Positions 1-32,000 of a stretch of 32,000 nucleotides of DNA are shown here, piece by piece; positions within the stretch are counted from its first letter, which is position 1, and the number at the start of each line of letters is the position of its first letter. The position numbers and the translations under genes were made by a program. The notes below the pieces were generated by a model. That model ran no database searches, was not told the origin of the DNA, and worked only from the letters and a program-made list of their open reading frames with translations. Source of the DNA: Prochlorococcus sp. MIT 0801 (GTDB taxonomy: Bacteria; Cyanobacteriota; Cyanobacteriia; PCC-6307; Cyanobiaceae). Location of the stretch: assembly GCF_000757865.1 (NCBI RefSeq), contig NZ_CP007754.1:990001-1022000 (forward strand), in the 5' to 3' direction.

Positions 1-187
1 CCGTTTGAGGAATCCTAAACTTTTTATACCGATAATGTAACTCTCTTTCTAATTTAACATAATCAACGGTATACAATTTAGCTACAACATTATCTGGCTT
101 GAGTTGTCTCATCCTATTCTCAAAGTTTTTTGTAATTCCAATCTTATATAAGTCTCTATTTCTTATTAAGTAAAGCCAACCACTCAT
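1..187 (-). CDS. T5orf172 / GIY-YIG-like domain protein, N-terminal part only (gene runs off the left edge)
   Basis: Hand translation from ATG at 187..185: MSGWLYLIRNRDLYKIGITKNFENRMRQLKPDNVVAKLYTVDYVKLERELHYRYKKFRIPQT. It fits the remembered T5orf172/GIY-YIG pattern (aromatic-x-Y/L, YKIG-x-T, R..L, E..H). Absent from the ORF track because no stop lies in the window. Confidence 0.6.
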   Translation of the reverse strand, partial: MSGWLYLIRNRDLYKIGITKNFENRMRQLKPDNVVAKLYTVDYVKLERELHYRYKKFRIPQT

Positions 188-227
188 ATTAATTTAAACT
201 CTTTCGTATTCAAGATTAATGAGTAAG

Positions 228-1520
228 TTATGCCGCCTCATTTTTTCTAATTGAGTTAAATTTTTCTCTCATAGTAGGATTATTTCTGGTCAATCGTTTA
301 ACCGAAACATCTTGAGCTTTATCATTAGCTAACCTAAGATTTCTATCAGCACCAAGTAAAGCATCTTTGGTTTTTTGCAAGTGATTAATAGATTTATCAA
401 TCTCCATAATTGCTGTTTCAAAGCGTTTTGACGCTAGCGTATAATTTTTACCAAACGAATCCTTAAATAATTCAAGGCTATTTTCAAAATTTGTGATATC
501 AATATTCTGCTCCTTAATAGCAGCTAGTTCTGATTTATACGCAAGCGCCTTATGTGAAGCGTTCCTCAATAAAGAAATTATTGGTAAAAAACATTGGGGA
601 CGAACAACATACATTTTTGGATAACGATATGAAAAGTCAACAATTCCAGAATTAAACAAATCATTGTCAGATTCTAATAAAGAAACTAAAACAGCATATT
701 CGCAATTTTTTTCAATGCGATCTTTATTTAACTCTTTAAGAAAGTCCTCATTTTTCTTCTTACTAGAAGTGCTATCACATTCATTTTTCATTTCAAACAT
801 AATAGATACGATTTCGTTCCCTTCACTATCACAGTCACGGAAGATATAATCACCTTTACTACCAAAACTAGAATCATTATCTTTGTCAAAATATGCATTA
901 GGAAAGGCTGTAGCCCGTAGTCGATTAAATTCATTCTCACAATGTTGCTCAAGTGACTCGCCAACCATTTTTGTAGATAATTTTATTTTCATATCACGAA
1001 GTCTCTCAATTAAATCATCTCGTTCTTTTAACTGAATCTCATATCTCATTTTTATAGAATTTTCAGACAATTCATTTTGAAGCTCAACTTTATCTAAATT
1101 ATTTTTGATTTTTTCATACCCTTCTCTTAATTCAGAAATTGCTTCAGAAACTGCAAGTTTTTTTTCATATTCATTCTTTTCTCTAGTTTTCTCCAATAAA
1201 AACTCAAGTGAATCTCTCTCTTTTTCGAAGGTATGTTTGATTTTATTCACAGTCATAGTCTTATCAGTCTGAGCAGCCATCAACTGAGTATGAAGGTCTT
1301 GCATTTTTTTTTCATTTACTAATGCTGCCTCTTGCATTTGTAATCGAATATTTTGAATAGCAAGCTCAACGGATTTCTGTTTATCCTTTTCAAGAAGTTC
1401 AAGCCTTTTGTTCATTTCATCCTCAAACTCCTCATCTCTTACCTGCTTAATAATGTTTGAGTAATTATCTTCATCAATATTTATAGTGCTACCACATTCA
1501 GGACATTTGATTTCATTCAT
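228..1520 (-). CDS. DUF2130-like protein: N-terminal zinc ribbon, long coiled coil, C-terminal PD-(D/E)xK-like nuclease motif (RmuC-like architecture)
   Basis: ORF track 228..1544 starts at TTG; the first ATG, at 1520, gives [17 protein letters not shown]. About 200 aa of charged heptad-like sequence follow, then GDYIFRD-x13-FEMKNE (D-x18-E-x-K). Confidence 0.75.
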
Positions 1521-1664
1521 ATCTGAATTAGAGAGACAAACCAACTATCTACCCTTTTTATCTGTTTTCACACCCACAAGCAAGAATTATGTTAAACCCA
1601 AAAACCAACTATAAAAAGGAAGAGGTTAGGACTTGAAATTTAGAGAAAACAAAATCTTCTTTTA

Positions 1665-1895
1665 TTATTCTTTAGATCTTGGATAAATTCCAGACAAATC
1701 ACCTTTATTTGCCTTAATGGCAGAAGATTTCCATTCATACCATTTTTTATTTCTTGAATAGTCTTCATCTTCCCAAATCTGATTTTGAAATATCAAGATC
1801 CCACAAAGTATGAAAAAGATGAGGGCACCCAAAATGATATGCCAATCGATCATTATTGATGCATTTGAATAACGAACGTAGGCAATGATTTTCAT
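1665..1895 (-). CDS. hypothetical small membrane protein
   Basis: ORF track; ATG at 1895; one hydrophobic helix (HIILGALIFFILCGILIF). Confidence 0.4.
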   Translation of the reverse strand: MKIIAYVRYSNASIMIDWHIILGALIFFILCGILIFQNQIWEDEDYSRNKKWYEWKSSAIKANKGDLSGIYPRSKE

Positions 1896-2131
1896 CAAAA
1901 AGTCACTTATGAACTAATCCACATCAAAAGATGTACTCGTCTGATACTAAAGAACTTTCAGTTGAAGTGCGTTTTTTACCAACATTTGATTAAATGTTAT
2001 ATTTAAATGCCTAATTATATAGGCTTCAAAAACTTGTAAAAACTCATTTTATTTAAGCAATAATTTTTACTACACAATTAATATTAATAAAGAATATATA
2101 ATAATATTAAAATTAATTGAATAATAAAAAA

Positions 2132-2302
2132 ATGTCTTTACTCAACTTTGCTCTTGCACACTCAGAACTTGGCGTAAGCCACTTCACAACAGATTTAATT
2201 CTTGTTCTATCATTCGCAATAGTAACAGCCCTACCTATGTCTTTATTACGACCTCAGATACAAGAAGAGAAGGTAAAGAGCAAACTTTTTTCAAAAGCTT
2301 AA
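2132..2302 (+). CDS. hypothetical small protein
   Basis: ORF track 2117..2302 starts at TTG; first ATG at 2132; one hydrophobic segment. Confidence 0.3.
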   Translation: MSLLNFALAHSELGVSHFTTDLILVLSFAIVTALPMSLLRPQIQEEKVKSKLFSKA

Positions 2303-2584
2303 ACTAAAATCAACATGGTTAATAAATGTGAATTTAATATCAGCAAAAAGTAAAAGTTAATATAAATAAATCGATTTATAACCTAATCGTTTATTGTTAT
2401 ACATTTTCTTTTGCCTATCATCAATTAATATCAATAATTATTAAATTGAAATGGAGACGAAAAGCAAAACATTCTATAAAATAATATATTTAGTTTCTAA
2501 TTTTTGAAACCTGATCTCTATTTTTGCTTAAATAACACGTTTTTAGACAAAGTATATGTACAATATAAATACCAATAGAGAGTC

Positions 2585-2986
2585 ATGTCAGAGAAAAGTT
2601 TATTTATATATGATGGTGAATGTCCATTTTGCAATCACTTTGCACAATTACTTGAATTAAAAAGCACTCTACCTGATTTTGAAATCATTGATGGTAGAAA
2701 AGATCTTGCACTATTATCTCAACTTTATAAGCAAGGCTATGATTTGAATAATGGTGCAATTCTCATAAGGAATGAAAAAATCATGCATGGTGCAAATGCT
2801 ATTAACTGGATATGCTCTGAGATCAAGAAACCAAGCGACTCACTGCTAGAAGTACTAAGGATTATTTTCAGCTCTAAAAAGAGGACTAATTTTTTATTCC
2901 CAGTACTTTTATGGGGTAGAAGATTATCACTGCTAATAAAAGGAAAAATATGGCAACCTGTTAGTTCAAATAGACAATTTTTTTAA
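2585..2986 (+). CDS. DCC-family thiol-disulfide oxidoreductase (DUF393-like)
   Basis: N-terminal IYDGECPFCN CxxC motif and ~130 aa size are typical of the DCC family. Confidence 0.7.
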   Translation: MSEKSLFIYDGECPFCNHFAQLLELKSTLPDFEIIDGRKDLALLSQLYKQGYDLNNGAILIRNEKIMHGANAINWICSEIKKPSDSLLEVLRIIFSSKKRTNFLFPVLLWGRRLSLLIKGKIWQPVSSNRQFF

Positions 2987-3512
2987 ATTCGTCTCACAAA
3001 CAGAATTCATAGTTTTAAACTCGGATAATTTTTAAAACATAAATTTTTTGATATTAATTCAAAGTCCAAAGTGGGTTAATTTTTATAATCCATCACCACT
3101 AAGATCTTCTAGAAATAAAGATAGTATTGAATTATTTGGAATCTAACAGCTGCTTATAGGATTGCTAAAATTCATTCATGCATTTGCTACAACAAATTTA
3201 AAAGTTTTGATGATTTTTTTAAACAAACTCAAAATTTTAATCTATTTGTAACATCATTTGATGAGAGAATAGATCAAATACCTAGGACGAGTTTAAATAT
3301 GTAAAATAAGATTTTCGATATCTAAACTAAATATGCTTATAGAAATCCTGGGAAATAGCACTTCATTACTAGTTGCTCTTTTGATTTGTTTATCAATATA
3401 TTTCGGAATCCAAGCTAAAACAAATAAAATAAAATAATTTCTAGTTATTTGGATATTTAAAGAAAGATCCTCAACAAGTATGGTATCTAAAAAAAAATAA
3501 TTAAAGGTTAAC

Positions 3513-3728
3513 TTATTCAAATAGATGCTTTTTAACTTCCTCAAGACTGTTGCCCCTCTCACGCTCAATACATGAAATAGGTATCCAACTCCAATCGATA
3601 AACAGAGTAAGCAGTACGGCAACAAAAATAGATAGTGGCAAAACAAGCTCAATAAAAAAATGTCTAACCATATAAACCATTAAGTCCGAAGTACTAGTAA
3701 CAATTTCTTCATAAAGCGGATCAAACAA
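3513..3728 (-). CDS. hypothetical membrane protein (TTG start; possibly a decayed gene)
   Basis: ORF track; hydrophobic core. It overlaps a second out-of-frame ORF (3293..3652), which could reflect a frameshifted remnant. Confidence 0.3.
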   Translation of the reverse strand: MFDPLYEEIVTSTSDLMVYMVRHFFIELVLPLSIFVAVLLTLFIDWSWIPISCIERERGNSLEEVKKHLFE

Positions 3729-4201
3729 GAATCAAAAATACGAATAGGTCTTAAGAATAACGAATTTAGATATCAAAATGTGAATATAAATAATATTAGA
3801 GAAGATAAAAATGCGTAGATACCTGATCAAATAAAAGGATCATAGGACATAAAAGAGAACAATGCACAAGGGTTTATCTTTTATGAAAAAGATCGTTAGA
3901 ACTAACTACCTTAGAAATTATAAAGAAAAAATCGTCAAAAGAGTAAAAATCATTTTTAAAAACTTAATGAGTAAGAAGCATGAAAATATAGAAAAAACGA
4001 CAAGTAACAAAACCCGTGTGTAATTATTTGTGAGTAAGAAAAATTAAATTGGATAAAAATTCAAAAAAATATGCGAGTAAAAACAAAGAATCCCCTATAA
4101 AAAAAAAGGAAAACACAGTGAAAAAGAGAAAGAAGATCTAGCGACGTAAATAAAATATAGATGAGTAATACATCAACTTTAACTAGGAATATTTCTCAAA
4201 T

Positions 4202-4233
4202 AAAAAAGCCGAGAGGCAGATATGCTTCTCGGC
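4202..4233 (-). terminator. rho-independent terminator downstream of the AbrB-like gene
   Basis: On the minus strand: GCCGAGA-AGCATATCTGCC-TCTCGGC followed by TTTTTTA, 35 nt after the stop at 4268. Confidence 0.6.
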
Positions 4234-4267
4234 CATATTTAATTTTTTTGATTCAGATTTAAAGGAA

Positions 4268-4624
4268 TTAACCTTCTCCTTCTGGAACTAAACGGAATCC
4301 CTTACGTCCCATCTTAATCTCAAAATTATCACCAGGCTTGAGATCTAAAAGAGCTGTATAGGCCTTTCCTATCAATAGGTTTCCATTTCCTTGAACGGTA
4401 GCCACATAACTTAGCTTTCTTCCACCTTTACCAATACCACCAGCACTTTCAGCTGCTAGGTTTACACCTTTAGCCTCTAGAAGTGCTTCGTAAAAAGCGG
4501 TGTAGTTAAGACGTTCTCCGCCTCCTTTCTTTGTGGAAACATATCCACAAGCTTTAACAAGATCAGATTTTGAGACATCTCCCAAGTCTTTGACCTTGGC
4601 TAATAAATCCTTACCAGTGAGCAT
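4268..4624 (-). CDS. cyanobacterial AbrB-like (SpoVT/AbrB domain) DNA-binding protein
   Basis: C-terminal LLIGKAYTALLDLKPGDNFEIKMGRKGFRLVP resembles the swapped-hairpin AbrB domain. The N-terminal half resembles the cyAbrB family. Confidence 0.8.
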   Translation of the reverse strand: MLTGKDLLAKVKDLGDVSKSDLVKACGYVSTKKGGGERLNYTAFYEALLEAKGVNLAAESAGGIGKGGRKLSYVATVQGNGNLLIGKAYTALLDLKPGDNFEIKMGRKGFRLVPEGEG

Positions 4625-5265
4625 GATAAATAAATGGTTGTACTTATAATACTAACTTATAATTAACAAACTTACAATATTTACATTAGTCTTAGACATT
4701 AAAGCTAAAAGTTACGGGAACAGAAGCATCTAGATTTAACTCAGGAAATCAAGGTTATATGGAAAATTATTCATGGTTAAGGTCATTGATTTATAGGAAA
4801 GATCCTTTTTGGCATGAAGTAAAATAAATGATTCGACTGATCATTTATCTATTAGAAAACGCTCAATAGCCAGCAATAGCAGGATAAATTTATATAATAA
4901 AGAAAAATCTACACATGCTTATAGACAGCTATGAGCAAATTGGTATGTTCATAAAGTCAGATCCTTCCATATATAAAGCATTACTTTTGAATATTTGTAA
5001 AATAATGAATCAGAAAGAAATTACTTATTACAACAAAAAATGAATCTCACTAAAAATCATCTCATTTGTATTGTTTCTATATACATCCTTTAGTATTTGG
5101 TGGATTATTTGGATCTCTACAAAATTCCTAGTTTCATCATGTAATAATTACTTTGAAATTTTGCTTTAGATAAATTTTTCTTGTTAAAAAAATCAAACTA
5201 GAACTAACAACGTAATTTCAGAGGAAAGGAGGCAAATCAAATCTTCAAGAGATATTGAACATACA

Positions 5266-5511
5266 TTATTGGATATTTGACTTAAAGTTAGGTTCAAAGA
5301 CAGCACCATTACATATCATCACTGATAAAACTTCCTTACTCTCATCATTCATTTTCTCAACAGTTTTGACTTGACTCAATGTCTCCGATGTTTTGCTTAA
5401 GCATCTATTCCACCTTGAGGCTTGCTTGGAGATAGGAACTAATTGAATTGATAGTGTAGTAAAACCAACAGCCAGAAATAGCAAATAAATTTTAGAGATA
5501 AAATTATCCAT
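5266..5511 (-). CDS. hypothetical secreted/membrane-anchored protein
   Basis: ORF track; ATG start; N-terminal hydrophobic signal-like segment IYLLFLAVGFTTLSI. Confidence 0.45.
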   Translation of the reverse strand: MDNFISKIYLLFLAVGFTTLSIQLVPISKQASRWNRCLSKTSETLSQVKTVEKMNDESKEVLSVMICNGAVFEPNFKSNIQ

Positions 5512-5685
5512 CTTTGCACTAAAAAAACTAATATATAAGTTCTATTCAAACAGAGAGGGTATAAGTCTTCTTACTATTTCTAATAAAAAGAATTTTTCAG
5601 CCCAAGAGATAAAACTCAGAAAAAAATAAAATTACCTATTTAGAATAGGAAATCTAGCTTGCTAAGAACTTATAAATACGGGCGC

Positions 5686-5862
5686 TCAATATGAATCAGC
5701 CCACTTACCTATAGCAAAATCAAGAAATCGATCAACATCATCATTAGGGCAGCCAGTCTTACTTTTTAATTCCTTACATGCGTCAGTAATTTTTTCAAAA
5801 CAAAGTTTCACATCCACATTTGCCTCGATTGCCTCAAACATTTGCTTATCAGTAAAGGTCAT
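5686..5862 (-). CDS. hypothetical 58-aa protein
   Basis: Hand-called ORF: MTFTDKQMFEAIEANVDVKLCFEKITDACKELKSKTGCPNDDVDRFLDFAIGKWADSY. Below the ORF-track length cutoff. Confidence 0.3.
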   Translation of the reverse strand: MTFTDKQMFEAIEANVDVKLCFEKITDACKELKSKTGCPNDDVDRFLDFAIGKWADSY

Positions 5863-5999
5863 ATTAAGAAGGGGGCAATTTAATAAAGAATATTTTCAAT
5901 GAGCTTTTTTGGCAATCTAGATAAATATAACTGAATCCAAGCTAGTAACAAAAAACAAGTACATGTTTAGATCGAAACTCAGAATAAGCAATCAAACAT

Positions 6000-6632
6000 T
6001 TATCTAGTTAAAGCCAAAGCCCAATTAGGAGAGGAAGAACTTACACCCAAAATATTCTTAGTCAAGGAGGAATTACATTTAGCGACAATCCCATTGGTAG
6101 GAAGATTAGAAAACAATTCATTATTGATCCATTGAGAATGCCATCTTTTAACCTGCATAGGATCATCAGTTCTTAGAGTTATAGGGACATCGAATCCCCA
6201 TTTTTGAAGTTGGGTCAAATCTGACAATTCATCACTATTTGAGCAAAAGATATGGAATGCTTTAAATAAAAGAGAGGTATTCTTATCAATTTGCGAGAAT
6301 GAGTTCGAAAGTAATTTCTCTAATGAAATCTTGGAATTAGCCGAAGGTGAGTATAAAACGCCCTCCAGCTCAACTTCAACTTTTAGAGAGTCATCAATAC
6401 TCAAAGGGATAGCATTGACATTCCTAATGTTTTCAATCATCACACGATCAACACGGGAATAGGCATCTACTAATTGGCCATATTTATATCGAAGGCCTAC
6501 TGCGAAGCCTACGATTTTGGGCTGCACAACCATGGTTGATCCCTCTGGTAACTTTGCCCACCAGCTAGAGAAACAATCCTTATCAAGTCCAAGTAATCTC
6601 ATATATATATCAATAGGAAGATGTAGAGCCAA
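6000..6632 (-). CDS. standalone NAD-dependent DNA ligase (LigA) adenylation-domain-like protein, degenerate motifs
   Basis: VVQPKIVGFAVGLRYKYGQLV aligns to LigA motif I (KxDG, here K-I-V-G). ELEGVLY aligns to EVRGEVF and NGIVAK to DGVVIK. KWGFDVP and PNWALAL also match LigA. No OB, Zn, HhH or BRCT regions. TTG at 6632; alternative ATG at 6602. Confidence 0.7.
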   Translation of the reverse strand: MALHLPIDIYMRLLGLDKDCFSSWWAKLPEGSTMVVQPKIVGFAVGLRYKYGQLVDAYSRVDRVMIENIRNVNAIPLSIDDSLKVEVELEGVLYSPSANSKISLEKLLSNSFSQIDKNTSLLFKAFHIFCSNSDELSDLTQLQKWGFDVPITLRTDDPMQVKRWHSQWINNELFSNLPTNGIVAKCNSSLTKNILGVSSSSPNWALALTR

Positions 6633-7002
6633 GTCGCTTCATTAACTTTTTTTCTTAAGAAATCAATGAAACAAAAAGATGTGATCACATATAAATATGA
6701 AAAATGCAATAAGGAAAATGAAAAGATAATCAATTTAAATTTTCAATGATGTGAAGAATTTCCTAAGAAGATTTAAAACTGACGTCTCAATAAATTAAAT
6801 AGACGAATTAAAATGATTCCTTTGAGTTGAACAAGAGAATAAATTTGTATGGGTAGATTTTTTTTCAAATTTTGCAGATTTTACAATGATTTTAGAACTT
6901 TAATAAATCATCCTCAAATAGATATTATTTAAGCAAAAACAGTATTTATTCTCATGTCTACAAGTTTTTTTTACCATAAATTAAAAAAACATATCTTTAT
7001 AA

Positions 7003-7257
7003 ATGACAATACAAGAGAAATATCCGGAAAATATTCCATGGGATTTAAAAACTATCGATCAAAGTAAATACAAATCTATTCATTGGATGCTATCCAAGGC
7101 AGACATCGTTTATACATTCACAAGAAGTCGTATAGACAATAATTATGTATACATACAAAAAAATGATGGTAAAAGAAAGGCATATAAAGAATATGAAGCT
7201 AGATTTACTTACCAAAGATTGTTTGATGAGGGATATTCGCTGGCTGCCTTTTCCTGA
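7003..7257 (+). CDS. conserved hypothetical, tandem paralog 1
   Basis: ORF track; shares EKYPE-x-PWDL and AR-x-TYQ-x-L-x-D-x-G with the next gene. Confidence 0.6.
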   Translation: MTIQEKYPENIPWDLKTIDQSKYKSIHWMLSKADIVYTFTRSRIDNNYVYIQKNDGKRKAYKEYEARFTYQRLFDEGYSLAAFS

Positions 7258-7324
7258 TTAAAAAATTAATTCTTGACGTTGAAGAGCATAAGTGTAGGCT
7301 AAAAGATATAGACACTTTTAATAC

Positions 7325-7576
7325 ATGCCAAGGGTAAAAAGAGAAAAGTATCCAGAAAAGGCCCCATGGGATTTAGGACCATTATCTGAGCATAAAAATC
7401 AAGAAAACTGGAGACTAGTAAGAGGATCTGAAATTGTCATTTTTGCTAGAAAAGGTGAAGACAACCACTTTTTCATCATGCAAAGAGACGATAAAGAGCC
7501 TATAGAGATTCTCGCATTTCAAGCAAGACTCACATATCAACAACTTTTAGATAAAGGTTTCAAACTTGAAGTTTGA
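7325..7576 (+). CDS. conserved hypothetical, tandem paralog 2
   Basis: ORF track; paralogous to 7003..7257. Confidence 0.6.
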   Translation: MPRVKREKYPEKAPWDLGPLSEHKNQENWRLVRGSEIVIFARKGEDNHFFIMQRDDKEPIEILAFQARLTYQQLLDKGFKLEV

Positions 7577-7621
7577 TAAGTTTATCGTTAGAAAAATATT
7601 AAAAAAAATTTTTTAAATATC

Positions 7622-7816
7622 ATGACTGAATTAGAAGAACTAGAAGACATTGTGGGAAATTTAGACAGCATTGAGCCATTCGGTATAGAGCCAGATTTCA
7701 GTTCTCTAGGTCTAGAGCCAGCAGATGTATTAGGTTTTCAAACAGAAGAAGAATTGGAAAATGCAATTAAATTACTAACAATGGAAGTTAAACTTTATAG
7801 CCCTTTAATGATTTAA
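7622..7816 (+). CDS. hypothetical acidic protein
   Basis: ORF track; ATG start; same strand, 45 nt after the preceding gene. Confidence 0.45.
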   Translation: MTELEELEDIVGNLDSIEPFGIEPDFSSLGLEPADVLGFQTEEELENAIKLLTMEVKLYSPLMI

Positions 7817-8269
7817 ATTTAATAGATATTTAAACATTGATAAATCGAATATGCTCATCTCGATAGCTTAAATTGACAAATATTAAGGCTATGATACGTC
7901 AATAAGCTCAGACTAAGGTTCAACTATTATGTCAGGCCAAATAGACAATAAGAGAACAATCGTTATAGGGCACAATAATTGACCTAAAAAAGGGGAAAGA
8001 CATTTTAAGTAAACTGTCTTATTCAACATATAAAAAGATCCGAAAAGATAATAGACTTTAAAAGAGATAGATTCAAAACAAAAAGCTACAAAGGATAGGT
8101 AGATGAAATAGTTAAAAAAATAAAAGTAAATTATTAATTAAATAAAACAACCATAATAGATTTTTTAATCATACGGAATAAACAATAAATTATCAAAGAG
8201 ATTAAAAATCTTTTAGAGATGAAAGGGTTATCGCCAGGGTTATATGAATAACAAAAAATATGGGACAGT

Positions 8270-8392
8270 TCAGAACTTCTTTGGCTGGAGTTTATCAAAA
8301 CATTGCTTGCACATAATCAAGCCTTTTCTTCGCCACAATGTTTCAGCTGATATTTTTTTGCATAATTGACAATGAACCAATTGTCTCTCCAT
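8270..8392 (-). CDS. hypothetical 40-aa zinc-ribbon peptide
   Basis: Hand-called: MERQLVHCQLCKKISAETLWRRKGLIMCKQCFDKLQPKKF, with two CxxC pairs. Confidence 0.35.
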   Translation of the reverse strand: MERQLVHCQLCKKISAETLWRRKGLIMCKQCFDKLQPKKF

Positions 8393-8411
8393 TGTCAGAT
8401 GTTATCAAAAC

Positions 8412-8522
8412 TTATGCCCAATCAGTATCTTCTAAGAGACATGAATAATCTGAGCAATCGAAGAAAGTGTCCTCATTAAGTAGATCGTCTACTTCTGCAC
8501 GGACCCAATAACTTAAAGACAT
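8412..8522 (-). CDS. hypothetical 36-aa acidic peptide at the tail of the hli operon
   Basis: Hand-called: MSLSYWVRAEVDDLLNEDTFFDCSDYSCLLEDTDWA. Its ATG lies 18 nt after the hli stop. Confidence 0.25.
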   Translation of the reverse strand: MSLSYWVRAEVDDLLNEDTFFDCSDYSCLLEDTDWA

Positions 8523-8540
8523 GTTAATAATAAAGTAAGT

Positions 8541-8666
8541 TTAAACGAAACCTGGAATAATCCAGCCTGTGAATCCGTAATTAACTACAGCTGCAAGAAG
8601 GCCCATCATCGCAAGACGACCATTCATTATTTCAGCTGTTTTCCAGTAGTTAGTTTCTTTGTTCAT
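8541..8666 (-). CDS. hli: high-light-inducible protein (HLIP), 41 aa
   Basis: MNKETNYWKTAEIMNGRLAMMGLLAAVVNYGFTGWIIPGFV carries the E-x2-NGR-x-AM-x-G chlorophyll-binding motif. The ORF-track N-terminal extension is read-through of the upstream gene. Confidence 0.9.
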   Translation of the reverse strand: MNKETNYWKTAEIMNGRLAMMGLLAAVVNYGFTGWIIPGFV

Positions 8667-8815
8667 TACACGAAACCTGGAATGATTTGTCCTGTTGTTG
8701 CGTAAGCACCAACTAAAGCAATGCATCCAAACAATGCTGCATAGCCATTAAGTCTTTCTGCAGTTACCTTTTCAGGATCAATGTTTCTACCGCTGCTGTT
8801 GTTTTGAGTAGTCAT
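8666..8815 (-). CDS. hli: high-light-inducible protein, 49 aa
   Basis: MTTQNNSSGRNIDPEKVTAERLNGYAALFGCIALVGAYATTGQIIPGFV. Its stop overlaps the next start as TAATG. Confidence 0.88.
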   Translation of the reverse strand: MTTQNNSSGRNIDPEKVTAERLNGYAALFGCIALVGAYATTGQIIPGFV

Positions 8816-8961
8816 TAGACAACACCTGGAATGATTTGACCTGTTGTTAGATATGCACCGATGAGTGCCCAGCATCCAACAAATGCTGCGTAGCCATTGA
8901 GTCTTTCAGCAATTACTTTGCCTTCTTCTACTCTTGGAGTTTCAGTAGTTTGGTTTTTCAT
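8815..8961 (-). CDS. hli: high-light-inducible protein, 48 aa
   Basis: Hand-called: MKNQTTETPRVEEGKVIAERLNGYAAFVGCWALIGAYLTTGQIIPGVV. TAATG overlaps at both ends. Confidence 0.85.
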   Translation of the reverse strand: MKNQTTETPRVEEGKVIAERLNGYAAFVGCWALIGAYLTTGQIIPGVV

Positions 8962-9080
8962 TAAACAACACCTGGGATAAGTTGACCGGTTGTTAGGTAG
9001 ATACCTGTTAGAAGAACGAATGCCATCATGGCTGGTCTGCCGATGCTTCTTTCTAGGATTGTTTTGTTAGATGGTTGCAT
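8961..9080 (-). CDS. hli: HLIP-like protein, 39 aa, degenerate motif
   Basis: Hand-called: MQPSNKTILERSIGRPAMMAFVLLTGIYLTTGQLIPGVV (E-x3-GR-x-AM). Confidence 0.7.
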   Translation of the reverse strand: MQPSNKTILERSIGRPAMMAFVLLTGIYLTTGQLIPGVV

Positions 9081-9100
9081 TGTTATTAGTAGTTATTGGT

Positions 9101-9208
9101 TTAGAAAATTCCAGGAATGATTTGACCTGTTGTTGCGTATGCACCGAAGGCAGCAACGAAGCCAAGCATTGCTGCCCAACCATTAAACTTTTCTGCTTCT
9201 GGAGTCAT
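9101..9208 (-). CDS. hli: high-light-inducible protein, 35 aa (first gene of the operon)
   Basis: Hand-called: MTPEAEKFNGWAAMLGFVAAFGAYATTGQIIPGIF. Confidence 0.85.
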   Translation of the reverse strand: MTPEAEKFNGWAAMLGFVAAFGAYATTGQIIPGIF

Positions 9209-9226
9209 GATGAAATCCGAGTTGTG

Positions 9227-9244
9227 TATGTGAATAAATGTAAA
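9227..9244 (-). promoter_or_regulatory. HLR1-like direct repeat (candidate RpaB site) upstream of the hli operon
   Basis: The minus strand reads TTTACATT-TA-TTCACATA. This is one mismatch from (G/T)TTACA(T/A)(T/A)-N2-repeat. It lies 18 nt upstream of the ATG at 9208. Confidence 0.45.
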
Positions 9245-9404
9245 TCAATTGTTAAACTACGTAAAGCCCCAAAAGTACGGCTTGCCTCATGAATGTGAAT
9301 TTCAGAAGCATCGGATACCAAAAACATTGTTTAAACAGTCACTTTGATTACATAAGTGGGAAATCAAACTAGAACAATATTCTCTTGTGAGAGGAAATGA
9401 CTAA

Positions 9405-9428
9405 TAAAAAAGTGTGACACTAGTGTCA
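9405..9428 (-). terminator. palindromic hairpin plus T-run after the 9463..9735 gene
   Basis: Perfect 14-bp palindrome TGACACTAGTGTCA at 9415..9428, followed on the minus strand by CACTTTTTTATT. Confidence 0.45.
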
Positions 9429-9462
9429 ATTCACATTATTGTTTTGTTTTCTTTATCAGATC

Positions 9463-9735
9463 TCAATTATAAAAAAAGTCGATTTCCTTAGTTTTTAGCC
9501 CATCCCAACCAGCCTTGATTAATCGTGTATTTAGAGTGTGTTGGTCAAAATGTTTGGATCCAGTTTTAACAATACGATTTCGCATTGATTTCTTAACTCC
9601 ACTTCTTTTTCGGGCATTTTCTTTATCCATGACTTCCCTGTAAAGGGTTAACATTTCTGATGGAATAGGACTTCCATCTAGATCTAATCCAGCTTGGATA
9701 GCGTTATCAATTGCATCTGGGCCAAAAAACTCCAC
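9463..9735 (-). CDS. conserved hypothetical protein (GTG start)
   Basis: ORF track; start codon GTG at 9735; basic central region. Confidence 0.55.
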   Translation of the reverse strand: MEFFGPDAIDNAIQAGLDLDGSPIPSEMLTLYREVMDKENARKRSGVKKSMRNRIVKTGSKHFDQHTLNTRLIKAGWDGLKTKEIDFFYN

Positions 9736-9826
9736 AAGAAAAAAGCGTAATGGACTTATTCTCCTCTCGCATCTACCGAATTCCTGAAATTCTTAGCAGA
9801 AATAATAAAAATTGTGAGTAATTTTT

Positions 9827-10459
9827 TTACTTTAAGCGATAAAAAACTGAAAGGTTATTGGCTGGCATATCGATGACGTTATCAAGTATGAATCCATTTT
9901 CAAATGCAAGATTGTTAACGTTTTCTAAGTTGCGAAGCCCCCAGAGCGGGTTTTGTTTTTTTAAGGATTGATCAAAATTTAAATTACTTTCTGAAGTTTG
10001 TTTCGCATTTCTGAAGAAAGGCCCATAGAGCATCAAAAAATTGCTTTGATCTAGATATTTCTTTGATTCTTCAAACAAAGATCTTGTACAACTCCATGGT
10101 GAGATATGAATCATATTTATGCAAACAATTCCTTTAATTAAAGCCCCAAGTCGATTGGTAATTGGCCAAGGACGCATGTCTACATCAAGATTAAGAGGAT
10201 CAGGCATTTTTGAATAAAGACCCTCATGCATAATCCAAGAATTAATACTTTTTCTATGTACTAATTCGGGGTCACTAGTTTGCCAGGTAATCGATGGAAA
10301 TTTTTTTTGGAAAAATACTCCGTGTTCACCACTACCACTAGCTATTTCTAAAATCAAGCTATTACGAGAAATATAATTGCTCAAAACTTCGGCGATAGAA
10401 TCTCGGTTCCTTGAGGTGGCCGGGAAAATTAGGCGATAGTCGGGATTTATATTGTCCAT
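9827..10459 (-). CDS. DUF938-family class I SAM-dependent methyltransferase
   Basis: PATSRNRDSIAEVL and LEIASGSGEHGVFFQKKFPSITWQTSDP match the DUF938 N-terminus and the SAM-binding G-x-G-x-G motif. Confidence 0.8.
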   Translation of the reverse strand: MDNINPDYRLIFPATSRNRDSIAEVLSNYISRNSLILEIASGSGEHGVFFQKKFPSITWQTSDPELVHRKSINSWIMHEGLYSKMPDPLNLDVDMRPWPITNRLGALIKGIVCINMIHISPWSCTRSLFEESKKYLDQSNFLMLYGPFFRNAKQTSESNLNFDQSLKKQNPLWGLRNLENVNNLAFENGFILDNVIDMPANNLSVFYRLK

Positions 10460-10722
10460 AATTTTTCAATAGTTAATTGGACTAATGAATCAGAATTATT
10501 TGGAGGTTTTTCCTTAGAAAAATCTTTAATAACAAAAATAATCATTATTATTAAAGGAGTTAGAAAAGCGGATGCAGCAACTGCTCCTATAATTCGTCTT
10601 GAATTTATTAAGGGCTTTTTAACTAATGGGTCACCGCAGAGACCACAAATCAAAACACCCTCATTGCTAGTTTTGTGAAACTGATAACGAGAAGAGCAGA
10701 AAGGGCAATAATATCGGCTCAT
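10447..10722 (-). CDS. zinc-ribbon membrane protein
   Basis: From ATG at 10722: MSRYYCPFCSSRY...ICGLCGDPL, then a TM helix. Its 3' end overlaps the DUF938 start by 13 nt. Confidence 0.55.
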   Translation of the reverse strand: MSRYYCPFCSSRYQFHKTSNEGVLICGLCGDPLVKKPLINSRRIIGAVAASAFLTPLIIMIIFVIKDFSKEKPPNNSDSLVQLTIEKLWTI

Positions 10723-10811
10723 TTCTGATCTTAAAAAACAAAATTTAACTATATTAAATATGCCTACCATTATAAAAAGCAAATTAATTTGATTAAATGT
10801 AGGACTGAAAG

Positions 10812-11498
10812 ATGAGAGAAGAGAATGATGTATTAAATCATCTTATAAGGAATCTTGAGAGAATATCTCCAGAAGATTCTATCTTTAATTACAAATCTGG
10901 AAGCAAAGCCTTCGTATCATTAGGACAAGGAAATATTAGTGAATGGCTGGAGACATTTCTTCCAAATACAAGAATAATTGTAGAACCAAAAATCATTGGA
11001 TCAATCATTGGCATTCAATATATAAATGGAGAATTAAACAAGGTCATAAATAAAAATGTTCAAGACATTACAGAAAGCGTAAGTTCTCTAAAAATTATTC
11101 CTAAAAGCCTACCGATTAAAAACAGACTAGAAATACAAGGTATTCTTTACAACGATAAAAATTTATCAAGAAGAAAAAATGAACCTGAATTTATAGAAAT
11201 ACAAAATTGGCAATCACAGTCTAATAGACTTAAATTCTGCGCTTTTCAAATATATCAATGCAATATTAATCATTTTCAAACACTTCAAGAGTTAAAGCAT
11301 CTAAATTTTGAAATTCCTCAAACTCATTTTACAAACTTCATTTCAGATATCGAAATCTATCTTCAATGTTGGAGAGAGGGTAAGTTATTTACAAGCTATC
11401 CAACAAATGGACTAGTATTAAAAATCAATTCAAGAAAATTGCAGAAGTATCTTGGAGAAAATAACCTATCAATACCTTGCGCATACGCCATAAATTAA
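10812..11498 (+). CDS. second standalone LigA adenylation-domain-like protein, degenerate motifs
   Basis: VEPKIIGSIIGIQYINGEL (K-I-I-G), EIQGILY and NGLVLK. Paralogous to 6000..6632. Confidence 0.7.
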   Translation: MREENDVLNHLIRNLERISPEDSIFNYKSGSKAFVSLGQGNISEWLETFLPNTRIIVEPKIIGSIIGIQYINGELNKVINKNVQDITESVSSLKIIPKSLPIKNRLEIQGILYNDKNLSRRKNEPEFIEIQNWQSQSNRLKFCAFQIYQCNINHFQTLQELKHLNFEIPQTHFTNFISDIEIYLQCWREGKLFTSYPTNGLVLKINSRKLQKYLGENNLSIPCAYAIN

Positions 11499-11644
11499 TG
11501 ATTATTGCTACAACGGAAAATGCATCACAAGTAATGGGAGGAGTCGAGATCCTTTCCCCAATGGGATTATTCATCCTAACCATAGGAATACTATTTACAG
11601 TAGGTGTACCATTAACAATGATTTTAAGAGGGAAAAAAGATTAA
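11498..11644 (+). CDS. 48-aa membrane peptide translationally coupled to the LigA-like gene
   Basis: Hand-called: MIIATTENASQVMGGVEILSPMGLFILTIGILFTVGVPLTMILRGKKD. Its ATG overlaps the upstream TAA (TAATG). Confidence 0.45.
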   Translation: MIIATTENASQVMGGVEILSPMGLFILTIGILFTVGVPLTMILRGKKD

Positions 11645-11758
11645 TTTATTTTCACAGACGATTTTATCGAAAATAAAATTGTGAGTAACTAAACAAACAA
11701 CTACAAAAAAAGGATTTAGATTAAACTCGTAAAGATCAAAATTCAATAAAAGAAAAAT

Positions 11759-12196
11759 ATGAATAAAGAGATTAAAATTCTAATTCATAATATCAACTAC
11801 TTATTTAAGTATCTACATCCTAAGAAATTTCATTTCAATTTGGTATTGCTATCAGGATTACTCTTGGTAACATTGCAACAAACTAGATCTGAAGAACTTT
11901 TTCTAAAATGTGTAGGTAAATATGAAATAAATAGAGGTGCTCTAATCAAACCAGATTGGGAAACAAGCTATCTCACAATTAATCTAGATGGATTAATATC
12001 TACAATTGTCGATAAAGGAATAAAAAAAGAAGGAAGGACTTTGATTAGACGTAATTCATACACGATAACGCAAAGAGATAATAGAAACAGGGTCAGGAAT
12101 ATCTACAAAATCAATGGAAAGTATGGTACCTACTCAGTTGAATCCCCACAGAGGTATAGAACTTTGATAGGTACTTGTCAAAAAGGAAGAGGTTAA
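11759..12196 (+). CDS. hypothetical protein with an N-terminal hydrophobic anchor
   Basis: ORF track; ATG start. Confidence 0.55.
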   Translation: MNKEIKILIHNINYLFKYLHPKKFHFNLVLLSGLLLVTLQQTRSEELFLKCVGKYEINRGALIKPDWETSYLTINLDGLISTIVDKGIKKEGRTLIRRNSYTITQRDNRNRVRNIYKINGKYGTYSVESPQRYRTLIGTCQKGRG

Positions 12197-12247
12197 AAAG
12201 ATTGATTTAAAAATATAAAATACTACTTCAATTATTTTCTAAATCAA

Positions 12248-12388
12248 TTAATTGTCACTTCCTTTACTTTGATCAAGACCTTGAGCTCTGCGGTTTTTGG
12301 CAATACCTCCAACGCCAAGCACCAAGAAAATCATGTAGAAAAATAAGGTAGAAATAATCGTAATGATTACAATCGTGGCAAAATTCAT
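12248..12388 (-). CDS. 46-aa single-TM peptide
   Basis: Hand-called: MNFATIVIITIISTLFFYMIFLVLGVGGIAKNRRAQGLDQSKGSDN. Confidence 0.35.
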   Translation of the reverse strand: MNFATIVIITIISTLFFYMIFLVLGVGGIAKNRRAQGLDQSKGSDN

Positions 12389-12714
12389 TAAAAAAATATT
12401 GATTTAATTTGTACTCTAAATCTAACAGGAAGTATCAATACAGCCACTTAAGTAAACACAACAGTAACGCCACTGATAAGTATCGCAAAGGTAATAATGA
12501 AAAAAGGCAGAACCTGAATTTTATTGTTATCCATAGAACTCAATTTTCTCATACATTAATAAAATCACAAAAGAGACGAGACGAATAAATAAGCAAAAAA
12601 ATTAGTAATAACCGGCCTATAATAAATTTTTTTGTATAAAGCGATTATTTAAGAAGACTTTAAGTATAAAAATTATTAGCTAGGATTTAATAATACTTTC
12701 AATCTTAAGTTTAT

Positions 12715-13008
12715 ATGTGGGTAAGCATAGACCTTTGCTTAGTACCAATAGGGGTAGGTGTCTCATTATCTCCATATATAAAGGCGTGCTTATCAATTAT
12801 TGAGGAACATAAGCTTAAGTATGAACTGGGTCCAAATGGAACTGCAATTGAAGGGGAGTGGGATCAAGTTTTTGAATGCGTAAAGAAATGCCATGAGACA
12901 GTTCATAGCAAAGGTGCTCCACGTGTTTATACAACATTAAAAGTAAATACACGTACAGATAAGAAGCAATTATTTAAAGAAAAAGTGGAAAGTGTAAGAG
13001 GCTCATAG
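12715..13008 (+). CDS. MTH1187/YkoF-family (DUF77) thiamine-binding-like protein
   Basis: The pattern VSIDLCLVPIGVGVSLSPYI...KYELGPNGTAIEGEWDQVFECVKKCHE...GAPRVYTTLKVNTRTDK is typical of the family. Confidence 0.85.
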   Translation: MWVSIDLCLVPIGVGVSLSPYIKACLSIIEEHKLKYELGPNGTAIEGEWDQVFECVKKCHETVHSKGAPRVYTTLKVNTRTDKKQLFKEKVESVRGS

Positions 13009-13129
13009 CAAAAGAATTTAAAAGCATTAAGAAAAAGTTTAAAACCCTAAAACAAAAGAAAGATCCCAACATTTACCCATGCATACTCATAGAAGTACTG
13101 ATATAAAAGAGATACCAGCACGGTAATTA

Positions 13130-13231
13130 ATGACTATCTTTGCTCGTCTAAGCAGATCAGAAGTTATTCACGGAAGAGTCGCTATGTTTATCGTTGCTAT
13201 ATGGTTATTCACAAACTATCTAATTCGTTAA
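13130..13231 (+). CDS. 33-aa HLIP-like micro-protein
   Basis: Hand-called: MTIFARLSRSEVIHGRVAMFIVAIWLFTNYLIR. E-x2-HGR-x-AM resembles the HLIP E-x2-NGR-x-AM motif. Confidence 0.4.
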   Translation: MTIFARLSRSEVIHGRVAMFIVAIWLFTNYLIR

Positions 13232-13233
13232 GA

Positions 13234-13371
13234 ATGGCTAACCCTATTAAAACTTGGTTTTTTGAATTAATCGAAGATGCGATAGGCAGTAAAGCCATGA
13301 AGCAATTTAAGGAAGAAGAAGAAGGAAAAAAAAAGAATTCCGAATCAACTGATGAGCCCAAACAAAATTAG
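13234..13371 (+). CDS. hypothetical 45-aa charged peptide
   Basis: Hand-called; the ATG lies 2 nt after the preceding stop. Confidence 0.3.
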   Translation: MANPIKTWFFELIEDAIGSKAMKQFKEEEEGKKKNSESTDEPKQN

Positions 13372-13407
13372 GTGTTAAAGACTCCTCGTTATATAGCTAA
13401 CCAAGAA

Positions 13408-13614
13408 TCAATCCCATTCAGCCGCAACGGCTCTTAAACCACTAGCAATGATTTCGTTGGGGCAATTAGTATCTTCCTTTAAGGCCTTAGCTGCAAGATG
13501 AACGTTCTCCCAAAATACTGACACTGCTCCAGTTTTTTGATCATCAGAGAATTTAAAGTCCTCAAAAGCTTTTGGCATTTTCCTATTTTTTTTAAGTTCT
13601 AGCAAAAAATTCAT
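13408..13614 (-). CDS. hypothetical protein
   Basis: ORF track; ATG start. Confidence 0.5.
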   Translation of the reverse strand: MNFLLELKKNRKMPKAFEDFKFSDDQKTGAVSVFWENVHLAAKALKEDTNCPNEIIASGLRAVAAEWD

Positions 13615-13763
13615 TCATCAACCTTAATCTTCACTGCTTCAATGTAATTATCTTTTTTATTATCTAAAAATAGTTTCCTTGTGATTAAGACTGCCATGGT
13701 CGTTAAAAATATAAAGCCAACACTTTGAATAAAATCTATATAGGTTGCCAAAAAATGAGTCAT
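13611..13763 (-). CDS. 50-aa membrane peptide coupled to the downstream gene
   Basis: Hand-called: MTHFLATYIDFIQSVGFIFLTTMAVLITRKLFLDNKKDNYIEAVKIKVDE. Its TGA overlaps the next ATG (ATGA). Confidence 0.4.
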   Translation of the reverse strand: MTHFLATYIDFIQSVGFIFLTTMAVLITRKLFLDNKKDNYIEAVKIKVDE

Positions 13764-13841
13764 TGGGAACTTGATTTTTTCAAATGTAGAGCAAAAAAAT
13801 CAAATGACAAATTCAACAACACAAAAGCAATAAAGAGTAAC

Positions 13842-13982
13842 TTAATGATCTGTTGAAGCCAAATAACTATCACCCAATAAGGTACCAGTACCAAGATCAA
13901 AAACATTATCAAGGTTAGATAGCAACTCTTTTAATTCTTCTCCGCTGATTCTTTTAATTTCTTGGTAAGTTTCTTTTGACAT
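13842..13982 (-). CDS. hypothetical 46-aa acidic peptide
   Basis: Hand-called: MSKETYQEIKRISGEELKELLSNLDNVFDLGTGTLLGDSYLASTDH. Confidence 0.3.
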   Translation of the reverse strand: MSKETYQEIKRISGEELKELLSNLDNVFDLGTGTLLGDSYLASTDH

Positions 13983-14169
13983 AGAAATAATAAAATCAGA
14001 TGCAAATTTAACCACTCCTAATCAGCTTCAGAGACCGTAAAGACCGATAGGGGTAATTGCCTTTTGGAATACTTCAATAAAAAGAAATTATGACAATAAT
14101 TAGTTTGCTTACATTAAGAATTCTAATCAATACCACAAAGAAAATAACGATACCTATGAGTAATTGATG

Positions 14170-14855
14170 TTAAGTAATTATTCCTACACGGCTGATAGTG
14201 GTTTGTTCTTATATTTTTTGAACTTCTCAGGACAACCTTCTTTTTATACTGAGCTTTAGAAGGTTGTTTCTTTGAATAAAAAACGTCAGTGCTCCTCCCC
14301 AGAAGCCAATCAACCGATGACCAGTGCAATTGATTGCCTGACGTACACATATCCTAGATTTTCCTTTTCATCAATAGTTCTGTAGGACCGTACGTCTTAG
14401 GCAGGGAAACCGTAGAAAGAATAAACCTCTTTTAATTAGACATTTAAAAAGGGCCCGAGGGGGCCCTTTTCCTTTACCGATTCTTTGGAAGCTTCTGGAT
14501 ATTGGTGGCCTGGGGCCAAGTGTCTAGTAGAAAGGCTTTTTTACTCCGTTAGGGCACCTAAACGATGCAGAGGAGGTTCGACTGAATTGACGCACCTAAA
14601 TCATTGATCCTTGTCGCATCAGACGAATAGCCCACTTATTCTTTGAGAATGTTGGAGCAGGAACCAGAATTCAGTTCGCTTCTCTTAAATACTCAGGTGG
14701 AGTGTCGACCATCAATGGTGCCTCTGAGCTCAACAAACGTATCTTTGCTCTATTCGCACCTCAACGCAATCAGCCTTAATGCCCATTGCATTTCCACTAC
14801 ACCTGATCAAAAATAGTAAGTTTGGGGTCTAGCTAAGATCTAATTAATAAATCAA
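14170..14855. repeat. 686-bp direct repeat, copy A (non-coding, GC-enriched)
   Basis: Block-by-block comparison with 24756..25441 (offset 10586) found one mismatch (14845 T vs 25431 C). Identity ends sharply on both sides. Confidence 0.95.
14446..14475. terminator. GC-clamp hairpin with A-run and T-run flanks (bidirectional terminator-like) inside repeat copy A
   Basis: AAAAA-GGGCCC-GAGG-GGGCCC-TTTTCCTTT. The minus strand reads GGGCCC-CCTC-GGGCCC-TTTTTAAAT. Confidence 0.6.
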
Positions 14856-14856
14856 T

Positions 14857-15201
14857 ATGTCGAGAGAACAAACAAGCAAACAAGATCAAATAAGCAATTT
14901 CGGTGAAATAGCTAAAGGATGTAGAACTGATCATCAAAAGATTGAATTTTTCGATTCAGCTAAGGAAGCATTTTTCACAGATTCAATTGAATCTACAAGC
15001 TCGGTTAATGAAGATATCCCTAAAGACTTAGACGACGGGTTTTACGTATACGCAAATATGAAAAAACTTAGCGAAACGGAGCTTGAAGAGTTGAAAAGTC
15101 TGCCATGGCAAGAATACCCAGAAAACTTTAAGATATTTTTATTCGATTTTTGCATCTTAAATGGTGATGCATATTCAAAATACTTCCCCAATTCAAAGTA
15201 G
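14857..15201 (+). CDS. hypothetical acidic protein
   Basis: ORF track; the ATG lies 1 nt after the end of repeat copy A. Confidence 0.55.
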   Translation: MSREQTSKQDQISNFGEIAKGCRTDHQKIEFFDSAKEAFFTDSIESTSSVNEDIPKDLDDGFYVYANMKKLSETELEELKSLPWQEYPENFKIFLFDFCILNGDAYSKYFPNSK

Positions 15202-15206
15202 TTTTA

Positions 15207-15353
15207 GTGATTTTCAGAGGTGTCAGCAAAGACAATCCTGAAAAAGCGATCGTTGTAGTTCAAGCTTATGAGGGTGTCTTAGAAAAACATATACAAGAGA
15301 ACATTGAAATATTTGAAAAAAATGGTGCAGTCCATGAGTACGGCAGAACCTAG
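15207..15353 (+). CDS. hypothetical 48-aa protein (GTG start)
   Basis: Hand-called: VIFRGVSKDNPEKAIVVVQAYEGVLEKHIQENIEIFEKNGAVHEYGRT. Confidence 0.25.
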   Translation: MIFRGVSKDNPEKAIVVVQAYEGVLEKHIQENIEIFEKNGAVHEYGRT

Positions 15354-15433
15354 TCTCTGGTCTTGAGGATCCAAATTGCTTAGGTATAAATAAAGAATCA
15401 ACTCAAAAGATTAGTCTCAATTAAATCTGAACA

Positions 15434-15703
15434 ATGATTAGAAATCTGTTTTTCTTAATTCTCGGAGCATTTAGCGGTCTTTGGTTTATATGGCCTCAAA
15501 TCATTACGACCAAAGGTTGGGAATGCACAAAAGATGTGATTGCATCTTCTAATGAAGATTTAACAGATATTGAATCATTAGTTGAATCCTTGCCAAACAG
15601 AATCAAATTAGGCTTGGCTGTTTCCCCAAAAACATTGCTAAAGAGAGAGAACCTTACTCGTATCGAGAAGCTCAGAATTGTTGGAGATGCTTGCTTTAGA
15701 TAA
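15434..15703 (+). CDS. hypothetical protein with N-terminal signal/anchor
   Basis: ORF track; LFFLILGAFSGLWFIW hydrophobic N-terminus. Confidence 0.5.
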   Translation: MIRNLFFLILGAFSGLWFIWPQIITTKGWECTKDVIASSNEDLTDIESLVESLPNRIKLGLAVSPKTLLKRENLTRIEKLRIVGDACFR

Positions 15704-15757
15704 TTTAAAACCACAAACGAAAATTATCATTATAAATATCAACAAAAAGTTGGCGTC

Positions 15758-16261
15758 TTAACTTATCAAAGCAATTGCTTCTTTTAATTCGTTCGCATGA
15801 TTGATCTCATCTTGAGCAATTTCACGTATCCTCTGATCGTTTGGATTAACTGTTAGATACTTTGCATAAGTTTCATACGCATGCTCTTCAATTTTTATAT
15901 TGATATCGTATGCATTTGATGGAGAGAGTAAGTAATAAAAAACCATTACCCAGTAATAGAAGAGCACTAAATGCCTTGCAAGAAATCGATCAACCCAATA
16001 TCTATTGCCGCTTCGTGATTCCATCTCTTCTAAATGCTCCGTCTCATTGATTGCTTGGTAAAAATGAGCCTTCATGAGCTTGTTGCTTAAAGGAGTCTTT
16101 AGGCCAAGCGACTCTTGTAAATGCAAAACTGATAAGAATGCAAAATAAGGTGCTCTAGCAATTACCTCAAGAACCCAAAAACGTTGAATCGGTCTACCTT
16201 CGTAGATCCGATCAAGAATGTTTACACTGAAATTTAAAACAAATGAATTAATACCTTTCAT
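15758..16261 (-). CDS. ptox: plastoquinol terminal oxidase (PTOX, alternative-oxidase-like di-iron protein)
   Basis: Di-iron carboxylate motifs: LEVIARAP, NETEHLEEM, EEHAYETY, DEINHANEL. Size 167 aa. Confidence 0.9.
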   Translation of the reverse strand: MKGINSFVLNFSVNILDRIYEGRPIQRFWVLEVIARAPYFAFLSVLHLQESLGLKTPLSNKLMKAHFYQAINETEHLEEMESRSGNRYWVDRFLARHLVLFYYWVMVFYYLLSPSNAYDINIKIEEHAYETYAKYLTVNPNDQRIREIAQDEINHANELKEAIALIS

Positions 16262-16379
16262 AATTCCTTAGCCCACTATTTAAGTATAAATACTTAACGC
16301 AACGATTTGAGTTGTAACTTATTTATTTAACTATCGATAGCAACTGGAGCAGAATGTGGAAGTAGGCCGAAGATTAAAT

Positions 16380-16556
16380 CTATCTTGCTCGGACAGGTTT
16401 GTAAGCAGGAATCATCTTTCCTCCACCGAAATCGTCATCATCGTCTGGAAGCGCTCTTGAGATTAGTTCTACGAGGACTAGAGCAGCCATAGGATAGAAA
16501 CACCATAAAACAGCTTTCCAGATGGGAAATGAGTCAACTAGCTGAAGCTCAGACAT
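16380..16556 (-). CDS. 58-aa TM protein with a poly-Asp-GGG-M tail (family member 1)
   Basis: Hand-called: MSELQLVDSFPIWKAVLWCFYPMAALVLVELISRALPDDDDDFGGGKMIPAYKPVRAR. Confidence 0.5.
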   Translation of the reverse strand: MSELQLVDSFPIWKAVLWCFYPMAALVLVELISRALPDDDDDFGGGKMIPAYKPVRAR

Positions 16557-16738
16557 GTATCAGAAAATTGTTTGAACAAACCTAACTGATCTAAAAATAT
16601 TTAGTGTTACGGTTAGCACGAAGTGAATGTTTATCTAATCGATCCTTCTGTAAAAAAATTACTTCAATCCGTCTAAGTTTTCCACAGCTTCAGAGTCACT
16701 AAATAACTCCAAGATCTAAATAAAAAGCAATTCCAATA

Positions 16739-16978
16739 AAAAAGACCCTAGGTATGGTGTCCTACGGGCCTGGGTGATGGGGATCTTATTTTTAACTGTT
16801 TTTCAAGCAAATTGCAACCCCTACCATATCTGGTGTTAGAAAGATTAAAAAAACAGAAAAAAAGACCCATATCTGGAATTATTAGCTTGCGTAATATGTA
16901 CACAGCGAGTAGTATTTTCGAATTACTGGGTGATGGGGATCTCTCAGTATCTACTCCCTCAAATTTGAGGGTTTTTTT
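16739..16978 (+). ncRNA. candidate small RNA locus (two units sharing AGACCC and a 17-mer)
   Basis: CTGGGTGATGGGGATCT occurs at 16770..16786 and 16926..16942, each preceded by A-run+AGACCC. Unit 1 ends in TTATTTTT and unit 2 in a strong terminator. The only ORF here reads through that terminator. Confidence 0.3.
16956..16978 (+). terminator. rho-independent terminator
   Basis: CCCTCAAA/TTTGAGGG stem followed by TTTTTTT. Confidence 0.65.
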
Positions 16979-17072
16979 ATGCCATGAATTTCTGCAGATA
17001 ATTTCTAAGATGGATTAAGGCAAAATTAGTGAAAAACTGCTCTGATCCTTATTTTTTTCCAAAATCGAGAAG

Positions 17073-17285
17073 ATGGAACAAGTAACTGATGCAATTGGTA
17101 ATCCCACAGCACTCTTAGTAGAGAGAATTTTTTGGTTAGGGTTAGGTGCATTTTTAGGACTGGCAATAATTACTTCTTTACTAAGAGGATTAAAAGAAAG
17201 TAAAAACAAAACGACACCAATTTCACCTGATCAATTAGAAAATCTTGCAAAAAAAGCGATCCAACAAAACAGTGATAGCAATTGA
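17073..17285 (+). CDS. hypothetical single-TM protein
   Basis: ORF track. Preferred over the antisense ORF 17015..17209 because of its clean TM helix plus charged tail. Confidence 0.5.
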   Translation: MEQVTDAIGNPTALLVERIFWLGLGAFLGLAIITSLLRGLKESKNKTTPISPDQLENLAKKAIQQNSDSN

Positions 17286-17575
17286 TATTGGTTATCAGAT
17301 ATTTTTATAGCCACAAACAAATTTACTTATGGTCGTTGGGGCGAGAACCGTACAATCAGCTACCACTGATTAGATGATGAGCATATATGCTTAATACATA
17401 TTCACAAAAACAATGAAATTAGTTCCTTACATATTCATGGCTGTTGCTATCTTCTCAGAAGTTTCAACAATTGCTACGACTCCTATTATCTAATTGAATC
17501 TCATTAATTGAGTATTCAGACCTAACGCGTTCGGGTGAATACCGACGTTAGATTGTATATAACTGATTTGTATTC

Positions 17576-17836
17576 ATGCTCAAAAAGATATTTAGGGCTG
17601 CTAGTTTTTTAGCTTTGTCTGTTTTTTTAACTTCGACAACTATTTTTTCAGGAATTAATCCTGCAGCAGCCGCTCAAATGGGTTCTGATATGAACGAAGA
17701 TAACTCTATGGGTATTGTGATCGAAGAGTCTAGTGATGCCTTGGATGGTTCGAAAACTAGTGCTGCCCCAGATCTTGGAGATGATCAAGCATTTCCTTTT
17801 ATTCCAGGTTTTGGTAAAAATTCCGGTAAAGACTGA
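17576..17836 (+). CDS. secreted acidic protein with a C-terminal FPF-x-PG motif (family member 1)
   Basis: Signal peptide ending AAAAQ, a Met/Asp/Glu/Ser-rich middle, then DLGDDQAFPFIPGFGKNSGKD. Confidence 0.6.
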   Translation: MLKKIFRAASFLALSVFLTSTTIFSGINPAAAAQMGSDMNEDNSMGIVIEESSDALDGSKTSAAPDLGDDQAFPFIPGFGKNSGKD

Positions 17837-18233
17837 TTATCTTTTTGTTGAAAAGTATTGATTGATAATAAATTACTAATTTTTTCAAAAGCTAGAAAAA
17901 ATCCACAGTTATAAGAGCTAATTAGCTAAACCATTTTCATGGAAAAATGGGAATCAAAAATAATCATATTTGTTATGTTTGCAGTCCTTGCAATTGGGTC
18001 AATCGCGCCATTGATCAGGATGATCAGTGATCGTATTTCTTAAGATTGAATTTGATTGGACAGGCTGAGATCATTGGAGTAATTATTTCTAACATGATTA
18101 CTTTTGGCATTTTTAGCTGATTAATTTTTATTTTGCAAAAAATGAAAAAAATGGATTAAATGCTCAAATGGAACAAAAAAAAATCTAGAGAAAGATCTCT
18201 AGATTTATATGAAGATTGATTTGTTAAAGCTAT

Positions 18234-18530
18234 TTAAAATATGCCAGGAATAATTTGTCCAGTAGTGATATAAGCGCCTAGTAAAGCAATCATTCCGATC
18301 ATTGCCCAACGGCCATTGGTCTTTTCCGCTTCTTCAGGATAGCTGGAATAGTTTTCAACTAATTGAGTTTGTACTTGGGTAGCAAACATGTTTTGCTTGC
18401 CATATTCAGTAATGATCTGGTTAGAAGCAGAACTGTAAGCAGGGATTCCTGTTGGATCAACAGATTGTCCTTCTGATTGATTATCAGTTGGATCTATTGA
18501 TTGATCAGAAACTGGGTTACTAGAAGTCAT
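18234..18530 (-). CDS. hli: high-light-inducible protein with a long N-terminal extension, 98 aa
   Basis: From ATG at 18530. The C-terminus EEAEKTNGRWAMIGMIALLGAYITTGQIIPGIF is a canonical HLIP. The N-terminus contains DQSIDPTDNQSEGQSVDPTG. Confidence 0.85.
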   Translation of the reverse strand: MTSSNPVSDQSIDPTDNQSEGQSVDPTGIPAYSSASNQIITEYGKQNMFATQVQTQLVENYSSYPEEAEKTNGRWAMIGMIALLGAYITTGQIIPGIF

Positions 18531-18538
18531 ATAAGAAC

Positions 18539-18646
18539 CTAAAAAATGCCTGGAATAATTTGACCAGTAGTTGCATAAGCACCGAAAGCAGCAATAAAGC
18601 CGATCATTGCCATCCAACCATTAAACTTTTCTGCTTCTGGAGTCAC
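18539..18646 (-). CDS. hli: high-light-inducible protein, 35 aa, GTG start
   Basis: (GTG)TPEAEKFNGWMAMIGFIAAFGAYATTGQIIPGIF. No in-frame ATG would keep the E-x2-NG motif. Paralog of 9101..9208. Confidence 0.75.
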   Translation of the reverse strand: MTPEAEKFNGWMAMIGFIAAFGAYATTGQIIPGIF

Positions 18647-18672
18647 GAGATTAAACTCAAATAATGCGCATG

Positions 18673-18701
18673 AATGTAAAGGAAAAGTAAAGGAATGTAA
18701 A
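18673..18701 (-). promoter_or_regulatory. HLR1-like triple direct repeat upstream of the hli pair
   Basis: The minus strand reads TTTACATT-CC-TTTACTTT-TCC-TTTACATT, ending 26 nt before the GTG at 18646. Confidence 0.55.
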
Positions 18702-18811
18702 GGGGTCACCCGTACACAGCAAAAGTTATCAGGGGTATTAGGTGAAGCAATATTTTTTATCCACGTTCTAAATAACAATTCCACTAACTTTGTTGAACTT
18801 AATTCAAATAG

Positions 18812-18988
18812 ATGGATTTAATACCAGGTGTAGTTCTTTTCTTTGGAGCCATTGGAACTGTGGCTTTACTTGGTTGGGATACTTTCCAAAATCGTAAGCC
18901 AATAACTAAAGCTGAAATGCAGCAGTCTCGTGGAACTAGAGCTGCTAAGCCACAACAAAAGAGAAGATGGTTATTTAACAGAGAATAA
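18812..18988 (+). CDS. 58-aa single-TM protein with a basic tail
   Basis: Hand-called: MDLIPGVVLFFGAIGTVALLGWDTFQNRKPITKAEMQQSRGTRAAKPQQKRRWLFNRE. The ORF-track minus ORF 18799..19005 is its antisense shadow. Confidence 0.45.
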   Translation: MDLIPGVVLFFGAIGTVALLGWDTFQNRKPITKAEMQQSRGTRAAKPQQKRRWLFNRE

Positions 18989-18990
18989 TT

Positions 18991-19167
18991 ATGGGTGAAA
19001 TTCAAACATACGCTTCAAACTCAGGAGATTTTAATTTCCTTTTCGTTCTAATCATTGTTGGGACTTATCTTCTTTATGAGGTTGGAAAGGCAATAATGGA
19101 CAACAACGATGATGATGACATGGATGGAGGAATGACGATGCGTGTAGCAGATGGAGCACAGGCCTGA
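18991..19167 (+). CDS. 58-aa TM protein with a poly-Asp-GG-M tail (family member 2)
   Basis: Hand-called: MGEIQTYASNSGDFNFLFVLIIVGTYLLYEVGKAIMDNNDDDDMDGGMTMRVADGAQA. Its ATG lies 2 nt after the preceding stop. Confidence 0.5.
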   Translation: MGEIQTYASNSGDFNFLFVLIIVGTYLLYEVGKAIMDNNDDDDMDGGMTMRVADGAQA

Positions 19168-19638
19168 ATTGACTACCAAAATAATATGTACTTAATGACT
19201 ACATAAACATGTCGTCTCTAAAAAGGTTTAAGGGTGAATTGAATATATAATTAGTCATCTATTTAATTAAAAATTTTGAGCGAAGAAAATATCAAAAGAA
19301 AAATAGATGCTTTATTAAAAGAACTTCAGGAGAAAACAGGAGTTTCGGATGAGGAGATGGACGAATTTAAAAAAATTATGGAACTAGCAGATTTTTCACA
19401 AGACCAAGAATAATTTAGGTATAAGTCGGGATGAATGAAGGTTTAGCGAGATGCGAGTTTTGACCAAATAAGGAGTACCAACACGTTAAGCAATGCATAT
19501 CCAACAGCAATTTGAAGTTGGTAAAAATAACCAACAATCGAAGAGGATCCCAAAATGATCAAACTAGTAATAAAAATATCTCTTGAAAAATTCACCTAAA
19601 AATATCAAGCACTATAAATATTCAGATTGAAAATGAAA

Positions 19639-19797
19639 TCATGAAAGTCTTATTTGATTTTCAATCGAATAAGCATTGCTTGTGCAGGCCTCATCACCTG
19701 TAACTTGAGAAACAGCAATAACCAGAAGACTTAGAGAACCAACCGCTAGAGAAATTGTTCTAATAGCACTTGCTTTCTTAGAGATTTTCTTGCTCAT
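19639..19797 (-). CDS. hypothetical single-TM protein
   Basis: ORF track 19639..19839. The internal ATG at 19797 gives MSKKISKKASAIRTISLAVGSLSLLVIAV. Confidence 0.4.
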   Translation of the reverse strand: MSKKISKKASAIRTISLAVGSLSLLVIAVSQVTGDEACTSNAYSIENQIRLS

Positions 19798-19946
19798 ATC
19801 AAAAAAAATTGATGTAATAAGAATATGATTACTATCCAAGCATAAAGAGTATCCATTGATACCTGCTAGAAATAATTACCTAAAAATTATTAGAACAATT
19901 CTGAATAGAGCTAAATCAATTGAAAACCAGATTTAAATTGATTGCT

Positions 19947-20276
19947 TTATTTACAAGCTTGCGATGGTTGTTGCGAACTTTCTTTTAACAGTTCAATCCA
20001 ATCTTGCAAAGAATTTAATGAGTCAATATTCAATTGGTAATAAACCCATCTACCAGTTTGCCTATCGGTAATCAAACCTGCATCTTTTAAAACTTTTAAA
20101 TGAAAAGATATTTTCGATTGCGCCAATCCAATTTCATTAATCAAATCACAAACACATCGTTCTCCTCCTGAAAGAGACTCAATGATTTGCAATCGCAATG
20201 GATCAGATAAAGCTTTTAGCAATTTCCTGGCCACTGCATTTTCAAGAACTACTTCGCTCTTTGTCGCTGTGGCCAT
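19947..20276 (-). CDS. arsR: ArsR/SmtB-family metalloregulator
   Basis: Winged-helix core LRLQIIESLSGGERCVCDLINEIGLAQSKISFHLKVLKDAGLI, with the CVC metalloid-binding motif. ATG at 20276. Confidence 0.9.
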   Translation of the reverse strand: MATATKSEVVLENAVARKLLKALSDPLRLQIIESLSGGERCVCDLINEIGLAQSKISFHLKVLKDAGLITDRQTGRWVYYQLNIDSLNSLQDWIELLKESSQQPSQACK

Positions 20277-20347
20277 CACAGAAGAAAAAATATAATCACA
20301 TGATAAAACAAACCGCAGAAAAGGCTTGCATCGATAAACCTCTATAC

Positions 20348-20365
20348 ATCAATATAAATTGATAT
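20348..20365. promoter_or_regulatory. palindromic operator-like motif in the arsR/gap divergent intergenic region
   Basis: ATCAAT-ATAA-ATTGAT-AT, a 6-4-6 inverted repeat. A further ATTGAT lies at 20384..20389 inside TATATTGATT. Confidence 0.5.
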
Positions 20366-20415
20366 GAGGAATCTTATCCTTATATTGATTCACTCCTCTA
20401 ACTCAATTACAGGTT

Positions 20416-21441
20416 ATGCGAATCGGTATTAATGGTTTCGGTCGAATAGGACGACTTGTTCTAAGAGCGCTCTGGGGTAGAGAAAATATCGAGATTACAC
20501 ATATCAACGATCCATTGGGTGATGCAAAGGGAGCTGCGCATTTACTTGAATTTGATTCAGTACATGGTCGTTGGAACAAAGCAATAAGCAACGACCAAAA
20601 CAACCTGAGTATTGAAGGTCACCCGATATCTTTTGCAAAGGAAAGTGATTTCACAAAAGTTCCATGGGATAAGACAGGTATAGAGCTAATTCTCGAATGT
20701 TCAGGAAAATTCAAAACCCCTCAAACATTAAATCCTTACTTCGATACTCTTGGGATGAAAAGAGTTGTCGTTGCATGTCCAGTAAAAGGAGAAATCCAGG
20801 GAGAGGATGCTCTAAATATCGTCTACGGTATTAATCATGATTTATATGAGCCCAATAAACATCGCTTAGTAACAGCTGCATCCTGCACGACTAATTGCTT
20901 GGCTCCCGTTGTGAAAGTTGTTAATCAAGCTTTTGGTATCAAGCATGGAAGCATCACAACACACCATGACCTAACAAATACACAGGTAATCGTTGATTCA
21001 TTTAAATCAGATTTAAGAAGAGCAAGGAGCGGATCACAAAGCTTAATTCCAACAACAACAGGATCAGCAAAAGCGATAGGGATGATATTCCCTGAATTAC
21101 AAGGTAAATTAAATGGTCATGCAGTTCGAGTTCCTCTCCTCAATGGATCTTTAACTGATGCTGTATTTGAATTAGAAAAAGAGGTCACGCAAGAAGAAGT
21201 CAATCATGTGTTCAAAGAAGCTTCAGAAGGAGAACTAAAAGGAATACTTGGTTACGAAGAAAAACCACTTGTATCAATCGATTATGTCAATGACTCGAGA
21301 AGTTCAATTATTGATGCGCCCTCAACCATGGTGATCAACAAAACTCAACTGAAAGTCTATATTTGGTATGACAATGAATGGGGGTATAGCTGTCGAATGG
21401 CTGATCTCGTATCACATGTAATAAAGCTAGAAAAAGAATAA
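20416..21441 (+). CDS. gap: glyceraldehyde-3-phosphate dehydrogenase-like protein (ars-associated GAPDH)
   Basis: [12 protein letters not shown]-binding N-terminus and the catalytic [10 protein letters not shown] motif. 341 aa, followed 10 nt later by arsJ. Confidence 0.92.
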
Positions 21442-21451
21442 AAATAAAAAC

Positions 21452-22714
21452 ATGCGATTAACGGCATTGCAACAATATGGAATCGTAACGACCAACTATT
21501 GGGCATTCACACTGACAGATGGTGCTCTAAGAATGCTAGTGATTTTTCACTTTCATAGCCTTGGATATACAACATTAGAAATTGCATTCTTATTCCTTTT
21601 TTATGAGTTCTTTGGCGTCATCACTAATCTCTATGGAGGTTGGATAGGAGCAAGATATGGATTACGTCTAACACTGTGGGTAGGAACTCTTTTACAAATC
21701 GGCGCCCTATTGATGTTGATACCCGTTTCAAGTGGTTGGTCGAAACTTTTGAGTGTCATTTATGTCATGGTTGCTCAAGCGATTAGTGGCATAGCAAAAG
21801 ATCTCAATAAGATGAGTGCTAAAAGTGCCATCAAAACTGTCGTTCCAGGCTCATCAGAAGAAGATGGTGGAAATAATCAATTATTTAAATGGGTAGCCAT
21901 CTTAACTGGTTCAAAAAATGCACTCAAAGGAGTTGGCTTCTTTCTTGGTGGACTTTTGCTTACAAGTTTTGGATTTAATAAAGCAGTTGAATTAATGGCT
22001 ATCGGTTTAGGTCTGTCATTTCTAATGACATTAATTTTGCCTGGAGATATTGGAAAGATGAAAAACAAACCAATCTTTAAAGACTTATTTTCTAAATCTC
22101 AAGGGATCAATGTCCTCTCTTTTGCACGCTTTTTTCTCTTTGGGGCAAGAGACGTATGGTTCGTCGTTGCACTACCTGTTTTTCTTGAAACGTATCTAAA
22201 TTGGAATTTTTCTGAGATTGGAGCTTTTCTAGGATTGTGGGTTATTGGTTATGGTTTTATTCAAGCGTTTGCGCCGTCTTTAAGAAATTTATGGGGAAAT
22301 AAAACAAGCCCAGGAGTTTCTTCTGTTCAATTCTGGAGCGCTGCGTTAACTGCAATTCCAGCGCTAATAGCAATAGCACTATGGCGACAAAGCAATCCAG
22401 AAACAGCAATTACAGCTGGATTGATATTATTTGGGTTCATATTTGCAATGAACTCATCAATACATTCATATATGGTTCTTGCTTATACGGACAAGGAAAA
22501 CGTGAGTCTAAACGTCGGCTTCTATTACATGGCAAATGCGGCAGGGAGACTGATTGGTACTCTCCTATCAGGAGTTTTATTCATGATTGGAGCTAATGCC
22601 TCTATAGGAATGCAACTATGTTTATGGTGCTCAAGCCTATTTGTATTTATCTCATTGTTGACTAGTTTACGACTACCTCCAGTATCAAATACAAAAGCTA
22701 TAAAAAATTCCTAA
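21452..22714 (+). CDS. arsJ: ArsJ-like MFS permease (organoarsenical efflux)
   Basis: 420 aa, about 11-12 hydrophobic segments. The position directly after an ars-linked GAPDH and divergent from arsR fits the ArsJ arrangement. Confidence 0.8.
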   Translation: MRLTALQQYGIVTTNYWAFTLTDGALRMLVIFHFHSLGYTTLEIAFLFLFYEFFGVITNLYGGWIGARYGLRLTLWVGTLLQIGALLMLIPVSSGWSKLLSVIYVMVAQAISGIAKDLNKMSAKSAIKTVVPGSSEEDGGNNQLFKWVAILTGSKNALKGVGFFLGGLLLTSFGFNKAVELMAIGLGLSFLMTLILPGDIGKMKNKPIFKDLFSKSQGINVLSFARFFLFGARDVWFVVALPVFLETYLNWNFSEIGAFLGLWVIGYGFIQAFAPSLRNLWGNKTSPGVSSVQFWSAALTAIPALIAIALWRQSNPETAITAGLILFGFIFAMNSSIHSYMVLAYTDKENVSLNVGFYYMANAAGRLIGTLLSGVLFMIGANASIGMQLCLWCSSLFVFISLLTSLRLPPVSNTKAIKNS

Positions 22715-22755
22715 GAGCGTCAATAAAAAAAATTAAATATCAAGGGAAAGAAGGA

Positions 22756-22935
22756 CTACTGAACCTCTGATTCTCTGTCATATTCAAGTCCAACTTCATT
22801 CATCCATGCTGCTTTCGTTTTACAGTTTTTACCATGCTCGGCTAGATGTAATCCCTCAATCGAAATAAATAAAACTAGTAGTGAAACTGGAACCCACCAA
22901 ATGGGTGATCCAACTATTTCCTTCCAATTATTCAT
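22756..22935 (-). CDS. hypothetical 59-aa single-TM protein
   Basis: Hand-called: MNNWKEIVGSPIWWVPVSLLVLFISIEGLHLAEHGKNCKTKAAWMNEVGLEYDRESEVQ. Confidence 0.35.
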   Translation of the reverse strand: MNNWKEIVGSPIWWVPVSLLVLFISIEGLHLAEHGKNCKTKAAWMNEVGLEYDRESEVQ

Positions 22936-23007
22936 TGAATCTTTTTTTTCATATTAAAGATTTTTTTCAGCTTAAGTTAGGAAGTGACTGGCTAGCAAAA
23001 AAGAAAT

Positions 23008-23037
23008 TAAAAAGGAGGCTATTGCCTCCTTTTTAAT
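23008..23037. terminator. bidirectional rho-independent terminator after pstS
   Basis: AAAAAGGAGGC-TATT-GCCTCCTTTTTAA. The stem is 23013..23019 / 23024..23030. Confidence 0.65.
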
Positions 23038-23052
23038 TTATAAGGAATAAAT

Positions 23053-24024
23053 TCACTTACCAATACGCTTTACAGCAGCGCGAGACTTGGAAAGAATATC
23101 ACCTTTTAGAGGAACAAAGCCAAGAGAAGGAGCCTTAGCCTGGGCTTTATCACTAAGTAGGTAGTTAAGTGAATCTCTAATGGCATCAGTGTTTCTACCA
23201 TTACCAGTTTCGTAAGCAAGAATCCATGTAAGGGTTGCGATTGGGTATGCACCCTTGGCCTTAGGGTTAGGGTTATTACCGGCTAGATTTTTATCTAGTT
23301 GTATTCCATTAAGAGCAATAGCACCAGCCTCAGTAGTTGGCTGTAAAAACTCTCCTGATAAATTTTGGAGAGCGGCTGCTTTGATTTCACCTCTAATATA
23401 TGACTGGTTTACATAACCAATTGCACCAGGAGTGTTACGAATAACGCCAGCAACACCAGCATTACCTTTACCACCAACACCAGCAGGCCAGGCGACAGAT
23501 TTACCTGTTCCTAGAGTCCATGTCTTAGAGAAAGCCTGCATGGAATTTGTAAAAGCCTTCGTAGTGCCTGAACCATCAGAACGATGAGCCCAAGTTAGTT
23601 TTCCTTCAGGGCAACCAACCTCTTTCCAGTTTGAAATTTTACCCATAGCAACACGAACAGCTTGCTCTTGAGTAAGTTTAAGATCGCAATCGTAGTTATA
23701 ACCAAAAGCAATAGTGCCACCAACCATTGGGATTTGAACTAATCCCCGCGTAACTTTTGCAATATCTGTTGCTTTCATCGGATCATCAGACGCACCGAAA
23801 TTAACGGTTTCATCAATGAAAGCTTTACGGCCAGAACCTGAACCAACAGCTTGATAGTTAACACGAGGTCCACGCTCTTTAGCTAAGTCAGAGAACCATC
23901 GAGTGTAGATTTTAGCGGGAAAAGAGGCTCCAGCTCCGCTGAGTCGAGCACCCGCAAAGGCACTTCCACCTGAGCCAAGAATAATTAAAGAGGAGAGGAC
24001 AAGACTCTTCTTAGCAAAGCTCAT
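23053..24024 (-). CDS. pstS: phosphate ABC transporter periplasmic phosphate-binding protein PstS
   Basis: GAGASFPAKIY, AVGSGSG and SDGSGTT motifs. I chose the ATG at 24024 (MSFAKKSLVLSSLIILGSGGSAFA signal peptide). The ORF stays open to 24078. Confidence 0.92.
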   Translation of the reverse strand: MSFAKKSLVLSSLIILGSGGSAFAGARLSGAGASFPAKIYTRWFSDLAKERGPRVNYQAVGSGSGRKAFIDETVNFGASDDPMKATDIAKVTRGLVQIPMVGGTIAFGYNYDCDLKLTQEQAVRVAMGKISNWKEVGCPEGKLTWAHRSDGSGTTKAFTNSMQAFSKTWTLGTGKSVAWPAGVGGKGNAGVAGVIRNTPGAIGYVNQSYIRGEIKAAALQNLSGEFLQPTTEAGAIALNGIQLDKNLAGNNPNPKAKGAYPIATLTWILAYETGNGRNTDAIRDSLNYLLSDKAQAKAPSLGFVPLKGDILSKSRAAVKRIGK

Positions 24025-24080
24025 CAAAGGTCTGCGACGTAAAAGCAATGAAAGCATAGGACGTGAAGGCTCTGACATTG

Positions 24081-24116
24081 ATCAATATTTATTGATATAA
24101 TCAATATAGCTTGATA
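24081..24116. promoter_or_regulatory. array of four alternating ATCAAT/ATTGAT half-sites upstream of pstS
   Basis: ATCAAT-ATTT-ATTGAT-ATA-ATCAAT-ATAGC-TTGAT(A). Half-site starts are spaced 10, 9 and 10 bp apart. The first 18 nt match 20348..20365 at 16 of 18 positions. Confidence 0.5.
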
Positions 24117-24497
24117 CAGGGCTTACGGCAAAAAAACTAATTCAAAATAAACATATCTGTTTGATGGAGCGAAGCGGTATATTTATGAGCAATATTAAGG
24201 CTGATGCTTGGATGAAAACCAATCATTAGATCAATCAAGCATTTAATAAGAAGTTGAAAAACAAAGTAAAATATCTTCTAATAATTCTAGTCTTAATGAT
24301 CGGCACATCTATATCTATTAGCCAATACAAAAACACATATCCAGATCCTAGTGAGAGAAAAGATTTATCTGTTAAAGGAATCTTTCTAGATTAAAAATGT
24401 TATGTTTACAAAAATATAAAACATAAATAAGCTTTAAGTGTATAAATTTAGACTAAAATAAATAAAGAGTGAAGGCTTGAAGAAAAGAGGAAACTAA

Positions 24498-24728
24498 ATG
24501 AGATGGCCACCGAATGCAGCTTGGACCTCAGCCGTAAAAAGAGAAGGTTATCGACATTTTGAAGTTAAAAGCTATGGAGGCAAAAAAGATGAACGGTGGG
24601 TAGAACTATTTCCAGTTAACAACAACGAAATTCTTATAAGAGTTCCATGGTCGGAATTAAAAACATATTCAAAGTGGACGAGTGGATGGCTTCAGTTGCC
24701 AAAAGATGACGATTGCGATGGCAACTAA
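24498..24728 (+). CDS. conserved hypothetical protein
   Basis: ORF track; ATG start. It ends 27 nt before repeat copy B. Confidence 0.6.
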   Translation: MRWPPNAAWTSAVKREGYRHFEVKSYGGKKDERWVELFPVNNNEILIRVPWSELKTYSKWTSGWLQLPKDDDCDGN

Positions 24729-24755
24729 TCTTTAGAGAAAATAAAAAACAGATAT

Positions 24756-25441
24756 TTAAGTAATTATTCCTACACGGCTGATAGTGGTTTGTTCTTATAT
24801 TTTTTGAACTTCTCAGGACAACCTTCTTTTTATACTGAGCTTTAGAAGGTTGTTTCTTTGAATAAAAAACGTCAGTGCTCCTCCCCAGAAGCCAATCAAC
24901 CGATGACCAGTGCAATTGATTGCCTGACGTACACATATCCTAGATTTTCCTTTTCATCAATAGTTCTGTAGGACCGTACGTCTTAGGCAGGGAAACCGTA
25001 GAAAGAATAAACCTCTTTTAATTAGACATTTAAAAAGGGCCCGAGGGGGCCCTTTTCCTTTACCGATTCTTTGGAAGCTTCTGGATATTGGTGGCCTGGG
25101 GCCAAGTGTCTAGTAGAAAGGCTTTTTTACTCCGTTAGGGCACCTAAACGATGCAGAGGAGGTTCGACTGAATTGACGCACCTAAATCATTGATCCTTGT
25201 CGCATCAGACGAATAGCCCACTTATTCTTTGAGAATGTTGGAGCAGGAACCAGAATTCAGTTCGCTTCTCTTAAATACTCAGGTGGAGTGTCGACCATCA
25301 ATGGTGCCTCTGAGCTCAACAAACGTATCTTTGCTCTATTCGCACCTCAACGCAATCAGCCTTAATGCCCATTGCATTTCCACTACACCTGATCAAAAAT
25401 AGTAAGTTTGGGGTCTAGCTAAGATCTAATCAATAAATCAA
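24756..25441. repeat. 686-bp direct repeat, copy B
   Basis: Same sequence as 14170..14855 (685/686). The GC-clamp hairpin lies at 25037..25052. Confidence 0.95.
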
Positions 25442-25445
25442 AAAC

Positions 25446-25640
25446 ATGAATCAGTCTCCAGAGAAAGAGAAGGGAATGAGCTTTATTAAAAAAGCTGGTA
25501 AATGGGCTCCATTAGTTGGAGGAGCATGGATTGTTCTGAATATTGTTGTTCCATTAGCTCTACTTCGTATTCCTGCAGTCCAAAAATACTTAGTAGTACT
25601 TGAAGACAAGCTCCCATTTGATATTCCAGGTATTGGTTAG
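25446..25640 (+). CDS. hypothetical 64-aa membrane protein
   Basis: ORF track; the ATG lies 4 nt after the end of repeat copy B. Confidence 0.55.
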   Translation: MNQSPEKEKGMSFIKKAGKWAPLVGGAWIVLNIVVPLALLRIPAVQKYLVVLEDKLPFDIPGIG

Positions 25641-25817
25641 ATGGCAACAGAAATTATTTGTTTTTTCTTGCTTGGTATTGCAGCACTGCTTCTAAATGCT
25701 GGACTCGACGCTCAAGTTCTTCCACTCTTTTGGCTAATTCTTCCATTAGTAATCAAATTAAGTTTCGACAATATAACCAGAAAGAAAGCTCTCCTCATCA
25801 ACAAAAAAACGAAATAA
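25641..25817 (+). CDS. 58-aa two-TM peptide
   Basis: Hand-called: MATEIICFFLLGIAALLLNAGLDAQVLPLFWLILPLVIKLSFDNITRKKALLINKKTK. The ATG abuts the preceding TAG. Preferred over ORF-track 25658..25840. Confidence 0.45.
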   Translation: MATEIICFFLLGIAALLLNAGLDAQVLPLFWLILPLVIKLSFDNITRKKALLINKKTK

Positions 25818-25850
25818 GGGCTAAGGTCGTGAAAAATTAGCCGAAAAGCT

Positions 25851-25985
25851 TTGAACGAGTTACAAGCATTGACGCTATCAGGGGCATTAGCTGTATTTGC
25901 TATTACCTGGCTATTTTTTGGTTTTGGAGATGATGATGATGATGGAGGCGGGATGATGAGACCTGTCAGACAAAATGCAGATTAA
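25851..25985 (+). CDS. 44-aa TM protein with a poly-Asp-GGG-MM tail (family member 3, TTG start)
   Basis: Hand-called: (TTG)NELQALTLSGALAVFAITWLFFGFGDDDDDGGGMMRPVRQNAD. Confidence 0.4.
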   Translation: MNELQALTLSGALAVFAITWLFFGFGDDDDDGGGMMRPVRQNAD

Positions 25986-26113
25986 AATCAGTTGCGAATA
26001 GTAAAGAAAAAAGCCTCAACCTAAAGAAGACAATCGTAAAGGTATTTTTACAAGTCCTAAAGCTAATCAACCTTCTGATCAAGCATTAGCCTAAGTAATG
26101 AGAGCATGTGTAT

Positions 26114-26359
26114 ATGAAAAATTTTCTAATCAAATTAGTTTTATTCGTATTCATTGTTTTCTCTGGATTGAATAGTGCTGAGGCAGTAATACAAGGCTGG
26201 GTTCCACCAGAGGATTATGGAGAAGGAGACTCATATGAAATGGGAATGGAAACCGAAGAAGAAGCTGTAGAAATGGAGTCACAAAGTAAAGAGTTGAGTA
26301 TGGAGGATATTTTTGGGGATGAACAAGTTTTTCCTTTTCCACCTGGCCTAGGCAATTAA
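26114..26359 (+). CDS. secreted acidic protein with a C-terminal FPF-x-PG motif (family member 2)
   Basis: Signal peptide ending NSAEAV, a Glu/Met-rich middle, then DIFGDEQVFPFPPGLGN. ATG at 26114 (the ORF track starts at GTG 26108). Confidence 0.6.
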   Translation: MKNFLIKLVLFVFIVFSGLNSAEAVIQGWVPPEDYGEGDSYEMGMETEEEAVEMESQSKELSMEDIFGDEQVFPFPPGLGN

Positions 26360-26429
26360 TCAAAACGCAAACATTCGCTTTAGTAAGGTAGATACAGATA
26401 ACTATCTAACTTTTAAGTTTGTTGAACTA

Positions 26430-26840
26430 ATGGCAGCAATAAAAAAAGACTCAGAGCCTCTAGATAACTTATCCAGTCAAGAGATAGAGGATATTGTCAG
26501 ATCAAACGAAATATTGGATCAAGAAAATGAAAGACTAATCAAAGAAGAAGAAATAGAGGCACAAAGATTCTCAAAGACAAAATCTACAAAAAGATTGCTT
26601 AGACGATTAAGAAGATCTCCACTTGAAGTGATAAATCGATCACTCTTTTTTGTATTCATTGGTAGTTTTATCTTCTCCTTTGTCTCTGTGTACTCAATCA
26701 ACAAGTTGTGGTTTGTTTTTTATGTCATCAGTGCCTTCTCATGTGTTTTATACACTCCAAATAGACAAGCCCTAAAGGAACTAATTGCAGCATGGCCAAA
26801 TATCGAAGATCTTTTAAAAAAAAGAAGTTTATGGAAATAA
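26430..26840 (+). CDS. hypothetical membrane protein (charged N-terminus, two TM helices)
   Basis: ORF track. Confidence 0.6.
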   Translation: MAAIKKDSEPLDNLSSQEIEDIVRSNEILDQENERLIKEEEIEAQRFSKTKSTKRLLRRLRRSPLEVINRSLFFVFIGSFIFSFVSVYSINKLWFVFYVISAFSCVLYTPNRQALKELIAAWPNIEDLLKKRSLWK

Positions 26841-26927
26841 ATTATTTAGACTTATAGACCATTGATGTGAAAATTATTTACTGAGGTAAGTCTCAACTAT
26901 TCTAAATTCAAAATTGATTAAAAGGTA

Positions 26928-27269
26928 ATGGATAAAAAAGGAGCCAAAGGGTACTGGATCTCAACGGCAAAAATTATTAATCAAGAATTATTTGATGAAT
27001 ATGTCGAAAAAGTTGGGCCATGGCTCAAAGAGAATGGTGGGGAGGTATTTGCGAAAGATACAGACCCAAGAGGAAAAGAAAAAACTGAAGATTCAAACCT
27101 TGCAGTCATTTGTGAATTTCCATCTATGCGAATAGCTGTAGATGCTTATGAGTCCAGTGAATATCAAGAACTTTCTAAGCTACGTAAAGCAGCCACCGTG
27201 AATGCAACGTTCACAATTATGGAAGGAATGGACGAGGCAACAAAACTTAGAAGAGCAATGGGAATGTAG
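26928..27269 (+). CDS. DUF1330 domain protein
   Basis: KGYWISTAKI...LAVICEFPSMRIAVDAYESSEYQEL...FTIMEG follows the DUF1330 pattern. Confidence 0.8.
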   Translation: MDKKGAKGYWISTAKIINQELFDEYVEKVGPWLKENGGEVFAKDTDPRGKEKTEDSNLAVICEFPSMRIAVDAYESSEYQELSKLRKAATVNATFTIMEGMDEATKLRRAMGM

Positions 27270-27362
27270 ATAATGGCATCAAACACCTCACTATTCATTT
27301 CATATAAATAAATGAATTGATCAAATAATTAATAGCATTAAAACATTAGGAGGCATATTCTG

Positions 27363-28211
27363 ATGAGTTCACAAAATAGAAGTGACGATCAAGAGCTGGT
27401 CAGCAAAAACCTTGAATTAATTATTAGTTCGAGTAACTACCAATTAGCCCATGAAGATAGAGAGTTGCTCAATAGTGATGAAATGAGAGGAGTGCGAATG
27501 CTACTAGAAATTAATAAACCAGAAAAAATCTTGGATGAGCAAAAGATCTTATCAACAATTATCGTCTTTGGAGGTGCAAGTTTATCTGATAAAAGCTCTA
27601 TAGATCACAGAATTGAACTAGCAAAGAACTCTCTCACGAAAGATCCAAGCTCATCGAATTTAGAGAGAGAATTAACACGACTAAAGAATCTACAATCAAT
27701 CTCTCATTACTACGACTCTGCTAGAGAATTCGCGAAGATTGTCTCCAGACAAAACCAAAAAGAGCATTGCAATTCACATGTAATTGTCACTGGTGGTGGT
27801 CCGGGGATTATGGAGGCTGCCAATCGAGGTGCTTTTGATGCGGACTGTAAATCAATAGGATTAAACATAAGTCTCCCAAACGAGCAACATCCCAATGCAT
27901 ATATCACCCCTGGGCTTTGCTTTAAATTTAATTATTTCGCCTTACGAAAATTTCATTTTGTGATGCGATCAGTTGCAGCTGTCTTTTTCCCTGGGGGATT
28001 TGGAACATTTGATGAACTCTTCGAATTACTCACTCTTCGTCAAACAGGAATGAAAACAGAAATTCCAATTATTCTTTTTGGTCGAGATTATTGGTCGAAA
28101 GTGATCAACTTTCAATTCCTTTCAGATCACGGACTTATCTCAGATGAACACATGAAACTCTTTCAATACGCCGATAGTGCTTCAGAAGCATGGGACATAA
28201 TCAAACAATAG
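27363..28211 (+). CDS. LOG-family (TIGR00730-type) nucleotide phosphoribohydrolase-like protein, long form
   Basis: GGGPGIMEAANRGA and PGGFGTFDELFE motifs. Confidence 0.88.
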   Translation: MSSQNRSDDQELVSKNLELIISSSNYQLAHEDRELLNSDEMRGVRMLLEINKPEKILDEQKILSTIIVFGGASLSDKSSIDHRIELAKNSLTKDPSSSNLERELTRLKNLQSISHYYDSAREFAKIVSRQNQKEHCNSHVIVTGGGPGIMEAANRGAFDADCKSIGLNISLPNEQHPNAYITPGLCFKFNYFALRKFHFVMRSVAAVFFPGGFGTFDELFELLTLRQTGMKTEIPIILFGRDYWSKVINFQFLSDHGLISDEHMKLFQYADSASEAWDIIKQ

Positions 28212-28226
28212 TCCTATCATCAAGAA

Positions 28227-28508
28227 ATGGATTGGAAGACATCACTAGATTGGTATTGCTCAGGTAACATTCTTGAAAAAGAAGATGTCGACCTTTTAGA
28301 GGAACACTATCAAGAGATAATCAATGAAAGCGATTCGAATTTCTCCCCAGAAATAGCTCCAAAACATATTTGTAACCAAACAAATATTCCAGAGGGAAGT
28401 TCTTGGATTACAGCAGTTGCAGTAATACTTGATCGATTAAATCCAGTAAAAACAGGTAAACCAAGAAGTTTATTAGTAGATCAATTAAGAAGAAAGCAAA
28501 GCAGTTAA
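28227..28508 (+). CDS. hypothetical protein, paralog of 31569..31865
   Basis: ORF track; shares IC-x7-8-GS-x2-I-x3-A-x-ILD-x-L-x-P-x-K with the other copy. Confidence 0.55.
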   Translation: MDWKTSLDWYCSGNILEKEDVDLLEEHYQEIINESDSNFSPEIAPKHICNQTNIPEGSSWITAVAVILDRLNPVKTGKPRSLLVDQLRRKQSS

Positions 28509-28895
28509 ACCCTCTTTATACAAAAGAGTTGAACATAAAAGACCCGAAGCCCAACAAAGTCCTCTAGCAGGAGGAATATCGCCAACATATGCACCTATAT
28601 AGATAAACCTCACAATTGGGTGAACCCACGCAGCTATTACGGCCACAGGAGACACAACACCGGCAATCAGACATAGCAAACATGCAGGAGCGTGAAGAGT
28701 GATACTCTCCCAGCAATTTTGATGACACCAGACAGCTCTTTTACCAAAATCAGGAAGTTCATCAAACAAAGCTCTTGGCGCACTCATATTCTCAGCTGAA
28801 TAACCAGCCTTGACTCGGCCATACGTTAGTGGTCCAATTGAAATCAAGACAACAACGGCAGACAGGCATAGGCTCCAAGCAAAAGCTGTTTCCAT
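28485..28895 (-). CDS. MAPEG-family-like membrane protein
   Basis: About 136 aa with 3-4 TM helices. KRAVWCHQNCWESITLHAP resembles the MAPEG R-x3-H-x-N-x2-E region. ATG at 28895. Confidence 0.55.
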   Translation of the reverse strand: METAFAWSLCLSAVVVLISIGPLTYGRVKAGYSAENMSAPRALFDELPDFGKRAVWCHQNCWESITLHAPACLLCLIAGVVSPVAVIAAWVHPIVRFIYIGAYVGDIPPARGLCWASGLLCSTLLYKEGLTALLSS

Positions 28896-29105
28896 GGAAT
28901 TCACAAATATATTTTGAGCCTAAGTGAGGCAGATTCAAATTGCGGTTTAAAAGGTGTGTTGAAGATTGCTTTTAGAACAAGTTGTACAAACCAAGTTTTC
29001 AAAAAGATGATAAAAACACAATATTTAGTTCATAAACTTGTTATTCTCTAGGTGTTATAGAGACTTCAGCTCGACTAAAACATCCATTATTAAAATAATC
29101 CAACC

Positions 29106-29270
29106 ATGGACTGGGATTCTGCAAAACAACATTGCACTGAGCGAAACTGGCAATGGTCATTGGAATTAATCAATCAGGCTCAAAAGGAGATGCAGGATTT
29201 AGAGACGAAGCTAAAAAAATGTGAGGATCAACAGAAAGCTAATCGTTTGTATAACGCCTGTAATTACTAA
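29106..29270 (+). CDS. hypothetical 54-aa protein
   Basis: Hand-called: MDWDSAKQHCTERNWQWSLELINQAQKEMQDLETKLKKCEDQQKANRLYNACNY. Its stop overlaps the next ATG (TAATG). Confidence 0.4.
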   Translation: MDWDSAKQHCTERNWQWSLELINQAQKEMQDLETKLKKCEDQQKANRLYNACNY

Positions 29271-29476
29271 TGGAAGAGATGAGCGCAACAATAGTTCCAT
29301 TGGGTTCACTTGCTTTTTTATTTGCTGTGATATCAGTCCTTGTGTTCCTTAGGAAGGCTAGTATCGCAAGACAAGCTGATGCATCCATAAAAAATAGAAT
29401 AGAAGCAAAAAGAAATGAAAAGTCAGAGACTCTTGAAGAACAAAAAAAACGTTTAGAACTTTTGCTTAAGAAATAA
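29270..29476 (+). CDS. hypothetical single-TM protein with a charged tail
   Basis: ORF track. Preferred over the antisense ORF 29239..29487. Confidence 0.5.
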   Translation: MEEMSATIVPLGSLAFLFAVISVLVFLRKASIARQADASIKNRIEAKRNEKSETLEEQKKRLELLLKK

Positions 29477-29488
29477 AAAGATAACAAT

Positions 29489-29749
29489 TTACAAATTATC
29501 GTCGCTTATTTTGCCAATCCTTTTAATCGGATTAGATCCATCTCTATGATTTGCTGGATCAAATGGGAAATTTGCATCTGGTCCTAAAAGATCATCAATA
29601 CTTTTTGAATCCATTGAACTTTGATCATTTTCAATATGAGCATCCAATGCCATTAAAACCGGCTGTGCTTCAACTGACTTGAAGCAAACACACATCACTA
29701 CAAATAGAGACAGAAATAATCCAACACAAGTTTTTATAACACTTTTCAT
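29489..29749 (-). CDS. secreted protein with an FPF-x-P motif (family member 3)
   Basis: Signal peptide ending SVEAQ, then DDLLGPDANFPFDPANHRDGSNP. Confidence 0.55.
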   Translation of the reverse strand: MKSVIKTCVGLFLSLFVVMCVCFKSVEAQPVLMALDAHIENDQSSMDSKSIDDLLGPDANFPFDPANHRDGSNPIKRIGKISDDNL

Positions 29750-29811
29750 AAAGAAGCAAAAAAATTAACTATTTCATGAAGGAAAGTTTATGTCCTCACG
29801 TCTAATAAAAT

Positions 29812-29973
29812 CCTAGTCTTCAAAAATAAGGCATGCAGGTGAAGAAGGATTTAAAGCACACTCTTTCTCCCAGTAGGAAGCAACCGCTGTCATTCCTCTT
29901 TTAACTGCCTCGTGTTTCATACCGATGTCACCCATAGCATCGTTAGGAACACTAAATGAAGTTTGAAGTTTCA
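29812..29973 (-). CDS. 53-aa protein with a CP12-like C-terminal disulfide loop
   Basis: Hand-called: MKLQTSFSVPNDAMGDIGMKHEAVKRGMTAVASYWEKECALNPSSPACLIFED. C-x2-NP-x4-C-x-I-F-E-D resembles the CP12 C-terminus as I recall it (C-x2-NP-x4-C-x-I-Y-D-D). Confidence 0.45.
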
Positions 29974-30163
29974 TAGTTTCTCTTCAATTAACCATGGTAT
30001 AAACCATCAAGAAGGCCTATGGCAAGGGAATTTATCCTTATCTTTCTTACAATTTTATATAAAGGCACCATTTGTTATGTTGTTAAGAAAAAAATTCAAT
30101 TATTGAAAACTGATGAACTGCTGCAAAAAGAAAAACAACCAAATCAATTAAAGAGTCAAATTA

Positions 30164-30298
30164 ATGACTTCGACAATAATATCAATAATGACATTAGGCA
30201 TCCTCATAACAGGAATTTCTGTTTGGTGGGTCAGAACAACCCTTAAAGAAGGTAATAATGCACTTAAAGAAAGCCAAAAAGAAAATCAAGACAATTAA
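30164..30298 (+). CDS. 44-aa single-TM peptide
   Basis: Hand-called: MTSTIISIMTLGILITGISVWWVRTTLKEGNNALKESQKENQDN. An alternative to ORF-track 30019..30246. Confidence 0.3.
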   Translation: MTSTIISIMTLGILITGISVWWVRTTLKEGNNALKESQKENQDN

Positions 30299-30421
30299 AA
30301 ATCTTTTATAAATTTAGATTGCCAAAAATTTTGAGAAAAAGATTTGAACATTAAGTCCAAAAAAAATTCCTCCACTGTTCAGTGGAGGAGATAACGAAAC
30401 ATTCATCAGACCAACTATCAG

Positions 30422-30709
30422 CTACTTCTTATTAAGAGCAGCCTTAACCTTTGTGGGAGACAACGCATTTAGCTCCTCTTTTAGTTCGTTTTGACGTTCA
30501 TCAAGAACTTTAATACGTGCTTGATAACTCTCTTCTAATCTCTTCCTAGAGGCCTCGATGTTATCGAGTTCCTCTTGACGTTGATTACGCTTTAGCTCTT
30601 CAAGCTGGCTATCAGAAACCACATAAACAGTTCTGGCAGGAGCTATTAAAGAATCAGAGAAAAAAGTGTCGAAGAGTGAAGTGTACATAACTTTTCTTTC
30701 GGAGTACAT
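30422..30709 (-). CDS. hypothetical coiled-coil protein
   Basis: ORF track; heptad-like charged C-terminal half. Confidence 0.55.
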   Translation of the reverse strand: MYSERKVMYTSLFDTFFSDSLIAPARTVYVVSDSQLEELKRNQRQEELDNIEASRKRLEESYQARIKVLDERQNELKEELNALSPTKVKAALNKK

Positions 30710-30866
30710 AACTACTCTGTCTTAAATTAATTTAGTTTGGAATGAGGTGAACCGAAGAAAATTATTCGGTAACTATCACTCACATCGGTTGCTACTACTG
30801 AAAGGTTAGGTATACCGATCACTAAACGTACCCCAAAGACGACTTTCAAAAGAAACAACAAAAATA

Positions 30867-31025
30867 ATGGCTACATATTTGCTCTTACTAGGAATCATTG
30901 TGATCATCATTTCATGGAAATTCTTCAATGACTGGGCGTCTGGTCTGGCAGGATTTATTTACGGAGGCGTCTTATTTTGGGGTATCAAATTATTTATTCA
31001 GCTGATCAAAGCTTTATTTGGATAA
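30867..31025 (+). CDS. 52-aa two-TM peptide
   Basis: Hand-called: MATYLLLLGIIVIIISWKFFNDWASGLAGFIYGGVLFWGIKLFIQLIKALFG. Confidence 0.4.
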   Translation: MATYLLLLGIIVIIISWKFFNDWASGLAGFIYGGVLFWGIKLFIQLIKALFG

Positions 31026-31045
31026 AAACAATGACGCTAATGAAA

Positions 31046-31201
31046 TTAAATGAAACTACTGAAACCATGTCTTAACCCCCAAAAGATAGTTACCAAAATC
31101 GCTGACAAAGGAAGAGCAATGGCAAGTGTGATATTGATTGTCCTAAAAGTCTTACCAACTCCATTACTCGTATCTTTAGAGGGATCTACGATAAGTGGCA
31201 T
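31046..31201 (-). CDS. 51-aa single-TM peptide
   Basis: Hand-called: MPLIVDPSKDTSNGVGKTFRTINITLAIALPLSAILVTIFWGLRHGFSSFI. Confidence 0.3.
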   Translation of the reverse strand: MPLIVDPSKDTSNGVGKTFRTINITLAIALPLSAILVTIFWGLRHGFSSFI

Positions 31202-31280
31202 GGCGAGTACGTATTTTTTTTATTTATAGACGCAAATTCCATTCAATTGGTTAGATTGTCGTAATTATCGAGACAGTCTC

Positions 31281-31496
31281 ATGTATTTATTAGGTCTAGG
31301 ACTATTAGTTTTAAGCACTTGGTATCTGATGAAGCTATACACAAATTTCAACAATGATCCAATAGCAAAGAAAGAAATCGATAACGCATGGCAAGAAGCT
31401 AAGAAGGAAGCAAAAGGTAAAAATCCTTTTGCTCCAGGAAGGATTAAAGAGGCTCTCAATGCATATAAAGCTGATATGAAAAAGGAAGACACCTAA
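31281..31496 (+). CDS. hypothetical single-TM protein with a Lys/Glu-rich tail
   Basis: ORF track. Preferred over the antisense ORF 31265..31492. Confidence 0.5.
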   Translation: MYLLGLGLLVLSTWYLMKLYTNFNNDPIAKKEIDNAWQEAKKEAKGKNPFAPGRIKEALNAYKADMKKEDT

Positions 31497-31568
31497 AAGA
31501 TAGAAAAATCCAAAGAAACGATAATTAGTAGTACATAAAAGCTAAAATATAAATTTATTAATTTCTTA

Positions 31569-31865
31569 GTGACACCCTCTTTGGTTTTAATGGATTATGT
31601 AGACAGAAAGACATTGAATAATGAACAACTATCATATCTCGAACAAGTTTTAAAAGCCTCAATTCAGAAATTGAAATTCACAGGAATCAAACCTGCTATT
31701 GCCAATAATGAAATATGTGATGCAGCTCTCCTTTCCCAGGGTTCATATGAAATAAGTTGTATTGCATCCATACTCGATATGCTTCAGCCAACAAAAAAAC
31801 GCATGGAGCGTAAAACAAAAGTATTCAACGCTTTATGCAATGCAGGGTTAATAGTTACTGATTAA
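31569..31865 (+). CDS. hypothetical protein, paralog of 28227..28508
   Basis: ORF track (GTG at 31569; alternative ATG at 31590). Confidence 0.55.
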   Translation: MTPSLVLMDYVDRKTLNNEQLSYLEQVLKASIQKLKFTGIKPAIANNEICDAALLSQGSYEISCIASILDMLQPTKKRMERKTKVFNALCNAGLIVTD

Positions 31866-32000
31866 ATAAAAGGCGTACCTTAAAAGACAAATTAGGACAA
31901 ATATTTTAAATAACTATGAAAAGCCAGTGAGAGGCATTGAACCTCTCATGCCGCCTAGACGGTCTGGTGAAGTTTTATTTAGCAGCTTCAGGTGCTTTTC

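Follow-up and report, generated by a model that had tools for sequence, protein, structure and literature searches.

Two adjacent genes at the left end of a 32,000-nt stretch of Prochlorococcus sp. MIT 0801 (NZ_CP007754.1, positions 990,001 to 1,022,000; hereafter the window) form a genuine co-oriented two-gene cassette, inherited vertically and fixed at a single chromosomal position. The upstream gene (gene A) encodes a nuclease-like protein of the DUF2130 family, and the downstream gene (gene B) encodes a T5orf172-domain protein with hydrophobic helices. That the cassette acts in defence, and that its two products are coupled physically or functionally, are hypotheses that we weigh below. 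The unit is laid out as follows (window positions, with the basis of each call in brackets):

1..187, minus strand: gene B, first 62 of 180 codons (translation, Pfam)
188..227, minus strand: A-B spacer, 40 nt (sequence, terminator scan)
228..1520, minus strand: gene A, DUF2130-family protein of 430 aa (ORF, translation, Pfam)

A preliminary description of this DNA had reported two same-strand genes separated by 40 nt, the second truncated by the window edge. Both points held, with both genes on the minus strand and gene B starting at 187, leaving 62 codons inside the window. The missing left flank was taken from the L001 contig, which matches the window with 0 mismatches along 8664 nt and carries the full 180-aa gene B at 8478-9020. 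The terminator scan found no terminator-like hairpin in the A-B spacer, so that genes A and B are presumably co-transcribed. Overall, the promoter and terminator scan, promoter-like matches included, did not rise above what shuffled sequence gave. Across the orthologous loci, the two genes lie on the same strand with a gap of 20-54 nt in nine genomes.

The pair had been placed at the border of a hypervariable island in a high-light Prochlorococcus, and neither part of this setting was borne out. Synteny extends over ±10 kb on either side of the pair in ten genomes of ~1.9-2.05 Mb each, Prochlorococcus sp. MIT 0916 being one relative of the source genome, and this interval contains no tRNA, integrase or phage genes. 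The neighbours are cellular, including DCC1-like, AbrB-like, hli-type, K+ channel and desaturase genes, and no defence, phage, mobility or tRNA genes were found near the locus. The source contig of 1,929,203 bp, the relatives of 1.90-2.05 Mb and the window GC of ~34% fit the LLI type instead of a high-light strain. We therefore take the source lineage to be low-light, LLI-type Prochlorococcus, in keeping with the genome sizes of that clade.

Gene A begins at the ATG at 1520, giving 430 aa, within a longest ORF of 438 aa that starts at a TTG at 1544. The 430-aa start was favoured because homologues are 430 aa long and begin at a conserved MNEIKCP. Residues 154-413 matched Pfam DUF2130 (PF09903) with E=4.8e-86 and 288.6 bits (cutoff 26.7), covering profile positions 2-255 of 255, which agrees with the earlier assignment of a 430-aa DUF2130 protein; NCBI likewise names the orthologues "DUF2130 domain-containing protein". 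From the N-terminus, the protein runs through a CxxC knuckle, a long helix and a PD-(D/E)XK nuclease-like core to another long helix, and it ends in a conserved basic tail; nearly all of 149 DUF2130 family representatives have the same architecture, including the CxxC start. We defined conserved motifs as columns that are invariant or at least 90% conserved in an alignment of 57 diverse homologues. Gene A carries the family motifs, namely an N-terminal CPxC, QVR..EF, GESLE, GD, MF(E/D)MK, CEYA and RPQ. It is thus an ordinary full-length DUF2130 member, and nothing structural sets it apart. Its dN/dS against orthologues is 0.07-0.13, indicating purifying selection, and the Prochlorococcus copies are monophyletic, forming their own clade. 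Such strong constraint at an unchanging location would be just as typical of housekeeping genes.

We used AlphaFold2 to predict the structure of the gene A product (pLDDT 82.5), and the parts of the protein map to the window as follows:

1494..1505, minus strand: codons of C6-P7-E8-C9, a single CxxC in a β-hairpin knuckle, residues 3-14 (alignment, AlphaFold2)
978..1472, minus strand: continuous predicted helix, a coiled-coil-type spacer, residues 17-181 (AlphaFold2, pLDDT mostly >85)
591..968, minus strand: PD-(D/E)XK core, residues ~185-310 (AlphaFold2 secondary structure, conservation)
849-851, 792-794 and 786-788, minus strand: motif residues D224, E243 and K245 (alignment)
312..599, minus strand: second long helix, residues 308-403, after the nuclease core (AlphaFold2)

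The N-terminus had been described as a CPECG zinc ribbon. One CxxC is indeed present, with C6, P7 and C9 invariant across the 57 homologues and strands 3-5 and 12-14 around the knuckle in the model. The ribbon itself did not stand: no second CxxC was found near C6/C9, and zinc-ribbon Pfam matches were insignificant (E=0.07). As a second Cys pair does not lie nearby, a four-Cys ribbon within one chain is not formed. The coiled coil of about 200 aa proposed earlier corresponds roughly to the single predicted helix of residues 17-181, whose length differs among homologues in an indel-rich region of the alignment. Beyond the helix of residues 308-403, the tail carries a conserved (K/R)LT..NPTM motif in which L410 is invariant and T411 is at least 90% conserved.

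The predicted core follows the order α190-205, β209-213, β225-230, β236-245, α258-270 and β275-280. This α-β-β-β-α-β arrangement puts D224, E243 and K245 at the expected places, at the start of β2 and in β3, exactly as in the D-x18-E-x-K motif of the preliminary description; E188/E191 are further motif residues. The 57 diverse homologues show no variation at G223, D224, M241, F242 or M244, and conservation of K245 is 90% or more. The PD-(D/E)XK reading therefore gains from both motif and predicted fold topology, and DUF2130 has been listed in this superfamily without an assigned function (PMC3424549). In a Foldseek search against the PDB, the top matches were PD-(D/E)XK nucleases (AspBHI, MspJI, DdmD, Can2, Mus81 and Cas4), with weak scores for the full-length model (best E=0.024, TM ~0.2) because long helices dominate it. 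PDB sequence searches with gene A and with the 57-sequence profile returned coiled-coil noise alone, e.g. apolipoproteins.

The protein had further been read as RmuC-type, and here the searches disagreed. No RmuC Pfam match was obtained at E≤1, the hhalign probability of the homologue alignment against E. coli RmuC was 0.16% and BLASTP against the same protein gave E=0.42; membership of the RmuC family (PF02646) was thereby ruled out. RmuC also belongs to the PD-(D/E)XK superfamily (PMC3424549), and E. coli RmuC (b3832, putatively recombination-limiting) resembles gene A in its plan, with the nuclease core placed after an extended helical or coiled-coil stretch. The two thus have superfamily and architecture in common, whereas no sequence relationship was detected and it is gene A that opens with a CxxC knuckle. 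By analogy of architecture, gene A perhaps works like RmuC, though it is not a member.

In gene B, the expected T5orf172/GIY-YIG-like domain was confirmed. The 62-aa fragment in the window already matched MUG113 (1.5e-11) and T5orf172 (9.3e-09) above their cutoffs, and the full-length protein matched MUG113 (PF13455) at 7.1e-16 with 59.0 bits (cutoff 22.3) and T5orf172 (PF10544) at 8.5e-12 with 45.9 bits (cutoff 20). The canonical GIY-YIG profile PF01541 stayed below its cutoff (17.2 vs. 22.6 bits), which fits the status of T5orf172 as a divergent subfamily. The domain residues Y6, Y14-K-I-G17 and R25 lie inside the window and E63 just past its edge; of these, Y6, Y14, G17, R25 and E63 do not vary between species. 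T5orf172 proteins form a subfamily of GIY-YIG in which an Arg and a Glu are catalytic (PMC8263062, PMC10448857), and by analogy with PMC8263062, R25 and E63 are the presumed catalytic residues. The AlphaFold2 fold is of the GIY-YIG type, with the conserved Tyr in β1, the Tyr/Gly in β2 and the Arg in α1; it runs β3-10, β13-19, α22-29, β33-40 and α43-53, followed by C-terminal helices at 86-113, 119-143 and 151-179. No Pfam domain was found in residues 83-180, which hold three hydrophobic helices with a Kyte-Doolittle peak of 3.07 at residues 97-115, and the protein is probably membrane-anchored, judging from these helices after the T5orf172 domain.

Structure matches of gene B in BFVD were to viral T5orf172/GIY-YIG proteins (39 at E≤1e-3; rmsd ~2-3 Å over ~85-90 residues). 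A PDB sequence search gave no match and Foldseek against the PDB no meaningful one. The N-terminal ~80 residues, the predicted fold and the Arg and Glu (R25, E63) are common to gene B and to phage T5orf172/MUG113 nucleases such as ICP1 Odn/Gp88, homing endonucleases and PLE CapR. In characterised T5orf172 proteins, the domain is coupled with a DNA-binding module, e.g. RepA_N, CapR, DUF723 or a Zn-finger (PMC10448857), and the homing endonucleases have such a domain (CapR, DUF723, DUF4397, Zn-finger or RepA_N), whereas none is recognisable in gene B. Furthermore, gene B is chromosomal and vertically inherited, in contrast to the phage nucleases. It is a lineage-specific protein in which hydrophobic helices replace the phage DNA-binding domains.

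We analyzed whether the pairing recurs, since the preliminary description counted a lack of co-occurrence elsewhere against its own reading; outside this one lineage, such a lack is what we saw. Around 76 DUF2130 loci in genomes other than Prochlorococcus and 22 viral ones, no T5orf172 ORF was detected within ±5-6 kb, even at E≤5. Co-occurrence over these 98 other loci thus confined the pair to one syntenic lineage, to which all nine loci with both genes intact belong, and the pairing is a single evolutionary event. Across the family, no recurrent downstream partner of DUF2130 was found.

The statement that the pair is not a named defence system stood. With PADLOC-DB v2.0.0 as the source of defence models, gene A had no match at E≤1, and gene B matched the candidate PDC-S57 at E=1.9e-6 over profile positions 8-90 of 212. 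PDC-S57, an unvalidated single-gene phage-defence candidate, has a T5orf172-type N-terminal domain like that of gene B; the match is domain-only, with the rest of the 212-229-position profiles not covered. Regarding the criteria for multi-gene defence systems, the A-B pair neither recurs in unrelated lineages nor lies within a variable region or a defence island.

Next to this negative record stands the company that DUF2130 keeps elsewhere. The family comprised 665 clusters at 50% identity (E≤1e-30), and papers containing the word DUF2130 gave no function for it. Among the matches listed, its distribution is patchy across bacteria and within Prochlorococcus, and the next-best relatives beyond Prochlorococcus were from Proteobacteria and Verrucomicrobia, not from other cyanobacteria. 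In five genome loci, DUF2130 begins 2-3 nt after the end of an OLD-family nuclease gene (PADLOC "Old", 8.7e-58), and the same arrangement occurs in 6 of the 22 IMG/VR loci; one such locus lies in a prophage's immunity region. In these loci, at least 11 in all, the OLD-type ATPase-TOPRIM gene is followed by DUF2130, as in a system of the OLD kind (P2 Old, Gabija GajA/GajB, PARIS AriA/AriB), with DUF2130 in the position of the partner gene in Gabija or PARIS. These OLD-linked homologues are 53-57% identical to gene A among the matches listed, whereas no OLD gene is present at the Prochlorococcus locus. The OLD-DUF2130 pairing is not mentioned in the papers found to contain the word DUF2130; it is an observation of this analysis, not a known system. 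Another locus has the order HerA-DUF2130-Type III methylase, and other immediate neighbours include HamB-like helicases, BrxL, AbiEi, SIR2 and PIN. Among the matches listed, the defence-adjoining homologues are full length and 53-59% identical to gene A. Defence neighbours were frequent in other phyla as a raw observation.

These data leave us with a tentative reading, held at somewhat under even confidence, in which A-B is a small DNA-targeting conflict module acting against phage or mobile DNA. A defence role stays plausible because DUF2130 genes elsewhere often adjoin defence genes, notably in the tight OLD-nuclease-DUF2130 operons. A-B is only a modest candidate for a defence module, since the pairing was found nowhere else and its locus is not in a variable island. 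In such a module, the product of gene A would cut DNA as a coiled-coil dimer, and a single Zn may be bound jointly by the lone CxxC knuckles of its two chains. Gene B would place a second nuclease domain at the cytoplasmic membrane face, and together the two would target phage or mobile DNA. Gene A may be the conserved core and gene B a dispensable add-on gained in this lineage. Speaking against a two-gene module, a more distant Prochlorococcus (L007) has gene A alone, at another locus, and L004 has lost part of gene B.

One competing account makes gene A a housekeeping DNA repair or recombination factor, functionally parallel to RmuC- or Rad50-like coiled-coil nucleases and acting on structures in chromosomal DNA, with gene B accessory or unrelated and neither gene connected with phage. 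The fixed syntenic chromosomal position in ten genomes, the dN/dS of ~0.1, the monophyly of the Prochlorococcus copies and the lack of flanking defence or mobile genes would all suit such a factor, and the coiled-coil plus nuclease plan of gene A resembles that of recombination proteins. However, a gene that is patchy rather than universal across bacteria and in Prochlorococcus (among the matches listed), with homologues in prophages and tight linkage to defence genes (OLD, HerA, methylase and helicase), speaks against a housekeeping factor, and no sequence relationship between gene A and RmuC was found. We regard this account as rather improbable.

Alternatively, the two genes may not be a functional pair. 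Gene B would then be a domesticated or decaying selfish gene of the T5orf172 homing-endonuclease type that landed ancestrally downstream of a stand-alone DUF2130 gene and was co-inherited with it. T5orf172 genes typically encode homing endonucleases of phages and insert at intergenic positions (PMC10448857), and the partnership with DUF2130 was seen in this lineage only (98 other loci searched). Gene B also evolves much faster than gene A (39-48% vs. 71-78% identity in L006 and L005), and in the close relative L004 its 5' ~400 bp are lost while gene A is intact (91% identical). Nevertheless, gene B is intact in nine of the ten syntenic genomes, its T5orf172 domain is under purifying selection (dN/dS 0.12-0.16, compared with 0.36-0.58 in the C-region), and the Tyr, Arg and Glu are invariant across species. 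Hydrophobic helices without a DNA-binding domain are not a homing-endonuclease architecture, and no close copies were found in viral contigs, the best being 40% identical over the domain only. Taken together, this origin of the pair seems rather improbable to us.

That A-B belongs to the usual gene content of a prophage, a satellite or some integrated mobile element is very improbable: DUF2130 does occur on 22 IMG/VR contigs, some clearly prophage, and the T5orf172 fold is mainly viral, but the synteny kept across species, the cellular neighbours and the absence of phage, integrase and tRNA genes within ±10 kb effectively refute a prophage or satellite origin, the best PHROG match of gene A (E=0.11) covers the N-terminal knuckle only, and no cyanophage-like relatives were found in viral contigs.

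Returning to the conflict-module reading, its consequences would reach beyond this locus. Prochlorococcus is the ocean's most abundant photosynthetic organism and is heavily preyed on by cyanophages. To our knowledge, few defence systems have been recognised in it, and a search for literature on Prochlorococcus defence-system surveys found nothing specific. A defence role for A-B, if true, would extend this short list and help explain low-light phage-host patterns. A broader and more doubtful proposal is that DUF2130 forms the core of unrecognised, widespread nuclease-based anti-phage modules, of which OLD-DUF2130, seen in prophages and in proteobacterial chromosomes, and, in LLI Prochlorococcus, DUF2130 with a membrane-anchored T5orf172 protein would be two forms. 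If so, A-B would be a clade-fixed, previously unnamed defence system in an organism for which very few defences are known, and the membrane-tethered gene B nuclease would be positioned to meet incoming phage DNA. If A-B is instead a housekeeping unit or its genes are neighbours by chance, there is nothing unusual in the finding. The tight OLD-DUF2130 operons offer a concrete way to assign a function to DUF2130.

A further ORF lies upstream of the pair:

1665..1898, minus strand: 77-aa ORF with one hydrophobic segment, 144 nt upstream of gene A (ORF)

This ORF is a possible upstream companion of the A-B unit. It is kept in L001-L005 and was not detected in L006, an absence for which we left its status as a third component uncertain. 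Gene calls for it exist in L002, L003 and L122-L125.

The preliminary description placed two adjoining nuclease-type genes at the left end of the window, and both are present as described, on the minus strand, with Pfam domains DUF2130 (gene A) and T5orf172/MUG113 (gene B):

228-1520 (-): gene A, ATG at 1520, stop codon at 228-230, 430 aa
188-227 (-): spacer between genes A and B, exactly 40 nt
1-187 (-): gene B fragment, an ORF starting at 187 with 62 codons before the window edge

An alternative TTG start at 1544 would extend the gene A product to 438 aa; ATG 1520 was taken as the probable start because homologues begin at a conserved MNEIKCP and are 430 aa long. The leftward extension proposed for gene B was supplied by a public contig (L001), which matches the window over 8664 nt with 0 mismatches, extends further left and encodes a complete product of 180 aa. 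Some gene callers place its start at Met26, yielding 155 aa (P0121). Since residues 1-25 are nearly invariant and belong to the domain, the alignment indicates Met1 as the true start. NCBI annotation already names both proteins, generically. Upstream of gene A, at a distance of 144 nt, is a 77-aa ORF (1665-1898, -) with a single hydrophobic segment; it is kept in Prochlorococcus loci L001-L005, was not detected in L006, and could be an optional third member of the unit or a mere neighbour.

Gene A belongs to DUF2130 (PF09903, E=4.8e-86) and, with it, to the PD-(D/E)XK superfamily. Searched without a profile, 1.84 billion representative proteins yielded 3557 clusters of homologues at E<=1e-3 and, at the stricter E<=1e-30, 665; a CPxC motif opens nearly all full-length DUF2130 representatives. 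Across an alignment of 57 diverse members, C6, P7, C9, G187, L190, E191, D214, G223, D224, M241, F242, M244 and R307-P308-Q309 were invariant; K245 occurred in at least 90% of the members, with either Glu or Asp at position 243. The AlphaFold2 model built on this alignment (mean pLDDT 82.5) consists of a β-hairpin at residues 3-14, a single helix spanning 17-181, a core of α190-205, β209-213, β225-230, β236-245, α258-270 and β275-280, and a 96-residue helix at 308-403. The predicted α-β-β-β-α-β core has the PD-(D/E)XK topology, in agreement with the literature, where DUF2130 is placed in that superfamily as a family without a known function (PMC3424549). D224 opens the second core strand and E243 and K245 lie on the third, so that the proposed nuclease motif is correctly placed in the predicted fold. 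In a Foldseek search with the full-length model, the top-ranked PDB matches were the PD-(D/E)XK nucleases AspBHI, MspJI, DdmD, Can2, Mus81 and Cas4, none of which reached significance, since long helices make up most of the model.

Two further assignments for gene A did not hold. The suggested zinc ribbon would need four cysteines, which one chain with a single CxxC cannot provide. Family-wide, the conserved cysteines are this N-terminal CxxC (residues 6-9, window 1494-1505), C194 and C273 only, the latter two lying in the nuclease core. A putative zinc site could lie between two chains, with a parallel dimer sharing one zinc, or involve C194 and C273. An RmuC-type identity was rejected: no RmuC Pfam match appeared at E<=1, profile comparison with E. 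coli RmuC gave a probability of 0.16%, and the likeness is one of overall plan only.

At the domain level, gene B is a T5orf172/MUG113 member. The 62-codon fragment passed the Pfam cutoffs for both families and fell below that of the canonical GIY-YIG model. The full product matched MUG113 (7.1e-16) and T5orf172 (8.5e-12) over residues 3-79, with nothing recognisable by Pfam beyond residue 79. Its AF2 model (pLDDT 71; 85-90 in the N-domain) shows a β-β-α-β-α fold with an extra helix at 69-82. Among predicted viral structures, 39 of T5orf172/GIY-YIG type matched the N-domain at E<=1e-3 (rmsd ~2-3 Å over ~85-90 residues); a search of the PDB with the model returned nothing. T5orf172 is a GIY-YIG subfamily whose nuclease activity needs conserved Arg and Glu (PMC8263062, PMC10448857), and Y6, Y14, G17, R25 and E63 are invariant among gene B orthologues just 40-48% identical overall. 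The C-terminal half, which differs from described T5orf172/MUG113 architectures, is modelled as helices at 86-113, 119-143 and 151-179, the first strongly hydrophobic (Kyte-Doolittle 3.07) and the other two moderately so. In T5orf172 proteins that have been characterised, the nuclease domain is accompanied by DNA-binding domains (PMC10448857); gene B appears to have a membrane anchor instead. The PADLOC candidate PDC-S57 has the domain in common with gene B and no further likeness.

We then considered DUF2130 in other phyla, where its immediate neighbours are often defence genes, an enrichment that is a judgement rather than a statistic. An OLD-family ATPase-TOPRIM nuclease gene (PADLOC 'Old', 8.7e-58; also AriA/GajA-like) precedes DUF2130 in hosts that include several Proteobacteria, in a tight operon with 2-3 nt between the two genes in the genome loci listed here together with one viral contig:

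L010, 4118-7410: OLD-DUF2130 operon, genome locus
L051, 4106-7422: OLD-DUF2130 operon, genome locus
L055, 4118-7410: OLD-DUF2130 operon, genome locus
L099, 3106-6410: OLD-DUF2130 operon, viral contig

OLD also lies upstream in L037 and L032, apparently as a split or partial gene, and in 6 of the 22 IMG/VR loci carrying DUF2130 (L099, L101, L102, L103, L107 and L111). In L099 the cassette belongs to the immunity/early region of a prophage; it is surrounded by a Cro/CI-type repressor, an HNH gene and YbcO/replication-type genes. This looks like an undescribed OLD-partner arrangement; the four papers found to name DUF2130 mention neither OLD-DUF2130 operons nor the A-B pairing nor a membrane-anchored T5orf172 architecture. 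Elsewhere, L017 (3884-9436) has DUF2130 flanked by a gene for a HerA-type ATPase (PADLOC HerA, 4e-265) and one for a Type III methyltransferase, and in two Actinobacteria (L072, 4033-10086; L075, 5826-9853) DUF2130 is followed by a DEAD-box helicase that resembles HamB/PDC-M23B and carries DUF3516. Further neighbours include BrxL, AbiEi, SIR2 and PIN. Relative to gene A, the defence-adjoining DUF2130 proteins show 53-59% identity.

The pairing with gene B, whose co-occurrence was to be checked, did not recur. An iterated T5orf172 HMM that recovers all viral and Prochlorococcus seeds found no T5orf172-like ORF within ±5-6 kb of DUF2130, even at E<=5, at the 76 non-Prochlorococcus genome loci among the genome-scan matches listed or at the 22 viral-contig loci, with ORFs in these foreign loci called by a simple greedy procedure. 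T5orf172, MUG113 and GIY-YIG were absent from the 25 commonest Pfam families among immediate neighbours, and same-strand downstream ORFs were heterogeneous across the family, with no recurrent partner. The A-B pairing thus reflects a single evolutionary event, and taken alone it says little for a functional link between the two genes.

Our best reading, held tentatively, is that gene A would act as a dimer, a coiled-coil PD-(D/E)XK DNA nuclease whose family would serve mostly in genetic conflict. In this Prochlorococcus lineage, a putative membrane-tethered T5orf172 nuclease would join it, perhaps co-transcribed, and the pair may act on foreign DNA, with gene A as the core and gene B as a dispensable add-on.

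A role for the pair in housekeeping repair or recombination is rather unlikely, and the fixed, syntenic locus argues for it.

The window and L001 share their gene order with the complete genomes L002 and L003, with four single-cell genomes (L122-L125) and, beyond these, with L005 and L006, two more distant species whose gene A is 78% and 71% identical, respectively:

DCC1-like gene (opposite strand)
two small ORFs
gene A
gene B
DUF7326 gene (opposite strand)
small ORFs
K+ channel gene

No tRNA, integrase or phage genes were found around the locus and PADLOC gave no matches in the tested neighbours; this absence of mobile or defence neighbours also favours the housekeeping reading. With this shared order, the locus is conserved and chromosomal, rather than the border of a hypervariable island as first proposed. 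The preliminary description also implied a high-light source; genome sizes (1,929,203 bp for the source contig, 1.90-2.05 Mb for genomes with orthologues) point instead to probable membership of the low-light LLI clade.

Alternatively, the neighbourhood may be accidental and gene B a selfish endonuclease gene, either domesticated or in decay, a reading that we likewise consider improbable. In its favour, the pair is restricted to one lineage among the loci compared, gene B evolves fast, and L004 (Prochlorococcus sp. AG-402-B19, 1640-1875) has lost some 400 bp from the start of gene B, and with them the entire T5orf172 domain; a 3' remnant is left, while gene A (91% identical) and the flanking DUF7326 gene are intact. 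Against it, the gene B N-domain is under purifying selection (dN/dS 0.12-0.16) and the gene B architecture is not of the homing type. Purifying selection also acts on gene A (0.07-0.13), and the C-region of gene B gave 0.36-0.58. In L007, gene A (65% identical) occurs at another locus without gene B; the seven Prochlorococcus gene A sequences form one clade in a neighbour-joining tree without support values. Prophage or satellite cargo, also raised initially, is effectively excluded by the lack of integrase and phage genes within ±10 kb.

Several other features were observed in the window. GC averages ~34%, ranging over 27-35% in the first ~13 kb and 34-40% in the last ~12 kb, with a minimum of 27.1% at 2001-4000; the low-GC part holds many very small ORFs, yet is syntenic in relatives. 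Two ORFs of ~210-228 aa (6000-6632, -; 10812-11498, +), kept in L002 and L003, weakly match PF01653 (NAD-dependent DNA ligase adenylation domain) and are far too short for a ligase; one has a faint PADLOC PDC-M58B match (E=0.0016). The 167-aa ORF at 15758-16261 (-) gave an alternative oxidase match (AOX, E=2.6e-15) and probably encodes a terminal oxidase of the plastoquinol type. Further right lie:

19947-20279 (-): ArsR-family regulator
20416-21441 (+): GAPDH
21452-22714 (+): MFS transporter
23053-24078 (-): phosphate-binding PBP_like_2 protein

The GAPDH and MFS pair looks similar to the gapdh-arsJ arsenate-resistance module. In L002 (2441-3099) and L003 (2358-3025), five tandem ORFs of 35-49 aa lie ~7 kb upstream of gene A, one with a weak chlorophyll a/b-binding (hli-type) match.

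What the first reader, a model, noticed from the sequence alone, without database searches (positions are those of the whole stretch)
6000..6632. Standalone LigA adenylation domain with a degenerate KxDG motif, present as two divergent paralogs
6000..6632 (minus strand) and 10812..11498 (plus strand) both align by eye to the nucleotidyltransferase domain of NAD-dependent DNA ligase. Motif I is PKIVG / PKIIG where LigA has K-L-D-G. Motif III is ELEGVLY / EIQGILY. Motif IV is NGIVAK / NGLVLK where LigA has DGVVIK.

The nucleophilic lysine is kept, but the conserved Asp residues of motifs I and IV are replaced. The Ia, OB-fold, zinc-finger, HhH and BRCT domains are all absent.

These cannot be canonical ligases. 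They could be adenylyl- or nucleotidyl-transferases with a new substrate, or inactive binding modules. Two diverged copies within 5 kb argues against simple gene decay.
Basis: partly seen in the sequence, partly recalled or inferred. Interest (0 to 1): 0.65.

Follow-up and report, generated by a model that had tools for sequence, protein, structure and literature searches.

The report
Two eroded stand-alone LigA adenylation-domain genes
The two genes are real, selected, stand-alone copies of the NAD-ligase adenylation domain that have lost most catalytic residues, but this pair of "truncated ligases" in low-light Prochlorococcus has already been reported and their function is still unknown.

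Summary
Both ORFs exist and are significant homologues of the LigA nucleotidyltransferase (NTase) domain: Pfam PF01653 E=3.7e-14 and 1.5e-10; AlphaFold models match LigA adenylation domains at TM 0.84-0.89 (A) and 0.65-0.74 (B). Domains Ia, OB, Zn, HhH and BRCT are absent.

The motif reading needs three corrections.
- A's "KIVG" is a minority variant; 101 of 120 orthologues have canonical KIDG.
- The motif III Glu (E. coli E173) is replaced by V/I.
- The proteins stop at motif V, where the Lys (K314) is T/N, and the R200/R208 arginines are missing.

The genes are not decaying. They are strictly syntenic in all fetched LLI-clade Prochlorococcus loci that span the region, have no internal stops, and show dN/dS of 0.13 (A) and 0.36 (B). 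They are not a local duplication: A groups with an "intact" Ia+NTase short form carried by cyanosiphovirus-like contigs, while B sits in a degenerate clade in which even the catalytic Lys is often lost.

Most likely they are non-catalytic pseudoenzymes. A keeps an adenine-pocket signature.

The pair is already in the literature: Hjerde et al. 2020 ("ND-Lig tr") and Yan et al. 2018. Novelty is low; the residue-level erosion and the phage link are new details.

The parts
6000..6602 (-). Gene A: 200-aa stand-alone LigA NTase-domain protein (an 'ND-Lig tr' paralogue). Most likely start is the ATG at 6602; stop is TAA at 6000-6002.
   Evidence: ORF. PF01653 E=3.7e-14. AF2 pLDDT 92.4; Foldseek TM 0.84-0.89 to LigA adenylation domains. 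dN/dS 0.126 with CI 0.10-0.16. Gene callers use the 200-aa form.
6603..6632 (-). Probably 5' untranslated, not coding.
   Evidence: In orthologues this stretch carries frameshifts (L001, L016, L019), an in-frame stop (L012), or TTT instead of TTG (L002, L006, L014, L015).
6507..6521 (-). A motif I, PKIVG. The Lys corresponds to E. coli K115 and the Val replaces D117.
   Evidence: Among 120 orthologues K is invariant, and the D117 position is D 101, E 10, V 4, A 2, others 3.
6357..6371 (-). A motif III region, ELEGV. The Gly corresponds to G172, the Val replaces the essential E173, and the invariant Glu sits at the R171 position.
6078..6095 (-). A motif IV, NGIVAK. D285 is replaced by Asn; G286 and K290 are kept. 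All three positions are invariant in 120 orthologues.
6000..6023 (-). A C-terminus, WALALTR followed by the stop. This is truncated motif V: W309 is kept and K314 is replaced by Thr. The protein ends where the LigA OB domain would begin.
10812..11498 (+). Gene B: 228-aa stand-alone LigA NTase-domain protein. It is the more eroded paralogue.
   Evidence: ORF. PF01653 E=1.5e-10. AF2 pLDDT 86.1; TM 0.65-0.74 to LigA adenylation domains. dN/dS 0.36 with CI 0.28-0.47.
10986..11000 (+). B motif I, PKIIG. K115 is kept (115 of 119 orthologues; R in 3, N in 1). D117 is replaced by Ile (118 of 119).
11130..11144 (+). B motif III region, EIQGI. E173 is replaced by Ile or Val.
11406..11423 (+). B motif IV, NGLVLK. 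D285 is Asn or Ser across the family; K290 is invariant.
11478..11498 (+). B C-terminus, CAYAIN followed by the stop. This is truncated motif V. The W309 position is Cys in this copy (Trp in 116 of 119 orthologues), and K314 is replaced by Asn.

Best explanation
A and B are two anciently diverged members of a marine family of stand-alone LigA nucleotidyltransferase (NTase) domain proteins, the 'ND-Lig tr' of Hjerde et al. 2020.

The family has two grades.
- An intact grade (about 245-283 aa) consists of domain Ia plus the NTase domain and keeps every adenylylation residue. It is carried in the replication module of cyanosiphovirus-like phages.
- A degenerate grade has lost domain Ia and most catalytic residues.

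Both window genes belong to the degenerate grade. They are fixed at conserved positions flanking an hli cluster in the LLI clade of Prochlorococcus, a clade that also has a full-length LigA according to Hjerde et al.

My committed reading is that they no longer ligate DNA or form a lysyl-AMP intermediate. They persist as non-catalytic NTase-fold binding modules (pseudoenzymes).
- A keeps the adenine-pocket set (Q113, K115, R136, aromatic 225, K290) and most likely still binds an adenine nucleotide or an adenylylated end without turning it over.
- B has eroded further and more probably acts as a scaffold or partner.

What is shown: homology, fold, domain loss, residue loss, purifying selection, vertical inheritance, and the phage link of the intact grade.

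What is inferred: loss of catalysis, ligand binding, and the direction of transfer.
For: HOMOLOGY AND FOLD
- establish homology to, and the fold of, the LigA adenylation domain.

NUMBERED REFERENCE
- E. coli LigA 1-335, written from memory, was verified against 4glx/2owo.

RESIDUE MAP
- A: K115, V117, G118, R136, V173, no R200/R208, F225, E277, N285, G286, K290, T314.
- B: K115, I117, K136, I173, F/Y225, K277, N285, K290, N314.

GRADE STATISTICS OVER 50%-IDENTITY CLUSTERS
- 21 intact clusters keep K115, D117, E173, D285, K290 and K314, plus the domain Ia residues Y22, D32, F35 and D36.
- 42 degenerate clusters keep K115 in 27, D117 in 11, E173 in 17, D285 in 13 and K314 in 17.
- The same 42 keep E/Q113 in 37, G118 in 41, aromatic 225 in 37 and G286 in 37.

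WITHIN-FAMILY CONSERVATION
- A has Q113, K115, G118, F225, N285, G286 and K290 invariant in 120 of 120, and R136 in 119 of 120. The D117 position is among the most variable fifth of sites.

SELECTION
- A: dN/dS 0.126 (CI 0.10-0.16).
- B: dN/dS 0.361 (CI 0.28-0.47).
- Neighbour DUF938: 0.19.
- No internal stops in either gene.

SYNTENY
- Gene order is identical in every LLI locus that spans the region.

NO PARTNER
- No OB, Zn, HhH or BRCT sequence, and no T5-type subunit B, occurs in the window or in L001-L075.

PHAGE LINK
- The intact grade was found on 45 IMG/VR contigs over its full length.
- L036 carries a primase-helicase, a VRR-NUC-type nuclease and a Mom-like protein. Its primase is 57% identical to that of Synechococcus phage S-LBS1.
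- A's nearest non-orthologue is the intact cluster P0249 (43% identity). B's nearest neighbours are degenerate clusters.

ESTABLISHED KNOWLEDGE (Shuman laboratory mutagenesis of E. coli LigA, recalled not retrieved)
- K115, D117, G118, R136, E173, R200, R208, R277, D285, K290 and K314 are essential.
- Domain Ia is required for reaction with NAD+.
Against: - K115 is invariant in A and 97% conserved in B. A pure scaffold would not obviously need it.
- A keeps an invariant Glu two residues before the lost E173, on the same face of the strand, which might substitute for it.
- D-to-N at motif IV is conservative in shape.
- Nothing biochemical is known. The only reported expression attempt on a family member gave insoluble protein.
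- The NJ tree is rough and has no support values.
- The direction of transfer, phage to host or host to phage, is not resolved.
Confidence: 0.62

Rival explanations
1. They are active nucleotidyltransferases with a non-canonical mechanism or substrate. For example, the motif I Lys could be charged from ATP or another donor, and the nucleotide then passed to a protein, RNA or small molecule.
For: - K115 and K290 are invariant in A (120 of 120). K115 is kept in 115 of 119 and K290 in 119 of 119 in B.
- Most A orthologues keep KIDG and R136.
- Both genes are under purifying selection.
- A has an invariant Glu at the R171 position that might replace E173.
Against: - E173, D285, K314, R200 and R208 are all lost, and domain Ia is absent, in both genes.
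- In A the D117 position drifts through D, E, V, A, Q, K and N.
- In the wider degenerate grade K115 is replaced in 15 of 42 clusters. That is hard to reconcile with a conserved covalent mechanism.
Confidence: 0.17
2. They are the catalytic subunit of a split, two-protein NAD-dependent ligase. This would resemble the heterodimeric ligase of T5-like phages, with a DNA-binding partner encoded elsewhere.
For: - There is a precedent: PDB 9hu3/9i5i, 'PR1 phage heterodimeric DNA ligase', is a structural hit.
- Klebsiella phage MW713578 has adjacent genes for subunit A and subunit B.
- On phage contigs the intact short form has a conserved adjacent ORF of about 250 aa in 44 of 45 loci.
Against: - T5-type subunit A still contains the OB domain (PF01653 plus PF03120), and subunit B carries HhH plus BRCT. 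That is a different split point.
- No OB, Zn, HhH or BRCT sequence, no subunit-B-like sequence and no homologue of the phage neighbour occurs in the window or in the Prochlorococcus loci.
- Catalytic residues needed for every ligation step are missing in A and B.
- LLI strains already have a full-length LigA.
Confidence: 0.04
3. They are decaying remnants of a ligase gene, that is pseudogenes, or spurious ORFs.
For: - Many catalytic residues are lost.
- B has a moderately high dN/dS of 0.36, and one pairwise value slightly exceeds 1.
- This window's copies carry minority substitutions: D117V in A and W309C in B.
Against: - There are no frameshifts or internal stops in 20 (A) and 18 (B) orthologues that differ by up to 27-39% in protein sequence.
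- dN/dS confidence intervals lie well below 1.
- Synteny is strict.
- The fold predictions are confident.
- More than 400 (A) and more than 300 (B) intact homologues occur in metagenomes.
Confidence: 0.04
4. They are host-domesticated decoys or sensors in phage-host conflict. For example, a dead copy could titrate a partner or ligand of the phage-borne intact Ia+NTase protein, or could sense NAD+-derived nucleotides.
For: - The intact homologues sit in cyanosiphovirus-like replication modules.
- The degenerate copies are in Prochlorococcus regions rich in hli genes, which the literature describes as island-like or prophage-like.
- A keeps an adenine-pocket signature.
Against: - There is no match to any PADLOC defence model. 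Only 1 of 64 family members gives a chance-level hit.
- No defence genes are adjacent.
- Within LLI the genes are fixed and syntenic rather than variable.
- The idea is entirely inferential.
Confidence: 0.1

Closest known systems
'ND-Lig tr', the truncated NAD-dependent ligases of Prochlorococcus (Hjerde et al., bioRxiv 10.1101/2020.05.11.089284). The same two genes are listed as 'DNA ligase' in the LLI clade-specific region by Yan et al. 2018 (PMC6102989).
   Same: These are the same genes. Both are PF01653-only proteins under 260 aa, present in two copies in LLI strains beside a full-length LigA, and presumed inactive. In PMC6102989 the NATL2A coordinates 954713-955315 (603 bp, minus strand) and 959226-959912 (687 bp, plus strand) match A and B in size, orientation and spacing.
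   Different: - The preprint states that the truncated forms contain 'Ia and NT domains'. A and B lack Ia.
- It places them on mobile regions or an incomplete prophage. Here they are strictly syntenic across the LLI clade.
- Neither paper gives a residue-level analysis, a selection analysis, the intact/degenerate split, or the link to cyanosiphovirus-like contigs.
Adenylation (Ia + NTase) fragment of bacterial LigA (PF01653; for example PDB 1b04, 1tae, 3jsl, 7k72)
   Same: Same fold (TM up to 0.89). The motif I Lys, G118, G172, G286, K290, W309 and the adenine-stacking aromatic residue are at equivalent positions.
   Different: No domain Ia. The chain between motif I and motif V is about 30 residues shorter. 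E173, R200, R208, D285 and K314 are lost. From recalled literature, the isolated LigA fragment self-adenylylates with NAD+. A and B lack the residues and the domain needed for that.
Heterodimeric NAD-dependent ligase of T5-like phages (subunits A and B; PDB 9hu3/9i5i; Klebsiella phage MW713578)
   Same: The NAD-ligase NTase domain is encoded as a separate polypeptide. It is a structural hit for both models.
   Different: Subunit A keeps Ia-like residues, all catalytic motifs and the OB domain. An adjacent subunit B supplies HhH and BRCT. A and B have neither the motifs, nor the OB domain, nor a partner gene.
Intact short 'Ia+NTase' proteins of uncultured cyanosiphovirus-like phages (for example L036:5989-6768; clusters P0274, P0255, P0286)
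   Same: Same family, with up to about 39% identity to A by tblastn. They end at the same point, directly after motif V, and likewise lack OB, Zn, HhH and BRCT.
   Different: They keep domain Ia residues and all adenylylation residues (R200 is Gln). They sit in a phage replication module, next to a conserved phrog_1924 gene. They are uncharacterised.

Membership tests
NAD-dependent DNA ligase LigA (functional enzyme; NCBIfam TIGR00575 / PRK07956) | Full domain set: Ia, NTase, OB, Zn finger, HhH, BRCT | tested here: not met
   Only PF01653 is found at E<=10. NCBIfam LigA scores are 33-48 bits against cutoffs of 369-444. tblastn with LigA C-terminal halves finds nothing in the window.
NAD-dependent DNA ligase LigA (functional enzyme; NCBIfam TIGR00575 / PRK07956) | Catalytic residues K115, D117, G118, R136, E173, R200, R208, R277, D285, K290, K314 (E. 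coli numbering) | tested here: not met
   In the window copies, A keeps K115, G118, R136 and K290; B keeps K115, G118 and K290. The remaining residues are replaced or deleted.
Pfam PF01653 DNA_ligase_aden (homology family of the NTase domain) | Score above the curated gathering threshold of 27 bits | tested here: met
   53.3 bits for A and 41.4 bits for B.
Pfam PF01653 DNA_ligase_aden (homology family of the NTase domain) | Adenylation-domain fold | tested here: met
   AF2 pLDDT 92.4 and 86.1. Foldseek top hits are all LigA adenylation domains, with TMq 0.84-0.89 (A) and 0.65-0.74 (B).
Covalent nucleotidyltransferase superfamily (ligases and capping enzymes) as active enzymes | Motif I KxDG with a nucleophilic Lys and a conserved Asp | tested here: inconclusive
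   The Lys is present in both. The Asp is Val in this A (Asp in 101 of 120 orthologues) and Ile in B (118 of 119).
Covalent nucleotidyltransferase superfamily (ligases and capping enzymes) as active enzymes | Motif III Glu, motif IV Asp and motif V Lys | tested here: not met
   E173 is V/I, D285 is N (or S), and K314 is T/N in the A and B families.
Covalent nucleotidyltransferase superfamily (ligases and capping enzymes) as active enzymes | Formation of a lysyl-NMP intermediate | not testable with these tools
   This needs a biochemical assay. The only reported attempt to express a family member gave insoluble protein.
Prochlorococcus 'ND-Lig tr' (Hjerde et al. 2020) | PF01653-containing protein under 260 aa that lacks OB, Zn and BRCT, encoded in Prochlorococcus, with two copies in LLI strains | tested here: met
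   The proteins are 200 and 228 aa. Homologues are named Prochlorococcus marinus and come from genomes of about 1.9 Mb.
Prochlorococcus 'ND-Lig tr' (Hjerde et al. 2020) | Contains the Ia domain, as stated in that preprint's figure legend | tested here: not met
   A has 28 residues and B has 59 residues before the motif I Lys, against 114 in E. coli. Domain Ia residues Y22, D32, Y35 and D36 are absent or not conserved.
T5-like heterodimeric NAD ligase, subunit A | NTase plus OB in one chain, with an adjacent subunit B carrying HhH and BRCT | tested here: not met
   The reference is defined. No OB domain is present in A or B, and there is no subunit-B-like sequence in the window or in LLI loci.

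The most novel reading that the evidence does not exclude
The degenerate LigA-NTase proteins of Prochlorococcus are domesticated pseudoenzymes. On this reading they derive from a two-gene cyanosiphovirus module (a phrog_1924 protein plus an intact Ia+NTase 'mini-ligase') and now act as adenine-nucleotide sensors or as decoys in phage-host conflict or stress signalling. The phage-borne intact form would itself be a new kind of minimal NAD-dependent ligase or AMP-transferase that works with a non-homologous partner instead of the OB, Zn and HhH domains.
Probability: 0.1. Interest if true: 0.7.

Novelty: already known. Interest (0 to 1): 0.3.

Why it matters
Public annotation still calls gene A "NAD-dependent DNA ligase", and one paper counts both genes as DNA-repair capacity of the LLI clade. 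The residue map shows that this is wrong, which matters for metabolic and repair inferences drawn from marine metagenomes, where the family is abundant.

Biologically, the family is a clean natural series. It runs from an apparently competent Ia+NTase protein on phages to catalytically eroded but selected copies in one of the most abundant phototrophs. That makes it a tractable case for asking what a ligase adenylation fold is good for once it no longer ligates. It also bears on the ligase-replacement story in Prochlorococcus, where ATP-dependent ligases replace LigA in high-light clades.

Tried and rejected
- PADLOC defence models. B gave one weak hit (PDC-M58B, E=0.0016). Only 1 of 64 family members reproduces it, so it is chance.
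- Cultured cyanophage genomes (INPHARED tblastn with B, A and P0245). No short homologue was found. The hits are full-length phage LigAs, including the 669-aa LigA of Microcystis phage MaMV.
- Split-ligase partner. tblastn with 20 LigA C-terminal halves and with T5-type subunit B found nothing in the window, the Prochlorococcus loci or the short-form viral loci.
- Shared neighbours. None of the window's flanking genes occurs on the viral loci, and the phage neighbour (phrog_1924) has no homologue in the window or LLI loci.
- Identity of the phrog_1924 neighbour. There is no Pfam domain and no PDB relative by profile search.
- Promoter and terminator scan. The counts are at chance level: 38 promoter-like sites against 32.9 expected.
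- Inspecting pocket geometry. Model coordinates are not exposed to scripts.
- Literature on expression or function of these genes, and on the PR1 heterodimeric ligase. Nothing was retrievable beyond the two papers cited.
- The first viral-contig scan, using the 64-sequence alignment, failed because no stretch was conserved enough. It was repeated with the intact-grade alignment.
Full report
OBSERVATION

The window has about 31-35% G+C and carries a tandem hli cluster at 8541-8961. The best database matches are Prochlorococcus marinus genomes of about 1.9 Mb, which is LLI-clade size.

A lies at 6000-6632 on the minus strand and B at 10812-11498 on the plus strand. They are paralogues, with 26% identity over 197 residues and E=1e-21.

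The resemblance to the NAD-ligase adenylation domain is statistically solid.
- Pfam PF01653 scores 53.3 and 41.4 bits against a gathering cutoff of 27.
- phmmer against PDB sequences finds only LigA adenylation domains, down to 7e-7.
- AlphaFold2 models built on a 64-sequence family alignment are confident: pLDDT 92.4 and pTM 0.89 for A, pLDDT 86.1 and pTM 0.84 for B.
- Those models superpose on LigA adenylation domains with query-normalised TM of 0.84-0.89 for A and 0.65-0.74 for B.

Nothing else of LigA is present. Pfam at E<=10 reports only PF01653. NCBIfam LigA models score about a tenth of their cutoffs. tblastn with the C-terminal halves of 20 full-length LigAs finds nothing in the window.

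CORRECTIONS TO THE OBSERVATION

To number residues I wrote E. coli LigA 1-335 from memory and verified it against PDB 4glx/2owo. It matched at all positions but one, V259L. I then aligned the family to it.

1. Start codon. The TTG start at 6632 is not supported. In orthologues the 10-codon extension carries frameshifts, a stop, or TTT instead of TTG. A therefore most likely starts at the ATG at 6602 and is 200 aa long. Gene callers agree.

2. Motif I. The motif I Lys aligns with K115 in both genes. However, A's KIVG is a minority variant. Of 120 orthologues, 101 have KIDG, 10 have KIEG, and 4 have KIVG. B is fixed at KIIG in 118 of 119.

3. Motif III. It is not retained. The essential Glu (E173 in LigA "EVRGEVF"; "EIRGELFG" in intact relatives) follows the Gly, and it is Val in A and Ile in B. 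The Glu residues before the Gly correspond to E169 and R171.

4. Motif IV.

5. Motif V and other losses. Both proteins end inside motif V: WALALTR-stop in A and CAYAIN-stop in B, against LigA's WAVAFKF. K314 is therefore Thr in A and Asn in B. The NPRNAAAGSLRQLD segment that carries R200 and R208 is missing or replaced. R277 is Glu in A and Lys in B. R136 is kept in A (119 of 120) but is Lys or Glu in B.

Exact motif coordinates were verified.

ARE THE GENES ALIVE?

Yes. In every LLI Prochlorococcus locus that spans the region the gene order is identical: AbrB-like gene, two small ORFs, A, two small paralogous ORFs, the hli cluster, DUF4090, DUF938, a Zn-ribbon membrane protein, B, then two more ORFs.

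Protein identity to the window copy ranges over 73-92% for A and 61-88% for B. That is comparable to the neighbours DUF938 (67-89%) and the Zn-ribbon protein (60-89%). No orthologue has an internal stop.

Nei-Gojobori dN/dS values are as follows.

| Gene | Median dN/dS | Bootstrap 95% CI | Pairs below 1 |
|---|---|---|---|
| A | 0.126 | 0.10-0.16 | all |
| B | 0.361 | 0.28-0.47 | 98.8% |
| DUF938 | 0.19 | 0.15-0.26 | all |
| DUF4090 | 0.11 | not computed | not computed |
| 145-aa ORF downstream of B | 0.32 | not computed | not computed |

The pseudogene reading is refuted. Within this clade the genes behave as fixed, vertically inherited genes rather than as variable island cargo.

THE WIDER FAMILY

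An exhaustive profile search of 1.84 billion cluster representatives found 4269 hits, 56 of them below 1e-30. The top 70 or so are stand-alone proteins of 190-283 aa. Full-length LigAs follow at 98 bits or less.

Mapped onto E. coli numbering, the stand-alone proteins fall into two grades.

- The intact grade comprises 21 clusters with a median length of 265 aa. It keeps the domain Ia residues Y22, D32, F/Y35 and D36, together with QPKIDG, R136, E173, D285, G286, K290, W309 and K314. Only R200 is changed, uniformly to Gln. These proteins also stop directly after motif V.
- The degenerate grade comprises 42 clusters with a median length of 228 aa, and includes A and B. It lacks domain Ia and has no consistent catalytic set. 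K115 is kept in 27 of 42, D117 in 11, E173 in 17, D285 in 13, K290 in 29 and K314 in 17. It does retain E/Q113 (37), G118 (41), an aromatic residue at 225 (37) and G286 (37).

Within A's own orthologues, Q113, K115, G118, F225, N285, G286 and K290 are invariant in 120 of 120, and R136 in 119 of 120. The D117 position is in the most variable fifth of sites.

B is more eroded. The stacking position is F, C, Y or S. The R136 position is K or E. The D285 position is N or S.

A rough NJ tree places A next to an intact cluster (P0249, 43% identity), beside the intact clade, and places B among degenerate clusters. The two genes therefore belong to different sublineages and are not a local duplication.

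WHERE THE INTACT GRADE LIVES

A pattern scan of IMG/VR returned 45 viral contigs of 4-58 kb that encode full-length intact forms at 33-53% identity.

L036 is a genuine phage fragment. It carries a primase-helicase, a VRR-NUC-type nuclease and a Mom-like protein. Its primase-polymerase is 57% identical to that of Synechococcus phage S-LBS1 and also matches cyanophage S-2L.

A profile search in the 5.8-billion-protein collection found 1231 relatives at E<=1e-10. All the listed ones are on contigs of 56 kb or less, and none is from a complete cellular genome.

No cultured cyanophage has a sequence-detectable short form. Structurally, however, a 193-aa uncharacterised protein of Synechococcus phage S-CAM8 matches model A over its whole length, with target-normalised TM of 0.69.

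THE SPLIT-LIGASE RIVAL

Foldseek also hit the "PR1 phage heterodimeric DNA ligase" (9hu3/9i5i). In a T5-like Klebsiella phage the annotated subunit A (320 aa) contains PF01653 plus the OB domain PF03120. The adjacent subunit B (249 aa) contains HhH and BRCT.

That is a different split point from the one seen here. No subunit-B-like or LigA C-terminal sequence exists in the window, in the Prochlorococcus loci or in the short-form viral loci. Given the missing catalytic residues as well, A and B are very unlikely to be ligase subunits.

The intact phage form may be a different matter. In 44 of 45 viral loci a diverged ORF of about 250 aa (phrog_1924, labelled "minor tail protein", with no Pfam or PDB relative) lies about 57 bp upstream on the same strand, between the primase-helicase and the short ligase gene. 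It has no homologue in the window or in LLI loci.

MECHANISM

From established LigA enzymology (Shuman laboratory mutagenesis, recalled rather than retrieved):
- Domain Ia is required for reaction with NAD+.
- E173, D285 and K314 are required for adenylylation.
- R200, R208 and the C-terminal domains are required for nick recognition.

A and B lack all of these, so canonical ligation and NAD+-dependent self-adenylylation are excluded by inference.

The nucleophilic Lys is dispensable across the degenerate grade, being replaced in 15 of 42 clusters. This argues that the grade as a whole has left covalent catalysis behind.

What A conserves absolutely is the set that in LigA surrounds the adenine and ribose: Q/E113, K115, R136, the stacking aromatic residue and K290. 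My committed reading is therefore a non-catalytic NTase-fold module. A probably still binds an adenine nucleotide or an adenylylated end. B is further reduced and is perhaps a scaffold.

I put about 0.6 on the pseudoenzyme reading and about 0.35 on nucleotide binding by A specifically. A residual transferase activity, at about 0.17, is the main rival, because K115 is invariant in A and an invariant Glu sits two residues upstream of the lost E173.

COMPARISON WITH WHAT IS KNOWN

The pair is already described.
- Yan et al. 2018 list two "DNA ligase" genes in the LLI clade-specific region of NATL2A, at 954713-955315 (603 bp, minus strand) and 959226-959912 (687 bp, plus strand), next to hli genes. 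The sizes, orientations and spacing match A and B.
- Hjerde et al. 2020 define truncated NAD-ligases ("ND-Lig tr", under 260 aa). They note that LLI strains have a full-length LigA plus truncated forms, that NATL2A has two of them, that recombinant protein was insoluble, and that the proteins are presumably inactive and horizontally mobile.

The details added here are:
- the residue-by-residue erosion;
- the absence of domain Ia in these two genes, where the preprint says Ia is present in the truncated forms;
- the quantified purifying selection;
- the strict synteny within LLI;
- the split of the family into intact and degenerate grades;
- the residence of the intact grade in cyanosiphovirus-like replication modules.

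VERDICT

The feature is real and is correctly recognised as a LigA-NTase homologue. The object itself is already known and its function is still unknown.

Interest is modest at 0.3. The more interesting lead is the phage-borne intact two-gene module, which lies outside the window.

Noticed in passing
L031-L075 (for example L036:5182-5949 and L036:5989-6768): On cyanosiphovirus-like viral contigs the intact Ia+NTase 'mini-ligase' is preceded, in 44 of 45 loci, by a diverged ORF of about 250 aa. It lies on the same strand about 57 bp upstream, between the primase-helicase and the ligase gene. It matches phrog_1924 ('minor tail protein') and has no Pfam or PDB relative. It may be a partner subunit of a two-protein NAD ligase. 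A 73-aa CxxC protein follows the ligase gene in 18 loci.
   Followed up: partly
window 7003-7257 (+) and 7325-7576 (+): Two adjacent small paralogous ORFs of 84 and 83 aa, about 35% identical, both beginning with a '..KYPE..PWDL' sequence. They are transcribed divergently from gene A and are conserved in all LLI loci. The second is under very strong constraint (dN/dS 0.03). Neither has a Pfam family.
   Followed up: partly
window 8541-8961 (-): A tandem cluster of three overlapping or adjacent hli (high-light-inducible protein) ORFs lies between genes A and B. The copy number of hli-like segments varies between LLI loci.
   Followed up: no
window 4268-4624 (-): The AbrB-like regulator (PF14250, E=1e-27) is 99-100% identical in protein sequence in all 22 LLI loci that hold it (dN about 0). 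Its neighbours diverge by 10-40%.
   Followed up: no
window 10812-12196 and 12715-13008: Synonymous divergence is markedly lower for gene B (median dS 0.39), the downstream 145-aa ORF (0.41) and the ORF at 12715 (0.34) than for gene A (1.0) or DUF938 (0.75) over the same genome set. Possible causes are recent recombination or a sweep, or constraint on the nucleotide sequence in this segment.
   Followed up: no
window 9827-10782 (-): DUF938 (a methyltransferase-like protein, 210 aa) overlaps by 13 bp a 111-aa Zn-ribbon plus transmembrane protein. That protein is transcribed divergently from gene B, with an intergenic gap of at most 30-90 bp depending on its true start. The arrangement is conserved in all LLI loci.
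   Followed up: no
BFVD entry G8EY44 (Synechococcus phage S-CAM8): This 193-aa uncharacterised protein of a cultured cyanomyovirus is a whole-length structural match to model A (TMq 0.67, TMt 0.69, 18% identity). It is not detectable by tblastn. It may be another stand-alone NTase-fold protein in cyanophages.
   Followed up: no
L023:7869-8570 and L030:6-680: Other Prochlorococcus single-cell genomes (AG-363-P15 and AG-355-M18) carry further divergent degenerate paralogues, 38-42% identical to B. The L023 copy has motifs EPKING, NGIVLK and WSYAIKKY, so its motif V Lys is retained. It sits in a different genomic context.
   Followed up: partly

Follow-up and report, generated by a model that had tools for sequence, protein, structure and literature searches.

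Yfr103, which was reportedly described by Voigt et al. in the ISME Journal in 2014, measures 304 nt in MIT9313 and is reported to exceed every other non-ribosomal transcript in abundance in some populations of picocyanobacteria. Its paralogues are multi-copy RNAs of 290-328 nt, which in Synechococcus are independent, hugely abundant transcripts; seven of them are present in Synechococcus CC9605, where they make up 55% of mdRNA-seq reads (Hou et al. 2016, PMC5069720). The fold is strongly conserved, homologues have been listed for SS120, NATL1A/2A, and MIT9303/9313, and the yfr103 transcription start site is preceded, at -29 to -58, by a conserved imperfect palindrome; the function has been termed 'enigmatic' (PMC5069720). 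The strain NATL2A has two yfr103 loci on one strand, recorded as a transcript contig named 'yfr103' (988876-989276, minus strand, 400 nt, 26,040 reads) and as two contigs named 'antisense of yfr103' (962538-962761, with 1,473 reads, and 962780-963244) that jointly cover 706 bp (Lambrecht et al. 2020, PMC7368042 and its supplements). The NATL2A loci at 962780 and 988876 were grouped as homologues with the clade distribution HL 0, LLI 1, LLII-III 1, and LLIV 1 (Table S4), the contig at 962538 is restricted to LLI, and no Rfam model fits the yfr103 loci (PMC7368042). A further point of comparison is provided by the tycheposons (bioRxiv 10.1101/2020.12.28.424599), in which a variable island of nutrient-stress genes lies between repeated copies of an RNA gene region, as at the locus described here; the repeats of tycheposons are partial tRNA/tmRNA sequences of ~40 nt, whereas here they are a 686-bp non-coding RNA module.

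The window analyzed, a stretch of 32,000 nt from Prochlorococcus sp. MIT 0801, is an island region of the Prochlorococcus type as judged from its Pfam matches, and the module occurs in it as two direct repeats (copy 1 at 14170..14855, copy 2 at 24756..25441, offset 10586). Compared base by base, the copies agree at 685 of 686 positions, with a single mismatch (14845 T versus 25431 C), and their similarity breaks off at once beyond either edge; the same pair was recovered by a repeat search of the window. Copy 1 lies between small minus-strand genes of the left flank (13408-13763) and a 114-aa ORF, a junction also found in five other loci (L073-L076 and L029), and copy 2 lies between a DUF2389 gene and a gene for a 64-aa membrane protein, a position that is kept in genomes of the LLI type. 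The right edge of each copy falls 1-4 nt 5' of the start codon of the next gene (1 nt for the 114-aa ORF at 14857..15201, plus strand, and 4 nt for the 64-aa gene at 25446..25640, plus strand). The 686-bp unit is the entire intergenic module of LLI Prochlorococcus, and with a GC content of 41.7% (single 60-nt lines reach 0.52) it is richer in GC than the window as a whole (34.2%).

An ORF scan found no reading frame longer than 57 aa within the element, and the only ORF of more than 60 aa that touches it (14123-14350, minus strand) extends past its edge. The window yielded no tRNA or tmRNA with ARAGORN, and Rfam 15 at the gathering threshold returned no match for the window or for six homologous loci, the best sub-threshold matches of an E-value search being look-alikes of the terminator hairpin only. 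The element likewise has no sequence or model match to 6S RNA, RNase P, tmRNA, or SRP RNA. Its ends agree at 14 of 40 positions, with no terminal inverted repeats; the flanking bases are not shared between the ends, with no target-site duplication; and the element holds no transposase or other ORF that would place it among insertion sequences, MITEs, or transposons. A BLAST search against a phage collection gave no match, and a pattern scan of a viral contig collection found nothing. These results bear out most of a preliminary description made from the letters of the sequence, which had reported two nearly identical, sharply bounded, GC-enriched, and non-coding copies, had seen no signature of tRNA, tmRNA, RNase P, or 6S RNA and no terminal inverted repeats or target-site duplication, had named an insertion sequence or MITE as a possible counter-explanation, and had listed four GC hairpins, all of which were located where it had placed them. 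Its point that the element exceeds the window in GC stands.

The part of the element that is shared with distant loci is confined to positions ~277-630. Homologues of this core, 54-85% identical (54-70% in other low-light clades), were found in L045, L051, L054, L050, L064, MIT 1307 (L107), L109, and several metagenome contigs, the sample covering MIT 1307, genomes of the LLI type, and many single-cell genomes from other low-light clades. The conserved core is ~290 nt long, and measured from a -10-like box, which sets the inferred 5' end, to a covarying terminator, the predicted RNAs have lengths of 276-288 nt, with 324 nt in L050. In the window the predicted Yfr103-like structured RNA is placed on the minus strand at 25030..25316 in copy 2, its 3' end given by the terminator and its 5' end by the -10-like box, and at 14444..14730 in copy 1 with identical sequence. 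No conserved ORF runs through the core, the longest ORFs shifting in frame and position between homologues, and the substitutions show no 3-nt periodicity (variability by codon phase 0.172, 0.198, and 0.199).

A consensus fold was calculated with RNAalifold from 24 sequences in the minus orientation, and it is a long-range structure of multiple helices that is also obtained when the window sequence is folded alone. It comprises 79 pairs, and 92.9% of cells are paired, compared with 31-48% in controls in which the partners were slid, and its covariation score of 0.143 (0.098 in shuffles) was reached by none of 500 shuffles. Changes on both sides are seen in 14 pairs, a number reached by 3 of 500 shuffles and one to be read with the facts that most helices are nearly invariant, that the changes are few, at the level of clades and few of them independent, and that the sequences are phylogenetically related. 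Examples are a C-G to U-A change in the closing helix P1 (GAAGC/GCUUC) and, in a UUCG/CGAA helix, U-A to G-C in 8 sequences and G-C to A-U in 5. RNAalifold also proposed that GGUC/GAUC pairs over 4 bp with the terminator's 3' arm, a pairing that was discarded as too short and as following a single clade split.

The strand is indicated by the hairpin at the end of the core (25032..25056 in copy 2, 14446-14470 in copy 1, minus strand), whose GGGCCC/GGGCCC stem is replaced by CCGACC/GGTCGG or CTGACC/GGTCAG in other clades. The A-run that precedes this hairpin on the plus strand is conserved and is the T-run 3' of the stem on the minus strand; because the stem covaries and the T-run is conserved, the hairpin is a predicted Rho-independent terminator of a minus-strand transcript. 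The predicted helices contain 147 G-U cells versus 38 A-C cells and are canonical in 92.9% of cells on the minus strand versus 87.0% on the plus strand; thermodynamic z-scores (-1.22 minus, -2.27 plus) do not favor the minus strand. A simple promoter and terminator scan missed the terminator, returned one weak promoter, and was uninformative. Taken on its sequence features, the core is very probably a non-coding structured RNA gene on the minus strand. The preliminary description had proposed one or two structured RNAs of an unknown kind. The structure, its covariation, and its end at the GGGCCC hairpin are upheld, as are the expectations that homologues, here found across the low-light clades, would be conserved (the element more than its coding flanks) and would covary; the RNA has to be placed on the opposite (minus) strand, the RNA is very probably the known Yfr103, and the TGGCC/GGCCA pairing listed as a local hairpin is better read as strands of long-range helices.

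On the promoter side, the imperfect palindrome GCAATGGGCATTAAGGCTGATTGC (25352..25375 in copy 2, 14766-14789 in copy 1) lies 5' of the RNA and is a candidate transcription-factor site. It is 24 nt long, is located 37-60 nt upstream of the inferred RNA start, and has a GCATTAAGRC core that is invariant across all clades; the palindrome of yfr103 at -29 to -58 (PMC5069720) is at a comparable place, and the two are likened by position only. A candidate -10 box, TACGTT (25322..25327, minus strand; 14736-14741 in copy 1), is suggested by columns 111-116 of the homolog alignment (A5), where other clades have TAATCT, TAATGT, or TCATTT. From the position of this hexamer the RNA would start 6-8 nt further 3', and an alternative start may lie near 25393.

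A comparison with the published NATL2A data points to Yfr103 as the identity of the core. In the LLI genomes the left part of the module, ~275 nt long and containing two additional hairpins, is absent from other clades, and this LLI-only part, the gap at the terminator, the broadly conserved core, the two loci on one strand, and the overall length (686 bp here, 706 bp in NATL2A, where an LLI-only segment also adjoins one of the two loci) together indicate that the core is Yfr103. This assignment, which we regard as very likely correct, was made from the coordinates, distribution, size, and copy number given in the literature rather than from a sequence alignment. The RNA described here and Yfr103 have in common a structured molecule of ~290-330 nt that has a promoter and a terminator of its own, the lack of an Rfam model, more than one copy per genome, and, as far as position goes, a conserved imperfect palindrome upstream. 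The multi-copy character of the family is seen in the window and in QCHS01000003, AG-436-C14, and AG-315-C08, each with two copies, and its conserved structure and discrete, terminator-ended form are seen in the predicted RNA, for which the 5' end is inferred. In the literature Yfr103 is known from the low-light clades LLI, LLII/III, and LLIV and is absent from HL, and the element was found here in low-light genomes. Two differences concern size and spacing: the RNA-seq contigs of NATL2A (370-400 nt) are longer than the 287-nt RNA predicted here, and the copies are separated by 10.6 kb here versus ~26 kb in NATL2A, which fits a variable island between them. Similarly, Yfr2 was not found at this locus at its NATL2A spacing, so the islands of the two strains differ. 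The texts on Yfr103 that were consulted make no mention of island flanking, concerted evolution, or a micro-ORF. Among other abundant RNAs, 6S RNA (Yfr7) resembles the core in its abundance (from the literature), in a multi-helix fold with invariant unpaired blocks, and in being a stand-alone gene with a terminator, but the element shows no match to it. A literature search with conserved 12-17-mers from the core returned only unrelated papers. The NATL2A small RNAs Yfr106-108 were considered and dropped, as their probes had no match in the window by eye and a search with part of the Yfr108 probe gave none.

The sole exception to the lack of a coding signal in the core is a putative micro-ORF near the 5' end of the RNA, MVDTPPEYLREAN (25257..25298 in copy 2, 14671-14712 in copy 1, minus strand), which may be translated. 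An ATG opens it in 36 of 37 distinct homologues, 6-9 nt past an SD-like AGAGG or GGAGG, and the frame has 8-13 codons, of which the first eight specify a nearly invariant M-[V/I]-D-T-P-P-E-Y. Synonymous variants occur in several codons (GTC/GTT/GTA, GAC/GAT, CCA/CCG, CCT/CCA, TAT/TAC, AGA/CGA, GCG/GCA, and AAC/AAT), a pattern that is based on too few cases to be tested firmly and that constraint at the RNA level could also produce. In the predicted fold the CUCC within the Thr-Pro codons is the pairing partner of the SD-like bases, and helix P1, which closes the large domain, has the last codons as its 5' strand. Pro-Pro-Glu is an EF-P-dependent motif, as known from work in E. coli. It is conceivable, if rather improbable as a combination, that Yfr103 is partly coding, that translation of the micro-ORF, slowed at Pro-Pro-Glu, switches the fold, and that the LLI module doubles as 686-bp homology arms for the excision and re-acquisition of the phosphate/PTOX island; were this true, an RNA that is among the most abundant in marine picocyanobacteria could have its fold controlled by translation.

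The duplication is shared with other genomes. A look-up of the 64-aa protein returned ten LLI-type genomes, in all of which the element, 94-98% identical, fills the gap from DUF2389 to that gene, and a scan of a genome collection added ~25 further genomes with the element at 85-97% identity. Across ~30 LLI-type genomes copy 2 is 91-98% identical, compared with 88-96% for the coding flanks, and individual genomes show the same difference between the element and the adjacent coding DNA (97.7% versus 89.9% in L004, 95.0% versus 88.8% in L007). A look-up of the 68-aa protein of the left flank located copy 1 in a 1.86-Mb contig (L073) and in L074, L075, and L076; L074 and L008, the latter carrying copy 2, are one and the same single-cell contig. 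The two-copy layout is present in at least three other LLI-type genomes (QCHS01000003, AG-436-C14, and AG-315-C08), and within a genome the copies are at least 99.8% identical (1/686 differences in the window, 1/686 in QCHS01000003, 1/594 in AG-436-C14, and 0/626 in AG-315-C08), whereas between genomes they are 84-98% identical (2-16% different). The near-identity within genomes, set against the divergence between them, suggests that the copies evolve in concert, with gene conversion as the homogenizing process. Among the genomes with two copies, AG-315-C08 is the more distant one, and its copies are without differences. Contig ends inside the element are common among the single-cell and metagenome assemblies, as would be predicted for a repeat.

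The island between the copies (14856..24755, 9.9 kb) contains, by Pfam, the 114-aa ORF, DUF3764, a PTOX/AOX gene (15758-16261, minus strand), hli genes, an ArsR-type regulator (19947-20279, minus strand), gap1 (20416-21441), an MFS transporter (21452-22714), pstS (23053-24078, minus strand), and the DUF2389 gene (24498-24728). Its extent and content vary: L064 has 4.5 kb and L029 has 7.6 kb of island between the copies, the genes differ in L005, L007, L011, L029, and L064, and L005 and L011 have other genes 5' of DUF2389. When five segments of the window were mapped onto all loci, four types of junction were distinguished. The first (left flank, element, 114-aa gene) and the second (DUF2389, element, 64-aa gene) are those of copies 1 and 2. 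The third (left flank, single element, 64-aa gene, without the island) was found in two divergent single-cell genomes (L030 and L034), and the reciprocal fourth (DUF2389, element, 114-aa gene) in a 1.7-kb metagenome contig (L099), both of these types coming from single-cell or metagenome assemblies, in which a 686-bp repeat can cause mis-joins. Homologous recombination between the copies could cause the presence or absence of the island. Among the larger ORFs of the window no integrase was detected by Pfam, and in this respect the locus differs from the tycheposons, as recombination here would be homologous and not site-specific. A tycheposon or tRNA attachment site was rejected as a reading of the locus, the window being without tRNA, tmRNA, and integrase.

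The explanation that we consider likely as a whole is that the module, the Yfr103 RNA gene, and the homogenized repeats around the island belong together as follows. The core of the module would be a minus-strand gene for a structured RNA of ~290 nt with its own palindrome, -10-like box, and Rho-independent terminator; on its right the module runs as far as the start codon of the plus-strand gene that happens to follow; gene conversion would keep the two copies virtually identical; and the 686-bp homology between them would permit loss of the island, or its gain in the manner of a Campbell integration, by ordinary homologous recombination. The portable regulatory cassette proposed in the preliminary description is retained only in the limited sense that the complete intergenic unit occurs twice, as direct repeats with a variable island between them. 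With the RNA itself already described as Yfr103, the additions made here are modest overall: current views are not overturned, and the open question of Yfr103 function is sharpened. A covariation-supported fold and a strand assignment are added for the low-light Prochlorococcus branch of Yfr103, the SD-preceded micro-ORF of 8-13 codons and the island-flanking arrangement of the repeats may be new, the micro-ORF provides a concrete handle for experiments on Yfr103, and the repeats suggest a simple, integrase-free recombination route for gain and loss of the phosphate/PTOX island.

An alternative account of the core is that it acts in cis, as a riboswitch-like or micro-ORF-dependent leader or attenuator in which folding or translation at the 5' end decides between a stop at the terminator and readthrough. 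The arrangement in non-LLI clades lends itself to this view, as the RNA is always located there between the palindrome with its TGTA-N8-TACA box and a co-oriented gene pair (p56-p130, function unknown), with the terminator between the RNA and the pair in the eight non-LLI loci that show this linkage and a 61-aa IF2_N-like gene on the other side; the structured 5' region, the short, conserved SD-preceded ORF with its Pro-Pro-Glu and a 3' end overlapping helix P1, the intrinsic terminator, and the co-oriented downstream genes are all shared with known attenuators and riboswitch leaders. The gene pair and the RNA can, however, be separated: L057 and MIT 1300 (L108) have kept the promoter motifs and p56-p130 and lack the RNA, and LLI genomes have kept the RNA without p56-p130 nearby. 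Since each occurs without the other, the RNA is a separable gene. The terminator is situated ~230 nt past the micro-ORF with a large conserved domain in between, in contrast to attenuators, and a reading of alignment A5 revealed no alternative anti-terminator pairing conserved across clades; neither an obligatory linkage to downstream genes nor mutually exclusive terminator and anti-terminator pairings were thus observed. The standing of the Synechococcus paralogues as independent and hugely abundant transcripts (PMC5069720) also argues against a leader, and a cis-acting role is considered unlikely. It is suggested, tentatively, that the RNA stands alone and acts in trans as an abundant structural or protein-binding molecule.

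It could also be argued that the element matters chiefly as DNA, as a recombination or attachment module at the borders of a mobile island whose conservation is a by-product of homogenization. Such a role would accord with the direct repeats around a variable island, with the four junction types (including the single-copy and reciprocal ones), with the frequent breaks of contigs within the element, and with an intragenomic identity of at least 99.8%. Gene conversion within a genome, however, cannot account for conservation between genomes above that of the coding flanks, nor for conservation of the core in clades in which a single copy lies away from the island, and the element is accompanied neither by an integrase or tRNA nor by terminal inverted repeats or a target-site duplication, so that this account is given very little credence. 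Less credible still is the notion, raised as a caveat in the preliminary description, that the duplication is an artefact of assembly, or that the element is a degraded gene, insertion sequence, or MITE. Near-perfect copies 10.6 kb apart do resemble a collapsed or mis-resolved repeat, but the T at 14845, which is private to copy 1 of this genome, is joined to the 114-aa gene in an independent assembly as well (the Logan contig L001 opens with the final 41 nt of copy 1, this T among them, and runs into that gene), which excludes an assembly artefact. The same layout recurs in the 1.86-Mb contig and in several single-cell genomes, and the element has no ORF, periodicity, terminal inverted repeat, target-site duplication, or phage match; as far as the data allow, these possibilities are refuted.

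Some further signals were noted in the region. In non-LLI clades the TGTA-N8-TACA box is perfect, resembles an NtcA site, and is followed directly by a -10-like hexamer. A role for it as an NtcA activator site was rejected, as no -10 box lies at a distance from it that would match an activator site at -41.5, and the box is left as an operator-like motif. In the LLI-specific left part of the module, the hairpin ACAACCTTCT/AGAAGGTTGT (24818..24853, plus strand; 14232-14267 in copy 1) is followed by TTTCTTT, is invariant in LLI, and probably terminates transcription of the DUF2389 gene. The second hairpin of this part, CGTCAG...CTGACG (24860..24929, tentatively on the minus strand; 14274-14343 in copy 1), encloses CAATCAA/TTGATTG, precedes a TTTTTT run as read on the minus strand, and shows a compensatory change from C-G to T-A in L003.

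The locus that holds the predicted Yfr103-like RNA and the 64-aa gene following copy 2 of the 686-bp element is rearranged between clades (comparison of homologous locus L051, 10001-12019, with window 13408-25640). Outside low-light clade I (LLI), some 1.5-4.5 kb separates the RNA from the 64-aa gene, their orientation to each other differs, and the gene pair p56 and p130 is found between them together with two small Cys-rich genes. Junctions that lack the island (14856..24755, between the element copies) and a reciprocal junction were also observed. Two single-cell genomes (L030, 4147-6554; L034, 8906-10854) run from the left flank of minus-strand small genes through a single element directly to the 64-aa gene, and one metagenome contig (L099, 158-1700) has the reciprocal order, with the DUF2389 gene that precedes copy 2, an element, and then the 114-aa gene that follows copy 1. 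Taken together, the island-less and reciprocal orders suggest that the island has been gained or lost through the repeats, or else that these junctions are assembly mis-joins. A further metagenome contig of 6.2 kb (L087) covers a short island variant from repeat to repeat: its first bases (1-71) are the end of an element copy, and its last (5734-6224) are the start of another. The edge of the homogenised tract shifts between genomes, as indicated by about 8 additional bases (AAAAATCA) at the right boundary of copy 1 in a single genome (L074, about 8752-8760), which are similar to the sequence flanking copy 2.

The left part of the element (window 14170-14444 and 24756-25030) is specific to LLI. 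A hairpin there exposes CUCCUCCCC when read on the plus strand and GGGGAGGAG when read on the minus strand; the minus strand also has a T-run after a second hairpin. Published tables for NATL2A list a plus-strand contig of 223 nt with 1,473 reads at this left part (PMC7368042 supplements). Inside the predicted RNA, a conserved minus-strand micro-ORF of 8-13 aa (window 14671-14712 and 25257-25298) begins M-[V/I]-D-T-P-P-E-Y and lies 6-9 nt downstream of an SD-like GGAGG/AGAGG, with which a CUCC within the micro-ORF pairs; many of its variants are synonymous changes. In homologues outside LLI (L045, about 7440-7460; L050; L051; L054; L107; L109), a perfect TGTA-N8-TACA box separates a conserved GCATTAAGRC palindrome from the RNA, and the box is also present at L057 (about 4290-4350) and L108 (about 3350-3400). 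The box resembles an NtcA site; its spacing does not match classical NtcA activation. At the MIT 1300 locus (L108), a 21-bp perfect inverted repeat is centered on the box, and this locus lacks the RNA.

Elsewhere in the window, a family of 109-nt direct repeats (5 copies, 62-84% identity) occurs at 8541-9292 and 18234-18784, overlapping small ORFs with weak Chloroa_b-bind matches. These two regions are hli (high-light-inducible) gene clusters, one outside the island and one inside it. Two short ORFs of 210 aa (6000-6632, minus strand) and 228 aa (10812-11498, plus strand) have the adenylation domain of NAD-dependent DNA ligase as their sole match, and are possibly paralogous ligase fragments flanking the island.

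Follow-up and report, generated by a model that had tools for sequence, protein, structure and literature searches.

Paralogous direct repeats carrying a predicted yfr103 sRNA gene border a flexible island of Prochlorococcus LLI and probably recombine

Two paralogous direct repeats of ~0.66–0.69 kb, each bearing a predicted copy of the small RNA (sRNA) gene yfr103, stand at the fixed borders of a flexible genomic island in Prochlorococcus of the LLI clade. Our reading, to which we assign a probability of roughly 0.8, is that these repeats recombine with one another and occasionally delete the block that they enclose. The window, i.e., the whole 32,000-nucleotide stretch of Prochlorococcus sp. 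MIT 0801 DNA that was analysed, originates from such an island (NATL-like). Its central features are the following.

14170 to 14855: R1, 686 bp, between the left-flank 46-, 50-, and 68-aa genes (minus strand) and the first gene of the block
24756 to 25441: R2, 686 bp, between the DUF2389 gene (the last of the block) and the right-flank 64-aa gene
14856 to 24755: the block, 9.9 kb between R1 and R2, annotated by Pfam/NCBIfam matches
13842 to 13982, minus strand: 46-aa left-flank marker gene, the look-up query for repeat-crossing contigs
25446 to 25640, plus strand: 64-aa right-flank marker gene, its start codon 4 nt past the end of R2

Compared in register, R1 and R2 are identical at 685 of 686 positions in direct orientation, which confirms the claim of an earlier note on this DNA that near-perfect 686-bp direct repeats bracket a 9.9-kb block. 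The sole mismatch is t at 14845 versus c at 25431, and beyond either end identity is at once that of background. A repeat search returned the same pair, cut at 300 nt. Chance cannot produce repeats of this length and identity. Assembly error is a different matter, given the general risk that near-perfect repeats carry, and nothing beyond that risk suggests that the second copy is an artefact of this genome. We regard that explanation as refuted. Specifically, the two-copy layout recurs in 16 other genomes, including the complete chromosomes CP138980, CP138919, and CP114782, and independent Logan contigs (run SRR12829168) match the window at 100% identity. Logan contig L002 reproduces the DUF2389–R2 junction, and L003 runs from within the last 41 nt of R1 into the 114-aa gene.

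The positions orthologous to R1 and R2 in LLI genomes also hold these repeats: in each of the 16 LLI genomes in which both copies are readable, they occupy the same two sites. The layout is an old one, nearly fixed in the LLI clade, and not a recent insertion. A 24-mer from the repeat matched only Prochlorococcus genomes, and 13 of the 21 matching contigs carry it twice. The 24-mer had no match among IMG/VR viral contigs, nor did a phage database searched with the repeat return one. An nhmmer search of the window and all loci found no copies of yfr103 or of the adjoining left module beyond R1 and R2.

Between the repeats, the gene order is a 114-aa gene, a DUF3764-like gene, an 89-aa gene, PTOX, small genes, two hli genes, ArsR, ArsJ-associated GAPDH, ArsJ, PstS, and DUF2389. 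The principal genes are placed as follows.

15758 to 16261, minus strand: PTOX/AOX
18234 to 18784, minus strand: two hli-type genes, one with a weak Pfam Chloroa_b-bind match, the other recognised by motif only
19947 to 20279, minus strand: ArsR
20416 to 21441: ArsJ-associated GAPDH (NF033735, 551 bits, cut-off 450)
21452 to 22714: ArsJ (NF033734, 574 bits, cut-off 400)
23053 to 24078, minus strand: PstS (TIGR00975, 230 bits, cut-off 205)
24498 to 24728: DUF2389 gene

In relatives, the left part of the block is conserved and the right part is variable. The differences involve phoBR/ptrA/phoA-like genes, arsR-gapdh-arsJ-pstS, or a phosphonate transporter. This gene content bears out the expectation that the cargo differs among strains, and most of the differences fall within the block rather than at the repeat borders. 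The cargo matches the phosphate-acquisition island of Prochlorococcus, reportedly described by Martiny, Coleman and Chisholm (2006): pstS, arsR, gap1 (GAPDH-like), and an MFS transporter (ArsJ) are common to both, as are phoBR/ptrA in relatives, and all of them vary among strains. Unlike the situation here, the literature found on that island and on flexible islands invokes no long flanking direct repeats. Likewise, the library searched, itself incomplete, yielded no earlier account of repeats around the NATL island.

What do the repeats contain? The earlier note overlooked that each is a functional unit, composed of the yfr103 gene and an adjoining conserved non-coding module. The parts are these.

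14446 to 14830, minus strand: predicted yfr103 copy 1, 3' end set by the terminator, 5' end approximate
14819 to 14814, minus strand: candidate -10 box TACTAT of yfr103 copy 1, picked out by eye
25032 to 25416, minus strand: predicted yfr103 copy 2, with the NATL2A segment match at 25067 to 25320
14446 to 14470: bidirectional terminator-like hairpin, AAAAA GGGCCC GAGG GGGCCC TTTT, with its twin in R2 at 25032 to 25056
14170 to 14445: left module, with its twin at 24756 to 25031 and conserved hairpins at 14232 to 14267 and 14283 to 14344

Yfr103 was reportedly first described by Voigt et al. in 2014. An nhmmer profile of the yfr103 module matches the window exactly twice. The right half of the repeat, on the minus strand, is identified as the putative yfr103 gene by coordinates and a BLAST match from the literature. 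Specifically, NATL2A 962894–963147 (minus strand) aligns to window positions 14481–14734 and 25067–25320 at 98.8% identity, and Table S5 of Lott et al. (2020, PMC7368042) includes that segment, together with NATL2A 988876–989178 (minus strand), among its Yfr103 matches. Yfr103 is 74–75% identical to both NATL2A contigs over 227 nt (same table); the reference is the 304-nt Yfr103 of MIT9313, and the window is linked to it through NATL2A, making this an indirect test of homology. The second NATL2A locus, 988876–989276 (minus strand), lies ~26 kb from the first and, in Tables S2 and S5 of the same paper, collected 26,040 metatranscriptome reads. Hou et al. (2016, PMC5069720) describe Yfr103 as a multi-copy, extremely abundant non-coding RNA that has homologues in NATL1A and NATL2A. 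Like published Yfr103, the right half of the repeat is multi-copy, non-coding, ~300–400 nt long, and very strongly conserved. These two papers cover abundance, copy number, and consensus structure; they do not describe LLI copies within ~0.66–0.69-kb direct repeats, the bracketing of the phosphate island, or concerted evolution (PMC5069720, PMC7368042).

Within the repeat, conservation is highest in the yfr103 half: its mean identity to the window is 96.8–97.7%, including in lineages with a left flank only 70–81% identical. A coding role for the repeat was rejected, as it has no conserved open reading frame (ORF): the longest in the yfr103 half (14643–14816, 57 aa) takes mostly amino-acid-changing substitutions and in many genomes is shortened by a TAA (ACTACA to ACTTAA). 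Folding of yfr103 is not clearly better than that of shuffled sequence (minus strand, z = -2.15; plus strand, z = -1.15). An alifold consensus from 29 genomes contains only two compensatory pairs in the yfr103 half, where covariation is sparse because the sequence barely varies. Rfam, which has no model for the Yfr103 family, returned no family for the repeat at gathering score and only chance-level matches at E ≤ 10.

The hairpin at 14446–14470, read on the minus strand, is predicted from its sequence to end yfr103. Across 30 genomes its stem is conserved and its loop variable. A promoter and terminator scan flagged no terminator and only weak promoter matches; the scan missed this hairpin because its T-run rule was unmet. 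The left module varies more between genomes than the yfr103 half does, and is identical within a genome. Together with the hairpin loops, it has a mean identity of 91% to the window, and nucleotide diversity (pi) is 0.12 in 14281–14445. In the 30-genome alignment, the loop at ~14314–14330 is hypervariable, and deleted in AG-410-A05, and the inner stem of the left-module hairpin undergoes a C-G to T-A double change in three genomes. A NATL2A plus-strand transcript contig (962538–962761, 1473 reads) corresponds to window positions 14124–14347. The repeat is a functional non-coding module and not the end of a mobile element.

Evidence for recombination comes from comparing the copies within and between genomes. 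Within each of the 16 genomes, R1 and R2 differ by 0–4 nt over ~655 nt (99.4–100% identity), whereas repeats from different genomes are 84–98% identical (mean 93%), and every copy is closest to the other copy of its own genome. Copies near-identical within genomes and divergent between them reveal concerted evolution, and therefore recombination between R1 and R2. The suggestion that the repeats serve as substrates for homologous recombination is borne out by this contrast.

Could strong purifying selection on yfr103 produce the same identity with no recombination? The yfr103 half is ~97–98% identical to the window in all lineages, which fits such a scheme. We nonetheless consider it very improbable: the left module and the loops vary freely between genomes and are identical within each, and the nearest-neighbour pattern holds for every copy. 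Because within-genome identity extends even to freely varying sites, such as the hairpin loop, purifying selection alone is insufficient.

The extent of the shared stretch is also consistent with recombination between the copies. Its right end lies at ~654–660 nt in nine aligned genomes and at 662 nt in NATL2A (by BLAST), and the stretch measures 663–690 nt in seven genomes. The copies in AG-410-A05 are shorter because of internal deletions, and extend equally far. Short and long right-end states are interspersed on the flank tree, as would be the expected product of repeated conversion with differing end points. In R1 copies with the short stretch, the upstream region is a different one.

Multi-copy genes of bacteria, including rRNA operons, tuf, and cyanobacterial psbA, undergo concerted evolution by gene conversion. 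The likeness to R1 and R2 is that paralogues are near-identical within a genome and orthologues diverge. Unlike in those cases, the unit here is an sRNA gene with neighbouring non-coding DNA, and the direct repeats are only 10–26 kb apart and enclose dispensable cargo. With that geometry, the same recombination can delete the cargo.

A deletion allele had been predicted, and it was found at the assembly level. Contigs retrieved with the 46-aa gene display two arrangements: left flank, repeat, and 114-aa gene; or left flank, repeat, and right flank. Three assemblies, one single-cell genome and two metagenome contigs, have the second arrangement, with one repeat and no block between the flanks.

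L024: single-cell genome AG-402-B19, 82-kb contig, single repeat copy
L070: scaffold seen in two samples, single repeat copy
L071: Tara contig, single repeat copy

In all three, the 64-aa right-flank gene directly follows the single repeat. The block-less alleles occur on at least two genetic backgrounds, and their flank genes are intact. The flanks of L070 and L071 are 96–99% identical to the window, and their nearest relatives among the loci compared have the 114-aa block gene after the repeat. The AG-402-B19 left flank is only 85% identical to the window. We infer that the single-copy joins are the predicted product of repeat-by-repeat deletion, present in short-read assemblies in which a chimeric path is possible.

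Two other origins of the single-copy forms involve no crossover: they could represent the ancestral state before insertion, or chimeric assemblies across a collapsed repeat. In the right-flank tree AG-402-B19 is a deep branch, and all three cases come from short-read assemblies. In addition, a scan of JGI metagenomes with the left-flank 68-aa protein as query gave 11 contigs whose junctions were not informative; all 11 break inside the repeat, showing that the repeat is hard to assemble. These origins are fairly unlikely in our judgement. AG-410-A05, which is more divergent than AG-402-B19, has the block and both copies, which favours loss on grounds of parsimony. L070 and L071 are nested, at 98–99% identity, among genomes with two copies, and three projects independently recovered the same arrangement. 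The name of the L071 contig (k127_) is MEGAHIT-style, and such contigs would usually end at a branch.

Segments between long direct repeats, such as IS- or rrn-flanked ones, are subject to deletion or amplification. The island shares their geometry and expected products, and a single-copy deletion allele is observed. Unlike in IS-flanked segments, the repeats here are not insertion sequences, there is no transposase, and no amplified form was seen. A composite transposon was also considered and rejected, given a repeat with no conserved ORF and a window with no inverted repeats of at least 40 nt. The earlier note had further proposed circular excision and tandem amplification. The diagnostic junction, in which the repeat joins the DUF2389 side to the 114-aa side, did not occur among the repeat copies of the first 56 loci, and contigs carrying the 89-aa block gene had, by gene order, only the normal left-flank context. 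These claims thus found no backing in a limited sample of a few dozen contigs. Concerted copies and the deletion allele largely support the recombination interpretation; the framing of a "mobile" block is unsupported.

The layout also invites comparison with site-specific mobile elements. The block could be an integrative, tycheposon-like island mobilised by a recombinase supplied in trans, with the repeats as attachment sites or a target duplication. Direct repeats do stand at both borders of a flexible island, and integrase-carrying tycheposons are known in Prochlorococcus islands (Hackl et al., bioRxiv 2020.12.28.424599), where, like the exchange considered here, they bring in or take out niche-adaptive cargo. 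Both parts of this proposal, the element and the role given to the repeats, strike us as highly improbable. Tycheposons carry integrase and target tRNA genes (bioRxiv 2020.12.28.424599), and the block has neither. ARAGORN found no tRNA or tmRNA in the window, which also lacks a partial tRNA. No Pfam domain of an integrase or site-specific recombinase was detected in the 30 ORFs scanned of the 35 of at least 80 aa (a 100-aa ORF at 24634–24936, minus strand, inside R2, is among the other five); the statement that the window has no recombinase holds within that scope. Moreover, the repeat is 686 bp long and contains a functional sRNA gene, its two copies keep their positions even between lineages with flanks 15–30% diverged, and its right homology limit varies between genomes, unlike a fixed att core. 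Identical repeated elements can themselves trigger homologous recombination (Hackl et al., bioRxiv 2020.12.28.424599).

Our preferred explanation, recombination between the yfr103-bearing repeats, would operate as follows. Two modules flank the LLI phosphate/arsenate/PTOX/hli flexible island at fixed positions. Repeated non-reciprocal homologous recombination (gene conversion, presumably RecA-type) would keep the copies near-identical. As the three single-copy assemblies suggest, an occasional reciprocal R1/R2 crossover would remove the block and one yfr103 copy, producing left flank, repeat, and right flank. Most cells would retain the block through its useful genes, and two yfr103 copies may be favoured. 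Cargo differences between strains arise mostly by changes inside the block and not via the repeats.

A practical warning follows: short-read assemblies will break at, or misjoin across, the repeat locus. For the biology of Prochlorococcus, the findings touch on the long-open question of how its islands gain and lose genes when plasmids, ordinary transposons, and competence genes are lacking. Here, a nutrient-stress island lies between two copies of a strongly expressed sRNA gene, an arrangement that would offer an integrase-free route for presence/absence switching of ~10–26 kb of phosphate, arsenate, and photoprotection genes, and would link Yfr103 copy number in LLI cells to island content. 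More speculatively, and in our estimate unlikely, the yfr103 repeats could act as homology arms: the island would leave as a circle, and LLI cells would regain it or exchange it among themselves, all without a dedicated recombinase. If so, a circle or a linear fragment with one or two repeats could, for instance, arrive by vesicle or transduction, and the island would behave as an on/off cassette driven by RecA and coupled to the dosage of the most abundant sRNA in the cell.

The 686-bp direct repeats R1 and R2, which bracket a 9.9-kb block at 14856-24755, are identified through published NATL2A coordinates as two copies of a known small-RNA gene, yfr103, in an ancient, nearly fixed arrangement. 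An earlier note had viewed them as recombination substrates around a possibly mobile block. Its repeat coordinates prove exact: compared in register, the direct copies agree at 685/686 positions (sole mismatch, 14845 t versus 25431 c), have starts separated by 10,586 bp, and show background-level similarity directly beyond both ends. The features of the repeat are:

14170-14855 and 24756-25441, direct orientation: R1 and R2
14170-14445: left module, with conserved hairpins at 14232-14267 and 14283-14344 (multi-genome alignment)
14451-14466: GC-rich hairpin, then TTTTT on the minus strand
~14473-14830, minus strand: right half, assigned to yfr103

Contigs from SRR12829168 match the window at 100% identity. 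Specifically, Logan contig L002 runs from pstS through R2, ending 1 base short of the R1/R2 mismatch, and L003 begins in R1, 30 nt before it. That L002 is unbroken at the repeat's left edge is odd, since the left-flank path should merge there.

The arrangement can be followed through relatives with four letters: A for the left flank, B for the 114-aa gene that opens the block, C for the DUF2389 gene that closes it, and D for the right flank with its 64-aa gene. By exact-protein comparison, the region's proteins match low-light LLI (NATL-like) Prochlorococcus with genomes of 1.84-1.94 Mb, NATL2A (CP000095.2) being one relative. Relatives carry the repeat (R) in both contexts, A-R-B and C-R-D. 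Across one genome per species, a repeat 24-mer gives 34 matches, all in Prochlorococcus, and occurs twice on the same contig in 13/21 matched contigs. Thus, the repeat is neither an assembly artefact nor a recent insertion. As the compared genomes indicate, the two-copy arrangement is old and nearly fixed in the clade.

The right half is as conserved as the best neighboring coding genes and far more than most others; even where left-flank genes reach just 70-81%, its core keeps 96-98% identity to the window. A 30-genome alignment reveals no conserved ORF in the repeat: the longest right-half ORF shows mainly non-synonymous changes, and a stop codon shortens it in many genomes. Published coordinates name this non-coding element. 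Lott et al. 2020 (PMC7368042) list NATL2A 988876-989276(-) as "yfr103", with 26,040 metatranscriptome reads, and 962538-962761(+) and 962780-963244(+) as "antisense of yfr103" (Table S2); their contigs -962894|963147 and -988876|989178 match the 304-nt Yfr103 at 74-75% over 227 nt by BLAST (Table S5). Within the compared NATL2A locus (957408-977584), segment 962894-963147 shares 98.8% identity with both window 14481-14734 and 25067-25320. Thus, each repeat copy is assigned a yfr103 gene on the minus strand, with its predicted 3' end at hairpin 14451-14466. Scans of the window return no Rfam family at gathering score, because the Yfr103 family is absent from Rfam, and an nhmmer profile finds no yfr103 copies beyond R1 and R2 in the window or compared loci. 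Hou et al. 2016 (PMC5069720) describe, for Synechococcus CC9605, seven Yfr103 paralogues (290-328 nt) that make up 55% of the strain's mdRNA-Seq reads, and homologues in NATL1A, NATL2A, SS120, and MIT9313, in the last of which Yfr103 is the top-abundance ncRNA. In the window genome, the repeat extends as far as the start codons of the two genes that follow its copies, at 14857 (114 aa) and 25446 (64 aa), which are unrelated to each other. Thus, these genes have their entire upstream region in common, presumably also the promoter region of yfr103 on the opposite strand.

In the left module, three genomes carry a C-G to T-A double change in the inner stem of hairpin 14283-14344, and one lineage has lost the loop of this hairpin. 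A NATL2A plus-strand transcript contig (1473 reads) maps to window 14124-14347 (+), with a twin at 24756-24933. It begins 46 nt outside R1 and spans both conserved hairpins. The literature labels it "antisense of yfr103," yet it maps to the left module with no overlap with the yfr103 core. This transcript could represent a 3' UTR or an independent small RNA.

The two copies undergo concerted evolution. In all 16 genomes with both copies readable (~655 nt), just 0-4 nt separate R1 from R2 (99.4-100% identity), orthologous copies from different genomes share 84-98% identity (mean 93%), and the nearest neighbor of every copy is its same-genome partner. Purifying selection alone is rejected as the cause, because sites that vary freely between genomes match within them, including the hypervariable hairpin loop at ~14314-14330 and the entire left module (pi = 0.12 across 14281-14445). 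Nor is the identity a short-read consensus artefact, since closed genomes behave alike (MIT 0916, 2 differences; MIT 1012, 1; CP114782, 3). Gene conversion between copies is the simplest account. The shared stretch has a constant left limit in all genomes. The right limit falls into a short class (~654-660 nt in nine aligned genomes; also NATL2A, 662 nt by BLAST) and a long class of seven genomes, that of the window among them (663-690 nt, reaching the B start codon); AG-410-A05 copies are shorter from internal deletions yet extend equally far as the long class. These classes intermingle on the right-flank tree, as expected if conversion events with differing end points recur.

Three assemblies pass from A through one repeat copy to D with flank genes intact:

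L024: single-cell genome AG-402-B19, 82-kb contig, A-R-D
L070: scaffold_697 of ERZ23489683, 6.4 kb, present in two samples, A-R-D
L071: Tara Oceans contig, ERR1726704, 6.3 kb, A-R-D

In their flanks, L070 and L071 share 96-99% identity with the window and diverge from each other by ~2%; in their closest relatives among compared loci, the repeat is followed by the 114-aa block gene (A-R-B). The AG-402-B19 left flank has just 85% identity to the window; the more divergent AG-410-A05 carries the block and two repeat copies. Read most simply, this means at least two independent block losses through R1 × R2 crossover, the deletion that the earlier note predicted. All three alleles come from short-read assemblies and are known at assembly level, and single-copy alleles are favored among contigs that get across the repeat: 11/11 JGI metagenome contigs with the left flank end within the repeat. 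The C-R-B junction that would mark the circle or tandem amplification also envisaged there is absent from the compared contigs. One long-read metagenome contig (ENA ERZ28548068, davie_1 contig_46038; L081 and L082) carries the left flank and block start twice, in opposite orientations ~13 kb apart, with fragmented gene calls in the second, probably a fold-back artefact of assembly.

Profile and motif matches confirm the cargo first read from sequence. The verified block genes are:

PTOX/AOX
two hli-type genes
ArsR
ArsJ-associated GAPDH (NF033735, 551 bits versus cut-off 450)
ArsJ (NF033734, 574 bits versus cut-off 400)
PstS (TIGR00975, 230 bits versus cut-off 205)
DUF2389 gene, last in the block

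The left part of the block (114-aa gene through PTOX, hli, and small genes) is common to relatives. The right part differs, bearing out the expectation that cargo varies among strains: the window has arsR-gapdh-arsJ-pstS; NATL2A-type genomes, in which ~26 kb separates the two yfr103 loci, have ptrA-phoB-phoR with a phoA-like gene, pstS, and chrA; two genomes have a phosphonate transporter along with other genes; and two lack any arsR-to-pstS segment. Thus, most cargo variation lies within the block, and the repeats take no part in it. Upstream of R2, L007 and L013 carry genes for a phosphonate ABC transporter, MauE, DUF411, and DUF3721 beside DUF2389, and L009 has phoB and a truncated phoR between pstS and the DUF2389 gene. 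The hli paralogues form two clusters (8541-9210 and 18234-18784) whose 109-nt stretches are 62-84% identical, a second dispersed repeat set in the island, distinct from the 686-bp pair. Short ORFs at 6000-6632 (-) and 10812-11498 (+), each only an NAD-dependent DNA-ligase adenylation domain, are conserved among relatives and resemble truncated ligase-like genes of the island.

As the earlier note held, no recombinase is present: 30 of the window's 35 ORFs of at least 80 aa were scanned, and none has an integrase or recombinase domain. The window also lacks a tRNA. The element fails the tests for an integrase/tRNA island (tycheposon) and those for an IS-flanked composite transposon; for Yfr103, it passes on published coordinates and on its lack of coding capacity. 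The element works like long direct repeats flanking dispensable DNA and like multi-copy RNA genes evolving in concert. Concerted evolution and block-less alleles support the repeats as recombination substrates; the notion of a mobile block is tempered by the ancient, nearly fixed arrangement and by the repeats being a known sRNA gene. The borders of the LLI phosphate island are thereby linked to the most abundant picocyanobacterial sRNA gene, and R1 and R2 offer a testable, recombinase-free way of losing the island.

Follow-up and report, generated by a model that had tools for sequence, protein, structure and literature searches.

Prochlorococcus is the most abundant phototroph of the phosphate-poor ocean, and expression of pstS, the gene for its periplasmic phosphate-binding protein, is widely used as a marker of phosphate stress in these cells. 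Many strains and wild populations have been reported to lack phoBR, and in the literature that we searched we found no account of how Prochlorococcus without these genes regulates pstS. A stretch of 32,000 nucleotides from the genome of Prochlorococcus sp. MIT 0801 (the whole of which is called the window below) poses this question in a specific form. The same palindromic motif is found upstream of pstS and between the divergent genes arsR and gap, and it may be asked which protein reads the two sites, and what control of phosphate uptake by the repressor encoded beside one of them would mean for the cell.

Genes and palindromes of the window

The window is AT-rich (27-40% GC in 2-kb windows), and its closest relative among the loci that we fetched is that of the Prochlorococcus single-cell genome AG-402-P18 (locus L001), the ArsJ of which is 98% identical. 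On the minus strand, positions 19947-20276 encode ArsR, a repressor of the ArsR/SmtB family with a CVC arsenite-type site (Pfam HTH_5, 2.9e-18; NCBIfam NF033788, metalloregulator ArsR/SmtB, 98 bits against a cut-off of 55). Divergent from it on the plus strand are gap (gap3/gap1; 20416-21441), for the ArsJ-associated glyceraldehyde-3-phosphate dehydrogenase (NCBIfam NF033735, 551 bits against a cut-off of 450; Pfam Gp_dh_N and Gp_dh_C), and arsJ (21452-22714), for the organoarsenical efflux permease of the MFS type (NCBIfam NF033734, 574 bits against a cut-off of 400). The pstS gene lies on the minus strand at 23053-24024, convergent with arsJ (NCBIfam TIGR00975, 230 bits against a cut-off of 205), and starts with the ATG at 24024, not at 24078. 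A terminator-like hairpin of 16 pairs (23004-23039) separates the two convergent genes, and pstS therefore needs a promoter of its own. Downstream of arsR, a small open reading frame on the minus strand (19639-19797) encodes 52 amino acids with a hydrophobic core and is a candidate extra member of the regulon; its counterpart in AG-402-P18 is 96% identical, and a Pfam search matched it to no family.

The window as a whole resembles a hypervariable genomic island and holds an exact direct duplication of 300 nt (14170-14469 and 24756-25055, 10.6 kb apart), both copies of which are matched by AG-402-P18 over about 690 bp, and five copies of a 109-nt repeat (8667-9210 and 18235-18648). The repeats at 18235 and 18540 lie within open reading frames (18234-18617 and 18539-18784) that both end in the high-light-inducible-protein motif GQIIPGIF. 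Also encoded are an AbrB-like regulator (4268-4624), two open reading frames with a DNA-ligase adenylation domain (6000-6632 and 10812-11498), a member of the alternative-oxidase family, AOX (15758-16261), and a MAPEG protein (28485-28904).

The original prediction had singled out two 18-mers, ATCAATATTTATTGATAT at 24081-24098 upstream of pstS and ATCAATATAAATTGATAT at 20348-20365 between arsR and gap, as 6-4-6 inverted repeats that agree at 16 of 18 positions. The letters are as claimed and both copies of the 6-4-6 pattern are real (two exact copies in the window against 0.05 expected, a number reached in none of 100 shuffles), but comparison with relatives places the conserved core at 5-6-5, ATCAA-N6-TTGAT. 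The window holds four exact copies of this core where 0.12 would be expected, which is not the background rate of AT-rich DNA, and none of 100 shuffles reached four. One copy is the perfect box in the divergent arsR/gap promoter region (ATCAATATAAATTGAT, 20348-20363), and two stand upstream of pstS at an offset of 19 bp, the proximal box ATCAATATTTATTGAT at 24081-24096 and the distal box ATCAATATAGCTTGAT at 24100-24115. The fourth, ATCAAAAAAAATTGAT at 19798-19813, abuts the ATG of the 52-residue open reading frame; the prediction had reported no further full copy of the palindrome, which is true of the exact 6-4-6 pattern but overlooked this copy of the core. All four are intergenic and promoter-proximal. 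In the sense of the gene, the pstS promoter reads ATCAA-gctata-TTGAT-tat-ATCAA-taaata-TTGAT, with half-sites starting at 24081, 24091, 24100, and 24110, the spacing of 10, 9, and 10 bp first described.

Significance is confined to the exact copies of the core. Once one or two mismatches are allowed, the counts are those of chance (8 found for 4.5 expected, and 12 for 6.9), and the one-mismatch sites at 1845, 10778, 26129, and 29594 were dropped as occurring at the chance rate. A degenerate distal box, ATCGATAAACCTCTAT (20330-20345), lies 2 bp from the perfect arsR/gap box with 7 of 10 core positions; alone it is not significant, and it sits at the 2-bp linker and 18-bp offset of the tandem boxes in most relatives. 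The fourth box and its open reading frame are kept in AG-402-P18 (box at 4348-4363, with a different spacer) and were not found in other lineages. The 10-mer TATATTGATT, put forward as a further element common to the two promoters, is present at both loci but only marginally unexpected (0.29 copies expected and two present, a count reached by 4 of 100 shuffles); at pstS it falls within the distal box, its TATA part at gap is not kept in AG-402-P18, and it was not retained as an independent element.

The mismatch counts and the marginal 10-mer are what might be seen if AT-rich palindromes had simply coincided by chance in a genome of 34% GC. That explanation is at odds with the shuffle controls for the exact copies, with their uniformly intergenic, promoter-proximal positions, and with their preservation at orthologous promoters, including those of high-GC genomes; we consider it refuted by conservation and shuffling, and give it almost no credence.

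Likeness to a footprinted ArsR operator

The DNase I footprint of ArsR on arsBHC in Synechocystis sp. PCC 6803 comprises ATCAA(N)6TTGAT in two tandem 17-bp direct repeats, as quoted in a passage of PMC4585019 that cites Lopez-Maury 2003. By that passage, the core bound by the Synechocystis repressor (Sll1957) is identical to that of the window, and in both cases there are two adjacent inverted repeats, each of about 17-19 bp. The repressor is likewise an ArsR/SmtB protein with a CVC motif. The two systems differ in their targets, which are acr3-arsH-arsC in Synechocystis and gap-arsJ with pstS here, and in the place of arsR, which is unlinked there but adjacent and divergent in the window. Tandem copies are found at both promoters of the window, with both boxes exact at pstS and one exact plus one degenerate at arsR/gap; the linker is 3 bp in the pstS pair versus 2 bp at ars promoters.

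The nearest solved structures to the ArsR of the window are those of ArsR and SmtB proteins. Its CVC motif lies in helix alpha-3 (reading ERCVCDL) and, together with the C-terminal Cys, is kept in at least 90% of 62 homologues, among which the recognition helix QS..S.H...L is near-invariant, as QSK(I/L)S(F/Y)HLK. To judge from the protein sequence, the CVC motif, the C-terminal Cys, and the near-invariant helix fit an arsenite-sensing repressor of conserved DNA specificity.

Comparison with other genomes links the box to arsR. Among 80 loci gathered by means of ArsJ, 48 have arsR divergent from gap, and the intergenic region contains an exact box in 46 of them, from Prochlorococcus, Synechococcus, and Cyanobium; the remaining two have one mismatch. 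This count takes in Cyanobium and Synechococcus genomes at 60-70% GC, in which an AT-rich 16-mer stands out. Most of the divergent arsR-gap loci have two boxes, at an offset of 18 bp. A box is also found directly upstream of gap in several loci from distant cyanobacteria, and in Nostoc, Calothrix, and Anabaena (L071, L077, and L080) it precedes a PstS-like gene that heads a gap-arsJ(-acr3) string below arsR. In metagenome contigs, arsR and tandem boxes are followed by acr3-arsH-arsC, which is the operon type of Synechocystis.

A gene-blind scan of metagenomes for the tandem pattern alone gave at least 125 instances, 104 with a 2-bp linker and 21 with a 3-bp linker. Among the matches listed, 73 of the 104 pairs with the shorter linker lie no more than 400 bp from a homologue of the ArsR of the window, and 8 of the 21 with the longer linker stand, on as many contigs, beside a Prochlorococcus-like pstS. 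Other pairs with a 3-bp linker, in the upstream region of an nrdD-like gene of a low-GC organism and in plain tandem repeats, are unrelated and were set aside. The arsR-associated pairs include soil bacteria of more than 70% GC, and the putative ATCAA-N6-TTGAT operator is far more widespread than the cyanobacteria. Viral contigs were also scanned for the tandem box, with the pstS of cyanophages in mind, and gave five matches with no ars or pst genes. In the metagenome loci L088, L098, L126, L133, and about 40 others, from high-GC soil bacteria (GC 0.67-0.75), the tandem pair adjoins long ArsR-like genes (250-290 aa) whose recognition helix, QNLVSYHLGKLR, differs from that of cyanobacteria.

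Promoter classes of pstS

A usable region upstream of pstS is present in 19 Prochlorococcus-type loci (GC 0.30-0.42, the window included), and three classes of promoter can be distinguished among them, with pstS being sampled only near arsJ since the loci were collected by means of that gene. Tandem ArsR boxes at a 19-bp offset are found in 13 of the 19 (the window, L003-L007, L041-L044, L048, which is strain MIT 9322, L049, and L055), a single ArsR box abutting a Pho box in one (AG-402-P18), and direct repeats of the Pho-box type with no ArsR box in five (L014 and L017-L020). The motif is conserved at orthologous promoters of pstS in several Prochlorococcus lineages as well as at those of the ars genes, as the original prediction would require. 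L179, one of the eight metagenome contigs with a 3-bp linker beside a Prochlorococcus-like pstS, has a PstS 99% identical to that of the window. In ten high-GC Synechococcus and Cyanobium loci of the same survey no ArsR box was found at pstS, and several of these have Pho boxes of the CTTAACC type, judged by eye. Five metagenome loci of freshwater-type picocyanobacteria (L174, L194, L152, L205, and L186; GC 0.61-0.67) have the order arsJ, gap, tandem boxes, arsR, pstS, phoB, pstC, pstA, and their pstS carries Pho boxes and no ArsR box.

The PstS of the window is 78-91% identical to the PstS of other Prochlorococcus loci, whichever class of promoter precedes the gene. The similarity is about equal behind ArsR-box promoters (78-84%) and behind Pho boxes (about 81%), and therefore the same ortholog has switched promoter type; in close strains, this one gene occurs with a Pho box only, with a composite of Pho and ArsR boxes, and with a pure ArsR tandem. 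No Pho box, defined as at least two 8-bp direct repeats resembling CTTAACCT with a period of 11 bp and placed before the -10 element, lies within 250 bp upstream of pstS in the window. Control by PhoB/SphR through Pho boxes, as in Prochlorococcus and Synechococcus, has the same target gene and the same position in the promoter as the tandem ArsR boxes. Pho boxes consist of direct repeats of 8 bp (TTAAGAA or CTTAACC) that recur every 11 bp, replace the -35 element, and activate, whereas the site in the window is an inverted repeat and a predicted repressor operator. A phosphate-stress regulator had originally been offered as an alternative reader of the palindromes; the sites of PhoB are direct repeats, and they are the very sites that the ArsR boxes replace, which argues against it.

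An alignment of 21 tandem-box pstS promoters, from at least three diverged lineages, shows that the four half-sites and the TAT linker are kept in at least 90%, while the spacers and flanks drift. Conserved half-sites with drifting spacers are the signature of a protein-binding site, here a putative one, and not of an RNA stem or of base composition. Each box could in principle fold into a short A-U-rich hairpin, and in the high-light loci L044 and L047 a perfect box followed by a T-run just past the arsR stop looks terminator-like, as would suit attenuators or stability elements in RNA. Such stems would have only 5 bp of A/U-rich pairing, however, the half-sites are conserved unchanged with no co-variation, and the arsR/gap box lies between divergent genes whose transcripts both start outward from it, all of which makes RNA hairpins a highly improbable account of the palindromes.

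The box past arsR in L044 and L047 lies in the spacer to pstC. In the high-light loci L044 and L047-L049, and in the Pho-box locus L014, pstC-pstA-pstB follows immediately downstream of arsR on the same strand (1795-4850 in L044), with a spacer of 80 bp in the former and of about 400 bp with Pho boxes in L014. An arsR-pstCAB co-transcript is possible in the high-light loci. The spacer box, of which L048 and L049 have only a degenerate form, may be terminator-like and was not counted as evidence.

The local history of the pstS promoter can be followed in the closest relative. The window and the AG-402-P18 locus are collinear at 93-95% identity, apart from one segment. In AG-402-P18 this segment (8503-10732) holds the 5' end of pstS, the composite promoter, a truncated phoR (152 aa, with the HisKA domain only), and an intact phoB (248 aa) that has an ArsR box of its own at 10452, just upstream of the -10-like TAATAC. 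Its counterpart in the window (23948-24489, about 540 bp) holds the tandem-box promoter, with no Pho box and no phoBR, and a tblastn search of the whole window detected neither a PhoB-like nor a CRP-like gene. To judge from these two sequences, phoBR appears to have been gained or lost recently, together with an exchange of the promoter.

The boxes also overlap promoter-like elements. The best match for gap is TTGATA-16-TATATT, in which the -35 element is the right half of the arsR/gap box (TTGATA) and TATATTGATT supplies the -10 element. In the promoter-like match for pstS in the window, the distal box overlaps a -10-like TATATT. In low-light lineages, TTGAT(T/C) of the distal box would serve as the -35 element, the proximal box fills the 18-bp spacer, and TAnnnT follows directly; high-light arsR/gap promoters are laid out in the same way, with TTGATA-18-TATAAT. 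In the high-light lineage, a good extended -10 element (TGcTATAAA) is found about 40 bp downstream of the pstS boxes, and the boxes may there precede the promoter instead of lying on it. The best promoter-like match of the pstS region in the window is on the plus strand and points away from pstS (24072-24101, CTGACA-18-TATAAT with an upstream TG, 11 of 12 positions). It is overlapped by both pstS boxes and leads to tiny open reading frames and then to a DUF2389 gene (24498-24728), which has a -10-like element of its own upstream; the -35 element of the plus-strand site is not kept in L179.

Overlaps of this kind raise the suggestion that the pstS boxes are not regulatory, being instead AT-rich promoter scaffolding or relics of promoter swaps within the island. 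TTGAT resembles TTGACA and the promoter scan takes box halves as -35 elements, while the island recombines and the segment that differs between the window and AG-402-P18 was replaced exactly at the pstS promoter. Scaffolding or relics would not account for the 21 aligned promoters, in which every half-site is kept, even ATCAA, which has no function as a promoter element, while flanks and spacers drift and the linker stays fixed at 3 bp. We therefore regard boxes devoid of regulatory function as quite improbable.

Phosphate regulators, proposed control by ArsR, and known systems

The boxes are not limited to ars genes and pstS. An ArsR box stands upstream of phoB in L004 and L007 as well as in AG-402-P18, and in the first two the composite GGTTAAG(A/G)ATAG-ATCAAGAAAnnTTGAT would also drive phoB, beside a pstS with tandem boxes. 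CRP-family, PtrA-like genes of L003 and L004 have an ArsR box 30-37 bp upstream (7121-7136 and 8885-8900, respectively); that of L003 lies in the middle of a perfect 30-bp palindrome, TCATCATATCAATAATTATTGATATGATGA. The predicted ArsR box runs throughout the phosphate-acquisition island of Prochlorococcus.

These positions bear on a further possibility, namely that PtrA, a phosphate-responsive regulator of the CRP family, binds the pstS boxes, either by itself or in competition with ArsR. CRP-family sites have the same 5-6-5 geometry, boxes upstream of PtrA-like genes and of phoB would fit autoregulation among phosphate regulators, and the genes that bear boxes largely coincide with the phosphate-stress island. 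Nevertheless, a CRP-family gene was detected only in L003 and L004; the window has none, nor do the high-light tandem-box loci, and the boxes extend to Nostoc, Calothrix, Anabaena, and freshwater picocyanobacteria. PtrA is not known outside marine picocyanobacteria. The order of half-sites, ATCAA...TTGAT, is the reverse of that in FNR/CRP sites (TGTGA-N6-TCACA or TTGAT-N4-ATCAA), and it is the spacing within the box that is fixed, at 6, while the gap from TTGAT to ATCAA between boxes varies from 2 to 3 bp. The pairs found by pattern alone track arsR, in the proportion given above for the matches listed, and the binder named in the footprint passage on Synechocystis is ArsR. Binding by PtrA is, on balance, unlikely.

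By contrast, the footprint as quoted for Synechocystis, the association of boxes with arsR in the divergent loci and in the gene-blind pairs, and the conserved copy at pstS support the original proposal of an ArsR/SmtB-type operator common to pstS and arsR/gap, and of one regulator, possibly the adjacent ArsR, that would act on both. The motif is far commoner than chance allows, is conserved, accompanies arsR, and takes the place of Pho boxes; on these grounds we consider it likely that the palindromes are operators of the adjacent ArsR, through which gap-arsJ and pstS would be repressed and arsenite would relieve repression. The way in which this ArsR would bind, the sign of its effect, the inducer, and the use to the cell can be pictured as follows. 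When arsenite is absent, ArsR dimers would occupy the arsR/gap box, the two boxes over the core promoter of pstS, and the box at the small open reading frame, and in occluding these promoters would hold down arsR, gap-arsJ, and pstS. Arsenate would enter through the phosphate transporter (Pst), above all when phosphate is scarce, and be reduced to arsenite, which would bind at the CVC cysteines and release ArsR. The pair of GAPDH and ArsJ, which would extrude arsenate, and the phosphate-selective PstS would then rise jointly. In Synechocystis, the footprint on arsBHC reportedly covers the core promoter, and Sb(III) and As(III) are said to release the repressor.

With neither a Pho box in the promoter nor phoBR alongside, ArsR would therefore be the only recognisable regulatory input to pstS in this strain, as judged within the 32-kb window; phoBR, or a second pstS under PhoB control, is possible elsewhere in the genome. 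In MED4-type strains, genes of this island have been reported to respond to phosphate starvation or to PhoB, and control may therefore be dual. A bolder idea, which we offer tentatively and with more doubt than confidence, is that ArsR and not PhoB is the main switch of high-affinity phosphate uptake in several Prochlorococcus lineages, with intracellular arsenite as a proxy for a high ratio of arsenate to phosphate, and hence for phosphate scarcity, and with ArsR placed above the whole phosphate-stress hierarchy. This would explain the regulation of pstS in strains without phoBR, and boxes on phoB and ptrA in some lineages suggest that the link to arsenic may extend to the phosphate regulators themselves. 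If ArsR does control pstS, transcripts of this gene in the field would report in part on exposure to arsenic, or on the ratio of arsenate to phosphate, and not on phosphate alone. The findings suggest a testable route to pstS control that is independent of PhoBR and, if the reading is true, the system would be a clean natural example of promoter rewiring, in which one ortholog has either an activator site or a repressor operator in near-identical contexts.

Several parts of this picture are already known, namely the Synechocystis operator as quoted above, the association of arsR with pstS, gap3, and arsJ, and the control of pstS and phoB by an ArsR in Agrobacterium. Current accounts of phosphate regulation in Prochlorococcus name PhoBR and PtrA only, and field studies list arsR merely as a 'putative arsenate stress transcriptional regulator' within the phosphate gene set. 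In the literature searched, we found no description of ArsR operators on canonical Prochlorococcus pstS, phoB, or ptrA, nor of ArsR boxes alternating with Pho boxes between close relatives; the predicted boxes on canonical Prochlorococcus pstS appear to be unreported so far.

The closest functional parallel is in Agrobacterium tumefaciens 5A, in which ArsR1 represses pstS1 and phoB1, with support from EMSA. The repressor is encoded beside ars genes, as in the window, and it acts on a neighbouring pstS and on a phoB, both of which arsenite induces independently of the classical phosphate-starvation response; phoB likewise has an ArsR box in three of the Prochlorococcus loci described above. The operator is a different one, for which the authors found no repeat of the 12-2-12 type, and pstS1 is an extra copy in the ars island, with a separate pst2/pho locus carrying the true phosphate response. 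In Prochlorococcus, by contrast, the PstS concerned is about 80% identical to that driven by Pho boxes. Among cyanobacteria, an arsR-pstS/sphX-gap3-arsJ cluster has been annotated in Nodularia, and a review predicted from gene context that pstS, gap3, and the MFS gene are co-regulated by arsenic. The ars clusters of Nostoc, Nodularia, and Anabaena have the same set of genes as the window. Their binding-protein gene is only distantly paralogous (37% identity in L065) and stands first in the ars operon, whereas the pstS of the window is of the canonical type, is convergent with arsJ, and has a promoter of its own.
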